Below, one piece after another: positions 1 to 64,000 of a stretch of 64,000 bases of DNA (positions within the stretch are counted from its first letter, which is position 1; the number at the start of each line of letters is the position of its first letter). A program made the translations under genes and the position numbers. The notes beneath the pieces are model-generated. The model saw only the letters and a list, made by a program, of their open reading frames with translations, made no database searches and was not told the DNA's origin. This DNA is from Phyllobates terribilis (lineage: Eukaryota). The stretch lies in contig NW_027362772.1 of NCBI RefSeq assembly GCF_046119375.1, positions 279,000,001 through 279,064,000 of the forward strand. The letters are read 5' to 3'.

Positions 1-692
1 GGAGTAGCCCCTCCCTGGTAACGTTGGATGGCATTTGTTTCCAGGGGCTGCAGTCCTTTTATAGCCATGTCCTTAAGATTGTCAAAGGTGGCATCTGGAT
101 GATCCAGGGACCACCAACGCACAGTCCTGCTCTCCTCTGGAGACCTCAGTCCCCGGACAAACTGTTCCTTCAGCATTTTGTTCTCTTTCTCAACGCTGGT
201 TGGACTAACCTGGTTCAAAGCCCGCAGGGCCCCTTGAAGACGCCAGGCGTAGTCCCGAACATTGTCCTCTGGTTGTTGGGAGCAGCTGTAGAACCTCATC
301 CGGAGGGACGCCTCAGTAAGGTCCTCAAAAACAGTCTGTAGTTTTTGGAATATTGCGGACACTGACTCCTGGTCTGCGGCCGACCATGTTTCCACTTCCT
401 GTTCCGCAGCACCAGTCAGTTGTCCTAATACAACGGCGGCTCTTTGTTTGCCGGTCATGGAGTACATGTCCAAGATACCACATATCTTCCGTTTGAATCC
501 AGACAGGGTATCTGGTTTGTCGTTCTACTGGGGGAGCCACTTTGCTCCAGGAATGTACGGTAGAGTCATGGGAATTACAGGTGTTATAGGCGCTGCCGGT
601 GGCGCTGCGGCTTCGGCCTGCTCATCATCGGGCGTGGGTTGAACTTCAGGGACGTTGACCGGTAGGTCGGCGTTCTGCTGTTCGTCGGACAT
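1..692 (-). pseudogene. Gypsy gag of element A, with an in-frame stop; truncated by the window edge
   Basis: Manual translation: MSDEQQNADLP...MTLPYIPGAKWLPQ*NDKPDTL...LGQLTGAAEQEVETW...RFYSCSQQPEDNVRDYAWRLQ. This aligns to MPYIPGAAWLPQYSGE...QLTGAAKREVKSW...RFYGCKQ...IRDYALNLQ of B/C. TAG replaces a Tyr codon at 525-527. Confidence 0.85.
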
Positions 693-1055
693 CTTGGCAC
701 CCCCCTAGTTAACCGTGGCCTACCTTCTGGTTTTTCTTCCGGTAGGCCGCAGCTCCGCAGGTGACGGTTATCTTCAGGACCTTGCGTCACTTGCGTCCTA
801 CGTCAGCGCGTTCAGCGACGCTCCTTACAGGACCTGGCGCTTGTTAGTTTGACGTCAAGGCGTGGGGCGTGTCCGAGGCTTCGCGCTCTTTTGCAGGTAC
901 GCCCCTTATTTTCCCACGGTTACGCCCTTCTTCTCGCTCAACAGCCCAACAATGGCGGCTATCTTCACCACAACTTTACGTACACAGTTCAGAATAAAGG
1001 CGCACAGTACCCGGTGGCAACGGGCACAACACTCTGTCGTTGCAGCGGGCACGCA

Positions 1056-1073
1056 ATCCTGTTCGTGACGCCA
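1056..1073 (-). promoter_or_regulatory. Primer binding site matching the 3' end of tRNA-Ser(CGA)
   Basis: TGGCGTCACGAACAGGAT is the complement of ...ATCCTGTTCGTGACG-CCA, the vertebrate tRNA-Ser-CGA 3' end as I recall it. It lies 7 nt from the LTR end. Confidence 0.8.
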
Positions 1074-2228
1074 GGAAAGATGACTAGCCCAGGGGAATGG
1101 GGATGACTCGGTACCCGGGCCTTTGCCTTGGGGGTGTCGCGGTGGTCGGCTCCCGGGCCCGTACCATGGGGTCCCTCTTTAAAAGCGTTAATAGGTATTT
1201 ATTTTATACAAGTTCGTGACGCCACCTGTGGTTTCTGGTGAGAATCACCAGTGCTGCGGCAGTCCACTGAGGCCGATGATAAGGCAGCTGGTTGGTATAG
1301 CTCCCCACAGGTGGAGCTAGGCCTCAGGGCAGCGTGCGGAGAGGGGATGCAGGACAGGCGAGACCCAGCCGGGTCAGAGCAAGAACAGGGACAGACACGA
1401 TAGTCACTTCAGTACCTTTTACTGGTGGAAATTCAGGCACATCCCGGAGCACTGTAGGGTGAAGGGTGCATATCAGGATCCTCCCCAAAGAGCAGGTGTT
1501 AGGCCTCCTGTTGCTTGCTTCTGCGTAGTAAGTTTCTGACCTGCCTGGAGCTAGGCCTAACTTTGTCTCTGTCCTGCGCTGGCTGACCTTGTGATAGGGC
1601 CTTTTCTTGGAATACACGCTCCCGACTTACGGGGCCTATGTGTCTCCTGGCTCTGGTACGTATCAGCACTTTAGCGATCCTGGGACTTGTAGTACTCCAG
1701 GGATTCCGGTTTATCTTACTGGGTCATGGAGATCCCGGTAAGCTTCGGACCCGGTGTCCGGTAACTGCTTCTTCGGGGTGAGCTAATTAAGCTCCTCTGC
1801 CCCCTATGAACTAACTCTCTACTCGCCTTCGGCCTACTCGGGCCCTCAATAGGCTACTCACACTAATGGCAGCGTGCCGCGCTTCACCGATCTTATGGCG
1901 CCGGCACACCTAAAGCTCACCTCTCTGAGCTACGACTCAACTGGGCTCAACTCTGTATTCAGGTTTGTACTTGCTGAACTCTCCAGAGGAACTGCTGAGT
2001 CACTGAGCTCCACTGCAGACTGACCTGCTTCTGTGTCTCACTCTGCAGGAACTCCTCAACTGACTGAGCTGCCTGGCTCCACCTTCCCTTATATATCCCT
2101 AACGGGCTCCCTCTGGTGGTCTGAGGTGGAAGGTGGAGATGTGTGAATGGTTATGGGGGCCTCTTGCGGAGGAATCCTTCAATACACCCTTCTAGGATCT
2201 GTGATACCAAGCGCAGCTGGGCATCACA

Positions 2229-2273
2229 CTTGGGCAAGTACCGAGCAGTGGCGAGCACGCTCGCTCATCACTA
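2229..2273. mobile_element. Terminus of a hAT-type non-autonomous element into which element A inserted
   Basis: Ends CGCTCATCACTA, matching the hAT termini at 6989 (TAGTGTTGAGC), 24986 (CGCTCATCTCTA) and 58209. Confidence 0.55.
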
Positions 2274-2693
2274 GTCGTTATCAGTCTCATGTTGTATATG
2301 GATGAAGAAGCCGCAGACTGGCTGCATTTTGCCATTGATGCATCCAGTTGAACAGAAAATAGTAGTGACTTCCAAGTATAAGTCGCCAGAAGAATGGACC
2401 GGTCACTTCTTTTAGCCGCTTCACAGCTTTCGAATCCTGAAGAGGTTGAAAGAAATTACAAAAGACAGAACACATGCACAGCAAATCGTTTTGAATTTGC
2501 CGCGCACAATGTTCATTTTTTGTAGCTTTTTTTAGAGCTTTTTTCAGGCGGGTTCCTTGTGGAATCCGCCTGACAAAAACTCTATATGCGCAACTGTAAC
2601 ATTTTTTTTGCTCTTTTTTACTTGGTAAAACTAGTGACTAAAGGGGACCACACCCAACAGATAAAGATCAGGCACTATGCAATTGATTGTAAA

Positions 2694-2726
<33 letters not shown>

Positions 2727-2789
2727 CTATTGTGTATATCTGACTGTTTAAATGCAACATTACATCGAGCCAGCATGCACCATGGATGG

Positions 2790-3790
2790 AATCAGATACC
2801 TATTTTTGCATACGTTGAAAAAAGAATACGGTTCCAAAAAAGTTCAACATTTCTCGATCAATTGTACAATATTTATCTCTAGGATAATTATAACCCTTTA
2901 TATGATTTGTAATGAGAAAAGCATCTATTCCTTTTATAAATGTTGGTATACCGTCTGCCATTACTACCTCTTGTGGTCAAGCACTCCACAGTCAGACTGC
3001 TGTAACTGTAAAGAACCCTTTCTTATATATGTGGTTAAATTGCCTTTTTTTTTCCAAATGTAATGAATGTCCCCTGGTCCTTTGTAAGGTGCTTGGCAGG
3101 AATAAATCAGGTGTCAGTGCTTTGTATGTTTATTCATGGAAATGAGCCTTTTTCTAAACTGAGCAGACCCAATTTTTCTCACCTTCCATCCCATGTAATA
3201 ATCTGGTTGCTGACTCCTAATATCCTTTTAACAATATAAACCTCAAAAATGGATCCTGTATGCAATTGTGGCCTTGCACAACAGTTTTTATTACTTCTTT
3301 TAAACACCCTAAAATTCTGTTTGCTTTTGCAGCTGATGCCTGACATTGAATACTACTACTTAGCTTAATTGTAACCAAAATACCCAAGTCCTTCTCCTGT
3401 TTGGTAATTCAGTGGATTTCTTTCAGGCAGCTGCTGTAGTCACATAGTACCACATTTAAAAAGACTGATATTTTATACGCCAGTCTAAAATTAAGGATTT
3501 TTAGAACAATTGGAACCAAATCTGTGCATTTTTTTGTACCTTTCTAAGGCAAAAATGCAGCAAAAACTGGAGTAAATGTTGGCATTACTATTAGATAGGA
3601 CATGCTGAATGATTTTACATATGATATGAGAATTCTCAGTGCGTTAAGCATTTTGGTCTGGAGTCCATGCTTTTCTAAACTTAAAACTGGGATTTGCCAG
3701 GGGTAAACTCCCCGGTAAATAGCATTATGGCTCTTAGAAGAAGAGATAATTCTCACTACATAAGACAGAATTTTTACAGTCGTTTAATGT
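2790..3790 (-). mobile_element. Degenerate CR1-type LINE 3' fragment (approximate bounds)
   Basis: The minus strand at ~2800-2870 reads GATCGAGAAATGTTGAACTT...TTTTTCAACG, resembling the CR1 3' hairpin end. A similar terminus occurs at 39720-39785. No intact ORF. Confidence 0.45.
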
Positions 3791-5312
3791 TTAAGTCAGA
3801 AAATCTATACTTTTTAATTGGAAACCTCCAAAGGTCTCCTCTGTTCAACTCTGGTCAGCACCAGTGGAAATGTCTTTTCTTACTAATGTAAACATTGATA
3901 TACTGTATGTAGCTACAGGAACTCCAGAAAGATTCCTTAAAATAAAGGACCAATGTTCTTGCAGGCCAGGCTGTGTATATAGCATAGCGTGAGATTCAGT
4001 TGAAGGAGAAGTCTGAACTTTTTAAAATTCCTTAATTTTATTTTTTACAAATTTAGGGTTACAGAGAGCATGGAAGACAACTTAAATACAATGTATAAAA
4101 AGAAGCTTCAAAATGTTAGTAACTATACAATATTGTTTGCAACATTCTACAATTTTAATTGTTAGCGTTCTGGGCAAGGCAAGTTTTGTACCCTTGAGTT
4201 CTACTTTAAAATAAATAATGCCCTTTAGAAAGTATTAATGCACCCTTAGTGCCCTCTTAAAAAAGTAAAGATGCCCACTATAAAAGAGGGCAGGGTCCCC
4301 TTCTCATCGTCAAAAAAGGGCTCTCCAGCATGTGGTGCACTGCAATGACATCATCTCACCAGCTCTTGCTCCACACATACTATGCCACTTGCCTCTCCCA
4401 AATTACCCTCTAGATGGGACTTACAAGTAAAAAGGGTGTTCTGGTGCTAAAATTTATATTAATCAAAAAACTCTTTTCTAATATAATTCAATTAAAAAGT
4501 TCCTACTGTTCCCTCACTATACTATCTAATTGCTTTGTTTTATTTATTTTTTTAATCTATTCCTAGTTCCTGTTTGATGACTGTGACAATACACCATTTA
4601 ATCTTAATTATGCCAGATGTATTGTTCAGTAGGTCAAGGAAGATGAGCCATCGTTCATATGAGCCTGTACATTGACTTTTGTTGTATCTATGGAATGATT
4701 GCTAATTAGGTATTGTATCTGTTCCCTGCTGTTTTCTAGTCTACAGACCTTGGAGGACAAGTACTCAGGTTAATTGAACAATCAATGTTTGTTAATTTGT
4801 TGAATGCCTGCTGATTACATATTGTATCAGCCACCGAAGTTTACTAGTCTATAGACCATATATGCAGGTTAATTTAACAATAGAACAATGAGGGTGTACC
4901 TTCACCCACCTACCCCCAATGTTTTGGAAGAATGCCCTGAATAACAGCCTGTGAAATATAAAAGGGGGCTGCCTCTGTTTCCAGAGACACTACAAGACAT
5001 CATGTAAGGAACCATGGCTCCAACTAGTGGAATATAGACCTTCTCCACTACCCATCACTGAACTCATGAAGATGTTTGGAGAACCCAGCTTGGGACAATC
5101 AAGTCACCTGGCCACATACACTGTAACACTGAGTATATAGATATGAAATATGAATAGCATAACTGCTGTAGAAAATAGAAATAAATGAAAAAAAATTTTG
5201 AAATTTTTTTTTTTTTTTTAGCGCATGTAAATATGAAGTATGGAAAATGAATAGCATTACTGCTGTAAATAAATGAGAAATCTTAGCGCATAAATTGGCC
5301 AATTCATGTGTA

Positions 5313-6882
5313 CAGTCATGGCCAAAAGTATTGAGAATGAGACAAATAGTAATTTTTCCAAAGTTTACTGCTTCATTTTTTGTAATGGCAATTTGCATAT
5401 ACTCCTGAATGTCAAAGAGTGATCAGCTTAACAGCAATTACTGTACTTGCAAAGTCAATATTTGCCCAGAAAATGAACTTTAACCCCCAAAACACATTTC
5501 AACATCATTGCAGTCCTGCCTTAAAAGGAGCAGCTAACATGGTTTTAGTAATTGATCCATTAACACAGGTGTGGGTGTTGATGAGGACAGGGCTGGCGTT
5601 CAATCAGTCATGATTAAGTAAGAATGACATCACTGGACACTTTAAAAGGAGGCTGGTTCTTGATATCATTGTTTCTCTTCAGTTAACCATGGTTATCTCT
5701 AAAGAAACAAGTGCAGCCATCGTTGCACTGCACAAAAATGGCCTAACAGGGAAGAGTATCGCAGCTACAAAGATTGCACCTCAGTCAACAATCTATCGCA
5801 TCATCAAGAACTTCAAGGAGAGAGCTTCCATTGTTGTCAAAAAGGCTCCAGGGCGCCCAAGAAAGACCAGCAAGCGCCAGGACCGTATCTTAAAACTGTT
5901 TCAGCTGCGGGATGGGACTACCAGCAGTGCCGAGCTTGCTCAGGAATGGCATCAGGCTGGTGTGAGTGCTTCTGCACGCACTGTGAGGCGGAGACTCTTT
6001 GAGCAAGGGCTGGTTTCAAGGAGGTCAGCAAAGAAGCCACTTCTCTCCAGAAAAAACATCAGGGACCGACTGATATTCTGCAAAAGGTACAGGGAGTGGA
6101 CTGCTGAGGACTGGGGCAAAGTCATTTTCTCTGATGAATCCCCTTTTCGATTGTTTGGGACATCTGGAAAACAGCTTATTCGGAGAAGAAGAGGTGAGCG
6201 CTACCACCAGTCTTGTCTCATGCCAACTGTAAAGCATCCTGAAACCATTCATGTGTGGGGTTGCTTCTCAGCCAAGGGAATCGGCTCACTCACAGTCTTG
6301 CCTAAAAACACAGCCATGAATAAAGAATGGTACCAGAATGTCCTCCAAGACCAACTTCTCCCAACCGTCCAAGAGCAGTTTGGCGCCCAACAATGCCTTT
6401 TCCAGCATGATGGAGCACCTTGCCATAAAGCAAAGGTGATAACTAAATGGCTCATGGAACAAAACATAGAGATTTTGGGTCCATGGCCTGGAAACTCCCC
6501 AGATCTTAATCCCATTGAGAACTTGTGGTCAATCATCAAGAGACGGGTGGACAAACAAAAACCAACAAATTCTGGCAAAATGCAAGCATTGATTATGCAA
6601 GAATGGACTGCTATCAGTCAGGATTTGGTCCAAAAGTAGATTGAGAGCATGCCAGGGAGAATTACAGAGGTCTTGAAGAAGAAGGGGCAACACTGCAAAT
6701 ATTGACTTGCTGCATTAACTCATTCTAACTGTCAATATAACCTATTGGTACTCATAATATGATTGCAATTATATTTCTGTATGTGATATAAACATCAGAC
6801 AAACACTAATAAAAACCAGAGGCCAGCAGATCATGGGAAAATATCATTTTGGTGTCATTCTCAAAACTTTTGGCCATGACTG
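5313..6882 (+). mobile_element. Tc1/mariner DNA transposon, DD35E (Traveler-type)
   Basis: TA target duplication at 5311-5312 and 6883-6884. TIRs CAGTCATGGCCAAAAGT.../...ACTTTTGGCCATGACTG. Contains a transposase ORF. Confidence 0.92.
5689..6639 (+). pseudogene. Tc1-family transposase, 316 aa, ended by a premature TAG about 22 codons before the natural end
   Basis: HTH region, then FSDES, QHDGAP and NSPDLNPIEN. There are 35 residues between the second D and the E. The frame continues IESMPGRITEVLKKKGQHCKY after the TAG at 6637-6639. Confidence 0.9.
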
Positions 6883-8120
6883 TACCTGACAGCTGCGGTA
6901 AGTCGTTTCTCGATGTCAGGACCTACCAATTTGAATACCTCTCTAAGAGACCTCCGTCTGTTTATGTGTGGGAAAGACAGATCCTGATTAGTGTTGAGCC
7001 ACCCCCGTAGTGTTCGAGTTCGGTTCGGTTCCTCGAACACCCGTGTGTTCGCCGAACTGTTCGTCGAACACCTTCGAACACCGTTAAAACCAATGGCAGG
7101 CAAACAAAAACACATAGAAACACATAGAAAACACCTTCAAAGGTGTCCAAAAGCTGACAAACTGCTCAGAAGACATAACTAACACATGGAAAAGTGACAA
7201 GTACATATAGTCATGCGAAAATAAAAGAGGTGGAGGAGTAAAAGGAGGGGGAGACACAGATATAGGCATGTCATGCCCTTCTAAAATCCAAAAAGTGAGA
7301 AGCCGACACGGCCAGTCCGTTCCTGCCCGTGCCACCTCCGTGTCGCCGGGTTTGTGCCAGAGCCGCGGTGGACCCTGACGGCCAGCCCCCCTCTCCTAAT
7401 ACTGGTGCCTGTCCGCTGGTGGGTCGAGCCCCCCGCGGTGGGGGGGGAGTAACATCTGCAGAAGAAAGACCATCTTCCAGCCAAACTAACATGTCGACTT
7501 CTTTTCGTGGACAATGTGATACGATCCCTTTGTTACGGACACGCCCATCGCTACAAATTCCAGATGAGGCACAAAAACAGCAGGTGCTTCAGCGGATATC
7601 AAGTGCTCCTTCAAGTGGGCTCTCCTCCACCTCAACTTCAACATCACAAATACTCCAGTCCTCAGAGGTGTCACCCCAATCGCACTTGCTTCCTCACAGC
7701 TCCCAAGTCTCCAGCTGCCCGTCTGAGTATGGGGTAACACAGATGGTTGAGTCTGCACAGCTGTTTACTCATACTATAGCTTGGGAAACAGAGGTCTGCT
7801 CCAGAGCTTCTGTTAATCCAGACGAGGAAATGATCTGCACTGATGCCCAGAATCTTTATAAGTCGGATCCAGGACCAGATGAAGAAGGTTCTGAGCATAA
7901 TGTAGACCCTCGTTCCCAAACTGTAACTCCTGTTGGTGGAGACAATGATGAAGACGATGATGAGACTCAAATACCTGATTGGAGCGACAACTTGACTTTT
8001 CGGTCAGGGCAGGAAGAGGTTGGCTTTGAGGACGAGGGGTGTGATAACACACAGGGTGATGATGACAAGGTTGGAGATCCCACTTACTGTCAACCCACAG
8101 TCAGCCAGTCGATGAGGTCA

Positions 8121-9222
8121 CCCGGGCCTTTGCCTGGCCTTTGGGATGTCGCGGTGGTCGGCTCCCTGGCCCGTACCCTGGGGTCACTCTTTAAAAGGGT
8201 GGATAATTGTTAATTTTATAAGAGTTTGTGACACCACCTGTGGTATCTGGTGAGAAGCAGCAGTCCACTGAGGCCCGTGATAAGGCAGCTCGATGGTATA
8301 GCTCCCCACAGGTGGAGCTAGGTCTCAGGGCAGCGTATGCAGGGGGAATGCAGGACAGGCGAGACCCAGCTGGGTCAGAGCAAGAACGGAAACGGACACG
8401 ATAGTCACTTCAGTACCTTTTACTGGAGGAAATTCAGGCACATCCTGGAGCACTGTAGTGTGAAGGGTGCATATCAGGATCCTCCCCAATGAGCGGGTGT
8501 AGGGCCTCCTGTTTCTTGCCTCTGCGCAGTAAGTTTCTGACCTGCCTGGAGCTAGGCCTAACTTTGTCTCTGTCCTGCGCTGGCTGACCTTGTGGTAGGG
8601 CCTTCTCTTGAAGTTCACGCTCCCAGTATGCGGGGCCTAAGCGTCTCCTGGCTCTGTTACGTATCAGCACCTTAGCGATCCTGGGACTTGTAGTTCTCCA
8701 GGGATTCCGGTTATGCCTTACTGGGTCATAGAGATCCCGGTAAGCTCGGATCCGGTGTCCGGTAAATGCTTCGGGGTGAGCTGGTTAAGCTCCTCTGCCC
8801 CTTATGTACTAACTCGCCACTCGCCTTCGGCCTACTCGGGCCCTCAATAGGCTATACACACTAACGGCAGCTTGCCGCGCTTCACCGATCTTATGACGCC
8901 GGCACACCTTAAGCTCTATCTGGGCTTCCTGAATCTAGCTAGCAGGAGCCTCGTGCTCCACTGCTGAACTATTAACTGAGTTCTCTAGACTAGACTGAGC
9001 TCCACTGCAGACTGACCTCTCTTAGGATTCTCTACTGCAGGAACTCTTCAGAGGAACTGAACTGCCTAGCTCCACCTTCCCTATTTATATCCCTAACGGG
9101 CTCCCTCTGCTGGTCTGAGGTGGAAGGTGGAGATGTGTGAATGTTTATGGGGGCCTCTTGTGGAGGATTCCATCAATACACTCTTCTAGGATCTGTGATA
9201 CCAAGCGCAGCGGGGCGTCACA
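8121..9222 (-). mobile_element. Solo LTR of family A, missing ~35 nt of its 3' (U5) end plus some flanking transposase sequence
   Basis: Colinear and highly similar to 1115-2228. It interrupts the hAT ORF. No TSD is visible because the left junction is deleted. Confidence 0.85.
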
Positions 9223-10951
9223 GATGCTATTGACGACGAGGTTAGGTTGCGCCTTCCTGGACAGAGACGGAGTACTGGAAGCACGTCAACAACTGCATCC
9301 TCAACCACAACTCCGCCTCTGACCACAAGTCGTAGTGGCTCTTCAGGTCGCATGGGCTCTAAGCCTTGCATAGCCTGGGCATTTATTCAGATCGATAAGG
9401 ATGACCCAACTCGTGTTATCTGTAATATTTGTCACCAAAAGCTAAGTAGAGGCCAAAAAATCCATAGTTTGAGTACTTCATGCATGTACCGTCAAATGGA
9501 TATGAAGTATAAGTTGCAGTGGGAAGCTCACTGTGCTACAATGCGGCCTAGCAGGCTGGGCCAACCACCGTCTGCCCCATCTTGTGCATCCGCGGCCTCT
9601 TCATCCTCTGTGACTGGGGGGACAGCAGTCACACATGTTTTTGGACGCAGACCTGCCACCTCTTTACCTGCAACAGCCAGTGTGATTGGCAGGTCGTCAG
9701 TTCATTGGGAAGTGGAAACACCTGCTGGTGTTGAGAGCTCTCTGACATCGAGAGCACCACCTTTGGATCAAGGCAACCTAACATGTCCGCCTGCATCTTC
9801 CTCACAGACCGGCAGTTTGCCAGGGACACCCTACTCAACCCCGTCAAAGCACAACAGCCAGCCCTCGGTCCCTCAGATGTGGACAAGTAAAAGACCATTT
9901 CCTCCTAGCCATGAGAAAGCTAAGAGGTTGAATTTCACCATCTGCAAGCTGTTGGCTACAGAAATGCTGCCTTTCCGCCTGGAGGACACAGTGGATTTTT
10001 GAGACCTTATGTCCGTCGCAGTGCCCCAGTACCAGATGCCCAGTCGGCACTACTTCTCAAAGAAAGGTGTGCCTGCGCTCCACCAGCATGTCGCACACAA
10101 TATCATCGCTTCTTTGAGAAACTCTGTGTGTGACAGGGTGCATTTCACCACAGACACTTGGACGAGTAGGCATGGACAGGGGCGTTACATGTCGCTGACA
10201 GGGCACTGGGTAACTATGGTGACAGCAGGACAAGGGGCTGCTGTCCAAGTCTTGCCGTCCCCACGAGTTGTACGTCAATCCTCTTTATCTAGAAGTTCCT
10301 CCACTGCTTCTGCCTCCTCAACCTCCTCTCGGTCCTCCACCTGCACCCAAAGCCTGTCTGGTAATGCCACCTGCTTTCTAACTGCGCACCTCCTTACTAT
10401 GCTGGCAGCAGGGCTCAACGGCATCAGTGTTTACTTTGAAATGTCTGGGAAATGTGAGTCACACAGCTGAGGACTTGTGGTCAGCTCTGGAGACCCAGTT
10501 TCATGAATGGTTGTCTCCACTGGACCTGCAACCAGGGAAGGCCGTGTGCGACAATGCTGCAAACCTGGGTGCGGCCCTTCGCCGGGGCAATGTTACACAC
10601 GTGCCTTGTATGGCTCACGTGTTGAACCTGGTTGTCCATAAATTTTTAGCCCACTATCCCGGACTAGATGGCCTTCTGCAGAGGGCACGGTCGCTGTGTG
10701 CTCACTTCCGCCGTTCGCATCCCGCAGCTCAACGACTTACATCTCTACAGAAGTCGTTGGGCCTGCCAGTTCACCAGCTGAAATGCGATGTGCCGACACG
10801 GTGGAATTCAACTCTGCACATGTTGCAGCGACTGTGGCAGCACCGACAAGCCCTGGTGCAATAGTTTCTGACGTATAGCCTGGGCCAACGAGATCCAGAG
10901 GTGGGGCAAATCACACATCAGGAGTGGTCTCAGATTAGGGACCTATGAAGT

Positions 10952-12135
10952 TGACGCGCCCCCTGGGCCGTGGGGTACCCGGAGCCGGGCCGGTAGACGC
11001 TGGCGGTTGTAGTCACTGTGGCGGTGACCCGGTCCGTGACCCAGGGCGGTCAATCCAACGGTAATTTGTATATATGGATTTTATAATGTCCGACTACGCC
11101 ACCTGTGGAGTGCGGCCAAAGGGGCCGCCGCTGCGGAACAGTCCTCTGAAGCTGGTGGTTTTGCTGCAATGGTATTATTACTCACCACAGGAAGAGTGTA
11201 GCTTCAGGGCAGTGTGGGTGGATGATGGTGGTTGTAGTGCAGGGAGTCAGTAATGAACACAGAGTCCGTGTGATGCAGTCCCAAGATCTTTACTCACAGT
11301 TGTTGCAGTCCAGATTACAGGTACCAGAGCTATCTCACCCGTCGTGCTGTGCGTACTCAGTGAGGGGCTCAGTCCACCCCCAGATAGCTCCGGAGTACTT
11401 AGCAGGACCCCCTTCTGTGTGTCCTTTCTCTGGCCTTCTCCCTGCACCTCACACCCAGTGACACTTCTATCCGGTATCCTCGGGCCTTGGCGGGCGACTT
11501 GTGTTCCGTCCCCTGGGTCCTATGTGGCTACCTTCTTAGTGAGACTGGTGTGGACTTTTGCCTGCAGTACATGAAATGCTGCAGCCTCCGGTTTCTAGTT
11601 GAGCCTTGCTGTTTCTCCTCTAGTTGAGGGACCGGTTCCCCTTATCTGGCCTGACCTCTCTACCTCCTGGTAGCAGCGGGAGTACAGGTGGCCTTCTGCA
11701 CGGCCCGTAGCCCTAGGGTCCCTTCGGTTCCTGGAGCCTTCCTGCTCCCACTCCTCTCTTCTCTCCTTCAGTCCTGGGCCTCCCAGGCTAGGCCCGCCTC
11801 CGGAGCAGAGCTCATGCCGAGCCTCTGCTCCTGTCACTTTTCCTCCTCTGACTGGCTTGCTCTTTCTAAGATGGCTTCCTATTTATACTCTCCCTGTCAT
11901 GTGCTCCCCTAAGCTGCTCCCCTAAGCACCCACTACATAGGATCCTCCCACCAGCTAGGGACCTGGGACTGTGCTCTCCCTTAGGAGCAATCTCGCCCTA
12001 ACCCCACTGCGGGTATGTGTTGGATGCAGGTGTTAGGGTCCCGAGCCATACGCCTTCCTTACCTGAGGGTGAGATACCACACCTCTGGGTGAGATGCAGT
12101 AACTCTGTGGTGACTGCACCCTCAGGGGCGCCACA
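10952..12135 (-). mobile_element. Solo LTR of the tRNA-Ser Gypsy clade inside the hAT transposase; no TSD
   Basis: TGACGCG...GCGCCACA termini and an internal CCGACTACGCCA motif. Removing it together with the adjacent AAGT restores the frame EWSQIRDLCTFLHSFEMAT. Confidence 0.85.
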
Positions 12136-13385
12136 CACCTTTCTGCACAGTTTTGAAATGGCGACGAAGATGTTTAGTGCTGACGACGATGCCATTATCA
12201 CCATAACTATTCCGGTGATTTACATGCTGGAGCACACATTAAACAGAATTCAGAGTCAGGTGGTCGGACAAGAGGAGGTGGAGGAAGTAGAGGAGGAGTC
12301 GTATGCGGAAGGGATAACATCTCCAAGGTCCAGACGGTTGGCAGCACCAAGGAGGCAGGCATGGGAGGGTGGGGGAGAGGGATTAAACAGGGCGCATGGT
12401 AGCAGCCAAACTGTTGAGGAAGGTGCAGGAGCCGAGGAAGAAGTGGAGGATGAACTGGCGATGGGCATGGAAGACTCATCAGATGAGGGAGACCTTGATC
12501 ACATTTCTGTTGTGTGAGGTTGGGGGGAGAGGGCAGAGGAAAGAAGCATGATTCTTACCTCGCTACCAACACAACAAGGACTTGGTCCTCCTGGATGCGC
12601 AAGACACATGAGTGCCTTCTTGCTGCACTACCTGCAACATGACCCTCAGATTGCAGAATTCGAAGTAATCTCGACTACTGGGTTGCCACACTCTTAGATC
12701 CCCGGTACAAAAGTAAATTTGCCGAAATAATTCCTGCCATAAAAAGGGATTGACGCATGGAGGAGTATCTGCAGACGCTGTTGCAGAATCTTACATGTGC
12801 TTTTCCACAAAACACCAGTGGTGCACGAAGTGAATCTCACAGTTCTAACTTGCCAACCGCGGGACTGTCGAGTCTTCATCACTCAAACCGTAACAGTAAC
12901 ACAGTATCTGCTGGTAACAGCAATTTTGTGAAATCGTTTCACCACTTTTTTAGACCATCCTTTGCAAGGCCACAGGAGACAAGAAGTCTGACACATAGTC
13001 AATGCCTAGAGAGGATGGTGCAGGAGTATCTCCAAGTGAACATCGAAGCCATGACTGTGTCACTGGACCCTTGCTCATTTTGGTATTCCAATCTGGAAAA
13101 ATGGCCGGAGCTCGCCACTCACGCCTTGGAGATCTTGTCATGCCCTGCAGCCAGTGTTCTCTCTGAACGTGTGTTCAGCGCTGCTGATGGTGTGCTGACA
13201 GATAAGCGCACGCGGCTGTCCACTGAGAATGTAGACAGACTCACGTTCATAAAGATGAACAAATCATGGATTCGCAAGGACTTTTCTAATCCTGTGTTAT
13301 CCTTGGGAGGCTAAAAGCTTGAGGATTTGGTAATATCACCTCACCAACCGTTTTAAGCAACTGTGGGGCAATTGATGCCACTTAA

Positions 13386-13601
13386 CCCTAGAACGCATGA
13401 CCATAAAAATCTACACTTTCATATACCTGGGGCCTTTTAGTCCCGTGTGCAAATAACATTGAATAACTCAAACTCAAATGACAAACAACTATATACATGA
13501 AGAATACCTAGAGTTTCAAAATTCTAACTAAAGTAATCTTGCAGAAAATAGAAAACAATTAACAGGGCGGGACTGCGAGGCCCCAGGTATGCGTTCTAGG
13601 G
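13386..13601. mobile_element. piggyBac-type MITE, 216 bp
   Basis: TTAA at 13382-13385 and 13602-13605 flanks perfect 13-bp TIRs CCCTAGAACGCAT/ATGCGTTCTAGGG. Confidence 0.85.
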
Positions 13602-14196
13602 TTAAGTGGTGTCTGTGCCACAATTTTGGGAAAAATTGGAAACTCTTTTTGGAGTCCCCTTGCTGTGTCTTACGTGACGTTGGCATCGTCAATTCCAGGT
13701 GGGTTGGGTCGCTCCCCCCCCCTTTTAACTGTAAGAAACTACATACACTATGGCTTGGGGTAACACAGATGATTGAGTCTGAAGAGCTGTTTACTCAGTG
13801 GTCTGCTCCAAATCTTCAGTGTCTGCTAGTCAGCGTAGAATTTTTAACTGCATCTAGCCTAGGCAATACTTTGGGCGTAGTAGCCCAGCTGCGAAGCAAG
13901 CTGCACCGCCTGTGTATCTAATAAGAATTTTTAAATGCATCTAGCCTAGGCAGACTGTGGGGACCCCCAACCAAACCCAGACGCTCAGCCCCCCTACCGC
14001 CCCCCTTTCCTTGACAATACAATAATGTAACTCTTACAACTGGATGGGTGAGGATCGGTCACAGCTTTATTAACTCTTTATACTCATTCCATTAGAAAGA
14101 CATTTTATTTCTAAAATAATTCAGCTTGTTGCAGCATGCCCTGGGTCTCCACTCCGGCAACTTGGCCAACAAGTGTAACTCTCCAACATGTCCTTT

Positions 14197-14571
14197 CTAT
14201 TTCCAGGCCACGGAGGATCCTGCGTACTCGTATGCAGGACTCTGACCCCCACCCATCACTCTTAACGCTTGTTCCACTCCGTCCTGGAGTCCTGACAGGA
14301 ATATGTCCAGTCCAATATCCATTAAGTGAACACCGTCGGGCCGTATGAGGCCTGCTTTATCTCCTTCCAGTTGTCGGTGTCGTACCACTATACCGCCTCT
14401 GTCTCTTCTAAATTTTGCCATCCGAATATTTATTACCCGCCTTGTCCGTTCGATGGCCGTGATGTCTCGCACACCTTGCCATACCGCTATCGGCACAATC
14501 TCTGACCATACTATAGCTAGTTTTGTGAAAAATTCTCTGAAGCGCTCAGTGTCTAGTTTCATTATTGCCAT
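14197..14571 (-). pseudogene. SGNH/GDSL hydrolase-like ORF fragment of the YR element
   Basis: IVWSEIVP...W...RRVIN...LIRPDGVHL..IG matches the C-terminal block of the SGNH fold (DxxH). Confidence 0.55.
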
Positions 14572-14891
14572 TAGTTATGCGCTCTTGTGATGACCTAGGT
14601 TGTTTCCCCCGGCCTGTATAACTAAGATGACCAGACATCTTGCCTCTCTCCCTACCTTGATTACCTCCATTAGTACCTGTGGCCATAGCAGGCCTCTAAT
14701 ACCTCTCCAGTTGAAATATGTGTTATGAAATTCTAATTTCCTCCCGCCTGGGCGGACTTTCGCCCTTTAATCTGCCCAATATATATACGAGTTGCCTATC
14801 ACCCACACTGTTGGCTTAGCGTCACCTGTAAAAGAAACAAACCACGTTAGGATAACAAGTCCGGTCTTATGTATCGTGCCAAACACGTGGA

Positions 14892-15734
14892 TCACCATCT
14901 CTCTATCCTCTGAACTTCCGTTTCTGACAGTCCTGCTCTTGCTGCTTCTGTGGCCGCGCCTATGCGGAATGAGTGTGTCCCGTAATCTTTGGGGTGGTTC
15001 CCTGCCGATGTTATGCATTTATTAAATATAGCTTGGAACTGGTATCTTGATAATGGCGTCCCATCAATGTGTGATAGGAACAAATTACTTTGTGATCTGA
15101 TGGTTAGATATGGTTTTACTATTGTTACCCGACTCAGTGTACCGTTTGTGGGTTGTAGAAGTACCCAAGTGCCCCTGCCCGCTGGAACCATTTTCGATTT
15201 GTGTATGCGTAGACGTATTGCATTATTGCCTATGACTACGTCCTGGTGTAATAAACCTCCACTGGTGCTAATTTTGGATTGTGGGACTAATTCGCTTATG
15301 CATAGCGCCCCGAAGAAGGCGATCACAAATGCAGTAGACAGTAGTGTTGCTTCAAATTGTGAGTGTCATGTTAATGGTGTTAGGGATATGATGTGAGAAA
15401 TCAGTTTTAGTGACACGGGACGGGACGTCTACACTCCTGACTTGGCTGACCCCTTTTCCACCCTTTTATGGATTGTCTGATGATGAATCTTTGTCACATC
15501 TCCCCAATTCAGTAGTTGGAAGTGAAATGCTACTCCGGTCAGACACCGCTGCGCTGACGCCCCTGATATGCCCCTCATCATTAGCTGGTGGAGAAATTCT
15601 ATGGTGACTTGTGATCTGGCTTGTTCACATTGGTCAACCCGTCTGCCTGCTACTAGTCGTGTCCACTCTTCCCATGCCTTACCGTATGCTTGCCACGTCG
15701 ACGGGGCAACTGACGCTCTGATTAATGGCATCAA
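14892..15734 (-). pseudogene. Tyrosine recombinase (frameshifted)
   Basis: Two ORF pieces carrying HKSK and HSFRIGAAT motifs typical of DIRS/Ngaro YR. Confidence 0.8.
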
Positions 15735-16473
15735 CTATTCGCCACTAGATCCCATAGGGAAGGTGGGCAACTGTTGTCCCGATGGGTGGGCATTGTGGAA
15801 GAGCTCTGTGAAAATCTGCCAATTGAATTGTTATAAAGCGTTAGCAGCAGCTTTAGACCCCTCAGCATAGTGGCTAGCGCGGACCCATACATTGTGTTTT
15901 AGGCACAGGAATGCTAGCCTGGGTAGTAGGCCTAGCACTGGGAGAGACGATGATGCCATCTTATTAATGCAGTGCGCTAAGCTGGTGTTTTTTGTTATGA
16001 AGCGTATATTTTTGTAAGCCAGGAGCGCGCCCCATATTTCTATTGCTACCACTATTGGGAAGAAAAATTATTTTCAGGGCTAGATGCAGCGAAAAATTAT
16101 TATTAATTGAAAAGCTGGTGGAGCTTGGTATAGATGGCCTAATACAATGAGACCCACACACTGCTAGAAGGCCAAATATTTTTTCAGAGTTAGATGCAGA
16201 AAAAAATTATATTCAGTTTGTAACCTGATGGAGGTCAGTATAGATGGACTAATAGAACAAGTCCCACACACTGCTAGAAGGCCAAATATTTTTTCAGAGG
16301 TAGATGCAGACAAAAAATTATTTTGAATTTGCAACCTGATGGAGGTCAGTATAGATGACTAATAGAACAAGTCCCACACACTGCTAGAAGGCCAAATATT
16401 TTTTCAGTGCTAGATGCAGAAAAAAATTATATTCAGTTTGCAACCTTATGGAGGTCAGTATAGATGGACTAAT

Positions 16474-19400
16474 TGTTATGTTCTGCTACCAGAGCTAAGG
16501 AAAGAGAGAAGATCTGTCCCTACGATAGAACTCAGCTGAATCCCTACGATGTAACAGGGGACCTGATCCTGCGATCAGACCTGCTAAAGTCCTAAGCTAG
16601 TCTGTACGGAGACCTATAGATGTGGGGAAGGAATCCCTACAAGTACTAAGGACTGGGAGGAATATGGGACACCTCCTAACAGAAATAGTAGCAGACAGAC
16701 GAACAAACAAAATATATAGAACATAGAGGTCAGTAGACCAAGCAAACTAACAGAGCAAGACACAGAGCACAGGCTAGCTAGAAAGTAGATATACAATGAA
16801 GTCCAGCAAAGCCAGAAGGGCGGAGCAGGATTTAATAGGCCAACAAGGTCATGTGACCAGCAAAGGAAAAAAAAACCTAAGAGCAAGGTTCTAACAGTAC
16901 CCCCCCTTCTAAGAGGATCCTCCGGATCCCCTAGGACCAGGCTTATCAGGAAATCTCCTGTGAAACGCTCTGATAAGTCTGGACGCGGAAACATCATCCG
17001 ACCTCACCCAAGAGTTATCCTCGGGACCGAAACCTTTCCAGGCCACAAGATACTGCAAACTACCTCTATACCGTCTAGAGTTAAGGATGCGAGAAATTTC
17101 ATATTCCCCGTCCTCCACCACCGGAGGAACAGAGGCAGAGGCGTCACAATCCGATACAACAGCTTTTTTCAACAGAGAGACATGAAATACCGGATTAATT
17201 CTCCAGGAGGTAGGAACCTCCAACCTAACAGCAGATTGGTTGAGAACCTGAAGCACCTTAAAGGGCCCTACAAACTTGGGACCCAATTTCTTTGAAGGAA
17301 TCCTCAACCGCAGATTCCTAGAGGACAACCAAACCATGTCACCAACAGCGAACAAAACCTCCTGTCGTTTCCTATCAAAGTAGTCTTTAGATTTTCTGTT
17401 GGCCTCCTGAAGATTACCACGCACATCCGTCCAAACTCTCTCCAAATCACCGGAAAAATTCTCCTCCTCAGGCACGGCAGATCCCAACTTGGAGAACGAC
17501 CCAAACGACGGATGTCTCCCAGAACAACAAAAAAAAGGCGAACAACCAGCAGAAGAAGATGTATGATTGTTCAGAGCAAATTCAGCAAGTGGCAGAAACT
17601 CAGACCACCCCTCTTGATTGTCTGCCACAAAACAACGCAAGAACTGCTCAACATCCTGGTTTTTCCTTTCTGTCTGGCCATTAGATTCAGGATGATATCC
17701 GGACGAGAACGACAAATGAACTCCCAACCTATCACAAAAGGCACGCCAAAAACGAGCCACGAACTGAGGACCCCTATCAGAAACAATGTCAGTAGGAACG
17801 CCATGAAGTCTGACAATTTCCTTGACAAAGGCCTTAGCGAGAGTTTTAGCGCAGGGCAGTTTGACGAAGGGAACCAAGTGACACATCTTGCTAAAACGGT
17901 CCACGACCACCCAGATGACAGAAAAAGCCTCAGAGGGGGGAAGGTCAGTTATAAAGTCCATAGCCAAATGTGTCCAAGGAGCACTGGGAACCTCCAAAGG
18001 ACAAAGCAACCCCGCAGCAGGAGTATGTGAGGACTTAGATCTAGCACATATAGTACATTGACGCACCCACTTAATGACTTCCTTCTGCCATCCAGGCCAC
18101 CAAAAACTGCGACCCACCAGTCTCTTGGTCTCAGAGATTCCGGGATGACCTGCCAACCGAGATTCGTGACACTCAACAAACAAATCTCTCCTAAAGGTCC
18201 CAGGCACAAACAACCTCCCATGAGGAGTGTTAGAAGGGGCATTCTCCTGTGCTTTAAGAATCTCATTTTCCAAAACGGAGTCCAAAGCAGCTATCACAAC
18301 ACCTTCTTGTAAAATGTTCTCCTCTTTCTCAGCACCGACTATGGGAGAAAAACTGCGAGACAAGGCATCCGCCTTAACATTCTTAGTACCAGGGATGTAA
18401 GTAACGGAGAAATTAAACCGCGAGAAAAACAGTGCCCACCTAGCCTGACGGGCATTCAGGCGCTTGGCAGCATCAAGATATATCAGATTTTTATGATCCG
18501 TAAGAACCTGAACGGGAAATTCCGCACCTTCCAAGAAGTGGCGCCAGTGTTCAAATGCGAGTTTAATAGCCAATAATTCCCGATTACCAATATCGTAATT
18601 CAGTTCAGTCTCCGAAAATTTTTTTGAAAAAAAGGCACAGGGATGTAATCCATCCCCGTTATCCTGAGACAATACTGTGCCTACCCCCACAGAGGAAGCA
18701 TCAACCTCAACCAAAAACGGCCTAGTAACATCAGGCTGCATAAGGATGGGAGCAGAGGTGAACCTCTCCTTGAGATACACAAAAGCTTCAATGGCCTCAG
18801 AAGACCACTGAACCGCATCAGCACCTTTCCTGGTGAGATCAGTCAGAGGTTTGACAATACTAGAAAAAATTTTTATGAATTTTCTGTAGTAATTGGCGAA
18901 ACCCAAAAACCTCTGTATCGATTTCAAACCAATAGGCCTAGGCCATTCCTGCACAGCCTGAACCTTAACCGGATCCATCTCAAAACCTTTGCTGGAGATA
19001 ATGTAACCCAAAAAACTAATTCTCTGTACAGCGAACTCACATTTCTCCAGCTTAGCAAAAAGCGAATTGTCCATTAATAACTGTAATACCTCACGCACGC
19101 TCCGCCAATGAGACTCCAGATCCGGCGAATAAATCAAAATGTCATCCAAATACACAACCACATTTTTACCGATCAAAGGTCTAAGGATGTCATTAATCAG
19201 ATTCTGAAAAAATGCAGGAGCATTAGTAAGACCAAAAGGCATAACCAGATTCTCAAAATGACCCACAGGAGTGTTAAAAGCAGTCTTCCATTCGTCACCC
19301 TCCTTCATGCGCAACAGATTGTATGCCCCCTTAAGGTCAATTTTAGAGAACCACTTGGCCCCCATTAACTGGTTAAACAGATCAGGAATCAATGGCAGTG

Positions 19401-21447
19401 GGTAAGGATTGCGTACAGTAATTTTGTTAATCTCACGAAAATCCAGACAAGGACGTAAACTGCCGTCCTTTTTTTTTACAAAAAAAAATCCAACCGCCAC
19501 AGGAGACTTAGAGGGCCTAATGTGACCGGCGGCCAAACTTGTCTGTATGTATTCCTCCAAAGCCTTCCTCTCAGGAATAGTAAGGTTAAATAAACGACTT
19601 TTAGGAAGAGTCGCTCCAGGGACAAATTCAATAGAACAATCATAGTCCCTATGGGGAGGCAAAACCTGCGATTCCTTCTCAGAAAAAACTCTCCAAAAAT
19701 CCTGAATAGGAACAGGCAATTCTCCCCTATCCAAAGCTGCAATACGCCCGTTACAACACTTGTCATAACATTTATGGCTCCAGGATTTAATTTCACTGGT
19801 AGACCAATCCAGTACAGGATTGTGAAATTTTAACCAGGGCAATCCCAATATTACTGGAGAAGGCAAGTTATTCAATACTACCAAATCCAATTTCTCATGG
19901 TGAACACCATTAATAGTGAGAGGAAATTCACAGACCTTGAGAGTAATATTCTTCAAAGGGGAACCATCCACAGAAACCACAGCAATGGGGGATGATAAAG
20001 GTTCAGGTTTTAAATTGAGTCTTTCCACGAATCCCCCATCAATTACATTCAGAGTAGACCCGCAATCAACAAACACCTGAAATTCCATTAATTTTTTCTG
20101 AGCAATCGTGGAAGCAGCTAAAAATATACCCTTGGAATTTAAACAGGCAATACGGGCGTGACTGACCTTTTTTTTTTCTTTCTTCATACGAAACTCACAG
20201 CCTTTAATCAAATGACCAGATTTTCCGCAATAGAAACACAAGCCTTCAGAAAATCGACGGTCTTTTTCTTGAGAGCGAGGTGCCACCGATCCAATCTCCA
20301 TCGGTTCACCACTGTTAGTACACACATTCTTATAACCAGAAACTGACATAGCAGAGGATTTGCTCTCATTAACCCTTGCACGCAGTCTTCTATCCACCCG
20401 TATAGCTAATTGCATAGCCTGTTGCAAATCTTCAGGTGTAGGATAAGCAATTAGCAGGTCTTTAACCCTTTCACTGAGCCCAGCAAGAAATAGACTTTTC
20501 AGAGCAGAATCGTTCCACCCTGTTTGAGTAGACCAACGACGGAAATGAGTACAATATTTTTCCACATTACCTGATCCCTGTTTTAAACGTCTCAACTCAG
20601 TCTCAGCTGATGCGACACGGTCAGGATCATCATATAATAGTCCCAAAGCAGAAAAAAAACTATCCACTGATCTGAAGCATGTATCACTAGGTTGCAAAGA
20701 AAAGGCCCACTCCTGAGGCTCTTTGCGCAAAAGTGACATTATGAACCCTACGCGCTGGGATTCATCCCCAGAGGACTTAGGTCTCAAACGAAAATACAAT
20801 AAGCAAGCATTTTTAAATGAAAAAAATTCTCGGTGTTCACCAAAAAATAAATCCGGCAAACATACCTTAGGCTCCAAGAAATGTGCTCCAGGACAGCTAC
20901 TCACGTGCTGACGGAGCTCGGCCACCTCCAGAGAGAGTCCCTGCAGGCGATGAGCCAAATCCTGAACCGACACCATGATGGAACAGAAAAATCTTTCCTT
21001 AGAGAATTTGCAGGCTGGACTTACTGTTATGTTCTGCTACCAGAGCTAAGGAAAGAGAGGGGATCTGTCCCTACGATAGAACTCAGCTGAATCCCTACGA
21101 TGTAACAGGGGACCTGATCCTGCGATCAGACCTGCTAAAGTCCTAAGCTAGTCTGTACGGAGACCTATAGATGTGGGGAAGGAATCCCTACAAGTACTAA
21201 GGACTGGGAGGAATATGGGACACCTCCTAACAGAAATAGTAGCAGACAGACGAACAAACAAAATATATAGAACATAGAGGTCAGTAGACCAAGCAAACTA
21301 ACAGAGCAAGACACAGAGCACAGGCTAGCTAGAAAGTAGATATACAATGAAGTCCAGCAAAGCCAGAAGGGCGGAGCAGGATTAAATAGGCCAACAAGGT
21401 CATGTGACCAGCAAAGGAAAAAAAAACCTAAGAGCAAGGTTCTAACA
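16474..21447 (-). mobile_element. Full-length chromodomain Gypsy (chromovirus, Tf1/sushi group), young
   Basis: 423-bp LTRs at 16474-16896 and 21025-21447, with one difference noticed. 5-bp TSD CTAAT. PPT AAGGGGGGGTAC next to the 3' LTR. No tRNA-type PBS. Confidence 0.96.
16909..20976 (-). CDS. Single-frame Gag-Pol polyprotein, 1355 aa: gag, CCHC knuckle, protease, RT, RNase H, integrase, chromodomain
   Basis: CFYCGKSGHLIKGC; VDCGS; YLDD; DASS; integrase H-H-C-C and DFIT...SDRGPQF...SNGQTER; chromodomain YEISRILNSR...YLVAWKGFGPEDNSW. Confidence 0.95.
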   Translation of the reverse strand: MVSVQDLAHRLQGLSLEVAELRQHVSSCPGAHFLEPKVCLPDLFFGEHREFFSFKNACLLYFRLRPKSSGDESQRVGFIMSLLRKEPQEWAFSLQPSDTCFRSVDSFFSALGLLYDDPDRVASAETELRRLKQGSGNVEKYCTHFRRWSTQTGWNDSALKSLFLAGLSERVKDLLIAYPTPEDLQQAMQLAIRVDRRLRARVNESKSSAMSVSGYKNVCTNSGEPMEIGSVAPRSQEKDRRFSEGLCFYCGKSGHLIKGCEFRMKKEKKKVSHARIACLNSKGIFLAASTIAQKKLMEFQVFVDCGSTLNVIDGGFVERLNLKPEPLSSPIAVVSVDGSPLKNITLKVCEFPLTINGVHHEKLDLVVLNNLPSPVILGLPWLKFHNPVLDWSTSEIKSWSHKCYDKCCNGRIAALDRGELPVPIQDFWRVFSEKESQVLPPHRDYDCSIEFVPGATLPKSRLFNLTIPERKALEEYIQTSLAAGHIRPSKSPVAVGFFFVKKKDGSLRPCLDFREINKITVRNPYPLPLIPDLFNQLMGAKWFSKIDLKGAYNLLRMKEGDEWKTAFNTPVGHFENLVMPFGLTNAPAFFQNLINDILRPLIGKNVVVYLDDILIYSPDLESHWRSVREVLQLLMDNSLFAKLEKCEFAVQRISFLGYIISSKGFEMDPVKVQAVQEWPRPIGLKSIQRFLGFANYYRKFIKIFSSIVKPLTDLTRKGADAVQWSSEAIEAFVYLKERFTSAPILMQPDVTRPFLVEVDASSVGVGTVLSQDNGDGLHPCAFFSKKFSETELNYDIGNRELLAIKLAFEHWRHFLEGAEFPVQVLTDHKNLIYLDAAKRLNARQARWALFFSRFNFSVTYIPGTKNVKADALSRSFSPIVGAEKEENILQEGVVIAALDSVLENEILKAQENAPSNTPHGRLFVPGTFRRDLFVECHESRLAGHPGISETKRLVGRSFWWPGWQKEVIKWVRQCTICARSKSSHTPAAGLLCPLEVPSAPWTHLAMDFITDLPPSEAFSVIWVVVDRFSKMCHLVPFVKLPCAKTLAKAFVKEIVRLHGVPTDIVSDRGPQFVARFWRAFCDRLGVHLSFSSGYHPESNGQTERKNQDVEQFLRCFVADNQEGWSEFLPLAEFALNNHTSSSAGCSPFFCCSGRHPSFGSFSKLGSAVPEEENFSGDLERVWTDVRGNLQEANRKSKDYFDRKRQEVLFAVGDMVWLSSRNLRLRIPSKKLGPKFVGPFKVLQVLNQSAVRLEVPTSWRINPVFHVSLLKKAVVSDCDASASVPPVVEDGEYEISRILNSRRYRGSLQYLVAWKGFGPEDNSWVRSDDVSASRLIRAFHRRFPDKPGPRGSGGSS

Positions 21448-24400
21448 CTAATAGAACAAGTCCCACACACAGCTAGAAGCCCAAATATTTTTTCAGAGAT
21501 AGATGCAGAAAAAAATTATATTCAGTTTGCAACCTGATGGAGGTCTGTATAGATGGATTAATAGAACAAGTCCCACACACAGCTAGAAGCCCAATATTTT
21601 TTTAGAGGTAGATGCAGAAAAAAATATATTCAGTTTGCAACCTGATGGAGGTCTGTATAGATGGATTAATAGAACAAGTCCCACACACAGCTAGAAGCCC
21701 AATATTTTTTCAGAGGTAGATGCAGAAAAAAATATATTCAGTTTGCAACCTGATGGAGGTCAGTATAGATGGACTAATAGAACAAGTCCCACACACTGCT
21801 AGAAGGCCAAACATTTTTTCAGAGCTAGATGCAGAAAAATATTATATTCAATTTGCAACCTGATGGAGGTCAGTATAGATGGACTAATAGAACAAGTCCC
21901 ACACACAGCTAGAAGGCCAAATATTTTTTCAGAGGTAGATGCAGAAAAAAATTATATTCAGTTTGCAACCTTATGGAGGTCAGTATAGATGGACTAATAG
22001 AACAAGTCCCACACACAGCTAGAAGCCCAAATATCAGAGGTAGATGCAGAAAAAAATTATATTCAGTTTGCAACCTGATGGAGGTCAGTATAGATGGACT
22101 AATAGAACAAGTCCCACACACTGCTAGAAGGCCAAACATTTTTTAGAGCTAGATGCAGAAAAATATTATATTCAATTTGCAACCTGATGGAGGTCAGTAT
22201 AGATGGACTAATAGAACAAGTCCCACACACAGCTAGAAGGCCAAATATTTTTTCAGAGGTAGATGCAGAAAAAAATTATATTCAGTTTGCAACCTTACGG
22301 AGGTCAGTATAGATGGACTAATAGAACAAGTCCCACACACAGCTAGAAGCCCAAATATTTTTTCAGAGGTAGATGCAGAAAAAAATTATATTCAGTTTGC
22401 AACCTGATGGAGGTCTGTATAGATGGATTAATAGAACAAGTCCCACACACAGCTAGAAGCCCAATATTTTTTCAGAGGTAGATGCAGAAAAAAATATATT
22501 CAGTTTGCAACCTGATGGAGGTCTGTATAGATGGATTAATAGAACAAGTCCCACACACAGCTAGAAGCCCAATATTTTTTCAGAGGTAGATGCAGAAAAA
22601 AATATATTCCGTTTGCAACCTGATGGAGGTCTGTATAGATGGATTAATAGAACAAGTCCCACACACAGCTAGAAGCCCAATATTTTTTCAGAGGTAGATG
22701 CAGAAAAAAATATATTCAGTTTGCAACCTGATGGAGGTCAGTATAGATGGACTAATAGAACAAGTCCCACACACTGCTAGAAGGCCAAACATTTTTTCAG
22801 AGCTAGAGGCAGAAAAATATTATATTCAATTTGCAACCTGATGGAGGTCAGTATAGATGGACTAATAGAACAAGTCCCACACACAGCTAGAAGGCCAAAT
22901 ATTTTTTCAGAGGTAGATGCAGAAAAAAATTATATTCAGTTTGCAACCTTATGGAGGTCAGTATAGATGGACTAATAGAACAAGTCCCACACACAGCTAG
23001 AAGCCCAAATATTTTTTCAGAGGTAGATGCAGAAAAAAATTATATTCAGTTTGCAACCTGATGGAGGTCAGTATAGATGGACTAATAGAACAAGTCCCAC
23101 ACACTGCTAGAAGGCCAAACATTTTTCAGAGCTAGATGCAGAAAAATATTATATTCAATTTGCAATCTGATGGAGGTCAGTATAGATGGACTAATAGAAC
23201 AAGTCCCACACACAGCTAGAAGGCCAAATATTTTTTCAGAGGTAGATGCAGAAAAAAATTATATTCAGTTTGCAACCTGATGGAGGTCTGTATAGATGGA
23301 TTAATAGAACAAGTCCCGCACACAGCTAGAAGCCCAATATTTTTTCAGAGGTAGATGCAGAAAAAAATATATTCAGTTTGCAACCTGATGGAGGTCTGTA
23401 TAGATGGATTAATAGAACAAGTCCCACACACAGCTAGAAGCCCAATATTTTTTCAGAGGTAGATGCAGAAAAAAATATATTCAGTTTGCAACCTGATGGA
23501 GGTCTGTATAGATGGATTAATAGAACAAGTCCCACACACAGCTAGAAGCCCAATATTTTTTCAGAGGTAGATGCAGAAAAAAATATATTCAGTTTGCAAC
23601 CTGATGGAGGTCAGTATAGATGGACTAATACAACAAGTCCCACACACAGCTAGAAGCCCAATATTTTTTCAGAGGTATATGCAGAAAAAAATATATTCAG
23701 TTTGCAACCTGATGGAGGTCTGTATAGATGGATTAATAGAACAAGTCCCACACACAGCTAGAAGCCCAATATTTTTTCAGAGGTAGATGCAGAAAAAAAT
23801 ATATTCAGTTTGCAACCTGATGAAGGTCTGTATAGATGGATTAATAGAACAAGTCCCACACACGGCTAGAAGCCCAATATTTTTTCAGAGGTAGATGCAG
23901 AAAAAAATATATTCAGTTTGCAACCTGATGGAGGTCTGTATAGATGGATTAATAGAACAAGTCCCACACACAGCTAGAAGCCCAATATTTTTTCAGAGCT
24001 AGATGCAGAAAAAAATTATATTCAATTTGCAACCTGATGGAGGTCAGTATAGATGGACTAATAGAATGATGCTATGCCCAAAAGATTTTACTTCACTAGG
24101 TGCAGTAAAAAAAAAAATTGGTATTCTATACACAGGTGGTATATCTTGCAACACAGATAGGCTACTCCACTGACTAACACACTCTGCAATAGGCCAAAAA
24201 GGATTAGCTTTGCTAGATTCAGCCAAATGCTGTGAAAAAAACTTGCACAGCACTGGCACAGACCTGCCTGGCAAAAACTGATAGGAACTGATGTAACCTA
24301 GTCCTGAAAAGGACTCCAATTACAATTAGTCTTTACTCCCACAATCTATCTATTTAAGAGCACAGACCTGCCTGATAAAAGTCGTAGGAAATGCTGTAAC

Positions 24401-26099
24401 CTAGTCCTTAAAAGGACTGCAATCACAACTATTCCCTACTCCCAAGCTATCTGTAGATTTGTGCGAAAATTGGCTTGAAATTAACAAGGTATAGCGCACA
24501 CAGCAACAGCGGTGCCGTCTAACACGCAGCTGCAGCAGTGAGAAAATGGTGGCGACGGGGAAAATGGCTTGGTCTTATAGGGCAAGGACATGTGACATAC
24601 ACTGCCAATGACACATGCCCTTGCTTGTGTGAAAAAAAGCACTTCGCTCCGTGTGTGCGCTGGTGATAGGCTGACAGATTGCACCTCCCCACTGCAAATG
24701 CGGGAAAGAGAAAAAAAAATGGAGATCTTCATTGTTCCTGCAGAGATCCATCCCCTGCCCCTCCCCCCACCCCGCTGTACACTCAAACTGCGTATTAACA
24801 TTAATTTTCATCATTACTGAGAAAAAATCCAGTTATGATTTTGGTGCACGAACAGTTATCGAACATAACCTCGAACAGCCGAATTTTTCTCAAATTGTTC
24901 GTGTTCGCCGAACGGCTCGAACACCGCCCAAAACAGCTCGAATTTGAGATTGGCGAACAGTTCGAGTAGAACAACGCTCATCTCTAATCCTGATGCATTT
25001 AAAACCACCTGCGGCATGGAGGTGGGGGTGGAGTGCTCAGTCAACGTTGAATCTAGTAACAAAGAAAATGACGGCACTTCCACTACAAAAACTAGGTGTG
25101 AACAGGTGCTTACTAAGAGCAGCTACCTCCATATATAATGAATATATATGGAGGTAGCTGCTCTTAGTATTCATTATATATTGAGGTTGCTGCTCTTAGT
25201 AAGCACCTGTTCACACCTAGTTTTTGTAGTGGAAGTGCCGTCATTTTCTTTGTTACTAGATTCAGCGTTGACTGAGCACTCCACCCCCACCCCCATGCCG
25301 CAGCTGGTTTTAAATGCATCAGGATCTGTCTTTCCCACACATAAGCAGACGGAGGTCTCTTAGAGAGGTATTCACATTGGTAGGTCCTGACATTGAGAAA
25401 CGCCTTACCGCGGCTGTCAGGTACACATGAATTGGCAAATTTATGCGCTAAGATTTCTCATTTATTTACAGCAGTAATGCTATTCATTTTCCATACTTCA
25501 TATTTACATGCGCTAAAAAAAAATTAAAACATTTTTTTTCATTTATTTCTATTTTCTTCAGCAGTTATGCTATTCATATTTCATATTTCATATCTATATA
25601 CTCAGTGTTACAGTGTGCTACTTTATTTGTTCATTATATATGGAGATAGCTGCTCTTAGTAAGCACCTGTTCACACCTAGTTTTTGTAGTGGAAGTGCCA
25701 TCATTTTCTTTGTTACATACCTCAATGTAGTCAGTCAGCTTCCTTAGCTTGCCGCTACCCTCTCTCTGTGGGTGTCCGCCAAAAGCTGAGTGCTATTTGT
25801 TGGGCTAGTTGGCCCTGGATGCCTCGAATTCACAGATGTTGTAATCCCTGGCGAGTCAGCGGAAGGGTGAGACTCTGTCATTTGCACCATCTTGTGTATT
25901 TGCTGGGACTTTACTATATGTTATTGATTGTTGGTGATCCAATAAGGTATTACCACAGTGTGTTACCCTCACCCTCTGTTGTGTGAGTAGTATTCTGCTC
26001 ACGGGGAAGGAGAGCGGACGTTTGGTGGAATCGCCCTGGCCCATGCTGTCTTTCTGAAGACAGCCAGGACAGTGGGCGAAAGCACCCACTGACCCTTGT

Positions 26100-26886
26100 G
26101 TCTCCATAATGATGCTTCATTTGAGAATCCCAGTGCATGCTGGGATATTCAAACAAGTTGTCATCAGGAGGCAGGTGCTGCAGTCACTGCCGCAGTCACT
26201 GCCCCTCCGTGAAACAAAGCATCATCAGTGACCTCTATTTCAGGGGCTGGGCTAGTTTCTTACACAGTTTCTTGCAATATGCATAGTGACAGTATACTTG
26301 CTCGCTGGCTCTGCTCAGAAGTAACGAGCTGGCAAAAGAGCAAACTGTAAGTGCGTGTTGTAAGAATACCCGACGTGAAGGAAAAGCAGAGACCAGCACC
26401 GCCCTCACAAGAAACATCACTTGCGGGGGTAGTGCTGGTCTCTACACTCTGAGTACTTCTGATTAGAGCCGGTGAGCAAGCGCACTGTCACTGTGCACAT
26501 TAAGCAGTAACAAGAATCTACTGAGCATATGTCGGAATTAACAACTAACGCATGCTCAGTAGAGCAGGGACTAGACCAGCTCCTGAAACGGACGTCACTG
26601 ATGACGTTTCATTTCAGGGAGGGGCCAAAGCCTGCGACAGTGATGGCAACCTCTGCCCCCTGATGACAGGTAGTTTAAATATCCCAGCATGCACTGGGAT
26701 TCTCAAAAGAATTGTCATTAAATAGGAAGTAGTAAAAATATAAGTAAAGCGGTTAGATAGCGTAGTGAGGGAACGGTAGGGACTTTTTAATTTGAGTATA
26801 TTAGAAAACAGTTTAAATTATTACTTTAAATAGATAGGCATTTAGGAGGATTAAAATAAATTTTAATTTTGGGATTACCTCTTAAA
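26100..26886. mobile_element. Probable TTAA-type (T2/Kolobok-like) MITE remnant with an internal inverted repeat; left bound uncertain
   Basis: CCCAGTGCATGCTGGGATAT at ~26129 is inverted against ATATCCCAGCATGCACTGGG at ~26679. The right end reads GGATTACCTCTTAA. A related end is at ~4430-4540. Confidence 0.4.
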
Positions 26887-27164
26887 GATTTTCCTAGTTC
26901 ATTTTCAAGGAGAGAAATTAGATCAGCTACAAGTCTTTAGTGACTTTATGTAGAGTTAAAATGCTCAATAAACATCAAAATAACCACAAATATCAACATA
27001 GAGCAAAACCTATGCACCACTGCCCGGATGATTATGCGACATTCTAGCTATTTTCCTAGATAGTAGATGTTTATTACTTTCACATGTGGACTCCATTATT
27101 AATGATATTGACATGTTTAGCATTCTTTTTGCATCGTGATCTTATTTAGCGTCTTACTTTTTGT

Positions 27165-27170
27165 TTTATT
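27165..27170 (-). terminator. Candidate polyadenylation signal of the NNMT-like gene
   Basis: AATAAA on the minus strand, ~125 nt after the stop codon. Confidence 0.55.
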
Positions 27171-27294
27171 TTTGAGTTTTCAGATTCAGCTCAACAAAAA
27201 AACTGATATTTTGGCATTATATGCTTTAAAGTATGAACAAGTATGTACAAATATACAAGTATTTCCAAGAAAGGGATGCCTCAAGAATTTGGCG

Positions 27295-27724
27295 TTACTT
27301 TGGTTTACAGGCATGAATAAAATATTTACCTCCAAAGTCAGCAACATTTCTAGCTGATTTATCCACACGTGGCGCAAACGCTGCTTTTTCGATTTGGAAA
27401 CCGGCATTTTTGAAGGCCGTCTCTAGAGTTTCTTTTTTTGCGGTCAGTGCACTAAATTGTTTTTTACCAACGTGATAAAAAGTGGCATTCAGTGTACCCA
27501 TGATCAAAGCATGACCACCAGGTTTTATCAAGTTCTTAAAATTTTTCAGTACTTCACAGTATGACTTCATGTCTTTACACGCGGCTTCAAGACAAAGACA
27601 AGACAGGAGACAATCCACCGGCGGCACAACGACAGGGTCGAAAGGGTTTCTTTTCAGAGCGTCACATTTCAGGACTTCTTTCACCTTACCACGGAGATTT
27701 TCTATCTTTTTCTCATAATTCTCC
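27295..27724 (-). CDS. NNMT-like: NNMT/INMT-family N-methyltransferase, coding exon 3 (last)
   Basis: Acceptor TTTCAAG|G, phase 2. Encodes ENYEKKIENLRGKVKEVLKCDALK...DCLLSCLCLEAACKD...LIKPGG, homologous to human NNMT exon 3. TAA at 27295-27297. Confidence 0.93.
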
Positions 27725-28159
27725 CTTGAAACAAAAAAAGAATAAAATGAATTTGCTTATTTCTATTCTTTTCAACTCATAATTGATACTAGAACAAAAT
27801 GTGACATATGTCCTACAAGGCAATTTGGACATCATGGAGGTGATTTTTTTGCTCAAGTTCTCCCTCGGAGTGTTGAGCCACAGTATTATGTATTGTAAGT
27901 TTCAGTCCAAAATTGTGAACAGGGTGCAATGATCGCGGTCGAAAACGGTGCTGGAGGGAGGCAAATACACAGGAGGACACACATCTAGCTTAAGTGTATG
28001 AACCCTCCGGCTCCCTGCACTGCATGGGTCACCATAGCAGGCCCACCAATGTCAACTGCCGGCCTCTATGCCGGCTACAGAAGAGGACACCACACATTGT
28101 GGGATCGAAGAAAATTGAGTAGAAAATACATATATATATATTTTCATGCAGAGACAGAA

Positions 28160-28580
28160 AAGTGGACATATATACCAAAAAGGGGCCCAGTATGTAGAAC
28201 ATATATAAATATCAGGAAGGAGCCCAGGATGGCAGACATATATACCTGGAAGAGGCCCAGGTTGGGGGACATATATACCAGAAAGGGGAGCAGGATGGGG
28301 GACATGTATACCAGGCAGGCGGACATATATACTAGGAAGAGGCCCAGGATGGAGGACACATATACCAGGATGAGGGACATATATACCTGAAAGTTGGGCA
28401 TGTATACCAGGGTGGGGATATATATACCCAAAAGGGACCCAGGAAGGGGCCCAGGAAGGTGGACATATATACCCAAAAGGGACCCAGAATTGGGGAAATA
28501 TATACTAGGATGGGGGACATATATGACTGGAAGGGGCCCAGAATGGACTGACATATATACTTGCAAGGGGCCCAGTATGG
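28160..28580. repeat. Degenerate ~20-25 bp minisatellite (GGACATATATACCAGGA type)
   Basis: Repeated GACATATATAC...AGGA motifs. The same motif recurs at 40455-40716 and 42030-42090. Confidence 0.75.
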
Positions 28581-29375
28581 GGGACATTACTACATAATGA
28601 AGGGGGGCAAACACATATGTCTTTATAGGATTTAGAATGCTACAAGGGCCCATGCATCTGACCAACATGCAGGTGGGAGCCCAGGTCCAAATTCTGGAAA
28701 TTTTGCAAATTGGACTCTAGTTACGCCACTGACTACAGGTCTCCTGACCCAAACTTAACAGCCTCATCGGCATATATGAGGCTGTTAAGTTTGGGTCAGG
28801 AGACCCATGGCCATTCCAAACTTCATAGTCTGTGCTCGGACTGCAAATGTTGGAAATTTGATAAATGGATTAGAGTAACTTCCATTGTGGCACATTCGAG
28901 AAGCTCATGTGTTACATAAATGACCATTCATTTGAATGGCCGCCATGTAATTCTACACTCCTCCTCCAGTTGCCGCTGCAAGTGAAATTTCTGACAGGTG
29001 GTTGCAAAATCAACACCAAAGGGGAGTTGTCTTCTGATTCGGCATTTTGCCAGATATTTTATTTATAAGACTATTTTACAGAATTTTGACTTTTATGATC
29101 AAATCCGTTTTCTGATTTCTCCAGGGCTGAAATGATGCATCAGGATGCATAACGGATAAGTAATGCCTTTAATGGCATCCCTACCTTCTTCTTGGGTGCT
29201 TTTTAATTGGTAACCGGTTTAAGCCTTATCTTTAACTTATCTTCCTTGTGATTTTTTTATGGCAGCTCTGTTTGACTCCTCTATATTAGCGCCAGCCCTG
29301 CACAAAACTTTCTGATACTCACAGACTTTATTGTAATGTATAAAGTTATTGTAAACCTGAAAAAGGAATCAATAC

Positions 29376-29583
29376 CTATTTCCTTCCAGTTCACATACAA
29401 ATTTGATGACGTGAGTCCAGTCAAAAGCCTTCGGATCCTTCTTCAGCCATCTTTGGAATTCGGCATGATTTTTCTCATTTAAATCTGAGACAATGATGTT
29501 ATCAAACACTTCACAAGCCGAAAGGAGTTGATAAATGGAAGCTCCGGTGCCAACATCAAGCAGCGTGTCCCCTCTTACTCCAC
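29376..29583 (-). CDS. NNMT-like: NNMT/INMT-family N-methyltransferase, coding exon 2 (208 bp)
   Basis: AG/GT boundaries. Encodes GVRGDTLLDVGTGASIYQLLSACEVFDNIIVSD...WLKKDPKAFDWTHVIKFVCELEGNR (SAM-binding motif I). Phases fit exons 1 and 3. Confidence 0.95.
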
Positions 29584-31782
29584 CTTACGAGATAACAGAA
29601 CATTTAGATGTCAGGTTAGAAAAAAGGAATATTATTGAGAATGACAAATTACTGCTGAAATCCTAAATAGGTGAAAAGGGGGATTCAAAAATAATACCTG
29701 TTTTTTGGGGGGTCTTAATTAATTTAGTGGCTTGGTCTAGTGGCTGATTTAATTCAGGGTCAGGTGTATGGTTGGGTTTTATTCAATAGGTCTTCTGTCT
29801 TAAAGGGGCAGCTATGTCTTTGCCTAGCTTCAGGAGTGAGCCAGTCCCCAGCTCCTTGCCAGCGGCGGTACGCTTCTAATTGATAGGCAGGAGTTGTCGG
29901 GAGATGTGACATGGAATCTGAGAAGACCTTTATGGAGATTCACGCGGGCAACTGGGCAAGTCTTTGGAGTGGATGCCACTCTGCTTCTCCGCTAAACAAG
30001 ACCCGGTTATCATGGGAGCATATGGGAGGAAACTGTAGGTCTGCATGGGTGTGGCTACCTCTGCTCAGAGACTGCTCTTGCTCCTTAGAGGAAGTCAGGG
30101 AGGGGTAAGTGCTCCAACTCCTGACCAGTCTTCAGAGCTTGCAAAGAAATGAGAGAGCTGCACATGCACTGCCACCTCTCCATTCCTGCAAGTCCATGCC
30201 ATGGCTCCATTAAGTTTGCCAAGAGCAGGTGCGCTTCTGATTGACTGGTTGGAGGTGTCTTGAGCTGACAGGACATGTGACAGGGAGTCCGAGGAGACAG
30301 CTGCTGGTTCCAGAAGTGGTTGTTTCATCCATTGAATATTTATGATATATCGTATTGATTTACCATAAGTCTCCTGTCACACCGTAAACGGCAAAAACGG
30401 GAAATGGCTGAGAGTTGGTGACGCGCCCCTGGGCCTGCTGTGTCGCGCAGCGTCTCGCGCACGGGGGCTTACCCGGAACCGGATCAGATGAGGGTTGTAG
30501 TCTCCGAGTGGCGGGGACCCGGTCCGTGCCCAGGGGGTCAGACTCAGTGTGTGGCAGTCTTGATAGATGTTATTTGAGTGTCGACTACGCCACCCATTGA
30601 TTTGCAGCTATGGAGCTGCCGCTGCAGGGCAGACCGCTGAGGCCGGTGTAGAATTGTGCAGCATGATAGTATAACCCCCAACGGGAGGGGTATGGCCTCA
30701 GGGCAGCCGACGTGGAAGATGGGGGTAGCAGGAACCACTCAGAGACGGTGCGGTGTAATTCAGGGTCTTTACTGGTAACAACGATAGACCCTCCCGGAGT
30801 ACTTGCTAGCGAACGGGGCCTGGTCAGTCCTTGAGCAGATGGGATCTCCCCTGGCCAGGCGGAGTTGTAGGCCTCCCAAACTGACTGTACTCTTCTGGCT
30901 ACCTTGCTAGAAGCGGATATAAGTAGCCCACGTCCCTGAGTGTACCGTGTGGTGCTCACCCGTATGGCCGGTGACTCGGGGCCTTCTATTGGCTTCCGCT
31001 CCACGATGGCGGTGCTGGTCCCACACGTGTGACCGTGCCTTCGGGTTTCTGGGCCTGAGGACCTGAAATCCCCTGCCGGTCGGCTTCTGCTGCTGGGTAA
31101 GAGTTAGTCCCCACAGCCTCGGACGCCGGGTCCGGTAAGAAAGCTTCTCAGTCAGGGCGAGCTCTGCAGCTGCCAGCCCCTGACTCGTAGTAGTATTGCT
31201 CCCACTGAGCTCCAGCTGTTTCTTCCTATGACTGTCTCTTGTCTCTACTCTCCTTGACTCCTAACCCTGCTTCAGCCCCGGGTTTATATAGGGGAAGTTC
31301 TTCCCCTCCCAAGACTGGGCAGGAGGTGTGGCATGCACAGGATCCCTGACCAAAGGACCTCCCACCTGCTCTCAGACATAACATCTCTATCACTGTGGCA
31401 ACCAGACCCCTGGGGTGTCACATTCCCCCCTAGTGAAATTTAGTACTCCGGGACTAAACATATTTTAGAAAAACATAACAAGATAAAAACAATAATAATA
31501 CAATAAGAAAAACATATAAAGATGGTTACGGCATGTCCGTAACCGGGTGCAGTCTTTGAAGAAAAGCAAGGTGTCCATTTCACCAAAACAGGGAGACGTA
31601 ACCAGGTAGGGGTTTGTCCTACCCCGAGTCCTTAACAGTCTTTAGTCCGTCCTGGGTTACGCTCCAACTATGTACAAGGATTCCCGGTAAATCCACCAAG
31701 GACTCCTACAAATAACTAGAAACACAAAATTATACACAAGCAACAATACACAGGTAAACATAAATAAAACAATTTATACACT

Positions 31783-34700
31783 TCAAATCCTCCACCGTGC
31801 GGGTAACTGGCCTCTAGTGGCCCTAGTGGACCTACGGAGCGGACTGCCTAGCCCTGAACTACAGGGTGTAGGAGCTGTCAAGGGTAAACTGGGCAGCTGT
31901 CTACCGGCTCTTTGGCTCACTAGGGATATGGCAGGCTCACTGCAAGCAGAGGGTTGATCCTCCTGGTCTGCGGGTGTGGGGTCTTCTGCCTCCTGGACCG
32001 GCTGTTCTTCCAGCTCTACCTGTTGCTCCGTAAGTGCTTGGGATGCTGGTTGGAGGAAGGTGAGTACGGGTACCACAACTGCACCATTGACTTGAGTCCA
32101 AGACCGAGGGAAGTCCCCGAGCACAGTACTAACCATATCTTCCCTTTCCTCTACGGGTCGATGGTCTTCTTGTTCCTCTTCAGGGTTCCTCAGTTGTTCG
32201 GGACACTTCTTCAGGTGGTCCCGGGATACAATAGCTGTGGTTTCCCCTCCGTCTTTACTGATGGTACAAACCTTCGGGTTCTCGTGGCTTGAGGGCAGTA
32301 CGGTGTACGGGTCCTTTTCCCACTGGTCGTCCAACCTGTGGAGCCGTCTCTTCCTCTTCAAGACCTGCTCTCCGGGTACCAGGGGAACAGCGGGAGCATA
32401 CTGGTTGTAAGTTTTCTCTTGTCTTTCCCTAGCCTGACAGAGACTTCGCTCCACGCTGTCCTGTACTCTCCGGTACTGCTGGTGCCTCTCCGTGTCCCAG
32501 TCTGTTTCTGGTGAAGTGTCCTCGGGTGTCAGGACTCCCATTTCCAGGTCAACAGGTAACTTACCAGGTCTTGCCCTCATTAGGTAAGCCGGGGTACAGT
32601 TGGTGGAACCTACCGGGATGTGGTTGTATAGGTCCACCAGATCGGGCAACTTCTCAGGCCACAGACTGCGTTCTTCCAGGGGCAACGTTTTTAAAAGATC
32701 CATTACCACCTGGTTCATTTTCTCACAAAGTCCATTAGTTTGCGGATGGTAGGGTGTCGTCCTTATCTTCCGGCAGCCATACAGATTGCAGAATTCCTGG
32801 AAGACCTCCGCTTCAAAGGCAGGTCCCTGGTCCGTCAGCACTTGGTCCGGGTACCCGTGTGGACGGCAAAAGTGCTGCTGGAAGGCTCTAGCTGCTGTTT
32901 GAGCCGTTAAGTCCTTGACGGGGACGACAACCAAGAACCGGGAGTAATGATCCACGATGGTTAACGCGTAGACGTAGCCACTTCTGCTTGGGGTCAGTTT
33001 TACATGATCCAAGGCTACCAGTTCCAACGGTTGCCGGGTGACGATGGACTGCAGGGGAGTCTTCTGGCTGACACGGTCCTTCCTTCTCAGGTTGCACGGG
33101 CCACAGTCTCTGCACCACTTCTCAATGGTTCCCCTCATGCCTACCCAGTGGAATCGCTCGCGCAGCAGGAACTCCAGCTTCTTCCACCCGAAGTGTCCAG
33201 CTCCGTCGTGGTATGCCTCCATCACCATGGCTGCGTCTCTTCGTGGCACCACTACTTGCCAGAGTAGTTCATGCGTCCGGGAGTTAACCATTCTGCGGCA
33301 CAACTTCCCCTTGTAAAGGAACAGTCGACTCTTCTCTGCCCATAGTTGTTTGGCTTCCTCCGGAGCGTCTGGTTCAAGGCAAGCCTCCGGGCGAGTCAGC
33401 ATCTCCTTCACCAGTCGGACGGCAGGGTCGCTGTCTTACGTTTCCGCCCAGTTGTAGTGAGGTAAGGGGTTCAACGTAGCAGCCTGCTTACTCCTTACCC
33501 GGTGGGAATACTGGATAGTCCCATGACGGTGGAATGCAGGGAGTTCAACTTCTTCCAGTCCCTCCGGATCTTCTCCTTCGTCCGGCAGGTTGGGCATCCT
33601 GGACAGGGCATCCGCGTTGGTATTGGAGCGTCCGGCCCGGTATTTGATTGTGAACTCGTAGTTGGACAGACGGGCTATCCACCTCTGCTCCAGGGCACCG
33701 AGTCTTGCCGTGTCCAGGTGTGTCAACGGGTTGTTATCCGTGTACACGGTGAACCGGGAAGAAGCGAGGTAATGCTTAAAGCGCTCGGTGACTGCCCATA
33801 CTACTGCCAGGAACTCTAGCTTAAATGAGCTGTAATTCTCGGGGTTCCTTTCGGTGGGTCGCAGTTTTCGGCTGGCGTAGGCGATTACTCGTTCCTTCCC
33901 CTGCTGGATCTGGGACAGTACGGCTCCTAGCCCGATGTTACTGGCGTCGGTGTAGAGGATAAAGGGCTGGCTATAATCCGGGTACGCCAGGATTTCGTCC
34001 CCCGTGAGGGCCATCTTCAGCTGGTGAAAGGACTCTTCTTCCAACTCCTCCCATTTGAAGGGCGGCTTCTGGTTCTTGGCCTTCCGGGACTGGCCTATCA
34101 GGAGGTCCTGCATAGGTGCTGCCTTTTTGGTGAAACCGGGAATAAACCTTCGGTAGTAGCCTACCAACCCGAGGAACTGCCGCACTTCTTTTACGCTGGA
34201 GGGGCTTGGCCATTCCTTAATTGCGGTGATCTTATCAGGGTCGGGAGCCACTCCGTCAGCGCTCACCACGTGTCCCAGGTACTGCACCTTTGGTTTCAGG
34301 AGGTGACACTTGGAGGGTTTCACCTTTAGGCCGTAACTCGCCAGAGCTTCGAACACTTCCGCCAGGTGTTTCAGGTGGTCCTCATACGTCTTGGAATATA
34401 CGATGACATCGTCCAGGTACAACAAGACCATCTCGAAGTTTCTGTGGCCCAGACAACACTCCATTAGTCGTTGGAAGGTTCCTGGTGCGTTGCAGAGTCC
34501 GAACGGCATGCAGGTGAACTCGCTAAGTCCCATCGGGGTGGTGAATGCGGTCTTCTCCCGGTCCGCCTCTGCTACAGGAACCTGCCAGTACCCGCTAGTG
34601 AGATCCAAGGTAGAGAAGAAGTTAGCAGATCTTAAAGCAGCCAATGACTCCTCTATCCTTGGTAAGGGGTACGCATCCTTGTGTGTGATACGGTTGATTT

Positions 34701-35838
34701 TCCGGTAATCTACACACATCCTCATGGTGTTGTCTTTATTTCTGACTAAGACTAGTGGAGCTGTCCAGGGGCTACAGCTATCCCTGATCACCCCAGCCTC
34801 CTTCATGTCTCTAAGCATCCCCTTGGCGTGTTGGTAGTGGGCAGGGGGTACGGGTCGATACCTCTCTTTTATAGGAGGATGGTCTCCCGTGGGGATGTGG
34901 TGTTCTACCCCCTTGACTCGCCCGAAGTCTAACGGGTGTTTACTGAACACTCTCTCGTACTCCTGAACCACCCGATAGACTCCTTGTTTCTGGTGTGAGG
35001 GAGTGGAGTCAGTACCCAGATGTAGTTGCTGACACCAGTCCTCCATGTTTTTCTTAGAGCCGTTACCTTCCTCCGGGTGAGATGGAGGCAAGGGTTCCAC
35101 AGATTGTATAGAATTTTGGTTAATGGTATATAATTTGGCTAGCGTGGCATACCGGGGCAGGTACACTTCCCTCTCCCCGATATTTATTATGCGAACGGGC
35201 ACCCTCCCATGGCGTACATCAACCACCCCCCGTGCTGTCAAAATGGTGGGCCTACTGTCTGAGTAAACTGGTTCTACCATTGCCTGGTAATCCCTACCTC
35301 TCAGACCAATAGCTGCCCGGCACCAAATCATCATTTCACTTTTTGGGGGCATGGCAATAGGAAAAGGGTCACACATTCTTACGCTACCAATCTCACCGCC
35401 GGAGAGTTCCACCTGTTGCCGTCGCATCAGTGCCCGGATCTCTTTCTGGAGCACCCGCTGCTCGCCGGAGCTGGCGTTCTTGGCAACCTGCTGTAAAAGG
35501 AAAATCACCTCTGCAAGACAATTTTCAATTACATTAGTTCCTAGAGTTATTTTTGGGTGACTCTCATGTTTGTCAATATCTACAATGATCAGTCCCTGTG
35601 CTGCCAGTTCGACTCTACCAATTTTGATGGTCACCTCTTTAAATCCGATCTGTGGCACGGGCTGGCCATTGCTGGCGATGATACTCAAGTCGTCGTCAGG
35701 GTAGCGGGTAATATCCGAGTCATTCCAGTACTGCTTAAAGAGCACGTACGGGATGGTGGTGACCTGCGACCCGGTGTCCAGTAGGGCACTCATGGGAATG
35801 CCATCCAGTACCACCGGCAAGACTGGACGTCCTCCCAC
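31783..35838 (-). pseudogene. Pol of element B (PR-RT-RH-IN), split by one nonsense mutation
   Basis: LDTGS, YLDD and YTDAS are in 33436-35838; integrase is in 31783-33411. CAA>TAA at 33436-33438, where C reads AETQDSDP. Confidence 0.93.
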
Positions 35839-35894
35839 ATATCTGTCGCGCCAGTTCGATGGGCCTGGTGATCTTTTTCCTGGGGGTTGGCCCT

Positions 35895-36875
35895 CTACCC
35901 CAGGTTGTGCCCATTTAAAGAACAGTACCTTGCCATATGTCCGGGTTGATTGCAGCGGCGGCAGATGGGTCGTCCGTCCTCGCTGTATCGGTCACTGGGT
36001 CTTCCTCTGGCCGGTGGGGTCCTCCTTGGTCGACGCCACGGGATGTCCTCCGGTCCGGATGCCAGCTGGATCTTCCCTGGGGTGGAAACCTGTAAAGACT
36101 GCACAGTTCGGGTTAGCGCAGCAACGCTCTTAGCTAGCTCTTGGACCTGATGGTGTAGGTCTGGAGCCGGGTCATTGTCCAAAGCCTGCGCATCAGCTCC
36201 CACAGGCCCTGCCGACAAGGGCGCCGCCTCCTGGTGGTAAGTAATAGCTGGGCGCCTGTGGGTCATAACGCCACCCGGTGCCGGTTCTCGGAGCACCCGG
36301 ATGGCTCTGTCCTTGAACTGTGCAAAGCCCAGATGGGGATCCTGTAAGGCCATCGCCCGCAACTGGGTTCGGTGGGCATTACAATACAGTCCCTCTATAA
36401 ATTGTTCAGTCAACAGCCTGTCCTCGTTTCCCACTCCATCAGGGTCGGTCTGCTTAATGGCCCTCAGGGCCTCTTGTAGGTTTAGTGCATAGTCCCTTAT
36501 ACTCTCATGCGCTCGCTGCTTGCACCCGTAGAATCTAAGCTTAATCTCGGCTGAGGTGCAGGTATCAAAGGTATCCTTCAGCCGGGTTAGTATCCCTGCG
36601 ACAGTATTCCTCCCAGGTGGCCAGGATTTTACTTCCCTTTTAGCTGCCCCGGTTAGTTGGGCCACCAGGATGCTCACTTTTTGCTCTTCTGTGAGGGGGT
36701 ACACCTGGAAGAGGCTATCCAGCTTTTCTCTAAAGTCATGCAGGGTAAGTGACTCCCCTGAGTACTGGGGTAGCCAAGCTGCTCCCGGGATATAGGGCAT
36801 GGTGAAGGGCATAACTGCAGCAGCGGTGGCGCTGGCGGGGGTTGAGGCAGTGAAGCTCTCCTCCGTATCCGACAT
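35895..36875 (-). CDS. Gag of element B, 326 aa, with a CCHC knuckle
   Basis: Intact ORF ending CRRCNQPGHMARYC; nearly identical to gag of C. Confidence 0.92.
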   Translation of the reverse strand: MSDTEESFTASTPASATAAAVMPFTMPYIPGAAWLPQYSGESLTLHDFREKLDSLFQVYPLTEEQKVSILVAQLTGAAKREVKSWPPGRNTVAGILTRLKDTFDTCTSAEIKLRFYGCKQRAHESIRDYALNLQEALRAIKQTDPDGVGNEDRLLTEQFIEGLYCNAHRTQLRAMALQDPHLGFAQFKDRAIRVLREPAPGGVMTHRRPAITYHQEAAPLSAGPVGADAQALDNDPAPDLHHQVQELAKSVAALTRTVQSLQVSTPGKIQLASGPEDIPWRRPRRTPPARGRPSDRYSEDGRPICRRCNQPGHMARYCSLNGHNLG

Positions 36876-38829
36876 CTTCCTCCCCGCTAGTGGACCGTGG
36901 CCTACCTTGCGATGATCCTGTTCCGTAGGCCGCGGCTCCGCAGTAGATCGTCAGGGTTGAGGACCTTCCGTCGCGCTCCGGTGACGTCGGCGTCTGCTGG
37001 GCTCCTTCCAGGACCTTACGCAACGTCCGGACGTGAGGCGGGGCTTCAGTTCTCGCGCGCTTTCGAAGTCCACGCCCCTCTTCTTCCCGCGCGGCGTCCT
37101 CAAGATGGCGTCCAACGGTGGGAAAACTCCACGGATGGCGGGAAGAAGGCCGAAGATGGCGCCGGATGGCGGGAAAACTTCGCGGATGGCGGGAAGAAGG
37201 CAGAAGATGGCGCCGGATGGCGGGAAACCTCACCACTGGTAAGTTTGAACAGTCTTTGCTTTTCAGGCACGCAGTACCCGGTGGTTGCGGGCACGAAATC
37301 CTGCCGACTACGCCAAAGTTGACGCGCCCCTGGGCCTGCTGTGTCGCGCAGCGTCTCGCGCACGGGGGCTTACCCGGAACCGGATCAGATGAGGGTTGTA
37401 GTCTCCGAGTGGCGGGGACCCGGTCCGTGCCCAGGGGGTCAGACTCAGTGTGTGGCAGTCTTGATAGATGTTATTTGAGTGTCGACTACGCCACCCGTTG
37501 ATTTGCAGCTATGGAGCTGCCGCTGCAGGGCAGACCGCTGAGGCCGGTGTAGAATTGTGCAGCGTGATAGTATAACCCCCAACGGGAGGGGTATGGCCTC
37601 AGGGCAGCCGACGTGGAAGATGGGGGTAGCAGGAACCACTCAGAGACGGTGCGGTGTAATTCAGGGTCTTTACTGGTAACAACGATAGACCCTCCCGGAG
37701 TACTTGCTAGCGAACGGGGCCTGGTCAGTCCTTGAGCAGATGGGATCTCCCCTGGCCAGGCGGAGTTGTAGGCCTCCCAAACTGACTGTACTCTTCTGGC
37801 TACCTTGCTAGAAGCGGATATAAGTAGCCCACGTCCCTGAGTGTACCGTGTGGTGCTCACCCGTATGGCCGGTGACTCGGGGCCTTCTATTGGCTTCCGC
37901 TCCACGATGGCAGTGCTGGTCCCACACGTGTGACCGTGCCTTCGGGTTTCTGGGCCTGAGGACCTGAAATCCCCTGCCGGTCGGCTTCTGCTGCTGGGTA
38001 AGAGTTAGTCCCCACAGCCTCGGACGCCGGGTCCGGTAAGAAAGCTTCTCAGTCAGGGCGAGCTCTGCAGCTGCCAGCCCCTGACTCGTAGTAGTATTGC
38101 TCCCACTGAGCTCCAGCTGTTTCTTCCTATGACTGTCTCTTGTCTCTACTCTCCTTGACTCCTAACCCTGCTTCAGCCCCGGGTTTATATAGGGGAAGTT
38201 CTTCCCCTCCCAAGACTGGGCAGGAGGTGTGGCATGCACAGGATCCCTGACCAAAGGACCTCCCACCTGCTCTCAGACATAACATCTCTATCACTGTGGC
38301 AACCAGACCCCTGGGGTGTCACATTGGGACCCGGACCTGTCCCTGCCACACTAGGGGAGCCCTGACTTTCCCTTATCTCAGGGGTACCTCTGAAGATGAG
38401 GAGGCCCGAGCCGCCAGTGTCTCCCTATCTCCTGCACAGGCCCTGTCAGTGACCCCCTATCCCCCAGGGAAGAAGACAGTACAATTAGGATGTTACTGTA
38501 ACAAGACAGGGAAAACAGACAGGGTAAACTGAAATGGCAAGCTCACCAAAAATACACTCACAGCCACAAGGGAAAACACAGGGAAAGCAGCAAGCAGCAA
38601 TCCCAAGGTAAACTTCCAACTACTCCAGACAACAGACTCCTTCTCCTCACTCCAGGTTAAGCAGAATGAACTGAACACCAACATCAGCTGAAGGGACATG
38701 TGACTATTTTTAGGGTGGAGCAAGAGATCACCAAGTTTAGCAAGGAAAGCTGACATTAACCCCTGATTGCCCAAAGGAAAAAACAGCATTTAAACAGCAA
38801 AATGACAGGGCCGTCACGAATCATTTAAT

Positions 38830-39785
38830 ACTTTGTGACATCTCCCAATAGGGACAATCCCTTTATGGAAGAATATCCTCTTGTGCAATTGTCCTAGTGA
38901 CCATTTTGAGGTGGCTTGGACAAAAGGAATTTACCAGAGCAACAAGTTGTAAATTTATTATTTGGGGTGTCATTTTTTGGGGATTGAAACGAATAAAATT
39001 TTTTAATTTATTAGCATTTTACTAGACTGTATACATTCGGCACAATGAATGCTTAACCATGGTGGTCAATACAAAGACCAGCACATGATTTATTCTTTGC
39101 AAGAACCTTACAAAGAACCAGTTGACTTTTGTATGTGTGGAAGAAAGTTGAGTTAGACATTTATATAGGAAAGGGTTCTTTACAGTTAGAGCTAGAGTAG
39201 AATGCCCTACCGCAAGAGGTAGTAATGGCAAATACTATGTCATCATTAAAGTCAACTTGTAATCTGATCATTGCTTTCCAGAACACGGGCAGCATGAATC
39301 AGAACCTGGATGAACAATTGCAACGACGTATATTTTTCTCTGAAAGTCTCCTGTGTTTTAGATCATGTGGGGACCATAGACGGAGATCAGACTAGTCCGG
39401 CTCTGTCCCCGACCGGCTCATCCCAGCGCCACTCTCGCTATGGGAGAGACCTATAAATCATCTCCAGCAGCGCTGGGAAGAGCCTGTCAAGGGCAGAGCC
39501 AGACTAGTTTAATCTCTGCCTATGGTCTCCGGAGAGATTTTAAAGTATATTTTCTCTGAAATGCCATAGTGTTTCAGAGAAAAATGTACCTGACTACAAT
39601 TATAAAAACCACAAGCATCATGAACCAGGTGACAGGTTCCCTTTAGAAGAGGGCTGGATGTTTAACTCCTAACTAATGGTATTGAGAGTTATCTATCTAC
39701 TGGCAAATAATGTATCATTGATCGAAAAAAGTTGAACTTGATGGACCTATGTCCGTGTCCGTCTTCAACCTATAAAACTATGTAA
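38830..39785 (+). mobile_element. CR1-type LINE 3' remnants (38830-39240 and 39640-39785, with another repeat between)
   Basis: Terminus GATCGAAAAAAGTTGAACTTGATGGACCTATG...TTCAACCTATAAAACTATGTAA. 39020-39230 is inverted-similar to 2900-3100. Confidence 0.45.
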
Positions 39786-39798
39786 AAATAAGACTTAC

Positions 39799-39949
39799 CT
39801 TTAGTGAACGTTTCATGTAGATTTTGTAATACAAAATCTGTAAACTCTCCTAAAAGAATTCCTTCTCCAGCCGCATAGGATGTCTGTAAGTAATCTCTGG
39901 GGATAAATTCATCAGTGTAGGCATGCTGGGGAGTAAAAGTGGCGGCCAT
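39799..39949 (-). CDS. NNMT-like: NNMT/INMT-family N-methyltransferase, coding exon 1 (151 bp)
   Basis: ATCATCATGG start; MAATFTPQHAYTDEFIPRDYLQTSY...; donor AG|GTAAGT. The three exons total 789 nt = 262 aa plus stop, with no disruption. Confidence 0.93.
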
Positions 39950-40454
39950 GATGATCTCTCCCCGGCACCGTCCTCGGATTATCTGTTAGATACTTCAGAA
40001 ATAAGCCTGAATGTAAAATGAACTCTTTAACATAAACAAATTACTCTATATACATTTGGGGGTAATTTTTCCATCCATAGGACTGCATGCTTTATATTTC
40101 AGCAGATTACAAAAATACACACTGCATAACAATTGGAAGGAGGGCCCGCCGACACCAGCGACTATTTCAGCTAGATATAAGTCTGAGGACGCATATTCAG
40201 CTGAAATTACGGCACAGAGACCTGCTGGGTCCCTACACCACAATACATGCTGCCGGACAATCAGAGGCCAGCAGTTGATGTCGGCGATCCTGGCATTGGC
40301 GTCGCATGACAGTGACGTCATATGTCACCATAGCAGGTACACTGCCAGCCTCTATGATGGCTATAAAAGAAAATGCCACATGTCGTGAAAGTGAAGGAAG
40401 GTGATAAAAAAAAATTGGTTTTGTTTTGTTTTGTTTTATGCAGAGGCAGAACAG

Positions 40455-40716
40455 GAGACATATATAGCAAGAAAGGGAGCAGGATGGGTCACATATGTAA
40501 CAGGATGGGGGACATATATACCAGGAACGTGCCAAGGATGGGGAATATATATACCAGGAAGGGGAACATATATACCAGGATGGGGACAAATATACCAGGA
40601 TGGGTAACATATATACCAGGATGGGGGATATAGATACCAGGATGGAGAACATATATACCAGGATGGAGAACATATATACCAGGATAGGGAACAAATATAC
40701 CAGGAAAGGGGACATA
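40455..40716. repeat. GGACATATATACCAGGA minisatellite
   Basis: About 12 tandem ~21-bp units. Confidence 0.8.
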
Positions 40717-40721
40717 TAAAC

Positions 40722-42029
40722 TGTCAGGGAAATATTGAGAAATATTGAAAATGTCCTTTCTCCCCCTGTCACAGCTAATAAGAAGTCTTTCCCCCCTCAC
40801 CCTTCCCTTATTCACCACTTGTCAGCACAAGAGCTGTCTTCACATAAGTTTCAGCGCAAAACGCCAATTAGCACACCCATGAGTAAGGCCTTGTACACAA
40901 ATGCTGGCGAGATAGGTGTCACCAACCTAATTCAAATGCGAGGGTCTTTCCCACCTGGAAAAAGCAGAGGATGATAAGACGCAGGCTTGCGATAATTTAT
41001 GTGTAAGTGTTGAAGCTTGCTTCCCGAGCTTCAAAAGGAAATCTATTGTCAAGCCAGCACTGATATGGAATATGGAATATTGTAAGTTCCATAATTCCGA
41101 TTATGATGGGACCTATATTTTTAGTGGCGGGGACAGCCAAGGATCGATATGCTTATTTTCCCATAGCTGTAAACCCCTCCGTGGAGCTGTAGCGCAAAAG
41201 CACCAGAATAAGGGTTCGCAAATATTCCATGTATGGTCTCTAAATGAAGGTAAAATTATAACGGAAAATATGGCGTCGTTTGCAAGCTTCTGCGGTCAAC
41301 AAGCGATAAGTTATCCCGGAAGTTAGCGTTTTTAATAAAAACATGAAGGGTGGAGCCCAGCCCCTGTGATGTCAGCACAGGGGGGTGGTGGCAGGTCTCT
41401 CCCTTCAACATAAAATAGTCTGCTGAGGCTGGAGGAGCACTCATTGCCAGGGGGGTATAGATACTATAGCAACATGTCACGTTCGATAACTTTCAAATCA
41501 AATCGGGGACCCCCTCCTCCACCTATGCTGATTCGTCCCTGCGAACCGTATAGAGTAAGTTTCTCCTTTAATCCTTATTATTTTGTGTAACTGCTTATGA
41601 ATTGTATATCCTTTGTAAAATCTTGTATATTTTTCTTAAACACTGCCTCCCTTTTGGATTAAATATAAAATTTAATAGTTCTGTTTCTTTTGTCCTGTAA
41701 TCGCTCCCTCCCCCGAAGCCATACACTACCAGAACGCAGGCGTCCGACCAGGCCTGTATTATATTTCAAATCTGGCCGGTGGTGGCAGAGAATAATAATA
41801 ATTGGGCTATCGTGAATCAGACAGTGACCGTAAGGGGCGTCTACACATATTCCATGCATTGGAATCCGGAGGTGTGACGCCATATGCTCACTGGTCGCTT
41901 GCCGGTACCTAAGTAGTGATTAGTCTGGATCGTGTGCTCGCGATTCCGGATGAAATCCGAGACACAGTGACGGCACGGTGAGATATTGCGTGATCTCCCC
42001 GGTGTCATCGCTGTGGAATACACCTGACA
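40722..42029. mobile_element. Probable old solo LTR (TGTCAGG...CCTGACA) splitting the minisatellite; may contain a second solo LTR at ~41081-41845
   Basis: Inverted 7-bp termini and an imperfect 5-bp TSD (TAAAC/TATAC). The inner segment runs TGTAAG...CTACA with AATAT/CATAT flanks. Confidence 0.45.
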
Positions 42030-44668
42030 TATACCAAGAAGGGCCCAGGATGTGACAGATATAACAGGATGGAGGACATATATACCTGGAAGGGTATTTT
42101 TTTAGCAATTATATTATCCCATTTTAAAATCAATATTGAATACATGGACAAAATATAGAATGTATCCTAAGTTACCAAATACCACCAGGACAATGGTACG
42201 GGCACTAGCAGTGTAAAATTATGGGCACTCGCCAAATGTGTAGATCAAGATGGAGATTGTAGGGTGTTAGCAGGTAAGTGTCATCTCTATGGGAGTCTGC
42301 AAGTTTTATACTGAATCAATCCTATAAGGGACTTCTACAATTCTGATGCAAAGATCAGTGCCAATAATCCAACACCTTTCCATAATGTTCTATCAAACAA
42401 ATAAACCCTACCTTCATATCATGTTATCCATTGTTTTCCCTAATGCGTTTTTATTGGATATCTCCACCAACTTCATCAGTGGCAACAAGGAAAAAGAATA
42501 ATTATGTAGAGTAATACTGACAAACAGGTGATTTAATGGCATAATTAAGATAAAGTAGAAACACAGAAAATATCACTTCTGTCTAGTTCTCTTTTTCCAA
42601 TTTTTACACCTCTGCCCCCCAATGAAGCGAGAATTGCAACTTTTGTGTGTTTTGGGGATTTTTTTTTAAAGTTTTATTGTTTTAATTAATATTATCCCTG
42701 AGTAAAGTTGATACATAAAGAAAAAAAGGAGTAACAAACACACAAATTTAATTTATAAACCCATCCCTGACTCCCATCTGCTCAGAGGCAAGAGAAAGGA
42801 GAAAACAAATCAATTAATTTTGTCCATGTTTCCAAAAACTTTTTGCTTATATTTTGTTTTGGGTTTTTTTGCTAAAAAATATTAGAACTTTGATCGCCGT
42901 GACTGATGGTAAAAAAAAGAACATTGCTGGACTTAATCCAGTTTTTAATAATCGTTACCATTGCAAATAGTAATAATAAATATTTTATGGTAGATCCTTA
43001 ACAAGCAGCTACTAAAAACTAGACACTGACCTCTGAAGTCTACTGACGTCTTGTCTCCACAGAGAAGTTCTTCAATCCGGCAGCCACTTCTGTGGGTATC
43101 AGGGGGTGGAGGAGTGACAGACATTTCCTCTACTCGTCTATATATTGGCGCTCCAGACTATTTCACAATCTAGTGATGCAGATAATGCTGGGCCCTAGCC
43201 TCAGGGGGCTTCTGTACTTTTTCATACTGGCAGAAGATAACATTAATCTATTGTGCTTCACCTACTGAACAAAACAATTTTTCAACCAAACCCTTTTTCT
43301 TACAACACATATCTAGTCTGCAATGCCATTATTGAGATTATAAGCAAATGCAAGGGTGCAGAAAAGATTCTGATTTCATCTAAACAGATAGTCTCTTGCC
43401 AAACATCGGCCGTCAGGGAAGGTGTCACTGACTGCAGGAGACATGTATCCCTACTGAGATTCAAGAGTTTCTCCACTACTGTTATATTGATGACACATCC
43501 TTAGGATAAGTCATCAATATCAGATCATTGGGGGTCAAACACCTGGCAACTCAACCAATCAGCTCAGGCAGCGGCCAATCCAAGCAGCTCTTCTCGCTCC
43601 GGGGGACCTCATATTTAAATGAATAGGAGGTGATCTGCAGTTTATGTCATCAATATCAAATAGTAGACAACCCCTCTAATTCCCATAAAGGTTTAGTTCC
43701 CAGCAGCCATTGATAATTATTAAAGGGACTAAGCCAGTTTAAGTGTTAAAGTGACCCCCTGACCTTAGTTTTTGGCTGGAATCTTATGGCACAGACAAAT
43801 GTCCCAAGCACAGTGCCGCCAACTTTTCCACTGCTGCATCGAAAGAAGCTAAAAACAAATGGGTCTGTGCGTGACCATGAGTGTGTAAATTACATATGAG
43901 CAGTCACATGAGGACCGTAGGAGCTGAGAAAAAAAAAGAAAACCTAACAGAACGTATTAGACTCCCGGATTAATTTAATACCAGACGTAGAAAAACCCTT
44001 TAGACTGTAACCACCAAGCTCTATGACTCCAATCAGAAGTGTAAAGTTCAAGTTGCCTCAAGCTGAATACCCGAGCTTTAGCTATACCTTGTCATGTCTG
44101 TGTTTGCCACTATTCCATCTTTATGTAGGTGTTTTTGACCAAAGGGTCATGCAAAAAAACTGACTTTCCTACACATTGACCTTACTGATGTAGGAGATTT
44201 CGACTGCACCAAAGCAACTTTCATAGTCTACCTTTTCCACACCATGCCCTTCCTATATACCACACACTGAGGTGCACCAGTAACTTAACCGAAAAACTGA
44301 TCTGCATCACCTTGAGAATTTCAGGCTGCTGCACCCTACTTCTTACAATTTTTGGACCACTTTTTGACAATGTAAGAATAAAAGTGAACTAGACGCCATT
44401 ACTAAAATTCTTCAAGGACGCCACAAGTTGGTGTCTGACGATACATCTTGTCTTCAACAGATCATAACAGCAAAAGGTCACTCTACTAAGTACTAAAAAC
44501 TCTTGTCTATAAAGGGGATTGTTTCACGGGATGCTACTACATCTAAAGTAGTCACCTAACATAATCTACTCTGCTACAATGCTGGTCTCTGCTACATTGT
44601 ATCAATGAATCACCTGAGCTACTCAACTCCTCTACGCTGCTGAGCCCTGCTACATCACAATAATGAGT

Positions 44669-45842
44669 TGTGACGCTCTCAGCCCTCACCCTGGGAAGTG
44701 GGTTTACTCAGAGCCGGGTCAGTTGTTGGGGGGGGTTGCAGTCGTGGCCCGGACCCGGTCCGTGCCCAGGGCGGTCACATAAAAGATTTAATGGGCTTTG
44801 AGTGGTAATTTTCCGACTACGCCACCTACGGTTTCCGGTGATGGACACCAGCGCTGTCTCAGTCCACTGAGGCCGGTGTTACGGACAGCTAAGATGGGAC
44901 GGCTCCCCGCAGGCGGAGCAGGCCTCAGGGCAGTGTGAGGAAGGATGGTGGGTCCAGTGCCACGCAGTAAATAACAGGCTGAAGCGGGGTGTGAAGTCAT
45001 CCAGGGTTTTTACTCACATTAAAATGAACTTTAGCCGCAAAGCTTCCCTCTGCTCCTCGCGGCGTGCTGCGGCCACCAGGAAGGGGGTCCAGCACTTTCC
45101 AGATAGATCAGGAGCACCTGTCAAGACCCCGTTGGTGTGTTCCTCTCCTTCTCCCTCACTTTCTCCTTCTCCTCCCGCTTGTGTCCCCCCTCCGGGATCC
45201 ACTAAGCCGCTGGGCTTTCCAACAGTGACGTGAAGTACACAGTCAGATATCGGGGGCCGGTCACCCCTCTTGCAGCAGGAGTTCCTCTGGCTTGGCCAGA
45301 GTGAAGAAATACAGGTGGCGTATGCCGCTCCGTCCGTATCCCCCAGGGATCCTTTTGCCTGTGGAGCTTGTCTCCTCTACTCCCCTCCAGGCCTTCTTAG
45401 GTAGGGACCTTGACCAGGTAGAGACAGTGGTTAACTCAGACCCGCTCCTTGTCTCAAGGCCAGAGCACGAGGACCGTGTATCTCCAATCAGCTGCAGGTT
45501 CTAACAGAAAGCCACGTTCAGTGATGAAGATCACAATCAAAAGACCTTGAACCTAAGATGGCCGTTAGTTAAATATGATGCTATTAGTGCATCCTAAAAG
45601 TGTGTCCTCCACCCTCACCCACTACATGGTTCCCCCTATCTTTGGTTCCCCCCCATCTCCTCTATCCCGGGACGGGGCAGCACCCTGGTGCATCTAGGCC
45701 CCCTACAGGACAGGAGTGGTGCAGTGTTGGGTGGTGAAGTAGGGTCCTGAGAAGTGCTCCATCCTTACCTGGAAGAGGAGATACCACACCTCTAGCTGAG
45801 GTGCAGTACCCCTGTGGCGACTGAACCCTCAGGGGCGCCACA
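44669..45842 (-). mobile_element. Solo LTR of the tRNA-Ser Gypsy clade
   Basis: TGTGACG...GCGCCACA, perfect TSD GAGT, internal CCGACTACGCCA at 44813-44824. It interrupts a short CTGCTACAT-type repeat. Confidence 0.88.
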
Positions 45843-48418
45843 GAGTCATCTCTGCTACATCACTACATTGGATCTCCTACCTACTCAACTCTGCTATATC
45901 GCTGGGCTCTACTACAGTGAGTCCCTTAAACTACTCAACTCTGCTACATTGCTGGGCTCTGCTACATTGCTACAGGTGTGAAGGAGGAGAGGTGCAAACA
46001 AGAGGGACCTGAAGGCCTCTCTCTGCCACATAAGAAGATACAAGTTTTATGAAAGGCACATTTTGCAATTAGGCCCAGAAGCTTTAAATCAAATGTCCAA
46101 CTACTATACTAGACTGAACAGAGAATTTTCTATAAGTTGGATGAATTTATTTAAATACTTTTATGAAATCACAGCCAAAATTCATTGTCTTAGTTTGGAC
46201 ACATTTATGAAATATGTTGGAACTGTAACAAGTTCTTAATATTTTTTAAGACAAATGCATACCCCTGGAAATGTCATTTTAACATTTTACAACCTTATCT
46301 GGCCATGTGGTGTGTGACACATTATCAGATACATCCTGTTTCATTTATGATGGAGGGACTCTAAAAGTCACAAAGCCTATTTTTATAGGGCCATCAGGCA
46401 GACTTACTATTCTTAAAAGGCCAGCAGTCGGCCTTCGCTATTGTTAGAGAGCCATCAGCCGGCTATGCTTTGTTGTTCCCATTATTAACGAGTGGGTCTC
46501 CTATACTGTTATTGCGTATGCAGTGATTGCAAGGGCTGCCAAAAATTCGGACGCAACCCAATACCCCTTTGAAGAGACATAGAGGAAGGTCTTAGTAAAA
46601 AAAATGTTCCCATTATAAAGGAGCGGATCTATTATAGTGGTAATGCCCATGCTGTGACTGCAAAACCCCACTAAGAATTTAAAGACACATAGAGCAGGGG
46701 CACAGTAACAAGTACGACATGTTCCCATTAGAAAGGAGCGGGTGTGCTATACAGTTATAGGGTATGCAGTGAGTCCAACGGCTGACCAAATTTAGGAAAA
46801 ACTCCACTAAGAATTTAAAGACACATAGAGCAGGGCCACAGTAACGAGAAATTCCCATTAGAAAGGAGAGGGTCTCCCATAGTGTTGGCCTATGCAGTGA
46901 ATGCAAGGGCTGCCAAAAATTGGGAGACACTTCAATGCTCCTTGGAAGAGACTTAGAGAGCCTCATAAAAAAATATTCCCATTAGAAAGGAGCGGTTCTC
47001 CTATACTTGTAATGCCCATGCGCTAAGTGTATGTGTGGCACCCCAGGGGTCTGGTTTTCCACAGTAATGTAATGTTATGTCTGAGAGCAGGTGGGAGGTC
47101 CTTTGGTCAGGGATCCTGTGCATGCCACACCTCCTGCCCAGTCTTGGGAGGGGAAGAACTTCCCCTGTATAAACCCGGGGCTGAGGCAGGGTGAGTCAGA
47201 CAAGGAGAGTGGAGAAGAGAAGCAGCATAGGAAACAGCAGAGTTACTAGGAGTCAGGGGCTGGCAGCTACAGAGCTCGCCCTGACTAAGAAGATTCTTTA
47301 CCGGACCCGGAGTCCGAGGCTGTGGGGACTAACTCCTACCCAGCAGCAGAATCCGTCGGGCAGGGGATTTCAGGTCCTCTGGCCCAGAAGCCCGAAGGCA
47401 CGGTCACACGCGTGGGACCAGCACCGCCATCGTGGAGCGGAAGCCATTAGAAGGCCCCGAGTCACCGGCCATACGGGTGAGCACCACACGGTACACTCAG
47501 GGACGTGGGCTACTTACATCAGCTTCTAGCAAGGTAGCCAGAAGAGTACAGTCAGTTTGGGAGGCCTACAACTACGCCTGGCCAGGGGAGATCCCATCTG
47601 CTCAAAGACTGACCAGGCCCCGTTTGCTAGCAAGTACTCCGGGAGGGTCTGTCGTTGTTACCAGTAAAGACCCTGAACTACACCGTACCGTCTCTGAGTG
47701 GTTCCTGCTACCCCCATCATCCACGTCGGCTGCCCTGAGGCCATACCCCTCCCGTTGGGGGTTATACTATCACGCTGCACAATCCCACCATCGGCCTCAG
47801 CGGTCTGCCCTGCAGCAGCAGCCCCCTGGCTGCACTCAACGGGTGGCGTAGTCATCAACCATTTACTACTAATGGACTGCCGTCTAGTTTGACTCCCTGG
47901 GCACGGACCGGGTCACCGCCACGAGACTACAACCCTCCACAGATCCGGCTCCGGGTAAGCTCCCGCATGCGCAGCGCAGCGCGACACAGGCCCAGGGGCG
48001 CGTCAACTTTGGCGTAGTCGGCAGGATTTCGTGCCCGCAACCACCGGGTACTGCGTGCCTGAAAAGCAAAGACTGTTCAAACTTACCAGTGGTGAAGATT
48101 CCCGCCATCCGCGAAGTTTTCCCGCCATCCGGCGCCATCTTCGACCTTCTTCCCGCCATCCGTGGAGTTTTCCCGCCATTGGACGCCATCTTGAGGACGC
48201 CGCGCGGGAAGAAGAGGGGCGTGGACTCCGAAAGCGCGCGAGAACTGAAGCCCCGCCTCACGTCCGGACGTTGCGTAAGGTCCTGGAAGGAGCCCAGCAG
48301 ACGCCGACGTCACAGGAGCGCGACGGAAGGTCCTCAACCCTGACGATCCACTGCGGAGCCGCGGCCTACGGAAGAGGATCATCGCAAGGTAGGCCACGGT
48401 CCACTAGGGGGGAGGAAG

Positions 48419-49399
48419 ATGTCGGATACGGAGGAGAGCTTCACTGCCCCAACCCCCGCCAGCGCTACCGCTGCTGCAGTTATGCCCTTCACCATGCCCT
48501 ATATCCCGGGAGCAGCTTGGCTACCCCAGTACTCAGGGGAGTCACATACCCTGCATGACTTTAGAGAAAAGCTGGATAGCCTCTTCCAGGTGTACCCCCT
48601 CACAGAAGAGCAAAAAGTGAGCATCCTGGTGGCCCAACTAACCGGGGCAGCCAAAAGGGAAGTAAAATCCTGGCCACCTGGGAGGAAGACTGTCGCAGGG
48701 ATACTAACCCGGCTGAAGGACACCTTTAATACCCGCACCTCAGCCGAGATTAAGCTTAGATTCTACGGGTGCAAGCAGCGAGCGCATGAGAGTATAAGGG
48801 ACTATGCACTAAACCTACAAGAGGCCCTGAGGGCCATAAAGCAGACCGACCCTGATGGGGTGGGAAACGAGGACAGGCTGTTGACTGAACAATTTATAGA
48901 GGGTTTATATTGCAATGCCCACCGAACCCAGTTGCGGGCAATGGCCTTACAGGATCCCCATCTGGACTTTGCACAGTTCAAGGACAGAGCCATCCGGGTG
49001 CTCCGAGAACCGGCACCAGGTGGCGTTGTGACCCACAGACGCCCCACTACCACTTACTACCAGGAGGCGGCGCCCTTGTCAGCAGGGCCTGTGGGAGCTG
49101 ATGCGCAGGCTTTGGACAATGACCCGGCTCCAGACCTACACCATCAGGTCCAAGAGCTAGCTAAGAGCGTTGCTGCGCTAACCCGAACTGTGCAGTCTTT
49201 ACAGGTTTCCACCCCAGGGAAGATCCAGCTGGCATCCGGACCGGAGGACATCCCGTGGCGTCGACCAAGGAGGACCCCACCGGCCAGAGGAAGACCCAGT
49301 GACCGATACAGCGAGGACGGACGACCCATCTGCCGCCGCTGCAATCAACCCGGACATATGGAAAGGTACTGTTCTTTAAACGGGCACAACCTGGGGTAG
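48419..49399 (+). CDS. Gag of element C, 326 aa, with a CCHC knuckle
   Basis: Intact ORF ending CRRCNQPGHMERYC. Confidence 0.93.
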   Translation: MSDTEESFTAPTPASATAAAVMPFTMPYIPGAAWLPQYSGESHTLHDFREKLDSLFQVYPLTEEQKVSILVAQLTGAAKREVKSWPPGRKTVAGILTRLKDTFNTRTSAEIKLRFYGCKQRAHESIRDYALNLQEALRAIKQTDPDGVGNEDRLLTEQFIEGLYCNAHRTQLRAMALQDPHLDFAQFKDRAIRVLREPAPGGVVTHRRPTTTYYQEAAPLSAGPVGADAQALDNDPAPDLHHQVQELAKSVAALTRTVQSLQVSTPGKIQLASGPEDIPWRRPRRTPPARGRPSDRYSEDGRPICRRCNQPGHMERYCSLNGHNLG

Positions 49400-49433
49400 A
49401 GGGCCAACCCCCAGGAAAAAGATCACCAGGCCC
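49375..49433 (+). promoter_or_regulatory. Predicted -1 ribosomal frameshift signal: slippery heptamer plus H-type pseudoknot
   Basis: T TTA AAC in the gag frame, 8-nt spacer, stem 1 CCTGGGG/CCCCAGG, stem 2 GGGCC/GGCCC. Confidence 0.75.
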
Positions 49434-49455
49434 ATCGAACTGGCGCGACAGATAT

Positions 49456-52400
49456 GTGGGAGGACGTCCAGTCTTGCCTGTGGTACTGGATGGCATTCCC
49501 ATGAGTGCCCTACTGGATACCGGGTCACAGGTCACCACCATCCCGTACGTGCTCTTCAAGCAGTACTGGAATGACTCGGATATTACCCACTACCCTGACG
49601 ACGACTTGAGTATCATCGCCAGCAATGGCCAGCCCGTGCCACAGATCGGATTTAAGGAGGTGGCCCTCAAAATCGGTAGAGTCGAACTGGCCGCACAGGG
49701 ACTGATCATTGTAGATATTGATAAACATGAGAGTCACCCAAAAATAACTCTAGGAACTAACGTAATTGAAAATTGTCTTGCAGAGGTGATTTTCCTTTTA
49801 CAGCAGGTTGCCAAGAACGCCAGCTCCGGCGAGCAGCGGGTGCTCCAGAAAGAGATCCGGGCACTGATGCAACGGCAACAAGTGGAACTCTCCGGCGGTG
49901 AGATTGGTAGCGTAAGAATGTGTGACCCTTTTCCTATTGCCATGCCCCCAAAAAGTGAAATGATGATTTGGTGCCGGGCAGCTATTGGTCTGAGAGGAAG
50001 AGATTACCAGGCAATGGTAGAACCAGTTTACTCAGACAGTAGGCCCACCATTTTGACAGCACGGGGGGTGGTCAATGTACGCCATGGGAGGGTGCCCATT
50101 CGCATAATAAATATCGGGGAGAGGGAAGTGTACCTGCCCCGGTATGCCACGCTAGCCAAATTATATACCACTAATCAAAATTCTATACAATCTGTGGAAC
50201 CCTTGCCTCCATCTCACCCGGAGGACGGTAACGGCTCTAAGAAAGACATGGAGGACTGGTGTCAGCAACTACATTTGGGTACTGATTCCACTCCCTCACA
50301 TCAGAAACAAGGAGTCTATCGGGTGGTTCAAGAGTATGAGAGAGTGTTTAGTAAACACCCGTTAGACTTCGGGCGAGTCAAGGGGGTAGAACACCGCATC
50401 CCCACGGGAGATCATCCTCCCATAAAAGAGAGGTATCGACCCGTACCCCCTGCACATTACCAACACGCCAAGGGGATGCTTAGAGACATGAAGGAGGCTG
50501 GGGTAATCCGGGATAGCTGTAGCCCCTGGGCAGCCCCACTAGTTTTAGTCAAAAAGAAAGACAACACCATGAGGATGTGTGTAGATTACCGGAAAATCAA
50601 CCGTATCACACACAAGGATGCGTACCCCTTACCAAGGATAGAGGAGTCATTGGCTGCTTTAAGATCTGCTAACTTCTTCTCTACCTTGGATCTCACTAGC
50701 GGGTACTGGCAGGTTCCTGTAGCAGAGGCGGACCGGGAGAAGACCGCATTCACCACCCCGATGGGACTTAGTGAGTTCACCTGCATGCCGTTCGGACTCT
50801 GCAACGCCCCAGGAACCTTCCAACGATTAATGGAGTGCTGTCTGGGCCACAGAAACTTCGAGACGGTCCTGTTGTACCTGGACGATGTCATCGTATACTC
50901 CAAAACTTATGAGGACCACCTGAAACACCTGGCGGAGGTGTTCGAAGCTCTGGCGAGTTACGGCCTAAAGGTGAAACCCTCCAAGTGTCACCTCCTGAAA
51001 CCAAAGGTGCAATACCTGGGACACGTGGTGAGCGCTGACGGAGTGGCTCCCGACCCCGATAAGATCACCGCAATTAAGGGATGGCCAAGCCCCTCCAGCG
51101 TAAAAGAAGTGCGGCAGTTCCTAGGGTTGGTAGGCTACTACCGAAGGTTTATTCCCGGTTTCACCAAAAAGGCAGCGCCTATGCAGGACCTCCTGATAGG
51201 CCAGTCCCGGAAGGCCAAGAACCAGAAGCCGCCCTTCAAATGGGAAGAGCTAGAAGAAGAGTCCTTCCGCCAGCTGAAGATGGCCCTCACGGGGGATGAA
51301 ATCTTGGCGTACCCAGACTATAGCCAGCCCTTCATCCTCTACACCGACGCCAGTAACATCGGGCTAGGAGCCGTACTATCCCAGATTCAGCAGGGGAGAG
51401 AACGAGTGATCTCCTATGCCAGCCGAAAACTGCGACCCACCGAAAGGAACCCCGAGAATTACAGCTCATTTAAGCTAGAGTTCCTGGCCGTGGTATGGGC
51501 AGTCACCGAGCGCTTTAGGCATTACCTCGCTTCTTCCCGGTTCACCGTATACACGGATAACAACCCGTTGATACACCTGGACACGGCAAGACTCGGTGCC
51601 CTGGAGCAGAGGTGGATGGCCCGTCTGTCCAACTACGAGTTCACAATCAAATACCGGGCAGGACGCTCCAATACTAACGCCGATGCCCTGTCCAGGATGC
51701 CCAACCTGCCGGACGAAGGAGAAGATCCGGAGGGACTGGAAGAAGTTGAACTCCCTGCGTTCCACCGTCATGGGACTATCCAGTATTCCCACCGGGTAAG
51801 GGGTAAACAGGCTGCTACGTTGAACCCCTTACCCCACTACAACTGGGCGGAAACGCAAGACAGCGACCCTGCCGTCCGACTGGTGAAGGAGATGCTGACT
51901 CGGCCGGAGGCTCGACTTGAACCAGACGCTCCGGAGGAAGCCAAACAACTATGGGCGGAGAAGAGTCGACTATTCCTTTACAAGGGGAAGTTGTGCCGCA
52001 GAATGGTCAACTCCCAGACGCATGAACTACTCTGGCAAGTAGTGGTGCCACGAAGAGATGCAGCCATGGTGATGGAGGCATACCACGACGGAGCTGGACA
52101 CTTCGGGTGGAAAAAGCTGGAGTTCCTGCTGCGCGAGCGGTTCCACTGGGTAGGCATGAGGGGAACCATCGAGAAGTGGTGCAGAGACTGTGGCCCGTGC
52201 AATCTGAGAAGGAAGGACCGGGCCAGCCAGAAGACTCCCCTGCAGTCCATCGTCACCCGGCAACCGTTGGAACTGGTAGCCTTGGATCATGTAAAACTGA
52301 CCCCAAGCAGAAGTGGCTACGTCTACGCGTTAACCATCGTGGATCATTACTCCCGGTTCTTGGTTGTCGTCCCCGTCAAGGACTTAACGGCTCAAACAGC

Positions 52401-53511
52401 AGCTAGAGCCTTCCAGCAGCACTTCTGCCGTCCACACGGGTACCCGGACCAAGTGCTGACGGACCAGGGACCTGCCTTTGAAGCGGAGGTCTTCCAGGAA
52501 TTCTGCAATCTGTATGGCTGCCGGAAGATAAGGACGACACCCTACCATCCGCAAACTAATGGACTTTGTGAAAAAATGAACCAGGTGGTAATGGATCTGC
52601 TAAAAACATTGCCCCTGGAAGAACGCAGTCTGTGGCCTGAGAAGTTGCCCGATCTGGTGGACCTATACAACCACATCCCGGTAGGTTCCACCAACTGTAC
52701 CCCGGCTTACCTAATGAGGGCGAGACCTGGTAAGTTACCTGTTGACCTGGAAATGGGAGTCCTGACACCTGAGGACACTTCACCAGAAACAGACTGGGAC
52801 ACAGAGAGGCAGCAGCAGTACCGGAGAGTACAAGAGAGCGTGGAGCGAAGTCTCTGTCAGGCTAGGGAAAGACAAGAGAAGACTTACAACCAGTATGCTC
52901 CCGCTGTTCCCCTGGTACCCGGAGAGCAGGTCTTGAAGAGGAAAAGACGGCTCCACAAGTTGGATGACCAGTGGGAGGAGGACCCGTACACCGTACTGCC
53001 CTCAAGCCACGAGAACCCGAAGGTCTGTACCATCAGTAAAGACGGAGGGGAAACCACAGCCATTGTATCCCGGGACCACCTGAAGAAGTGTCCCGAACAA
53101 CTGAGGAACCCTGAAGAGGAACAAGAAGACCATCGACCCGTGGAAGAAAGGGAAGATATGGTTAGTACCGTGCTCGGGGACTTCCCTCAGTCTTGGACTC
53201 AAGTCAATGGTGCAGTTGTGGTACCCGTACTCACCTTCCTCCAACCATCATCCCAAGAACCTACGGAGCAACGGGTAGAGCTGGAAGAACAGCCGGTCCA
53301 GGAGGCAGAAGACTCCACACAAGCAGAACAGGAGAATCAACCCTCTGCTTATAGTGAGCCTGCCGTACCCCTAGTGAGACAAAGAGCCGGTAGACAGCTG
53401 CCCAGTTTACCCTTGACAGCTCCTACACCCTGTAGTTCAGGGCCAGACAGTCAGCTCTGTAGGTCCACTCGGGCCACTAGAGGCCAGTTACCCGCACGCT
53501 GGAGAATTTAA
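49456..53511 (+). CDS. Pol of element C (PR-RT-RNase H-IN), probably expressed by -1 frameshift from gag
   Basis: Uninterrupted 1351-aa frame, -1 relative to gag. Motifs LDTGS, YLDD, YTDAS, HDGAGH...CGPC, LDHV, TDQG, NGLCE. Confidence 0.95.
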   Translation: MGGRPVLPVVLDGIPMSALLDTGSQVTTIPYVLFKQYWNDSDITHYPDDDLSIIASNGQPVPQIGFKEVALKIGRVELAAQGLIIVDIDKHESHPKITLGTNVIENCLAEVIFLLQQVAKNASSGEQRVLQKEIRALMQRQQVELSGGEIGSVRMCDPFPIAMPPKSEMMIWCRAAIGLRGRDYQAMVEPVYSDSRPTILTARGVVNVRHGRVPIRIINIGEREVYLPRYATLAKLYTTNQNSIQSVEPLPPSHPEDGNGSKKDMEDWCQQLHLGTDSTPSHQKQGVYRVVQEYERVFSKHPLDFGRVKGVEHRIPTGDHPPIKERYRPVPPAHYQHAKGMLRDMKEAGVIRDSCSPWAAPLVLVKKKDNTMRMCVDYRKINRITHKDAYPLPRIEESLAALRSANFFSTLDLTSGYWQVPVAEADREKTAFTTPMGLSEFTCMPFGLCNAPGTFQRLMECCLGHRNFETVLLYLDDVIVYSKTYEDHLKHLAEVFEALASYGLKVKPSKCHLLKPKVQYLGHVVSADGVAPDPDKITAIKGWPSPSSVKEVRQFLGLVGYYRRFIPGFTKKAAPMQDLLIGQSRKAKNQKPPFKWEELEEESFRQLKMALTGDEILAYPDYSQPFILYTDASNIGLGAVLSQIQQGRERVISYASRKLRPTERNPENYSSFKLEFLAVVWAVTERFRHYLASSRFTVYTDNNPLIHLDTARLGALEQRWMARLSNYEFTIKYRAGRSNTNADALSRMPNLPDEGEDPEGLEEVELPAFHRHGTIQYSHRVRGKQAATLNPLPHYNWAETQDSDPAVRLVKEMLTRPEARLEPDAPEEAKQLWAEKSRLFLYKGKLCRRMVNSQTHELLWQVVVPRRDAAMVMEAYHDGAGHFGWKKLEFLLRERFHWVGMRGTIEKWCRDCGPCNLRRKDRASQKTPLQSIVTRQPLELVALDHVKLTPSRSGYVYALTIVDHYSRFLVVVPVKDLTAQTAARAFQQHFCRPHGYPDQVLTDQGPAFEAEVFQEFCNLYGCRKIRTTPYHPQTNGLCEKMNQVVMDLLKTLPLEERSLWPEKLPDLVDLYNHIPVGSTNCTPAYLMRARPGKLPVDLEMGVLTPEDTSPETDWDTERQQQYRRVQESVERSLCQARERQEKTYNQYAPAVPLVPGEQVLKRKRRLHKLDDQWEEDPYTVLPSSHENPKVCTISKDGGETTAIVSRDHLKKCPEQLRNPEEEQEDHRPVEEREDMVSTVLGDFPQSWTQVNGAVVVPVLTFLQPSSQEPTEQRVELEEQPVQEAEDSTQAEQENQPSAYSEPAVPLVRQRAGRQLPSLPLTAPTPCSSGPDSQLCRSTRATRGQLPARWRI

Positions 53512-55127
53512 AGTGTATAAATTGTTTTATTTATGTTTTTCTGTGTATTGTTGCTTGTGAATAATTTTGTGTTTCCAGTTGTTTTTAGGAAACCTTGGTG
53601 GATTTACCGGGAATCCTTGTATATAGTTGGAGCGTAACCCAGGATGGACTAGAGACTGTTAAGGACTCGGGGTAGGACAGACCCCTACCTGGTTACGTCT
53701 CCCTGTGTTGGTGAAATGGACACCTTTGCTTTTCTTCAAAGACTGCACCCGGTTGCGGACACGCCGCAACCATCTTATGTGTTTTTCTTATAGTATTGTT
53801 ATTGTTATACTTTGTTATGTTTTTCTAAATGTGTTTAGTCCCGGAGTACTAAATTTCACTAGGGGGGAATGTGGCACCCCAGGGGTCTGGTTTTCCACAG
53901 TAATGTAATGTTATGTCTGAGAGCAGGTGGGAGGTCCTTTGGTCAGGGATCCTGTGCATGCCACACCTCCTGCCCAGTCTTGGGAGGGGAAGAACTTCCC
54001 CTGTATAAACCCGGGGCTGAGGCAGGGTGAGTCAGACAAGGAGAGTGGAGAAGAGAAGCAGCATAGGAAACAGCAGAGTTACTAGGAGTCAGGGGCTGGC
54101 AGCTACAGAGCTCGCCCTGACTAAGAAGATTCTTTACCGGACCCGGAGTCCGAGGCTGTGGGGACTAACTCCTACCCAGCAGCAGAATCCGTCGGGCAGG
54201 GGATTTCAGGTCCTCTGGCCCAGAAGCCCGAAGGCACGGTCACACGCGTGGGACCAGCACCGCCATCGTGGAGCGGAAGCCATTAGAAGGCCCCGAGTCA
54301 CCGGCCATACGGGTGAGCACCACACGGTACACTCAGGGACGTGGGCTACTTACATCAGCTTCTAGCAAGGTAGCCAGAAGAGTACAGTCAGTTTGGGAGG
54401 CCTACAACTACGCCTGGCCAGGGGAGATCCCATCTGCTCAAAGACTGACCAGGCCCCTTTTGCTAGCAAGTACTCCGGGAGGGTCTGTCGTTGTTACCAG
54501 TAAAGACCCTGAACTACACCGTACCGTCTCTGAGTGGTTCCTGCTACCCCCATCATCCACGTCGGCTGCCCTGAGGCCATACCCCTCCCGTTGGGGGTTA
54601 TACTATCACGCTGCACAATCCCACCATCGGCCTCAGCGGTCTGCCCTGCAGCAGCAGCCCCCTGGCTGCACTCAACGGGTGGCGTAGTCATCAACCATTT
54701 ACTACTAATGGACTGCCGTCTAGTTTGACTCCCTGGGCACGGACCGGGTCACCGCCACGAGACTACAACCCTCCACAGATCCGGCTCCGGGTAAGCTCCC
54801 GCATGCGCAGCGCAGCGCGACACAGGCCCAGGGGCGCGTCATATGGGCTGACAAACATTTACCCCTAGGGGGTATACATGAACATACTGTATAAAAAAAA
54901 AATTTTAAGGACATCATAAACACCCTTTAAAAAAATTATGTGGGTGTTCCATCACGGACCACGGTTACCCTGGTGATGTGGTGGTGGAGGATGAGGATGA
55001 GGAGGAGTAGGAAAAGAGCAAATAGCCAAAATCAGGAAGTGTATACCCATGTGTGGGTGTGAAAAGGTGCATGGGAATACACCTCCCAAAAAAAGACAGT
55101 GGATTTGAGTTTATGTTATGCTGCTAT

Positions 55128-58100
55128 TGTGGCGCCCCTGCGGGTTCAGTGGACACAGAGGTACTGCATCTCACCCAGAGGTGTGGTATCCCACTCTCAG
55201 GTAAGGATGGAGTACTGCCCAGGACCCAAACACCTGCATCCAACACTACACTACTCCAGACAGCAGGAGGGGCAAGATCCATTGCTGCGCTGCTGAGCCC
55301 TGACCCTGGCTGGAGTGGGGGGAACCAAGAGGGGAACTATGTAGTGGGTGTGAGTGGAGGAAGCAGTTCAGGGGAGCACTTGAGAAGGAGGATATAAAAA
55401 GGGGAAGCCATCTTGGGAGTGTGAGAACAGTCTGAGGGAACAGTGAGGAGAGAGTGTGTGGAGCAGGAGCTCTGCAGGAGCTCTGCTCAGGAGGAGGGCC
55501 TAGTGAGAGAGGCCCAGGACAGACTGAAGAGAGGAGAGGAACAGGAAGGAAGGCTCCAGAATAGAAAGGATCCCAGGGGCACGGGCAGTGCGGATGCCAC
55601 CCGTGCGCCCGAATCCACCAGGAGTGGAAGGATCAGGCCGCAGAGAGGGGACCGGCCCCTAAACTAGCAGAGTTCTTCAAGTCTCAACTAGATAACCGGA
55701 GGCTGCAGCATTTCAGGTGCTGCAGCCAACAGCCACATCTAATCGCTAAAAAGGTGACCATAGAGGACCCAGGGGACAGAGAAGACGTCGCCAGACAGTG
55801 TCCGCAGTCACTGGCTTGGGACACTCAGTGTGAGGCGCAGGGCAGGAGGGTGAGAGCCAGCGCAGGAAGACGACTAGAAAAGGCACACAGAACGGGGTCC
55901 CGTTACGTACTCCGGAGGTACCTGGGAGTTTGCTGAACCCCTCCCAGGGTAAACACAGGATGGCGTGGGGAGTTACCCTGGCCCTGGTAACTTGGAGTCT
56001 AAAAATCGTGAGTAAAACCCTGAAGACTGCACCCCACTGTCTCTGCGAATTATTACTGCGCCATCATCCCCTGCACCGCTCTGCACAACAGCAACATCTA
56101 TTACATCCCCACTACTCTGCCCTGGAGCTAAGCTCTACCCGTGGAGAGCTGAACCAACTCTGCTGCATTAACAACAGCTCCAGAGAACCTGCTCCACAGC
56201 GGTGGCTCCTTTTAGCCGCATACCACAGGTGGCGTCACGAACATTTCATAAAAACTATAATCCTTTTCTTTAAAACCCCTTTTAATTGACCGCCCTGAGT
56301 CACGGACCAGGTCACCGCCACTGTGACATCTCCCCTAGCAACGACAGGCCCGGCTACCGAGTACCCCACGGCCCAGGGGGCGCGTCATTATTTTGGCGTC
56401 ACGAACAGGATATGAACTTACCCGTTATCACCGGGTATTGTGCGCCTAGAGACTGTGTTCTATACTGAATGTGGCGCCCACCCTAGAAGAACGGGCGTCA
56501 TTATGTGCGTTATCAAGGATGACAAGAAACCTCCCATCGTAGGCCGGGTTCCAGAATGGCGCCAAAAGCACAACCCGCCCCATGCGCCTGTGGCCATATA
56601 CCTGGATCTGTCCATCAGTCTGGGGAAGCTGCCTCCGGGTGTGGCTGACAGCAAGCAGCCATGGGACCGCCCCAGAAAGGGGAGAGGAGAGAAGAAACCT
56701 GGGAGACAGGGCGAAGTTTCCAGCAGTCTAGACAGACCGCACCCGGCAGGCAAGATGGAGAGAGGTCAGCCTGAAGCTCCGTCTTGTGGTCTGCAGCCCG
56801 AGGCAGAACCCCTCACCATGGAGGGGATGCTAACAAAGTTGTCCCTGGAGGACACCAGCTTTATCCGGGATGAGATGCAAGAACTGGGCAGGAGGATGGA
56901 AGAGGCCCAGCAAGCTGCGATTGCTGCCTGAAGAGTGGACCTGGTGGAGAAGTTGATGACCCGGCAGCAGTCGGCGTTGCAAGTGACCGGCAGTGCTCCG
57001 GCCCCGGCGGAGCTGCACACAGACCAGGAGGTGTCAGTCGCGGGAGCAGGTAGGAGAGATCCCCCTGTCCTGGACGTGGCTGGCGCTGCTCCGTCCCTCT
57101 TCCCTCTGGCGGAACCTTGGTCTCCGGGCGCTCACGCCACAGAACTGCTCCTGGGCCTGGAACCATCAACCCCGGGCGCTGGTGATGCAGACCTGCTCCT
57201 GTGCCCCCTGCTAGAGCCACATGCCTCTACACCTGAATGGGTGTACGGACGCACGGCCTGGGACTGGTCCGCGGAGGTGGAAGACCAGAGCCTCCCGTTG
57301 CTGCCCTCTCCTGTGCTCTCAGTCGCCCACCAGGAAGAAGGAGATCCATTCCTGTGGGATAACCCGGGAGGGGACCTCATGGGCCTTCCCCGGGAGGAGC
57401 ATTGCCGGCGGGAGCTCCTGCAGTTGGAAAGGAGCGGCGCATCTGGCGGGTGCGCTGGGAGAAGATGGAGGCGAGGAACATGGAGGAGAAGACTCGGGCC
57501 CGCAAGGCAAAAACAGCCGCACCCAGTCCCCACGTAGAAGGGACTGTCGTGAAGTTCGACCTGGATGCCGGGTGGGGCTTCATCAGAGAGCCACAGGTCG
57601 CGACGGATTTATTTGTTAATCGGAGGGACGTGGAGTCCCACCTCCAGCAAGGACATCCTGACCGAGATCTGTACCCTGGTGACCGAGTCACCTACACCAG
57701 GCATAGAGGTGAGCGGCGCTGGTATGCCCTGAATGTATACAGGGTAGTGGAGGAGGACATGCCCCTGCAATCAGAGGCTGATGACCCGGCTGGGCCAGCC
57801 TACAGCAGACAGGTGTCTCCCCGGAGGAAGCACCACTACTAAGCACAGTATGTGAAACTGAACTGTACTGTATATAGTTAACCGGAAGGGTACATCCTTG
57901 TTTGAGTGAACTAAAAAGTTTTGTGTGCATGATTACCCGGTAAGGGTAAACAAACTGACAGGCTGAGGACTGTGAGCAGACAAAAACTTTTAAACTGTAC
58001 ATAGTTTGCACTTATTAAAGTGCCTCTTATTGGTGTTATATTAAAAGACCACTGAACAAAAACCTGTTTGGCGAGGCCGAAGATGTGGTCCAACAGCTGG

Positions 58101-58208
58101 ATCACCTATGCCCTGAAGCCACGCCCAGGGCCTACGTGGACGGTTTGCGGACAGGTCCCTCATGTTGCTCAAATTGCACCTTCTCCAGTGAGATGGACAC
58201 CCGGTTAT
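55128..58208 (+). mobile_element. Non-autonomous LTR element D carrying a cold-shock-domain ORF; interrupted at 58209, 3' LTR not in the window
   Basis: 1260-bp LTR at 55128-56387 (TGTGGCG...GCGTCA). PBS tRNA-Ser(CGA) at 56394-56411. No gag or pol motifs in the visible part. Confidence 0.8.
56503..57842 (+). pseudogene. Element D protein: N-terminal conserved block, coiled coils, DLMG motif and C-terminal cold-shock domain (57540-57743); one TGA and one frameshift
   Basis: GTVVKFDLDAGWGFI...DLFVNRRDV...LYPGDRVTY...YALNV matches the CSD RNP1/RNP2 pattern. TGA at 56929-56931 aligns to a Trp in E. About 1-nt deletion near 57427. Confidence 0.8.
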
Positions 58209-59939
58209 TAGTGTTGAGCGAGCACTAAAATGCTCGGGTGCTCGAAGCTCGGGCCGAGCTCGCCGTGATACTCGGGTGCTCGACCCGAGCAACGAGCCCA
58301 ATGTTAGTGACGCGCCCCCTGGGACATATTCCTTTTTGAGGGGAATACCCGGCACCGGATCAGATGGGGGGTTGTAGTCTCCGAGCGGCTGTGACCCGGT
58401 CCGTGCCCAGGGCGTCAAACTCAGTGTTATGTGGCAGTCCTACAGATGTTATTAAGAGTTCTTTTGTGTCGACTACGCCACCCGTTGTGATGCGGTCACT
58501 GTGGCCGCCGCTGCAGCAGGGTCCGCTGAGGCTGATGGTGGGTGCGCAGCTTGGTGGGATAACCCCCAACGGGAGGGGTATAGCCTCAGGGGGGACAGGT
58601 GCAGAGGATGGGGGTTGTGGTGGTGCAGTGCAGACGGCAATGAAGACAGAGTCGGGTTGTGCAGTTAAGGGTGTTTACTTACTGCAGATGTTGTACTGGT
58701 CACTCCAGCTTCGAGTGACCACCCGAGCCGTGCTGCGTCCACCAGGTCCTGGATCCAGCCAACCCCCAAACAAGTCCGGAGCGTGGCCCTGAGCTCTCCT
58801 TCTGTCCCGTTCTCTGGCCGTCCCCACCAGTGATCCACCTAGGTCCAGCTCCCTCGGGCCTTCTGTTGGGACACCCTTGGCCTTGGGTTCCCTGACCCTT
58901 CATGTGGTGTGCCTTCGGGGTGGATGTGATGGGTGACCGTGGCAAACGCTGCCCACGGTCTCCGGTCTCTGGCTAGGGTGTGTTTTCTGCCCCCACCAGC
59001 TTGGGTTCCGGTACCCTGTGCCGACTCCTCACCCGGTGCTTTAATTTGGGTTCTTGGGTCCTCTCTGTTTTCCCCTCTGGGTACTCCTTCTCTGCTCCTC
59101 TCTCACTCAGGGTCTTTCTTCTCCTCTGCTCGCTGACTTGTTCTCTGCATCTGACCCTGTTCTTAGTTGGTGCCCACCTTATATACACCCTCTATGTGTG
59201 AGCTCAGGTGACCAGCACCCAATGAGCTCCTATCTTTACCCAGGCTGCTCCCCCTATCTGCCCCTACACTACTTGGGATGTACCACCCCCCTCCCACTCC
59301 AGCCAGGAACAGACTCGGTCGTACCTGCACATTTCTAAGTGGGAGTACCGTCGGCCTGTTCCTCGGAAATGGGATGTGTGTAGTGCATGCAGCCTACCGA
59401 GCTCAGTTTCACACTCCTTCCTTACCCGGGAGTGGAATATCACACCTCTGGGTTGAGGTGCAATACCCCTGTAGCAGCCGAATCCTCAGGGTGCTACATT
59501 CCCCCCTGGTAAATCACAGCACGTCCTCGGGCTGTAAGACATAAATAACACCAAAACATACATTTTTTTTTTTCATAAACATATAAAACAACATATATTA
59601 GCAAATAAAACATTCTCGTCGCCTCTGGCTCCTCCTCCGGTCACTGTGCAACGTGTGACCGGGTACAGTGCGACAGTCTTTCTAGAAAACATAGTTTTCC
59701 TATAAAACCAGTAGGGGGCGCTTTAGGAAGCGCAACTATTTACAGGGGAAGTTGGCCGCTCTCAGTCCTCGGCCAGGTAAAGGGAAGGGAATGGCTGCTC
59801 ACAGTCCTCAGCCTGATATGGATACGGAATAACGGGTGAACAGTTCACTCAGCTGGTCCCAACGGGGACTATATATATGTAGCAACAGTTTCTTTGTACC
59901 CCGGTCGGGTAACTATTTACATCTACTGCTCTGCCGCAC

Positions 59940-60908
59940 TCAACGGCGTCTTCCTCCTGCTCTTTGCTTGTAGCTGGTTGTAACTTCAGACCCGTCCGGG
60001 TCCTCTTGCTCTTCCTCCTCACACCGCAGCTCTTCCTCCGTCAGGCGATGCACATGGAGGGCGTAGGGACCTTTGGCACACTTGTGCCGGGTGAAGGTGA
60101 CCTCGTCCCCGATGTAAAGGTCACGACCTCTGTGTCCCTCCGGTAGGTGGGACTCAACGTCTCTCCTGGTTACGAAGACGTCGCCTAGGGTGTGGTGGTC
60201 TCGGATGAAGCCCCACCCATGCTGCAGGTTAAACTTTATCACAGTCCCGGTGGTGCGGGGACTATGCGCTGCACGGGGGTCTCTCCTGGCCCGGCTCTTC
60301 TGCTCCGCGCTCCTTACTTGAGCTTGCTGTTCCCGGACCCGCCTCTCTCTCCGCTCCCTTGCGAACTCTTCGAGCTGCTGTCGGCAACACTCAGCACGCT
60401 CCGCTGCAGCTGCCCTGGTTTCCTGAGTGAACCCCATTAGATCTTCTCCGGTGGGGTCCCACTCAAACTGTGCTTCCGCTAGCGGGGGCGAGATCCGTGC
60501 CACGGGCTTCGGAGCCGGAATCAGGGGTTCATCCAGGGGTCTTAGTCTCTGCTGCCGTTCCAGCTCATGGTATTCTTCGGGCCAGATGAAGGGCCGACCG
60601 TCCGGCCATGTGAGCTGGCTGAACAAGACCTCCCCCAGGTGTGGCACCCTTGGTTTTACGGGCGCGGGCGCGGTGGTGGTGGCGCCCGGGTTGCCCAGGC
60701 CTTGCGGCCAGGCCTGGGGCACCTGGAAGGTGAAGGGCACCGCTAGGACGGCGGCGCCCTGGGCTACCTGGCCTTGCGGCCAGGCCGGAGGCTCCGCGGA
60801 GGTAGGGGGCGCTGTTGGTGATGCGGCGCCCGGGGGTACTAGGCCTTGCGACCAGGCTGGTGGTATTTCCTGCTTTGTCACGCTCCGGGTCGAGGCGCGT
60901 GACGTCAC
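59940..60908 (-). CDS. Element E ORF2 (322 aa): Pro/Gln-rich repeats, WDPTGEDLMG motif, coiled coil and cold-shock domain (60045-60248)
   Basis: GTVIKFNLQHGWGFIRDHHTLGDVFVTRRDVESHLPEGHRGRDLYIGDEVTFTRHKCAKGPYALHV. The start codon is a GTG overlapping the ORF1 stop. Confidence 0.75.
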   Translation of the reverse strand: MTSRASTRSVTKQEIPPAWSQGLVPPGAASPTAPPTSAEPPAWPQGQVAQGAAVLAVPFTFQVPQAWPQGLGNPGATTTAPAPVKPRVPHLGEVLFSQLTWPDGRPFIWPEEYHELERQQRLRPLDEPLIPAPKPVARISPPLAEAQFEWDPTGEDLMGFTQETRAAAAERAECCRQQLEEFARERRERRVREQQAQVRSAEQKSRARRDPRAAHSPRTTGTVIKFNLQHGWGFIRDHHTLGDVFVTRRDVESHLPEGHRGRDLYIGDEVTFTRHKCAKGPYALHVHRLTEEELRCEEEEQEDPDGSEVTTSYKQRAGGRRR

Positions 60909-61768
60909 AGGGGTCGCTGCGGCGGCTTCCGGTTGGGCCTAGTCCATAGCGGTGACATGGCGGCTACGGGCACAGCAGGGGGACTTTCGGGCTCTGCGAC
61001 GGGGAGCTGGGGCAGGTACGCGGTTTCCCGGTTTGGGGTGTAGGCGTCCCCTTTACCTGCCTCCATGCGTTCGGCTCCCTTCTCGGCGTCGTCTCCGGCC
61101 TTTGGTCCTCCCGCGCCATCCTCAGAGGCGGTCTGTTTCCTCTTCCAGGGTAGCGTGCTCCGTTGACTGGTCTCAGCTTGCTGGGCCATCTCCCGGCTCC
61201 ATTCCGCCAATATCTCGCGCTGTACCCGGGCCATCCTCCTTGCGAGGCCCTCCAGAGCGGTCTGTGCACACTCCCGGTCTCGGGGGAGCTGTGCAAGGAC
61301 CTCCACTAGGCCTAGTGGGGTCGTGGTGTCTAGCAGGCTCCTGACCAACGGGTCGGTGCTGCTCTGCTCTTCCTCCAGCAGGCTCCTGGCCAGCGGGCCG
61401 GTGCTGCTCTGCTCGCCTTCCTCGGTCTCTAGCAGACTCCTGGCCAGCGGGCCGGTGCTGTTCTGCTTTCTCTCCATGTCCGGGTAAGCTCCTCCGCTAC
61501 TCCTCGTTAGACTTCTTGCCTCCGGGTGCGCTCGCTCCAGACTGCTCCAGGCGGCACCCATCTTCGTTCTTTTCTTTCGTCTCCTCCCACTTCGAGGGCG
61601 GTCCCGGGGCAACTCGGTGACTGTCAGCTCCAGGGGCAGTTCTTTCACGCTGACAGACACCTCTAGCATCACAGTCTCTGTTGGTGGGGGCGGTTTCCAC
61701 TTTTGGCGCCATTTTCTGTCCTGGCCCACGATGGGAGGCGGCCTCCTGCCCTCCTTTGGCACGCCCAT
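60905..61768 (-). CDS. Element E ORF1 (287 aa from the first ATG; frame open from 62047): N-terminal block and coiled coil shared with D
   Basis: MGVPKEGRRPPPIVGQDRKWRQKWKPP...LP...PRDRPRSGR aligns with D MCVIKDDKKPPIVGRVPEWRQKHNPP...LP...PWDRPRKGR. Confidence 0.65.
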   Translation of the reverse strand: MGVPKEGRRPPPIVGQDRKWRQKWKPPPPTETVMLEVSVSVKELPLELTVTELPRDRPRSGRRRKKRTKMGAAWSSLERAHPEARSLTRSSGGAYPDMERKQNSTGPLARSLLETEEGEQSSTGPLARSLLEEEQSSTDPLVRSLLDTTTPLGLVEVLAQLPRDRECAQTALEGLARRMARVQREILAEWSREMAQQAETSQRSTLPWKRKQTASEDGAGGPKAGDDAEKGAERMEAGKGDAYTPNRETAYLPQLPVAEPESPPAVPVAAMSPLWTRPNRKPPQRPL

Positions 61769-64000
61769 AATGGCGTCCGCTGCTCTTCCAAGGCGGGAAA
61801 TCTTCGGATTTGGCGGGAAGCGTCGCCCAGTGGCGGGAAACTCTGCAGATGGCGGGAACAAGCTGGAAATGGCGGACAATCGGCGGGAAACGACCTGTGA
61901 TGGGGTCCGATGGCGTGGACCCTCCGGAACCGGCGGGAGACTTCTTTCTGAGGTAAACTTGCACTTTTCTTCAGGCACGCAGTACCCGGGTGTTGCGGGC
62001 ACGTAATCCTGCCGACTACGCCAAAGTTGACGCGCCCCCTGGGACATATTCCTTTTTGAGGGGAATACCCGGCACCGGATCAGATGGGAGTTGTAGTCTT
62101 CCGAGTGGCTGTGACCCGGTCCGTGCCCAGGGTGTCAAACTCAGTTGTATGTGGCAGTCCTACAGATGTTATTAAGAGTTCTATCCTGCCGACTACGCCA
62201 AAGTTGACGCGCCCCCTGGGACATATTCCTTTTTGAGGGGAATACCCGGCACCGGATCAGATGGGGGGTTGTAGTCTCCGAGCGGCTGTGACCCGGTCCG
62301 TGCCCAGGGCGTCAAACTCAGTGTTATGTGGCAGTCCTACAGATGTTATTAAGAGTTCTTTTGTGTCGACTACGCCACCCGTTGTGATGCGGTCACTGTG
62401 GCCGCCGCTGCAGCAGGGTCCGCTGAGGCTGATGGTGGGTGCGCAGCTTGGTGGGATAACCCCCAACGGGAGGGGTATAGCCTCAGGGGGGACAGGTGCA
62501 GAGGATGGGGGTTGTGGTGGTGCAGTGCAGACGGCAATGAAGACAGAGTCGGGTTGTGCAGTTAAGGGTGTTTACTTACTGCAGATGTTGTACTGGTCAC
62601 TCCAGCTTCGAGTGACCACCCGAGCCGTGCTGCGTCCACCAGGTCCTGGATCCAGCCAACCCCCAAACAAGTCCGGAGCGTGGCCCTGAGCTCTCCTTCT
62701 GTCCCGTTCTCTGGCCGTCCCCACCAGTGATCCACCTAGGTCCAGCTCCCTCGGGCCTTCTGTTGGGACACCCTTGGCCTTGGGTTCCCTGACCCTTCAT
62801 GTGGTGTGCCTTCGGGGTGGATGTGATGGGTGACCGTGGCAAACGCTGCCCACGGTCTCCGGTCTCTGGCTAGGGTGTGTTTTCTGCCCCCACCAGCTTG
62901 GGTTCCGGTACCCTGTGCCGACTCCTCACCCGGTGCTTTAATTTGGGTTCTTGGGTCCTCTCTGTTTTCCCCTCTGGGTACTCCTTCTCTGCTCCTCTCT
63001 CACTCAGGGTCTTTCTTCTCCTCTGCTCGCTGACTTGTTCTCTGCATCTGACCCTGTTCTTAGTTGGTGCCCACCTTATATACACCCTCTATGTGTGAGC
63101 TCAGGTGACCAGCACCCAATGAGCTCCTATCTTTACCCAGGCTGCTCCCCCTATCTGCCCCTACACTACTTGGGATGTACCACCCCCCTCCCACTCCAGC
63201 CAGGAACAGACTCGGTCGTACCTGCACATTTCTAAGTGGGAGTACCGTCGGCCTGTTCCTCGGAAATGGGATGTGTGTAGTGCATGCAGCCTACCGAGCT
63301 CAGTTTCACACTCCTTCCTTACCCGGGAGTGGAATATCACACCTCTGGGTTGAGGTGCAATACCCCTGTAGCAGCCGAATCCTCAGGGTGCTACATTAGT
63401 CTATGGAAGACCCGAGCAGTTTTGCGGTGGCACCCCCGGCAGTCTTTTAAAAGCTTAACAAGTGCCCAAAACGATAGTGACAGTGCTCAAATGACATGGG
63501 GACAGCATGGGGATCGCCCCAGGAAGCATTTCTAACCCCCAGGTCATTGCTGTCAACAACGTGGTCAGAGGTATTAAGCCACTTTTAAGGGCTCACAATA
63601 AAACGTTCAAAAACGAAACTGAAACTGCTTTACTGTGAAATATGTTAAGGAAGTTCCTTTCCAGGGTAAAGACTTGTGTATAAGATAAAATAAATAACCC
63701 CCCCAAAAAATACTCCACCACACCTTGGGCTATGTTCACAAGTAGCATTTTTTTATGCGTTTTTGCACTTTTGTATTGCTTTCAACCGTGACAAATGCAT
63801 TCACAGGGAAATGTCATTTTAACATTTTACAACCTTATCAGGCCATGTGCTGTGTGACACATGCATACAGTGCTGAAAGACATGGGAACAGCATGGGGAA
63901 GACCCCTGGAAGCATCTCTGACACCCAGGTCACCGCCTAAAAGTGTGCCCATCAGTAGTGATCCTTGCCGCATCAGAAGATGCAGACTTGCAACTATCCC

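Follow-up and report, generated by a model that had tools for sequence, protein, structure and literature searches.

The window analysed in this study, a whole stretch of 64 kb (G000:C12:279000001-279064000) from a 10.6-Gb genome, consists of nested Ty3/gypsy, Tc1 and hAT elements. Element D lies on its forward strand and is a complete, old and broken copy of an LTR retrotransposon of about 4.6 kb without gag and pol; uninterrupted D-like copies are also about 4.6 kb long. Its 1260-bp 5′ LTR (55128..56387) starts with TG, ends with CA and contains TATAAAA at 55393. It pairs with a 3′ LTR located 9.4 kb past the window end (G000:C12:279073440-279074692; 73440-74692 in extended window coordinates), beyond the window as the original prediction had expected, and no gag or pol match was detected between the two LTRs. 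D thus does not continue into gag-pol, whereas such a continuation had been named beforehand as refuting the original proposal. At 17 D-like loci, pol matches were present at three, all outside the D-like segments. The LTR pair of D is 95% identical, with 49 substitutions in 1249 columns (30 transitions, 19 transversions, 15 gap columns). The K2P distance of 0.040 corresponds to about 8 My at 2.5e-9 per site per year, the rate in the available text of bioRxiv 2023.11.06.565769, so that an insertion age of about 8 million years is likely. The 5′ target site duplication (TSD) reads CTAT (55124..55127) and the 3′ copy, beyond the window, reads CCAT. The expected 4-bp duplication was therefore present, its length backed by an empty paralogous site, but the 3′ sequence matched at three of four bases only.

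The 18-nt primer binding site (PBS) of D (TGGCGTCACGAACAGGAT, 56394..56411) is complementary to the 3′ end of tRNA-Ser(CGA). One of the six matching genomic loci examined was a tRNA-Ser(CGA) gene, in line with the primer originally assigned, and the rest were PBS extensions of elements. A single ORF follows on the same strand (56503..57842), interrupted twice, at 56929-56931 by a stop and near 57429 by a frameshift. It codes in order for a basic N-terminus, helix A, a Pro-rich linker, a charged helix and a cold-shock domain (CSD; 57528..57755), which matched Pfam PF00313 with 33.5 bits against a cut-off of 27 and was modelled as a five-stranded barrel. The start ATG at 56503 is kept in all nine open copies of the D/E/F group examined. 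The first part of the 3′ UTR occupies 57843..58208, and its remaining 263 bp (extended 73177-73439) carry the polypurine tract that precedes the 3′ LTR. Between these parts lies a hAT-like DNA transposon of about 15 kb, which starts at 58209, runs through the window end at 64000 and ends at extended position 73176; it has 13-bp terminal inverted repeats and no TSD, and 4 bp were lost at its insertion. D had been inserted in one hAT-like element and was itself broken by this related hAT-like copy.

Element E (58308..63395, reverse strand) is nested in the hAT-like transposon, with identical 1.19-kb LTRs, the TSD TTAG and a Ser(AGA/TGA) PBS. Among 20 loci matching this PBS were tRNA-Ser genes with the anticodons AGA (3) and TGA (2), which fits the AGA-type primer first proposed. 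Its CSD is located at 60033-60260 and its ORF is split by a frameshift. E also carries a 177-bp duplication of U5 and PBS (62028-62204), and the same kind of duplication occurred in another copy (L111). In five further copies (L061, L062, L064, L065 and L066) the complement of tRNA-Ser extended well past the 18-nt PBS, as in an over-read primer.

Two gag-pol Ty3/gypsy elements in the window are candidate helper types. The one at 1..2228 (reverse strand), whose pol and 3′ LTR run on upstream outside the window, has the same Ser(CGA) PBS as D and a U5 that is 72% identical to that of D over 154 nt. The other (47034..54841, forward strand) has a Ser(AGA/TGA) PBS, and its U5 is 74% identical to that of E over 273 nt. 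A solo LTR and an LTR fragment (10952-12135 and 45605-45842) are 70-76% like the LTR of D, the D-like solo LTR sitting within a hAT remnant. An intact chromodomain Ty3/gypsy element encoding 1375 aa (16465-21450) was inserted in a satellite array with a 108-110-bp period.

Conservation of the reading frame between D and E

The LTRs of D and E were found to be as unlike as claimed, since blastn aligned only a 79-bp piece at the 5′ end (80% identical) and a 37-bp piece at the 3′ end. The CSDs share 44 of 76 residues with zero gaps in 76 codons; the earlier figure of about 60% (41/68) is the best 68-residue window, other windows giving 39-40. At the DNA level the CSDs are 61-63% identical, with identities of 0.66, 0.74 and 0.43 at the three codon positions, and pS was 0.71 (near-saturated) against a pN of 0.28. 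In global alignments the CSD reached 63% (shuffled 47%) and the non-coding flanks 46-57% (shuffled 43-49%), with z values over the shuffled sequences of 17 and 7-10, respectively. The domain is conserved above the flanking DNA, as the original prediction required.

The statement that the linkers barely align was right for the Pro-rich linker, which is 16% identical and gappy between the open copies L030 and L044, but not for the other parts, because the N-terminal block (45%), helix A (29%) and the pre-CSD helix (39%) align along with the CSD (55%). Between the same two copies, pN/pS was close to 1 in the linker and had its minimum, 0.40, in the CSD. By these alignments, the conserved unit in the D/E/F group is the whole ORF, beyond the CSD alone. 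In the N-terminal block (56503-56755 in D), pS between lineages was 0.36-0.50 versus about 0.7 elsewhere, which suggests that a signal in the RNA, for example one for packaging, overlaps the coding sequence there. In a profile comparison, helix A (56800-56960) weakly matched the TNFR1 death domain (E 0.0015); Pfam did not back this match in any of 29 members, and it is probably a chance match.

The stop of D aligns opposite a Trp of E, as had been noted, in an invariant column of the helix-A alignment. A sense codon stands at this position in 14 of the 17 D-like copies that could be aligned, and the same stop in 3 of 17. D shares its stop with the D-like copy L002, its sister in the tree (support 0.966), and the stop may therefore predate the insertion of D.

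Selection was analysed in 36 distinct D-like CSD copies, which were picked by protein similarity, a choice that biases dN downwards, and include three near-duplicates. Variants shared by at least three copies comprised 87 synonymous and 39 non-synonymous or stop changes (dN/dS 0.14), and private variants comprised 33 and 69, respectively (dN/dS 0.66; Fisher p 3.6e-8). This pattern is expected if selection acts while a lineage transposes and is relaxed after insertion. In the D/E/F group, and likewise in the H group, a further lineage described below, every unsaturated within-group pair gave dN/dS of 0.09-0.27. Judged by these substitution patterns, the CSD gene is under purifying selection within and between lineages, across several element lineages and primer tRNAs, so that the claim of selection across at least two lineages was supported. 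Signs of rapid adaptive change were absent from the element CSD.

Copies, relatives and origin of the cold-shock domain

Exact matches to a fixed-spacing codon motif of the D/E/F-type CSD numbered 14,975 in the whole genome (control, 0), and protein searches of the genome returned about 37,000 unscored first-look candidates. From the first 100 motif matches listed, 20 copies were sampled at about every fifth row, with D-like rows added on purpose; ratios among the 20 are accordingly not frequencies. An LTR pair was present in 18 of these copies and gag or pol inside in none. Fifteen were E-type, with the Ser(AGA/TGA) PBS and LTRs 97.9-100% identical, and 13 of them had at least 630 open codons. 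The other five were D-type with the Ser(CGA) PBS; the ORF was broken in every one, and the LTRs were 94-96% identical in the three that had an LTR pair. F-type copies have a CSD 63-71% identical to that of D, yet an AGA-type PBS, which indicates that the primer changed within the D/E/F group. The H lineage has different LTR ends and an ORF with only the CSD in common with D/E/F. Some of its elements (L138-L139, G000:C3:355459000-355475000) form head-to-tail arrays with shared LTRs and a 3.64-kb period. Around the rare divergent CSDs L077, L124, L153 and L154, no LTR pair or PBS was found.

Relatives in frogs other than Phyllobates are known from proteins alone, and the public sets P0001, P0002 and P0004 were not counted as independent of the genome studied here (G000). 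Among the best 150 hits of the profile search, eight of ten further single-domain hits came from Ranitomeya variabilis, Anomaloglossus (3), Bufo (2) and Engystomops (2). R. imitator has one D/E/F-type protein and one L124-type protein. The sequence WRSRQD, which is the Ser(AGA) PBS in translation, occurs in one Anomaloglossus protein, and two other frog proteins match the D/E/F ORF profile beyond the CSD. Gene models in P0002, P0004, P0005 and P0166 join the element ORF to an R3H protein, a transposase-like ORF, an astacin-type protease and a serine protease; these joins are likely annotation artefacts.

In a tree of 41 rows and 76 columns, 26 frog element-type CSDs formed one clade (95/91), and the D/E/F rows formed another with those of Ranitomeya and Anomaloglossus (100/99). 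The divergence of these frog families dates back tens of millions of years. Since all element CSDs fall in one clade, a single ancient capture that was then kept for long in many lineages is likely from the tree, rather than repeated captures. The original view that the CSD was not a one-off capture thus holds as to long retention across lineages, and its extension to several captures was not supported.

The element CSD is predicted to fold as a five-stranded barrel (AlphaFold, pLDDT 83), for which Foldseek gave YBX2 as the top match and TM values of about 0.75-0.8 to YBX and Csp structures. Against the PDB, the CSD profile scored 54.8 bits with YBX1, ungapped over 69 positions, 42.7 with CspA and 20 with LIN28; a single-sequence phmmer search with the CSD of D gave no PDB match at E 0.01. 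The placement among YBX, LIN28, CSDE1 and bacterial domains proposed earlier was achieved partly: LIN28 scored low and CSDE1 was rejected as donor, its domains reaching only 14-15 bits, but Y-box-like (43-51 bits) and bacterial (42-51 bits) domains tied in the tree search. A clade of element and Y-box domains was neither recovered nor rejected (p-AU 0.415, in a tree without an intact vertebrate YBX row). The loop length is Y-box-like, which makes a Y-box origin of the element CSD likely. An isolated Y-box-like CSD pseudogene fragment (L087, G000:C11:349412850-349413071), used as a query against the genome, matched itself only. A processed retrocopy of CSDE1, disrupted by LINE-like insertions and duplicated in part, lies at G000:C1:734436000-734449400 (L097-L099), and the spliced CSDE1 gene appears to be at C2:702.8 Mb.

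The RNP1/RNP2 aromatics W16, F18 and F29 are invariant in all 36 D-like copies. The strand-1 Trp of YBX is replaced by K in all 36, the RNP2 His is also replaced, and an extra W/Y is present on strand 5. With the Trp and His absent, the predicted nucleic-acid binding may be weaker or different.

Possible mobilisation and comparison with known systems

The matches in PBS and U5 between D or E and a gag-pol element suggest mobilisation in trans. We lean slightly towards a mechanism in which the CSD protein of this pol-less family binds its own RNA and aids survival and packaging of that RNA in helper gag-pol particles, with a partial cis preference. A helper Ty3/gypsy element with the same primer tRNA would supply Gag and Pol in trans, while the CSD protein would bind the element's own RNA, protect or fold it, and favour its packaging into helper particles. 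A partial preference of the protein for its own RNA would allow selection to act on a gene of a non-autonomous element. E has identical LTRs yet a frameshifted ORF, and the stop of D occurs also in its sister. Copies with a broken ORF thus appear to have moved, which argues for a partial or shared benefit of the protein and against a strict need for the ORF in cis. The host Y-box protein YB-1 aids HIV RNA metabolism and virion output, according to the available text of PMC6040738.

The transposition of broken copies would also fit an anti-silencing or decoy factor, that is, a protein that would rival the host's own Y-box or piRNA-pathway proteins in oocytes and aid element and helper RNAs in trans. 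The RNA-binding surface that departs from YBX and the repeated capture of CSDs by bird ERVs (PMC12287698, as far as its available text goes) agree with such a role. However, a purely trans benefit is open to cheating and explains the strong lineage-specific purifying selection less well, and a CSD without signs of rapid adaptive change is not what a decoy suggests; we consider it rather unlikely.

A derived Gag substitute is improbable. Here the ORF would build its own RNP, the helices assembling and the CSD replacing nucleocapsid, and only Pol would come from the helper. The ORF does stand in the gag position behind the PBS with a layout of helix, spacer and RNA-binding domain, and the single 71-kDa ORF of Xenopus 1A11 is called Gag-like in the accessible part of PMC4585706. 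However, hhalign gave the non-CSD part a 0.1% probability against local Gag, from a Gag alignment of only three local sequences, and Pfam detected only the CSD, and no Gag domain, in nine of nine element ORFs. The single-sequence AlphaFold model of a full E-type ORF is of low confidence (pLDDT 45), usable for two long helices only and without a capsid fold. Moreover, Pol is normally packaged as Gag-Pol.

That the open frame only stabilises the RNA, or that an RNA-level signal is conserved and the CSD protein has no role, is very improbable: the low pS of the N-terminal block fits an overlapping signal there, but within the CSD the residues are preserved despite saturation at synonymous sites, D and E align over its 76 codons without a gap, the aromatics do not vary, and pN far below pS largely refutes this reading for the CSD. 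Equally improbable is host selection that maintains the CSD genes as a domesticated family of benefit to the frog. The gene annotations of several frogs do include some copies, but the copies are dispersed, number at least 14,975 and have young LTRs as well as TSDs; private mutations, stops included, are near neutral, and all five D-type copies sampled are broken.

Extending the favoured mechanism of helper particles and an RNA-binding CSD protein, we tentatively propose, at a little short of even confidence, that hyloid frogs host ancient 'satellite' LTR elements. These would have dropped gag and pol, used a captured Y-box-derived RNA-binding gene to commandeer Ty3/gypsy particles, switched their primer tRNA to follow helpers and passed the CSD module between unrelated backbones, multiplying to tens of thousands of copies within the giant genomes of poison frogs.

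A search of the full-text literature, with Repbase, subscription journals and supplements outside its scope, returned no report of this frog CSD family. The family is not described in the available parts of PMC10886601, PMC6431247, PMC6278860, PMC7540406 or the dyeing-poison-frog preprint, and the poison-frog TE papers had no 'cold shock' or 'Y-box' passage. Capture of a CSD by LTR elements and single-ORF frog LTR elements are known; a pol-less frog family with a selected CSD gene appears to be new, no report having been found. In one poison-frog genome, 66,046 LTR elements are classed as 'Unknown' (available text of bioRxiv 2023.11.06.565769), and the present family is a candidate part of such unclassified LTR content in giant poison-frog genomes. 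It also accounts for spurious frog gene models that are annotated as 'Y-box-like' or 'CSD-containing'.

The family shares with YBX1/YBX2 (FRGY2) the best PDB sequence match, the same long loop and the top fold match, but differs in its identity of about 30%, the absence of the strand-1 Trp and RNP2 His, and its intronless, element-borne state. Y-box proteins have an N-terminal CSD followed by a long charged tail, whereas in D/E/F the CSD stands near the C-terminus behind unrelated helices. LINE-1 ORF1p, in which a helical region and an RNA-binding domain act as an RNA chaperone with cis preference, is only a works-like analogy, being unrelated in sequence and fold and part of an autonomous non-LTR element.

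The usual view of non-autonomous LTR elements is that they code for nothing or for Gag alone; LARD elements are non-coding and TR-GAG elements encode Gag. The frog elements resemble both in having LTRs, PBS, polypurine tract and TSD, no pol, a length above 4 kb and a probable helper dependence. Unlike LARD, they carry an ORF of 460-610 aa under purifying selection, and unlike TR-GAG, their ORF showed no similarity to Gag and encodes a protein with an RNA-binding domain. With a host-type RNA-binding gene that the elements maintain by selection of their own, these parasites of parasites offer a rare case in which an accessory gene can be measured.

Xenopus 1A11 and Xretpos, single-ORF LTR elements expressed in embryos (PMC4585706), are likewise frog LTR elements with one long ORF. 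The available text of that paper calls the 1A11 protein Gag-like and leaves a CSD unmentioned, so that 1A11 is set apart by description, not by sequence. CSD capture was reported in 46 bird ERVs, in several independent events and at varied positions (He et al. 2025, PMC12287698), and this convergence is read as possibly adaptive in the available text. Like these ERVs, the frog elements bear a host-type CSD (PF00313) on LTR retroelements. Unlike them, which are retroviruses, the frog family is Ty3/gypsy-associated and pol-less, has the CSD gene as its sole gene and reaches at least 15,000 copies; its CSDs form one clade across several frog families, with purifying selection measured. Its thousands of natural copies make the adaptive value proposed for CSD capture in bird ERVs testable.

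Follow-up and report, generated by a model that had tools for sequence, protein, structure and literature searches.

A partial copy of the primer binding site in the LTRs of a Ty3/Gypsy family of Phyllobates terribilis covaries with the primer tRNA

Why should a retrotransposon with a full primer binding site (PBS) carry a second, partial copy of it inside its own LTR? The question was raised by a 64-kb window of the Phyllobates terribilis genome (the window is the whole stretch of 64,000 nucleotides that was analysed). All 11 LTRs of one Gypsy clade in this window contain an internal PBS copy of 10–14 nt, degenerate in one case, and the spacing from this motif to the PBS is 151–178 nt. The first-pass annotation had located the motif in elements A to E and in two solo LTRs, and all of these copies were found again in place; the eleventh LTR was missing from its list. 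The positions are summarized in Table 1.

The family is very abundant in this genome. Its elements have direct LTRs of the form TG...CA flanked by a short target-site duplication (TSD), as is typical of Ty3/Gypsy elements, and the LTR pairs of elements B, C, and E are 99.7–100% identical with TSDs of 4 bp. A purine tract (PPT) lies ahead of each 3' LTR, and the PBS matches host tRNA-Ser genes over 18 nt. Element C codes for a gag with a zinc knuckle and for a pol of the order PR-RT-RH-IN. The pol domains were RVT_1, RT_RNaseH, Integrase_H2C2, and rve, with a DTG protease motif upstream; integrase follows RNase H, contrary to the layout of the Gmr1 lineage, where it is located upstream of the RT. 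The chromodomain that marks chromoviruses is absent from element C. An unrelated element at 16909-21036 does carry one. The match of gag to PNMA was weak (E=1.2e-4, 22 bits, below the cut-off of 25), and a search of the PDB with gag gave no match.

Table 1. Positions of the internal PBS copies and associated features in the window.
Feature	Position	Strand	Remark
Element D, internal PBS copy	56230-56243	+	14 nt, Ser-CGA type
Element D, true PBS	56394-56411	+	18 nt, complementary to the 3' end of host tRNA-Ser(CGA)
Element D, box	56317-56327	+	complementary to tRNA-Ser(CGA) nt 1-11
Element D, AGTAAA	56011-56016	+	likely poly(A) signal (from the hexamer), would put the motif in U5
Element D, 7-bp helix, left arm	56138-56144	+	5' of motif; one mismatch in the D copy
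Element D, 7-bp helix, right arm	56223-56229	+	abuts the motif on its 5' side
Element C, whole	47034-54841	+	Ty3/Gypsy, LTR identity 99.9%, 4-bp TSD
Element C, internal PBS copy, 5' LTR	47844-47853	+	10 nt, AGA type; 3' LTR copy 54680-54689
Element C, box	47918-47930	+	bulged complement of tRNA-Ser(AGA) nt 1-11; apex of predicted U5 stem
Element C, true PBS	48010-48027	+	AGA
Element B, internal PBS copy, 5' LTR	37483-37493	-	11 nt, AGA; other LTR copy 30582-30592
Element B, PBS	37298-37315	-	
Element B, box	37398-37413	-	
Element E, internal PBS copy, 5' LTR	62367-62377	-	11 nt, AGA; other LTR copy 58470-58480
Element E, mis-transfer fossil	62006-62200	-	absent from 3' LTR; exactly 18 nt of PBS (62183-62200) joined in register to post-motif sequence, then another U5 segment (94% to that of the LTR) and another PBS (62006-62023)
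Element A, internal PBS copy	1212-1224	-	13 nt, CGA; PBS 1056-1073; box 1131-1140
A-type LTR (eleventh LTR), degenerate CGA motif	8224-8236	-	2/13 mismatches
Solo LTR, AGA motif	11090-11101	-	12 nt; box about 11009-11022, like a CGA box lengthened into an AGA box
Solo LTR of second AGA lineage, motif	44813-44824	-	12 nt; box 44738-44748, pairs with tRNA nt 1-11, no bulge

Both PBS types are perfectly complementary to the 3' ends of tRNA genes that ARAGORN calls in the host genome, tRNA-Ser(aga) (L084) and tRNA-Ser(cga) (L076); the label AGA-type follows the end of L084. Motif type was tabulated against PBS type across the genomic copies, and the earlier claim that the two switch together holds genome-wide. 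An AGA motif accompanies an AGA PBS at 59,605 places, out of 69,769 exact AGA PBS 18-mers, and a CGA motif accompanies a CGA PBS at no fewer than 1,986 places out of 8,117, a count made with a narrower gap and the exact 13-nt motif. Mismatched types occur at 3 places in the genome (2 AGA-motif/CGA-PBS and 1 CGA-motif/AGA-PBS). Reversed control patterns gave 0 matches, and this covariation is not due to chance. When loci were chosen by their PBS alone, the motif was present in 30/30 CGA loci (9–13 of 13 matches), in 29/30 AGA loci, and in 30/30 loci of a second AGA lineage, AGA2 (8–11 of 11), the last sample including 8 near-copies from one array. The 19 matches obtained in a search for a third tRNA type were mutated Ser PBS, chance flanks, or satellite, as judged from the nine non-satellite loci that were read. 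Nucleotides 1–6 of the motif could presumably reflect CTCF-, YY1-, or CRE-like DNA motifs; the switching part could not. In CGA elements, motif positions 11–13 track the PBS and not the 5' strand of the tRNA (match of 100, 94, and 83%, n=36), and pairing with the box described below is therefore insufficient to explain them.

A third element switches along with motif and PBS. This box lies between the two, at 80–100 nt from the motif, a distance close to the length of a tRNA, and is complementary to nt 1–12 of the cognate tRNA. The cognate nt 1–12 pair better than those of the other tRNA in 83/89 LTR boxes (32/34, 22/22, and 29/33), a set from which 16 near-copies or broken LTRs were left out. 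The positions at which the box varies are those whose tRNA partner is U and which tolerate G-U, and A-N-C-C always follows the box. The AGA2 lineage has an additional match to tRNA nt 13–20. In AGA1, the commonest lineage, the box is bulged and the cognate tRNA is better by only 1.4 kcal/mol. L001 and L002 combine an AGA motif and an AGA box with a CGA type in the PBS only. A whole antisense tRNA within U5 was considered and rejected, as the intervening sequence departs from the tRNA when judged by eye. The first-pass annotation has neither the co-switching box nor the helix that precedes the motif, nor does it give the probable placement in U5 or the fossil in element E.

About 200 nt upstream of the motif, the hexamer AGTAAA is invariant in 26/26 subfamily representatives and is followed by a GT-rich tract; this poly(A)-signal-like hexamer is the sole basis on which the motif is placed in U5, a likely position. 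In view of the same invariant hexamer and tract, a transcription start at the motif was rejected, also because the duplications described below need no template ending there. In four contig sets across 47600-48350, no starts or ends were seen, and chimeric LTRs suitable for mapping R were too few among 63 LTRs. Directly 5' of the motif closes a 7-bp helix that is fully paired in 76/86 copies and includes two compensatory pairs with both sides changed. Folding of the free leader gives this helix a probability of just 0.24–0.36; its left arm sits in a hairpin loop, and nested folding is unable to pair such arms. The motif:box helix is not predicted in the free leader (mean probability 0.01–0.27). 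As a further candidate, a 5' hairpin that pairs the motif with a complement close by was discarded, its probability exceeding 0.5 in only 11/79 leaders.

The proposal that the motif pairs with the tRNA is borne out as far as prediction reaches: the sequence fits the tRNA 3' end and co-folds with the cognate tRNA agree. Computed median motif:tRNA duplex energies are -21.4, -21.0, and -20.6 kcal/mol in the three lineages, and a pairing of about -21 kcal/mol needs 13 nt in the CGA but 10–11 nt in the AGA lineages. The PBS:tRNA duplex reaches -34 to -37 kcal/mol, so that the motif match amounts to about 60% of the PBS pairing strength; motifs paired with the other tRNA reach -9 to -12 kcal/mol. 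In co-folds that kept the PBS open, the 3' end of the cognate tRNA was predicted on the motif in 25/25 leaders, and the other tRNA paired with the motif over at least 8 pairs in 2/25. Both tRNA strands were engaged, on motif and box, in 13/25 leaders. In AGA1 this was the case in only 1/9, and under the same open-PBS condition the cognate tRNA was ahead by 0.6 kcal/mol; in silico support in this commonest lineage is weak.

The genome also preserves about 70 fossils (72 places) in which the plus strand was transferred onto the motif rather than onto the PBS. Such mis-transfers affect about 0.1% of copies, and the sequence picks up again at motif position 18–20 in 60/71 of the inserts examined. 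Integrated products comprise 18-nt PBS copies, read-through copies of 25–53 nt, and CGA PBS on AGA leaders, and in L027 the duplication is present in both LTRs. In 13/15 of the duplications that carry a foreign insert, both the LTR and the leader belonged to the host subfamily, which indicates that strands of different elements meet at the motif site. The motif's own upstream context was joined to a full 18-nt PBS at only 5 places genome-wide. Two of these are ordinary deletions and one, L035, has a full 3' LTR; in L034, the motif of the 5' LTR has been overwritten by 18 nt of PBS, a state that agrees with internal priming and a subsequent aberrant jump but has other explanations too. None of the three elements followed has a 3' LTR that stops at the motif.

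The reading we favour, and to which we give an even chance, is that the motif is a non-priming site that captures the tRNA, unwinds its acceptor stem, and then hands it off to the PBS. Its starting point is the joint fit of motif, box, and PBS to one host tRNA, with which all three switch. Being in U5, as is likely, the motif would be confined to the 5' end of the genomic RNA. There, the free 3' end of the tRNA is predicted to pair with motif nt 1–4, and the acceptor stem would be opened by exchange, the 3' strand going to the motif and the 5' strand to the box; the order of motif before box would permit both pairings at once. Priming from the motif would be prevented by the helix abutting its 5' side and by the shortness of the match. 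Brought near by the long U5 stem, the 18-nt PBS would then receive the tRNA 3' end, with the 5' end still bound to the box. The resemblance between motif and PBS misdirects strand transfers at the low frequency given above, as the genomic products show, and through these products tRNA-copied sequence can get into the LTR and reset the motif after a tRNA switch.

A more elaborate form of this proposal is an RNA-only primer loader, in which motif and box mirror the strands of the acceptor stem, a toehold drives the exchange at an elongation-blocked dock, and the 3' end passes to the PBS. Mis-transfer products would re-template the dock from the tRNA, so that the whole module could switch tRNA as a unit. 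We regard this version as tentative and its full set of parts as rather doubtful. Against a loading site of either form stands the zinc knuckle of gag, which implies that a protein chaperone for tRNA annealing exists. Two independent tRNA switches are favoured but not proven: they are found in the best tree and in 200/200 bootstrap trees, the AU test keeps a single AGA clade possible (p=0.133), and the gag and LTR trees disagree. The metagenome elements L224 and L251 show the same predicted order of hairpin, motif, and PBS, which suggests that the proposed loader extends beyond Phyllobates terribilis. The related metagenome element L241 has no motif. Among the PBS-like metagenome matches listed, many of which are DNA other than LTR elements or are short on upstream sequence, 115/117 lack a copy of at least 10 nt.

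Because the box is made for the tRNA 5' end, it is also complementary to PBS nt 5–11, and the motif might serve as an intramolecular guard that pairs with the box in tRNA-free RNA and holds it off the PBS, following the tRNA solely through the box. The motif of L251 is indeed predicted to be paired with the box, and blocking it drops the box onto the PBS (PBS unpaired, 0.41 to 0.17); 5/20 AGA2 leaders show the motif:box fold, and the A-N-C-C could lengthen this helix. However, blocking the motif in 79 leaders changed PBS:box pairing only from 0.01–0.05 to 0.02–0.05 with PBS access barely altered, and the PBS-specific positions 11–13 of CGA motifs are left unexplained, so that we consider a guard unlikely. 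Alternatively, a second tRNA could sit on the motif during priming at the PBS and act as a brake or pause on strong-stop synthesis, as a link joining both packaged RNAs, or as a packaging handle. Five events have a junction after the LTR end that is derived from the motif and not from the PBS, and three of these lie in PPT-preceded 3' LTRs, as left when the minus strand switches from the motif to the PBS ahead of the first jump, an event that a pause in synthesis at the motif would promote. The meeting of strands from different elements in 13/15 foreign-insert duplications also agrees with such a link, and tRNA-mediated dimerisation is known in Ty3 (PMC5371799, in part). Yet plain homology of 10–11 nt yields the same junctions, and we rate a second tRNA as distinctly improbable.

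The roles initially put forward, namely routine alternative priming, an obligatory guide for strand transfer, or a decoy for 3'-tRFs, seem very unlikely. L034 is compatible with internal priming, but the products expected of these roles come to 3 of about 78,000, or to 0.1%, and routine priming at the motif is not seen, the candidate places being only 5. Of the strand-transfer role, it stands that the motif captures transfers; it does so in error and not as the normal route. For the decoy, 3'-tRFs do repress LTR elements via the PBS (PMC12853362, in part), but an extra target in cis should, as we infer, increase silencing and not relieve it. The motif could finally be a neutral relic of an old duplication that shifted the LTR end downstream and left the former PBS in U5, to be occasionally re-copied from the tRNA. 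Such duplications form now and can reach both LTRs (L027), and the replaced motif of L034 would be an instance of re-copying. Against this, the match breaks off at 10–13 nt in all lineages and leaves the following bases free, an overwritten motif was observed at 1 of about 78,000 PBS-bearing places, the motif co-evolves with its upstream helix and with the box, and it is kept across gag lineages that are about 35% identical despite the cost of mis-transfers; we give a relic hardly any credence.

How retroelements open and hold a folded tRNA and set the moment at which reverse transcription begins is known from few laboratory models, largely from mutants. In the present family, motif, box, and PBS all covary with the primer tRNA across tens of thousands of natural copies, which provides a natural swap experiment, and integrated error products by the dozen give a record, at single-base detail, of strand transfers between elements packaged together. 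Should the loading model be true, the initiation of reverse transcription gains a further step, a staging site for the primer 3' end. A tRNA and a non-coding RNA of 400 nt are enough to test the model.

No earlier description of a PBS copy in U5 was found in the literature searched, mainly the main texts of open-access papers. The closest likeness is to the bipartite PBS of yeast Ty3 and Ty1, where the primer tRNA is also paired at more than one site (PMC5371799, in part). There, the PBS is split into sites for different parts of the tRNA (PMC5371799, in part), whereas the PBS here is a full 18 nt and is accompanied by another site for the same 3' end and by a box for the 5' end. By sequence complementarity, different arms of the tRNA would also be contacted here, the 3' end by the PBS, nt 1–12 by the box, and in AGA2 also nt 13–20. 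One PBS part of the Ty3 type lies in the 3' U3; the extra sites described here are located downstream of the likely poly(A) signal. The PBS of Ty1 and Ty3 is not inherited from the tRNA (PMC5371799, in part). Unlike in these elements, tRNA-copied sequence is inherited in the present family.

In FIV, a loop of the U5-IR pairs with the tRNA 5' end, a contact that the box at the apex of the U5 inverted-repeat stem resembles. HIV has a primer activation signal and the U3 'motif 9'. To our knowledge, none of the extra contacts in HIV-1, FIV, or RSV is a direct copy of the PBS or switches with the tRNA in natural lineages. Extended pairing between tRNA and leader is reported for all three (PMC5371799, in part). 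Aberrant products of second-strand transfer have also been found integrated in HIV-1 proviruses (PMC12657518, in part); there as here, plus-strand DNA that ends at the m1A58 stop or runs into the tRNA mislands and integrates. Unlike in HIV-1, the wrong site is fixed and conserved in the present family and was used in register in dozens of insertions, and the mislanding often occurred on a strand of another subfamily. In Tf1, priming uses sequence from the 5' end of the RNA that is complementary to the PBS, and LTR sequence is tied to PBS sequence there as well; in the present family, by contrast, the motif copies the PBS directly, and the PBS itself fits a host tRNA. Self-priming of the Tf1 type is named in PMC5371799 (in part). 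Lastly, the Barthez lineage of Metaviridae is the source of the PNMA genes (PMC3670739, in part), and the present family may be akin to it: the PR-RT-RH-IN order and the absence of a chromodomain are in common, and gag gave the PNMA match below the cut-off noted above.

Five LTR elements (A-E) and three lone LTRs of one clade were found in the window, a small part of a 10.6 Gb genome. Elements A-E are Ty3/Gypsy retrotransposons, and the clade may belong to the Barthez lineage (PMC3670739). B and C contain gag and pol. Element C has LTRs that are 99.9% identical, a 4-bp TSD, the pol order PR-RT-RH-IN, and a gag that contains a zinc knuckle and weakly resembles PNMA. Its gag and pol reading frames overlap (-1), and a TTTAAAC heptamer followed by GC-rich sequence at this place is likely a ribosomal frameshift site. 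D and E lack pol; they have an ORF that ends in a cold-shock-like domain (33 bits in both, cut-off 27; 19-27 bits in other pol-less copies) and would encode an RNA-binding protein of non-autonomous LTR elements (D, E, and the second AGA lineage described below). The spacer between LTR end and PBS measures 4-7 nt in all elements; in most LTR elements it is 0-3 nt.

Positions of features in the window and of one array elsewhere in the genome
Feature	Position	Strand	Remarks
ORF ending in cold-shock-like domain, pol-less families	57363-57842	+	also at loci L344, L348, L350
ORF ending in cold-shock-like domain, pol-less families	59940-60938	-	also at loci L344, L348, L350
gag/pol overlap of element C	49370-49420		
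Mis-transfer product in element E	62006-62200	-	PBS 62183-62200; second PBS 62006-62023
Unrelated chromodomain Gypsy element	16465-21315		single 1375-aa frame; sits in 108-110 bp satellite
Remnants of Tc1-like transposase and BED-finger ORF	5614-6639, 9199-10002		
Tandem array of second-AGA-lineage element	G000:C1:438.8-440.7 Mb		dozens of copies

The two PBS types are complements of the host tRNA-Ser(AGA) and tRNA-Ser(CGA) genes, and a 10-14 nt copy of the PBS start (the motif) lies inside the LTR. This observation is real: all motif coordinates of the first-pass annotation were correct on re-examination, and a degenerate copy was found in an eleventh LTR beyond those first listed. Its claim that motif and PBS switch together holds genome-wide. 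The exact 10-nt AGA motif was located upstream of 59,605 of 69,769 AGA PBS 18-mers and, with a narrower gap, the exact 13-nt CGA motif upstream of at least 1,986 of 8,117 CGA PBSs, against three crossed pairs; these are copy numbers and not switch events. The CGA count is a lower bound, since the motif was present in 30 of 30 CGA loci chosen by PBS alone, mostly with CpG decay. Sampled loci of the AGA type and of a second, pol-less AGA lineage contained it in 29/30 and 30/30 cases, respectively. In both crossed pairs with AGA motif and CGA PBS, the box, a stretch between motif and PBS complementary to the tRNA 5' end (nt 1-12), is also of AGA type. The PBS is therefore the odd part, a pattern as might be left after priming by the wrong tRNA. 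The single CGA-motif/AGA-PBS case looks like a recombinant at the PBS.

At least one tRNA switch is certain and two are likely. A tree of LTR and leader pieces, with motif, box, and PBS removed, separated the two AGA lineages and placed them among CGA lineages. A quick tree of 63 rows gave two PBS-type changes, as did every one of 200 bootstrap trees of a careful 26-row tree. A single AGA clade was not rejected by the AU test (p=0.133), and the gag tree, in which the second AGA lineage cannot be included, showed one change. The box is bulged in one AGA lineage and unbroken in the other, and in the solo LTR at 11090 a CGA box is extended into an AGA box; both features fit separate AGA origins from CGA. 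No third primer tRNA type was found in a search of the genome.

All 26 subfamily representatives have AGTAAA, followed by a GT-rich tract, at 181-226 nt on the 5' side of the motif; A(G/A)TAAA occupies this place in 101 of 108 LTRs. AGUAAA counts among the variants of the poly(A) signal; R would therefore lie upstream, leaving the motif within a U5 about 350 nt long, found only at the RNA 5' end. Seven bases 5' of the motif are complementary to a block about 90 nt upstream, with full pairing in 76 of 86 LTRs (omitted: 9 LTRs in which no arm could be detected, and 13 that were broken or near-copies). Both positions unconstrained by the search pattern covary (T-A 45, C-G 33; G-C 61, T-A 24). The probability of this helix in nested folding is just 0.24-0.36, because its left arm lies in a hairpin loop. 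On the 3' side comes a variable linker, after which most of 13 representatives are predicted to form a long inverted-repeat stem that extends to the end of the LTR and has the box in or near its apex. In metagenome loci L251, L254, and L277, the match to the tRNA 5' end is the 3' end of the LTR itself, adjoining the PBS; the internal box of the present clade may be a former LTR end.

The computed pairing of the box was stronger with the cognate than with the other tRNA in 83 of 89 LTRs. For the second AGA lineage the values were -22.7 versus -14.2 kcal/mol, for CGA -19.5 versus -14.9, and for the main AGA lineage just -16.0 versus -14.6; shuffled sequences gave about -13 kcal/mol. Furthermore, the second AGA lineage has an extra match to tRNA nt 13-20 directly 3' of the motif. 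The two strands of the acceptor stem complement each other, so motif positions 1-10 could be read by the box too. In the CGA motif, positions 11-13 agree with the PBS alone and are conserved at 100, 94, and 83% (36 copies); at positions 15-16, <20% of copies match in any lineage. The motif:tRNA duplex was predicted at -21.4, -21.0, and -20.6 kcal/mol in three groups (PBS, -34 to -37). In co-folding with unmodified tRNA, with PBS and box bound together beyond its reach, the cognate 3' end was placed on the motif in 25/25 leaders when the PBS was held unpaired, and both tRNA strands on motif and box in 6/9 CGA, 6/7 second-AGA, and 1/9 main-AGA leaders. The pairing with the tRNA proposed earlier thus fits sequence, predicted duplex, and co-folding, at the level of prediction.

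In element E, the 5' LTR is followed by exactly 18 nt of PBS joined in register to sequence beyond motif position 18, then by another U5 segment and another PBS. The genome has 72 such places, a few of them copies of one event. Apart from element E there are 71, of which 60 continue from motif position 18-20; the remaining 11 fail the strict test, one of these lacking a duplication. Fourteen were followed to the 3' end: a single U5 was found in 12, a duplication in both LTRs in L027, and one was truncated. Plus-strand synthesis stops on the tRNA after eighteen bases (m1A58; PMC12657518), and the simplest reading is that the plus strand was transferred to the motif's minus-strand copy. The insert derives from a foreign subfamily in 15 cases. 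Thirteen of these, three of which appear to stem from a single event, keep the host's own leader, which points to a short minus strand, linked to the tRNA and belonging to a co-packaged element, as the likely template; in L189 the leader comes from the donor. Inserts of the pol-less E family inside autonomous elements (L025, L033, L014, L199, L211, and others) show that both were co-packaged. In a second class (five events from 15 hits), the junction derives from the motif; three of these events lie in 3' LTRs preceded by a PPT, the pattern that a minus-strand jump from the motif to the PBS would be expected to leave. In 14 of 30 loci (L069-L083), the PBS of an LTR element extends into 25-53 nt of tRNA sequence (the minimum was set by the search pattern), marking synthesis beyond the plus-strand stop; one of them, L074, doubles as a mis-transfer product of the second AGA lineage.

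We give the proposal that the motif is a loading site for the primer tRNA about an even chance. The free tRNA 3' end would be captured at the motif, and both acceptor strands exchanged onto motif and box. There, the short match and a helix closing right at the motif would bar elongation, and the tRNA would then be handed off to the PBS. The covariation, the conserved duplex strength, the paired changes in the helix, and the error products are documented, whereas the U5 location, the binding of RNA, the block, and the hand-off are inferred. A guard role, in which the motif pairs with the box in tRNA-free RNA and keeps it off the PBS, is unlikely: folding of L251 favors it, but across 79 free leaders motif:box pairing was not predicted and blocking the motif hardly changed PBS access. 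That a second tRNA resides on the motif appears more doubtful still.

The roles initially suggested, alternative priming, transfer guide, or decoy, are improbable even jointly. Motif context plus full PBS was found at five places genome-wide, two of them plain deletions; the 3' LTR is full in L035, and in L034 the 5' motif is overwritten by 18 nt. Priming at the motif that yields integration is therefore rare at best. As to strand transfer, the motif does receive transfers, but these are mis-transfers, seen in about 0.1% of copies; they are costly and also let tRNA-copied sequence into LTRs. A neutral relic is the least probable explanation.

A metagenome search with the Ser PBS 18-mers listed 117 matches, among which L224 and L251 have PBS copies of 12 and 10 nt, respectively, 63 and 37 nt before the PBS; each copy lies 3' of AATAAA or ATTAAA and immediately follows a predicted hairpin. 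L251 has a related gag (E=2e-9); L241 is related too (7e-17), without a PBS copy. A mostly abstract-level literature search, with few subscription papers, found no report of a second site for the same tRNA 3' end that switches with the primer. Pairing of primer tRNA and leader beyond the PBS is known for Ty1, Ty3, HIV-1, FIV, and RSV (PMC5371799), and the box of this clade may act like those contacts.

Follow-up and report, generated by a model that had tools for sequence, protein, structure and literature searches.

The final part of the window, that is, the whole 64,000-nucleotide stretch of Phyllobates terribilis DNA that was analysed, holds a non-autonomous LTR retrotransposon, element E, which spans positions 58308-63395 on the minus strand. 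Its 5' LTR (62205-63395) and 3' LTR (58308-59498), both on the minus strand, are 1191 bp long with 0 mismatches between them and end in TG...CA, and sequence comparison revealed the 4-bp target site duplication (TSD) TTAG on each side (58304-58307 and 63396-63399). The primer-binding site (PBS; 62183-62200, minus strand) is complementary to the 3' end of tRNA-Ser(AGA) as encoded in the genome, with CCA added, a tRNA identity called by ARAGORN at three of the five fetched loci, and a polypurine tract (59499-59509, minus strand) precedes the 3' LTR, as it also does in the fetched copies. These paired LTRs, TSD, PBS and polypurine tract had been claimed in a preliminary description, and all of them were confirmed. 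A Pfam profile search of element E found no gag, protease, reverse transcriptase (RT), RNase H or integrase, and Rfam gave zero matches at gathering level within 55000-64000; the identical LTRs and the lack of gag/pol inside uphold its description as a young, non-autonomous element. The PBS is followed by a tandem duplicate of the LTR end with a second PBS (62006-62182, minus strand), and this 177-bp duplication (62006-62200, 94% alike) is private to this copy, being present in 0 of the 80 other fetched loci. Next comes a leader with six TCCCGCC-type repeats (61769-62005, minus strand), partly common to autonomous elements, which is a candidate packaging signal.

The interior encodes a single gene. 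Contrary to the preliminary description, the reading frame that ends in a cold-shock domain (CSD), ORF2, is not a gene of its own; together with the upstream frame it makes up a single gene of ~590-620 codons, which a frame break near 60,935 interrupts in this copy and which is open in most other copies. The 5' half (60935-61768, minus strand) begins at the probable start codon, placed by its conservation among subfamilies, and extends up to the frame break, and the 3' half (59940-60935, minus strand) encodes a Pro/Ala-rich linker, a long charged helix, the CSD and an acidic tail. Of 150 listed genome matches, 132 by a count from the table lie within an open frame of 654-831 codons, one of them with a TAG within the matched part, and open frames of 454-635 amino acids can be aligned across three subfamilies at 30-45% identity.

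The protein is mostly disordered and has three selected parts: an N-terminal amphipathic helical region (61178-61318, minus strand; dN/dS 0.06-0.18), conserved and with heptad-like spacing in our own reading; a long, conserved charged helix directly before the CSD (60282-60416, minus strand; dN/dS 0.11 together with the preceding WD..GEDLMGF motif); and the C-terminal CSD itself (60048-60251, minus strand). The claim of a cargo protein ending in a CSD stood, although it understated the case, as the CSD belongs to one protein of ~600 amino acids with two more conserved helical regions. The fold of the single sequence was poor (mean pLDDT 46.6) and an alignment-based model was used instead, which predicts long disordered stretches and a pair of long helices that stand apart. 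ESM Atlas returned no match at or above 0.9, and a two-copy prediction of the N-terminal helix (residues 126-190), run without controls, scored 0.01. The 380-aa upstream frame holds no Pfam family and shows no similarity to the Gag of the neighbouring element D (best E 1.8).

The C-terminal domain is a true CSD, and both checks proposed for it, by HMMER and by structure, supported this assignment. It matches the PF00313 profile with a score of 35.4 bits, where the cut-off is 27 (E 9.6e-9), the same profile is matched by 26 of 26 aligned family members, in which no other Pfam family appears, and its predicted five-strand OB fold (pLDDT 84-94) has CspA as best PDB match (target TM 0.88-0.90). 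Among solved structures the best sequence matches are YBX1/YBX2, with YBX1 scoring ~1 bit above CspA. The element CSD has in common with these proteins the five-strand OB fold, the RNP1 aromatics and the first RNP2 Phe, and its loop between strands 3 and 4 has the YBX length. In contrast, identity to them is only about 31-36% (~31% to YBX1), and unlike in YBX1/YBX2 the domain is C-terminal, behind a long helix, and the Y-box tail is absent. The strand-1 Trp, the RNP2 His and the aromatic after it that CspA and YBX1 possess are replaced; three positions that stack on RNA in those proteins are Lys, Thr/Asn and Arg in element CSDs, and the full aromatic surface (strand-1 Trp, RNP1, RNP2 Phe-x-His-aromatic) was not found. 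The earlier equation of GWGFI and DVFV with RNP1 and RNP2 is thus right for RNP1 and partial for RNP2, where the His and the next aromatic have been replaced. Binding of single-stranded RNA or DNA is predicted, and canonical melting activity is not assured because three RNA-stacking positions are replaced. The top PF00313 cluster in the genome, which we take to be a CSDE1-like retrocopy, is separate from the element CSDs in a tree that included no YBX sequence, and CSDE1 was rejected as the donor.

Related proteins, annotated as 'uncharacterized' at NCBI, were found in three other poison frogs, Ranitomeya variabilis, R. imitator and Anomaloglossus baeobatrachus, and a Bufo bufo 'Y-box-binding protein 2-A-like' carries a related CSD. 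'Uncharacterized' proteins of P. terribilis fall with them in the diverged element-CSD clade, whose tree support (88/87) is not strong, and the helix preceding the CSD is also present in the poison-frog proteins. All of these proteins are annotated as host genes, and their link to LTRs is putative; frog gene models named 'Y-box-like' or 'CSD-containing' may be transposon copies.

The CSD is strongly preserved by selection. Its dN/dS is 0.10 (0.04-0.21) in 11 copies chosen by their LTRs and 0.08 (0.04-0.14), at a dS of 0.75, in 13 copies chosen by their PBS, both samples having been selected without reference to the CSD; the linkers of the same gene give about 0.4-0.7. Neutral evolution of the CSD copies, an outcome envisaged in the preliminary description, was not seen. 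Two further measures were set aside: a dN/dS of 0.06 from 20 copies chosen by the CSD, which is biased by the way of finding them, and the phase of indels (multiples of three in 14/14 cases in the gene, 11/61 in the LTR and 28/87 in the 3' UTR), which comes from 14 copies picked as intact. As to expression, part of the element interior occurs in nine sequencing runs, 0 of which are on record as RNA, and the four that were aligned consist of contigs throughout and say nothing on transcription.

The family, divided into several subfamilies, numbers tens of thousands of copies, a scale that had been understated, as had the presence of candidate helpers in the same window. A 22-mer from the CSD of the element E subfamily has 17,122 matches genome-wide, and at least three subfamilies occur in the P. 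terribilis genome. The 40 E-type loci fetched comprise 37 LTR pairs and 3 solo LTRs, with a 4-bp TSD scored by script in 38 and seen on inspection in the remaining two, and no gag/pol was found inside 17 LTR-chosen LTR pairs. CSD copies are tied to paired LTRs with 4-bp TSDs, an association that the preliminary description had put up for testing. A second, older CSD element, of subfamily F, lies on the plus strand at 55128-58200, with its 5' LTR at 55128-56387, a broken homologous gene and a CSD at 57537-57743; it is interrupted near 58200 and its 3' LTR is outside the window.

A sample chosen by primer site only took in the first 40 exact LTR-PBS junctions of a single contig: 18 elements carry the CSD gene, 15 are gag/pol elements of the family of element D, 6 are deletion derivatives and 1 is of another kind; the CSD gene and gag/pol occur together within 4 kb of the PBS at 0/40 junctions. 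Deletion types thus make up 6 of the 24 family members sampled. One common in-frame microhomology junction is found in 448 CSD-less copies, 42 of which cluster on the tree (9 changes versus a mean of 30 for shuffled labels), and CSD-less copies form pure clades, one of 7 copies and one of 5. Compared at equal sample size, their nearest-neighbour distance (0.032) equals that of intact copies (0.029), and the upstream part of their gene shows the same dN/dS pattern. The clustering agrees with a degree of spread by copies that lack a CSD in cis, and the data are compatible both with repeated origin from unsampled intact parents and with real spread. Splicing as the source of the deletions was ruled out, as the closely mapped junctions lie in short direct repeats.

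Two autonomous-type Ty3/Gypsy elements are encoded in the same window. Element D (47034-54841, plus strand), with a 351-aa Gag, a 1402-aa Pol frame, LTRs 99.9% alike and a 4-bp TSD, represents the candidate helper family, and element C (30419-38323, minus strand), 94% like D, has the same PBS and leader and a Pol frame interrupted once. Judged by criteria for partners taken from the available text of a study in wheat (PMC11302176), E, C and D have an identical PBS and the last LTR bases in common, their LTR termini being nearly, not fully, identical; the 3' part of the LTR of E is 73-77% identical to that of C/D over ~270-350 nt, and the stretch from the PBS into the leader 78-80%. All three make 4-bp TSDs. 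The D/C family is likely to be the helper of the CSD elements because PBS, leader, LTR end and purine tract are in common. Only parts of the LTR are common to E and D, and another autonomous family could be the helper.

The reading that we favour, and that we place just on the probable side, is that the family is a satellite of this Ty3/Gypsy family, whose protein binds its own RNA and helps it to use helper particles. The element has retained the D/C cis signals, namely the primer site for tRNA-Ser, the leader, the LTR ends and the purine tract, and these shared signals suggest that capsid, reverse transcriptase and integrase would be borrowed from the helper. The protein, most likely translated from the full-length element RNA, would bind that RNA through the CSD and coat or chaperone it, which may favour its survival in the germ line and its competition for helper particles. 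LINE-1 ORF1p consists of a coiled coil and an RNA-binding domain, and the action may resemble that of ORF1p or of host YB-1 on retroviral RNA. The main beneficiary would be the copy that encodes the protein, or near relatives of that copy, because selection on the gene could not otherwise persist, and the protein would raise mobility while not being strictly required.

A different possibility, unlikely but with an appreciable chance of being right, is that the protein acts in trans as an anti-silencing or translation factor, protecting the RNAs of both element and helper against piRNA-based or other control in the germ line, or countering host Y-box masking, so that element and helper would be mutualists. 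CSD elements are about as many as the helper family (18 versus 15 of the 40 junctions), CSD-less copies appear able to spread, the CSD is nearest in sequence to YBX1/YBX2 among solved structures, and poison-frog ova are rich in Gypsy RNA according to the available text of PMC6278860. However, shorter CSD-less copies should then take over, and one junction has 448 copies versus 17,122 CSD matches, deletion types are only 6 of 24 sampled members, and the protein shows no similarity to a known suppressor. It is improbable that an extant or past autonomous Gypsy element was the source of the gene, then an accessory ORF, and that the family is a gag-pol deletion derivative of that element with the protein in its old role for the autonomous partner. 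The leader and LTR end common to D agree with such an origin, as do the CSDs beside retroviral genes described for bird ERVs in the available part of PMC12287698. Nevertheless, D has ~360 bp from pol to the 3' LTR and no CSD there, only two CSDs are found in the whole window by profile search, 0/15 gag/pol elements show a CSD in the 4 kb next to the PBS (their 3' ends being outside this scope), and a long Gag-Pol-CSD fusion (962-2745 aa) was absent among 8000 candidates, a weak test.

That the protein is an extremely diverged Gag with a CSD in place of the zinc-knuckle nucleocapsid, making the element semi-autonomous like Quinta or MaLR, is very improbable: the gene sits at the Gag position directly behind the PBS, and a helical N-terminal part followed by a C-terminal nucleic-acid-binding domain recalls the layout of Gag, yet 0 of 26 aligned members match a Gag family (against 26 of 26 for the CSD alone), D Gag is not matched, the model shows a pair of separate long helices amid long disorder, and the PDB and BFVD matches listed for it include no capsid. 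More doubtful still is a role of the protein on behalf of the frog, such as that of a decoy restraining the helper family; CSD proteins are established host post-transcriptional regulators, but there are thousands of dispersed recent insertions with different TSDs, and selection runs along element lineages, not at one locus. Any frame can stay open in very young copies, but the idea of a captured host fragment riding neutrally, or of a frame kept only for RNA stability, is refuted, unless the alignments are wrong, by the dN/dS of both samples (0.08 at dS 0.75, and domain-specific) and is left with a negligible chance; that the gene is conserved in three subfamilies, and also in three further frog species, speaks against it as well.

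A broader form of the satellite reading, held tentatively and a little short of probable, is that these elements are a class of coding satellites, an old frog lineage that dropped gag-pol, captured a Y-box-like CSD in an adaptor protein and steers helper particles or escapes germ-line silencing, like satellite viruses with their helper viruses, being as numerous as its helper and a measurable contributor to the size of poison-frog genomes. One subfamily alone may occupy ~80-85 Mb (17,122 matches x ~4.9 kb), an estimate that duplicated contigs and truncated copies inflate and that takes no account of the other subfamilies, and the family bears on genome expansion in poison frogs, in whose genomes, according to the available part of a preprint (bioRxiv 10.1101/2023.11.06.565769), much LTR sequence is unclassified. 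These features suggest that the family parasitises other retrotransposons with a tool of its own, and a selected host-type RNA-binding protein unrelated to Gag points to an unstudied step in the competition for a helper. Intact and CSD-less copies, side by side in hundreds to thousands, offer a natural test.

The expectation for non-autonomous LTR elements is either a non-coding interior or Gag alone: MaLR keeps a Gag-like ORF, and the interiors of LARD and TRIM elements are non-coding. The frog family has LTRs, PBS, PPT and the lack of pol in common with all of them, but its ORF is not homologous to Gag, unlike that of MaLR, and its interior is a selected coding gene, unlike those of LARD and TRIM. 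The nearest parallel in plants is the wheat pair RLG_Quinta/RLG_Cereba (Heuberger et al. 2024; PMC11302176), in whose available text Quinta is a long-lived non-autonomous Gypsy element with an intact ORF (Gag plus an unknown domain) and with the PBS, LTR termini and LTR 3' part of its helper. The frog family too is long-lived and non-autonomous, with an intact ORF and helper-like PBS and LTR parts, but its ORF is without Gag homology and has a recognisable RNA-binding domain. YB-1 supports HIV RNA metabolism and virion production, as far as the available text of PMC6040738 goes. The preliminary description knew of no CSD-encoding LTR family; this needs correction for birds and holds for a Gag-less family, as a literature search that took in few subscription papers yielded none describing a non-autonomous LTR family that encodes a CSD. 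The available part of He et al. 2025 (PMC12287698) describes 46 bird ERVs with a CSD (PF00313), of the ERV-A/B and ERV-G types and identified by their RT, as occasional captures that occurred several times and are possibly adaptive. Both cases place a PF00313 domain inside a vertebrate LTR retroelement, whereas the frog family is Gypsy-linked, lacks retroviral RT and genes, reaches ~17,000 copies in one subfamily, and carries a diverged CSD in a dedicated protein on which purifying selection has been measured.

Element E (58308-63395, minus strand) is bounded by two LTRs of 1191 bp each, with 0 mismatches, TG...CA ends and TTAG on either side. Its primer-binding site (PBS) pairs with genomic tRNA-Ser(AGA) genes at their 3' end, a purine tract lies directly upstream of the 3' LTR, and its C-terminal frame scores 35.4 bits against the cold-shock domain (CSD; PF00313, cut-off 27), all of which bears out the preliminary description of a young non-autonomous LTR element carrying a CSD gene. 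The observation is real: E moved by the LTR route, and enzymes of its own are absent. Because the LTRs show no differences, a rate of 2.5e-9, the poison-frog value in bioRxiv 10.1101/2023.11.06.565769, dates the insertion to less than about 0.5 million years. A tandem duplicate of the LTR end and PBS (62006-62200, 94% alike) is private to this copy and perhaps reflects a reverse-transcription template switch.

Two separate ORFs had been described initially; they are instead a single gene, with a frame break near 60,935 in the window copy. When the genome (10.57 Gb) was searched with the 165-aa frame of E, the 150 matches listed were 96-100% identical, and 132 of them fall within frames that stay open for 654-831 codons. 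Each of the 20 fetched loci, selected mostly among long-frame matches, holds a complete element whose two LTRs are 98.9-100% alike and whose single frame ends in the CSD. Selection by LTR alone yielded 17 pairs with the CSD gene or a deletion thereof and three solo LTRs, and neither gag nor pol in any of these 20 loci. Of 40 loci, 38 had a 4-bp target-site duplication (TSD) by script, and separate reading shows one in the remaining two; at the flanks of L031-L090 many are alternating purine-pyrimidine 4-mers (TATA, CATG, TATG), possibly an integrase preference. Since a related motif opens the gene in three subfamilies, its start codon is probably at 61768, which predicts a product of ~590-620 aa. 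In the same frame as the gene, the sequence is also open across the LTR end, PBS and leader (61769-62047, minus strand), where an upstream start is possible; the autonomous element D has a similar frame (47888-48343, plus strand).

The family is large: a CSD 22-mer of E has 17,122 genome matches at ≤1 mismatch (control, 0), and its LTR-PBS junction has 38,102 exact matches. Among the first 40 exact junctions on one contig, with 4 kb read behind each, the CSD gene is found in 18 (the script gave 19, including L109, which holds only the tail) and is uninterrupted in 13; another 15 carry gag/pol 84-99% like that of D, six are deletion derivatives and one is of another kind. In three loci (L142, L144, L145) the PBS copy continues into sequence resembling the T-arm and variable arm of tRNA-Ser, with LTR junction letters following in two of them, as though reverse transcriptase had copied farther along the primer tRNA. 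Both Ty3/Gypsy by domain order, D (47034-54841) and C (30419-38323) have the PBS of E and a nearly identical LTR end, match it at the beginning of the leader and in short repeats there, and are 73-77% identical to it in part of the 3' region of the LTR. The criteria used to pair wheat Cereba and Quinta, as given in PMC11302176, apply in part to E and C/D, and the D family is the putative helper of E. The window also contains a chromodomain Gypsy element (16465-21450), whose single frame spans 1375 aa, inserted within a 108-110-bp satellite array, and an older LTR pair (85%) enclosing a Tc1-type transposase frame, close to hAT fragments with a BED finger and a dimerisation domain (entry 1113-9222, 5614-6639, 9199-13314).

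E lineages retain a three-part protein under selection. For the CSD, 11 intact copies chosen by LTR give a pairwise dN/dS of 0.10 (95% codon bootstrap 0.04-0.21), one partly deleted copy having been dropped, and 13 chosen by PBS give 0.08 (0.04-0.14) at dS 0.75; these intervals are optimistic because pairs are non-independent and open copies alone entered. Neither factor accounts for the contrast between regions, with 0.11 for the helix before the CSD, 0.06-0.18 for the N-terminal helix and about 0.4-0.7 for the linkers. Low dS across the first 55 codons suggests that RNA-level constraint may act there.

An AlphaFold2 model built from a 26-row alignment of natural copies confidently predicts a five-strand CSD (pLDDT 84-94), directly preceded by a 45-residue helix; a second helix, of 37 residues, sits close to the N-terminus, and the rest of the model is disordered. 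The CSD is the sole Pfam family common to members (26/26), and no Gag signal was found by Pfam, similarity to neighbouring Gag or structure matches. The top Foldseek match to the CSD model is CspA (target TM 0.88-0.90; YBX1/2, 0.78). A Y-box protein is a plausible donor, because YBX1 outscores CspA by about one bit in the sequence-profile comparison and the strand 3-4 loop has YBX length. The domain keeps RNP1 and the first Phe of RNP2, and the strand-1 Trp, RNP2 His and next aromatic are all replaced, two by basic residues; binding may be more electrostatic than that of CspA.

Similar elements form further subfamilies, F and G, whose proteins are 30-45% identical to that of E and whose genome copies have LTR pairs and TSDs. 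An older F element (55128-58200) adjoins E; its different PBS, with 1,198 exact genome matches, presumably corresponds to another tRNA-Ser. One G element (L141:2854-7945), with paired LTRs and TSD, is nested in another autonomous Gypsy element. Across 1.84 billion representative sequences, the best single-domain relatives are gene models from Phyllobates terribilis (85%), Ranitomeya variabilis, Anomaloglossus baeobatrachus and R. imitator, which makes a poison frog the most likely host. A related CSD occurs in unnamed records and in a protein of Bufo bufo annotated 'Y-box-binding protein 2-A-like' (tree support 88/87). A different, diverged CSD (L137:7907-8260) is nearest to Bufo protein P0125, and no LTR pair was found around it in the DNA fetched. 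At L051-L052 an intronless, CSDE1-like retrocopy alternates with LINE sequence.

We infer that E would borrow the particle and enzymes of the D family, while the CSD would bind E's own RNA and the helices could serve self-association or docking to a partner, so that the RNA would be protected or its packaging favoured. Host YB-1, which aids HIV RNA metabolism and virion production (PMC6040738), is an earlier example of this type of role. The main rival is a trans-acting anti-silencing role of the protein. A non-essential parasite gene can stay under selection only if the gain comes back to the copy that encodes it, and this favours cis preference. Deletion copies speak against the CSD being strictly needed in cis: the long helix and CSD have been lost recurrently through deletion from one short direct repeat to another (L084, L096, L103, L159-L198), and 448 genome copies have one common in-frame junction, 42 of which group together on a tree in a way compatible with spread and with repeated origin alike.

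CSD capture by LTR retroelements has been published for 46 bird ERVs (PMC12287698). In the mostly open-access literature searched, no LTR family was found that lacks Gag and centres on a CSD gene. Gypsy partners that are non-autonomous yet keep an intact ORF have been described, and in PMC11302176 the ORF of these Quinta-type partners encodes Gag, whereas that of the E family has no Gag signal. The E family probably operates as a satellite to a Gypsy family. It belongs to the non-autonomous LTR elements, not to their Gag-only or non-coding kinds.

What the first reader, a model, noticed from the sequence alone, without database searches (positions are those of the whole stretch)
62006..62204. 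Fossil of tRNA pairing at the internal PBS-like site: an in-register 18-nt replacement creates a double PBS
Read in element sense, E is 5' LTR, ACTT, full PBS, then AGAACTC... (the LTR sequence that follows the internal motif), LTR end, ACTT, PBS, leader. In the LTR the motif is TGGCGTAGTCG-ACACAAA-AGAACTC; here it is TGGCGTAGTCG-GCAGGAT-AGAACTC. Exactly 18 nt of tRNA complement replace 18 nt, in register. The duplicated 155 bp has several differences from the two matching LTRs, so it has been inherited as internal sequence. Inference: a tRNA-derived end annealed at the internal motif during an earlier reverse transcription.
Basis: partly seen in the sequence, partly recalled or inferred. Interest (0 to 1): 0.7.

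Follow-up and report, generated by a model that had tools for sequence, protein, structure and literature searches.

The report
Retrotransposons mis-jump to a decoy primer-site
In this frog genome, dozens of unrelated copies of a Gypsy-type retrotransposon carry the same in-register doubled primer site beside a tRNA-like 11-base motif conserved in their LTR, likely because the tRNA-copied DNA end pairs at that motif on a co-packaged copy during reverse transcription, which would leave a readable record of strand-transfer errors and LTR lengthening.

Summary
Element E (58308-63395, minus strand, identical LTRs) belongs to a frog Gypsy clade with a PBS complementary to tRNA-Ser. Its U5 carries an 11-12 nt copy of the PBS start, found in 60 of 60 sampled loci. 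A register-free genome search gave 82 LTR-end junction sites: 73 carry 17-18 nt of tRNA copy, 7 the motif's own tail and 2 a partial tract. That is about 0.2-0.6% of copies. Carriers are scattered over the family tree (35 changes, shuffled mean 35.6), so the event recurs. E's duplicate is 1 edit from another element's LTR and 7 from its own, and 18 events take the segment from a distant LTR type. Best mechanism (inferred): plus-strand strong-stop DNA anneals at the motif on a second minus-strand DNA, recopies the U5 end and tRNA, then transfers normally. Seven elements have both LTRs lengthened. Why the motif is conserved is unresolved. New variant of a known kind; interest 0.5.

The parts
62205..63395 (-). 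5' LTR of non-autonomous element E (TG...CA, 1191 bp); TATATAA at 63082-63076, AGTAAA at 62576-62571 (likely polyadenylation signal, so the motif is inferred to lie in U5)
62367..62377 (-). Internal PBS-like motif, 11 nt = complement of CCA + discriminator + 3' acceptor-stem strand of tRNA-Ser, 177 nt upstream of the PBS
62201..62204 (-). ACTT spacer between LTR end and first PBS
62183..62200 (-). First PBS: 18 nt of tRNA-Ser complement standing in register in place of motif positions 1-18
62028..62182 (-). 155-bp extra copy of the LTR 3' end; 1 edit from the LTRs of another element (L260/L261), 7 edits from E's own LTR
62006..62027 (-). Second ACTT spacer and second PBS, followed by the family's ordinary leader
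59940..60938 (-). Internal ORF with a cold-shock domain (Pfam CSD, E 4e-8); this ORF and 60905-62134 were scanned and gave no RT, RNase H or integrase hit
59499..59507 (-). Polypurine tract
58308..59498 (-). 3' LTR, normal length, identical to the 5' LTR, motif at 58470-58480; CTAA target duplication at 58304-58307 and 63396-63399
47034..54841 (+). Coding Gypsy relative (PNMA-like gag hit below Pfam's cut-off; RT-RNase H-integrase ORF 49303-53511), single PBS at 48010, motif at 47844 and 54680; likely the kind of element that packages E
30419..38323 (-). Second coding relative, single PBS at 37298-37315, motif at 37483 and 30582
11091..11101 (-). Same motif near the end of a more diverged LTR; a further one at 44814-44824

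Best explanation
The doubled primer site is a rare, recurring structure in a Gypsy clade whose LTR carries a conserved 11-nt PBS mimic, and it likely forms when the tRNA-copied 3' end of plus-strand strong-stop DNA anneals at that mimic on a second, co-packaged minus-strand DNA. Steps: (1) tRNA-Ser primes at the normal PBS (complementarity shown; priming inferred). (2) The plus strand copies LTR, ACTT and 18 nt of tRNA and stops before m1A58 (established for HIV/MLV, assumed here). (3) Its 3' end pairs over 11 nt at the motif on the single-stranded minus strong-stop DNA of the second RNA and is extended across the mismatched tail; a 17-nt end, a partial copy or a one-base slip onto a nearby AT gives the variants (inferred). 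(4) It copies that template's U5 end, ACTT and attached tRNA, making PBS 2 (inferred). (5) It then transfers normally to the first genome's minus strand, which copies it, so no heteroduplex forms and the 3' LTR stays normal (inferred). (6) If a transcript of such an element is later primed at PBS 2, both LTRs are lengthened by one unit (products shown, route inferred).
For: Register-free search (gap 2-14 allowed): 86 hits, 4 not duplications; the other 82 have gaps of 7 or 8 except one of 6, and split 58 with 18 nt, 15 with 17 nt, 2 partial, 7 motif-type (my tally; loci read). Of 42 events whose segment is within 2 edits of their own LTR, 40 are at shift 0 and 2 at +1 (part of this set was found with in-register patterns). 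Recurrence: 35 label changes among 62 carriers and 47 single-PBS LTRs, shuffled mean 35.6, at least 25 forced by well-supported branches; own-LTR distance mean 2.9 against 14.4 to other carriers, 0 of 10,000 permutations as low. Second template: 18 of 82 events differ from their own LTR by more than 20 edits; in L141, L144-L146 both LTRs and the leader are of another family and only the segment is E-type; E's own segment matches another element whose internal region is only about 90% like E's. No heteroduplex: 73 tRNA-type against 7 motif-type, p 6e-15 against 50:50; a heteroduplex PBS is said to segregate 50:50 (PMC4549124, part 1 of 2 read). Commonest architecture: 5' double PBS with normal 3' LTR, 33 loci with that exact pattern, one seen twice. 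Both LTRs lengthened in 7 elements. Same junction in a distant family with an ACC spacer (L262, L268).
Against: No intermediate was observed; all steps are read from integrated copies. Repeated priming at PBS 1 in later generations would also push the ratio towards tRNA-type. L013 has the same rare spacer variant at both spacers although the segment is from another family, which fits an extended minus strand better. L045 has a motif-type 5' junction and a tRNA-type lengthened 3' LTR, which looks like a heteroduplex or two events. Five elements have only the 3' LTR lengthened (L238, L242, L243, L244, L280) and need an extra step. A foreign segment could also come from later recombination with an existing double-PBS RNA.
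Confidence: 0.6

Rival explanations
1. Extended minus strand: the minus strand switches at the PBS onto a second RNA and runs into its U5 as far as the motif, where a second tRNA has primed or blocks; the plus-strand end then anneals there and leaves a 7-nt heteroduplex.
For: Gives the same architecture in one step, including cross-family patches; fits L045 and L013; gives the motif a role as a true tRNA site (11-nt PBS is enough for Drosophila gypsy, PMC1635307 passages).
Against: Predicts about half motif-type junctions; 7 of 80 seen. No LTR ending at the motif in E's clade (0); 2 hits in another LTR type, one not a truncation and one inconclusive.
Confidence: 0.2
2. Two steps: an 11-nt microhomology jump first makes a motif-type duplication or lengthened LTR, and later priming by tRNA at that 11-nt site corrects it to a full PBS.
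For: Motif-type junctions exist (7 sites), including an element with both LTRs lengthened (L207); PBS correction from the primer tRNA is established (PMC4549124).
Against: Precursors should not be about ten times rarer than their descendants when carriers are scattered singly on the tree.
Confidence: 0.13
3. DNA-level unequal crossing-over or slippage between motif and PBS after integration.
For: The two sites share 11 nt and 14 of 18; 25 of 82 segments are identical to their own LTR after homopolymer compression.
Against: Would put the crossover inside the 11 nt, not at nt 17-18; the reciprocal deletion is absent (0) against 73 tRNA-type sites; segments from other elements and families cannot arise in cis.
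Confidence: 0.04
4. Assembly or sequencing artefact.
For: 10.5-Gb repetitive assembly; some contigs are near-duplicates (C89/C204/C359, L206/L228).
Against: Different flanks and target duplications at dozens of loci; E's segment has another element's variants; junction present in short-read contigs.
Confidence: 0.01

Closest known systems
Retroviral plus-strand strong stop at m1A58 and second strand transfer (HIV-1, M-MLV; PMC8599865, passages seen)
   Same: 18 nt of primer tRNA copied into the plus strand, then transfer by PBS homology.
   Different: Here the end lands on an 11-nt mimic inside U5, in natural germ-line copies, repeatedly.
PBS inheritance from the primer tRNA (PMC4549124, part 1 of 2 read)
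   Same: The PBS in progeny records the tRNA; variant single-base PBSs are also seen here.
   Different: The 50:50 heteroduplex outcome is not seen at these junctions, and a duplication is made.
HIV-1 with dual PBS for tRNA-Gly and tRNA-His (Li et al. 1997; title only, in the reference list of PMC11181671) and other laboratory PBS mutants (recalled, not read)
   Same: Two PBSs in one genome.
   Different: Engineered or culture-selected, two tRNAs; here one tRNA, with a 155-bp LTR end between the sites.
Second tRNA sites of Drosophila gypsy and the bipartite PBS of Ty3 (PMC1635307, passages seen)
   Same: Ty3/Gypsy elements with a second 11-nt tRNA-complementary site.
   Different: Those lie near the 3' end of the RNA and, in gypsy, pair with anticodon/T stems; this one lies in the LTR end and pairs with the same 3' end as the PBS.
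Recombination between co-packaged LTR-retrotransposon RNAs (PMC6894440, passages seen)
   Same: Mosaic progeny from two templates.
   Different: The review's scheme has the second transfer within one minus strand; these patches point to a transfer onto a second template at a non-PBS site.
HIV primer activation signal (PMC11181671, passages seen)
   Same: A 5' UTR motif upstream of the PBS that pairs with the primer tRNA.
   Different: PAS pairs with the T-arm, not the acceptor end.

Membership tests
Ty3/Gypsy LTR retrotransposon (coding relatives of E) | pol order RT-RNase H-integrase | tested here: met
   RVT_1 416-575, RNase H 647-778, integrase 915-1083 in ORF 49303-53511
Ty3/Gypsy LTR retrotransposon (E) | TG...CA LTRs, PBS, PPT, short target duplication | tested here: met
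Autonomous element (E) | encodes RT and integrase | tested here: not met
   two longest ORFs give only CSD; 2.5-kb internal region; shorter ORFs not scanned
Named Gypsy clade (e.g. Barthez or V-clade; names recalled) | RT phylogeny with reference elements | not tested
   one search gives unnamed frog and fish relatives only; search found no paper
Plus-strand strong-stop product | tRNA copy ends one base before position 58 | tested here: met
   tRNA-Ser(AGA) gene L275: counting from an added CCA, nt 19 is the A of TTCGA; 58 of 82 sites end at 18, 15 at 17
Plus-strand strong-stop product | m1A58 present on the frog tRNA and stops this RT | not testable with these tools
   shown for HIV/MLV in PMC8599865 only
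Bipartite PBS (Ty3, gypsy type) | second site pairs with a different part of the tRNA and lies at the RNA 3' end | tested here: not met
   motif matches the same 3'-terminal 11-12 nt and lies downstream of the likely polyA signal
Functional second primer site | tRNA anneals and primes at the motif | not testable with these tools
   indirect only: no integrated LTR ending at the motif
Homology-driven DNA duplication | crossover within the shared 11 nt and reciprocal deletions | tested here: not met

The most novel reading that the evidence does not exclude
The U5 motif is a selected second docking site for the tRNA acceptor end and is itself the relic of an older LTR end plus PBS. Mis-transfer followed by priming at the outer PBS is then a ratchet that lengthens LTRs, caught here at every stage: double PBS, lengthened LTR pair, lengthened solo LTR. 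The frog clade's long U5 (polyA-like signal about 375 nt before the PBS in E, against 83-135 nt in five motif-less relatives) would be an old fixed turn of that ratchet.
Probability: 0.25. Interest if true: 0.72.

Novelty: new variant of a known kind. Interest (0 to 1): 0.5.

Why it matters
The genome holds at least 85 integrated records of one defined reverse-transcription error. They give tRNA-copy lengths, mismatch-extension register, evidence that a second template is used, and a direct map of which families share a particle (non-coding E-type segments inside coding elements). They also show a concrete route by which LTRs gain length and internal PBS copies, and raise a testable question about a clade-wide tRNA-complementary U5 motif. 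The events are rare and show no sign of spreading, so the effect on the host is probably nil.

Tried and rejected
The 79 hits for LTR end + 11-mer + ACA first looked like the sister product; of 30 read, 26 were single-base PBS variants and 4 true motif-type junctions. A search for other families' junctions by AT-rich tails returned mostly leader variants; its 30 loci served as a sample. An exact motif-gap-PBS pattern found nothing in metagenome or viral contigs. Six metagenome relatives share the tRNA-Ser PBS but show no upstream motif: best 6-8 of 11, one with only 127 nt upstream. RNA structure as the reason for conservation: the motif can pair with a downstream CTGCCA block in most of 21 diverse U5s, but other blocks are as conserved, no covariation test was run, and E's U5 folds no better than shuffles (z -0.09); left open. 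One search compared two unequal stretches and is uninformative. No RNA holder listed for the stretch; the wide read-laying showed no piece across the junction. L364 (motif context + PBS + leader) had no second LTR end in 9.9 kb, inconclusive. The automatic tract-length column allowed a mismatch and was replaced by literal tallies. No earlier findings. Literature searches found no report of this structure; the library lacks most subscription papers and Repbase notes, and no supplements were read.

Full report
Observation. The window is transposon-rich eukaryotic DNA from a 10.5-Gb assembly; the closest named proteins to its coding Gypsy element are from the poison frog Phyllobates terribilis, 94-97% identical. 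Element E spans 58308-63395 on the minus strand, with identical LTRs, a CTAA target duplication and a polypurine tract. After the 5' LTR come ACTT, an 18-nt PBS, 155 bp of LTR end, ACTT and a second PBS. The junction is as described: nt 18 is tRNA-type and nt 19 is the LTR base that follows motif position 18. A tRNA-Ser(AGA) gene in the genome ends in the matching sequence. Counted from an added CCA, the 11-nt motif covers CCA, discriminator and acceptor strand, and nt 19 is A58. In HIV and MLV the plus strand stops there (PMC8599865, passages).

The motif is a clade feature. All 60 PBS loci sampled from two searches have it 152-179 nt upstream, 53 with 11 of 11 matches; identity to the tRNA falls after nt 11-12, and none of the 60 is doubled. 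It is also in more distant families with other spacers, 156-204 nt upstream, and in other LTRs of the window. Five metagenome relatives at 52-59% protein identity have the same PBS and no motif in about 700 nt upstream. It is one of several conserved U5 blocks and can pair locally, so the reason for its conservation is open.

The junction recurs. The exact junction stands at 14 places. A search that fixed only the LTR end, the 11-mer and a downstream GAACW, with a free gap of 2-14, gave 86 hits. Four are leader variants. Of the other 82, 58 carry 18 nt of tRNA copy, 15 carry 17, 2 a partial tract and 7 the motif's own tail (my tally); all gaps are 7 or 8 but one. Four of the 82 (contigs C204, C359) were not fetched and look like copies of C89. 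Against 52,423 motif sites or 13,016 PBS sites with one leader type this is about 0.2-0.6%. Related families show the same junction, often slipped by one base so that the tRNA copy's final AT sits on an AT of the template. Across all fetched loci there are 94 distinct junctions, 85 after removing 9 second views or 3' twins: 63, 13, 2 and 7 by type. On a tree of 600 nt upstream of the motif (62 carriers, 47 single-PBS LTRs, E clade only) the label needs 35 changes against 35.6 for shuffles (bootstrap not fully settled). One ancestral duplication is therefore excluded.

The segment often has another donor. Of 82 events with the own LTR in view, 25 are identical to it after homopolymer compression, 17 differ by 1-2, 22 by 3-20 and 18 by more than 20. 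In several of the last group both LTRs and the leader belong to another family and only the segment is E-type. E's own segment is 1 edit from both LTRs of an element on C167 and 7 from E's LTR, among 104 distinct LTR segments compared, while that element's interior is about 90% like E's.

Architectures (loci of 6 kb or more): 5' double PBS with normal 3' LTR, 33 loci with the exact pattern (one element seen twice); both LTRs lengthened with a full inner PBS, 7; both lengthened with the motif tail, 1; 5' motif-type or partial with normal 3' LTR, 3; only the 3' LTR lengthened, 5; mixed, 1 (L045); and several lengthened solo LTRs with target duplications (L003, L015, L026). The reciprocal product, LTR motif context joined to a full PBS, is absent in E's clade and found twice in another type, once as a possible deletion.

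Mechanism. Shown: the register, tract lengths, recurrence, foreign donors, lengthened LTRs and the missing reciprocal. Inferred: the plus-strand strong-stop end anneals at the motif on the minus strong-stop DNA of a second packaged RNA, is extended over the mismatch, recopies U5 end, spacer and tRNA, and then transfers normally. This needs no priming at the motif, explains one-segment patches from other families, and predicts no heteroduplex, in line with 73 against 7 (p 6e-15 for 50:50; the 50:50 expectation is from PMC4549124). Later priming at the outer PBS would lengthen both LTRs. I put this at 0.6. The extended-minus-strand route (0.2) fits L045 and L013 better; duplication followed by PBS correction (0.13) fits the motif-type copies; DNA-level recombination (0.04) and artefact (0.01) fit poorly. 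More than one route may operate.

Comparison. It works like retroviral plus-strand transfer and PBS inheritance, misdirected. It is not a bipartite PBS of the Ty3 or gypsy type, whose second sites lie at the RNA 3' end (PMC1635307, passages). A dual-PBS HIV is known from culture (title seen in PMC11181671's references). Ten searches of the held library found no report of a conserved U5 PBS mimic with recurring in-register duplications; older virology papers and Repbase are mostly outside the library. Papers seen: PMC4549124 part 1 of 2; PMC8599865, PMC1635307, PMC11181671, PMC6894440, PMC3832253 and PMC12789967 as passages; others as listings only; no supplements.

Verdict. Real, recurrent and mechanistically informative, but a rare by-product built from known chemistry: new variant of a known kind, interest 0.5. 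The bolder reading, a selected second tRNA site and an LTR-lengthening ratchet of which the motif is a relic, has probability about 0.25 and would deserve about 0.7.

Noticed in passing
L209 (G000:C3:532143000-532151000): Two LTR ends joined head to head as ...GCGTCA-ACTT-(T)AAGT-TGA..., so both keep the ACTT spacer; suggests the unprocessed cDNA end carries 4 nt beyond CA.
   Followed up: partly
L262, L266, L272, L274: PBS followed by further tRNA-Ser complement (about 50 nt in L262) before other sequence resumes: read-through past position 58 that still integrated.
   Followed up: partly
window 59940-60938 (-): The non-coding-type element E carries an ORF with a cold-shock domain (Pfam CSD, E 4e-8, above cut-off); tens of thousands of related LTRs exist (52,423 motif sites).
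   Followed up: no
L239 (G000:C4:807261500-807271000): In both LTRs the bases before the internal motif read TCAACTT like the true LTR end instead of TCAACGGG: a small patch between motif and LTR end.
   Followed up: no
79 sites; L206, L228: Recurrent single-base PBS variants (26 of 30 read), possibly from a variant tRNA-Ser primer.
   Followed up: partly
L363 (G000:C2:938329356-938332380): An LTR whose internal motif matches all 18 nt of the PBS in place, 147 nt before the true PBS.
   Followed up: no
window 16465-21315 and 21379-24066: Chromodomain Gypsy element with a 1375-aa ORF inserted in a 108-110 bp tandem array.
   Followed up: no
window 5614-6639, 9199-10002, 12754-13314: Tc1-type transposase, BED finger and hAT dimerisation fragments among nested LTR pieces.
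   Followed up: no
G000:C1:31095126-31101344; L031, L046: Tandem LTR-internal-LTR arrays of the family at about 3.1-3.8 kb spacing.
   Followed up: no
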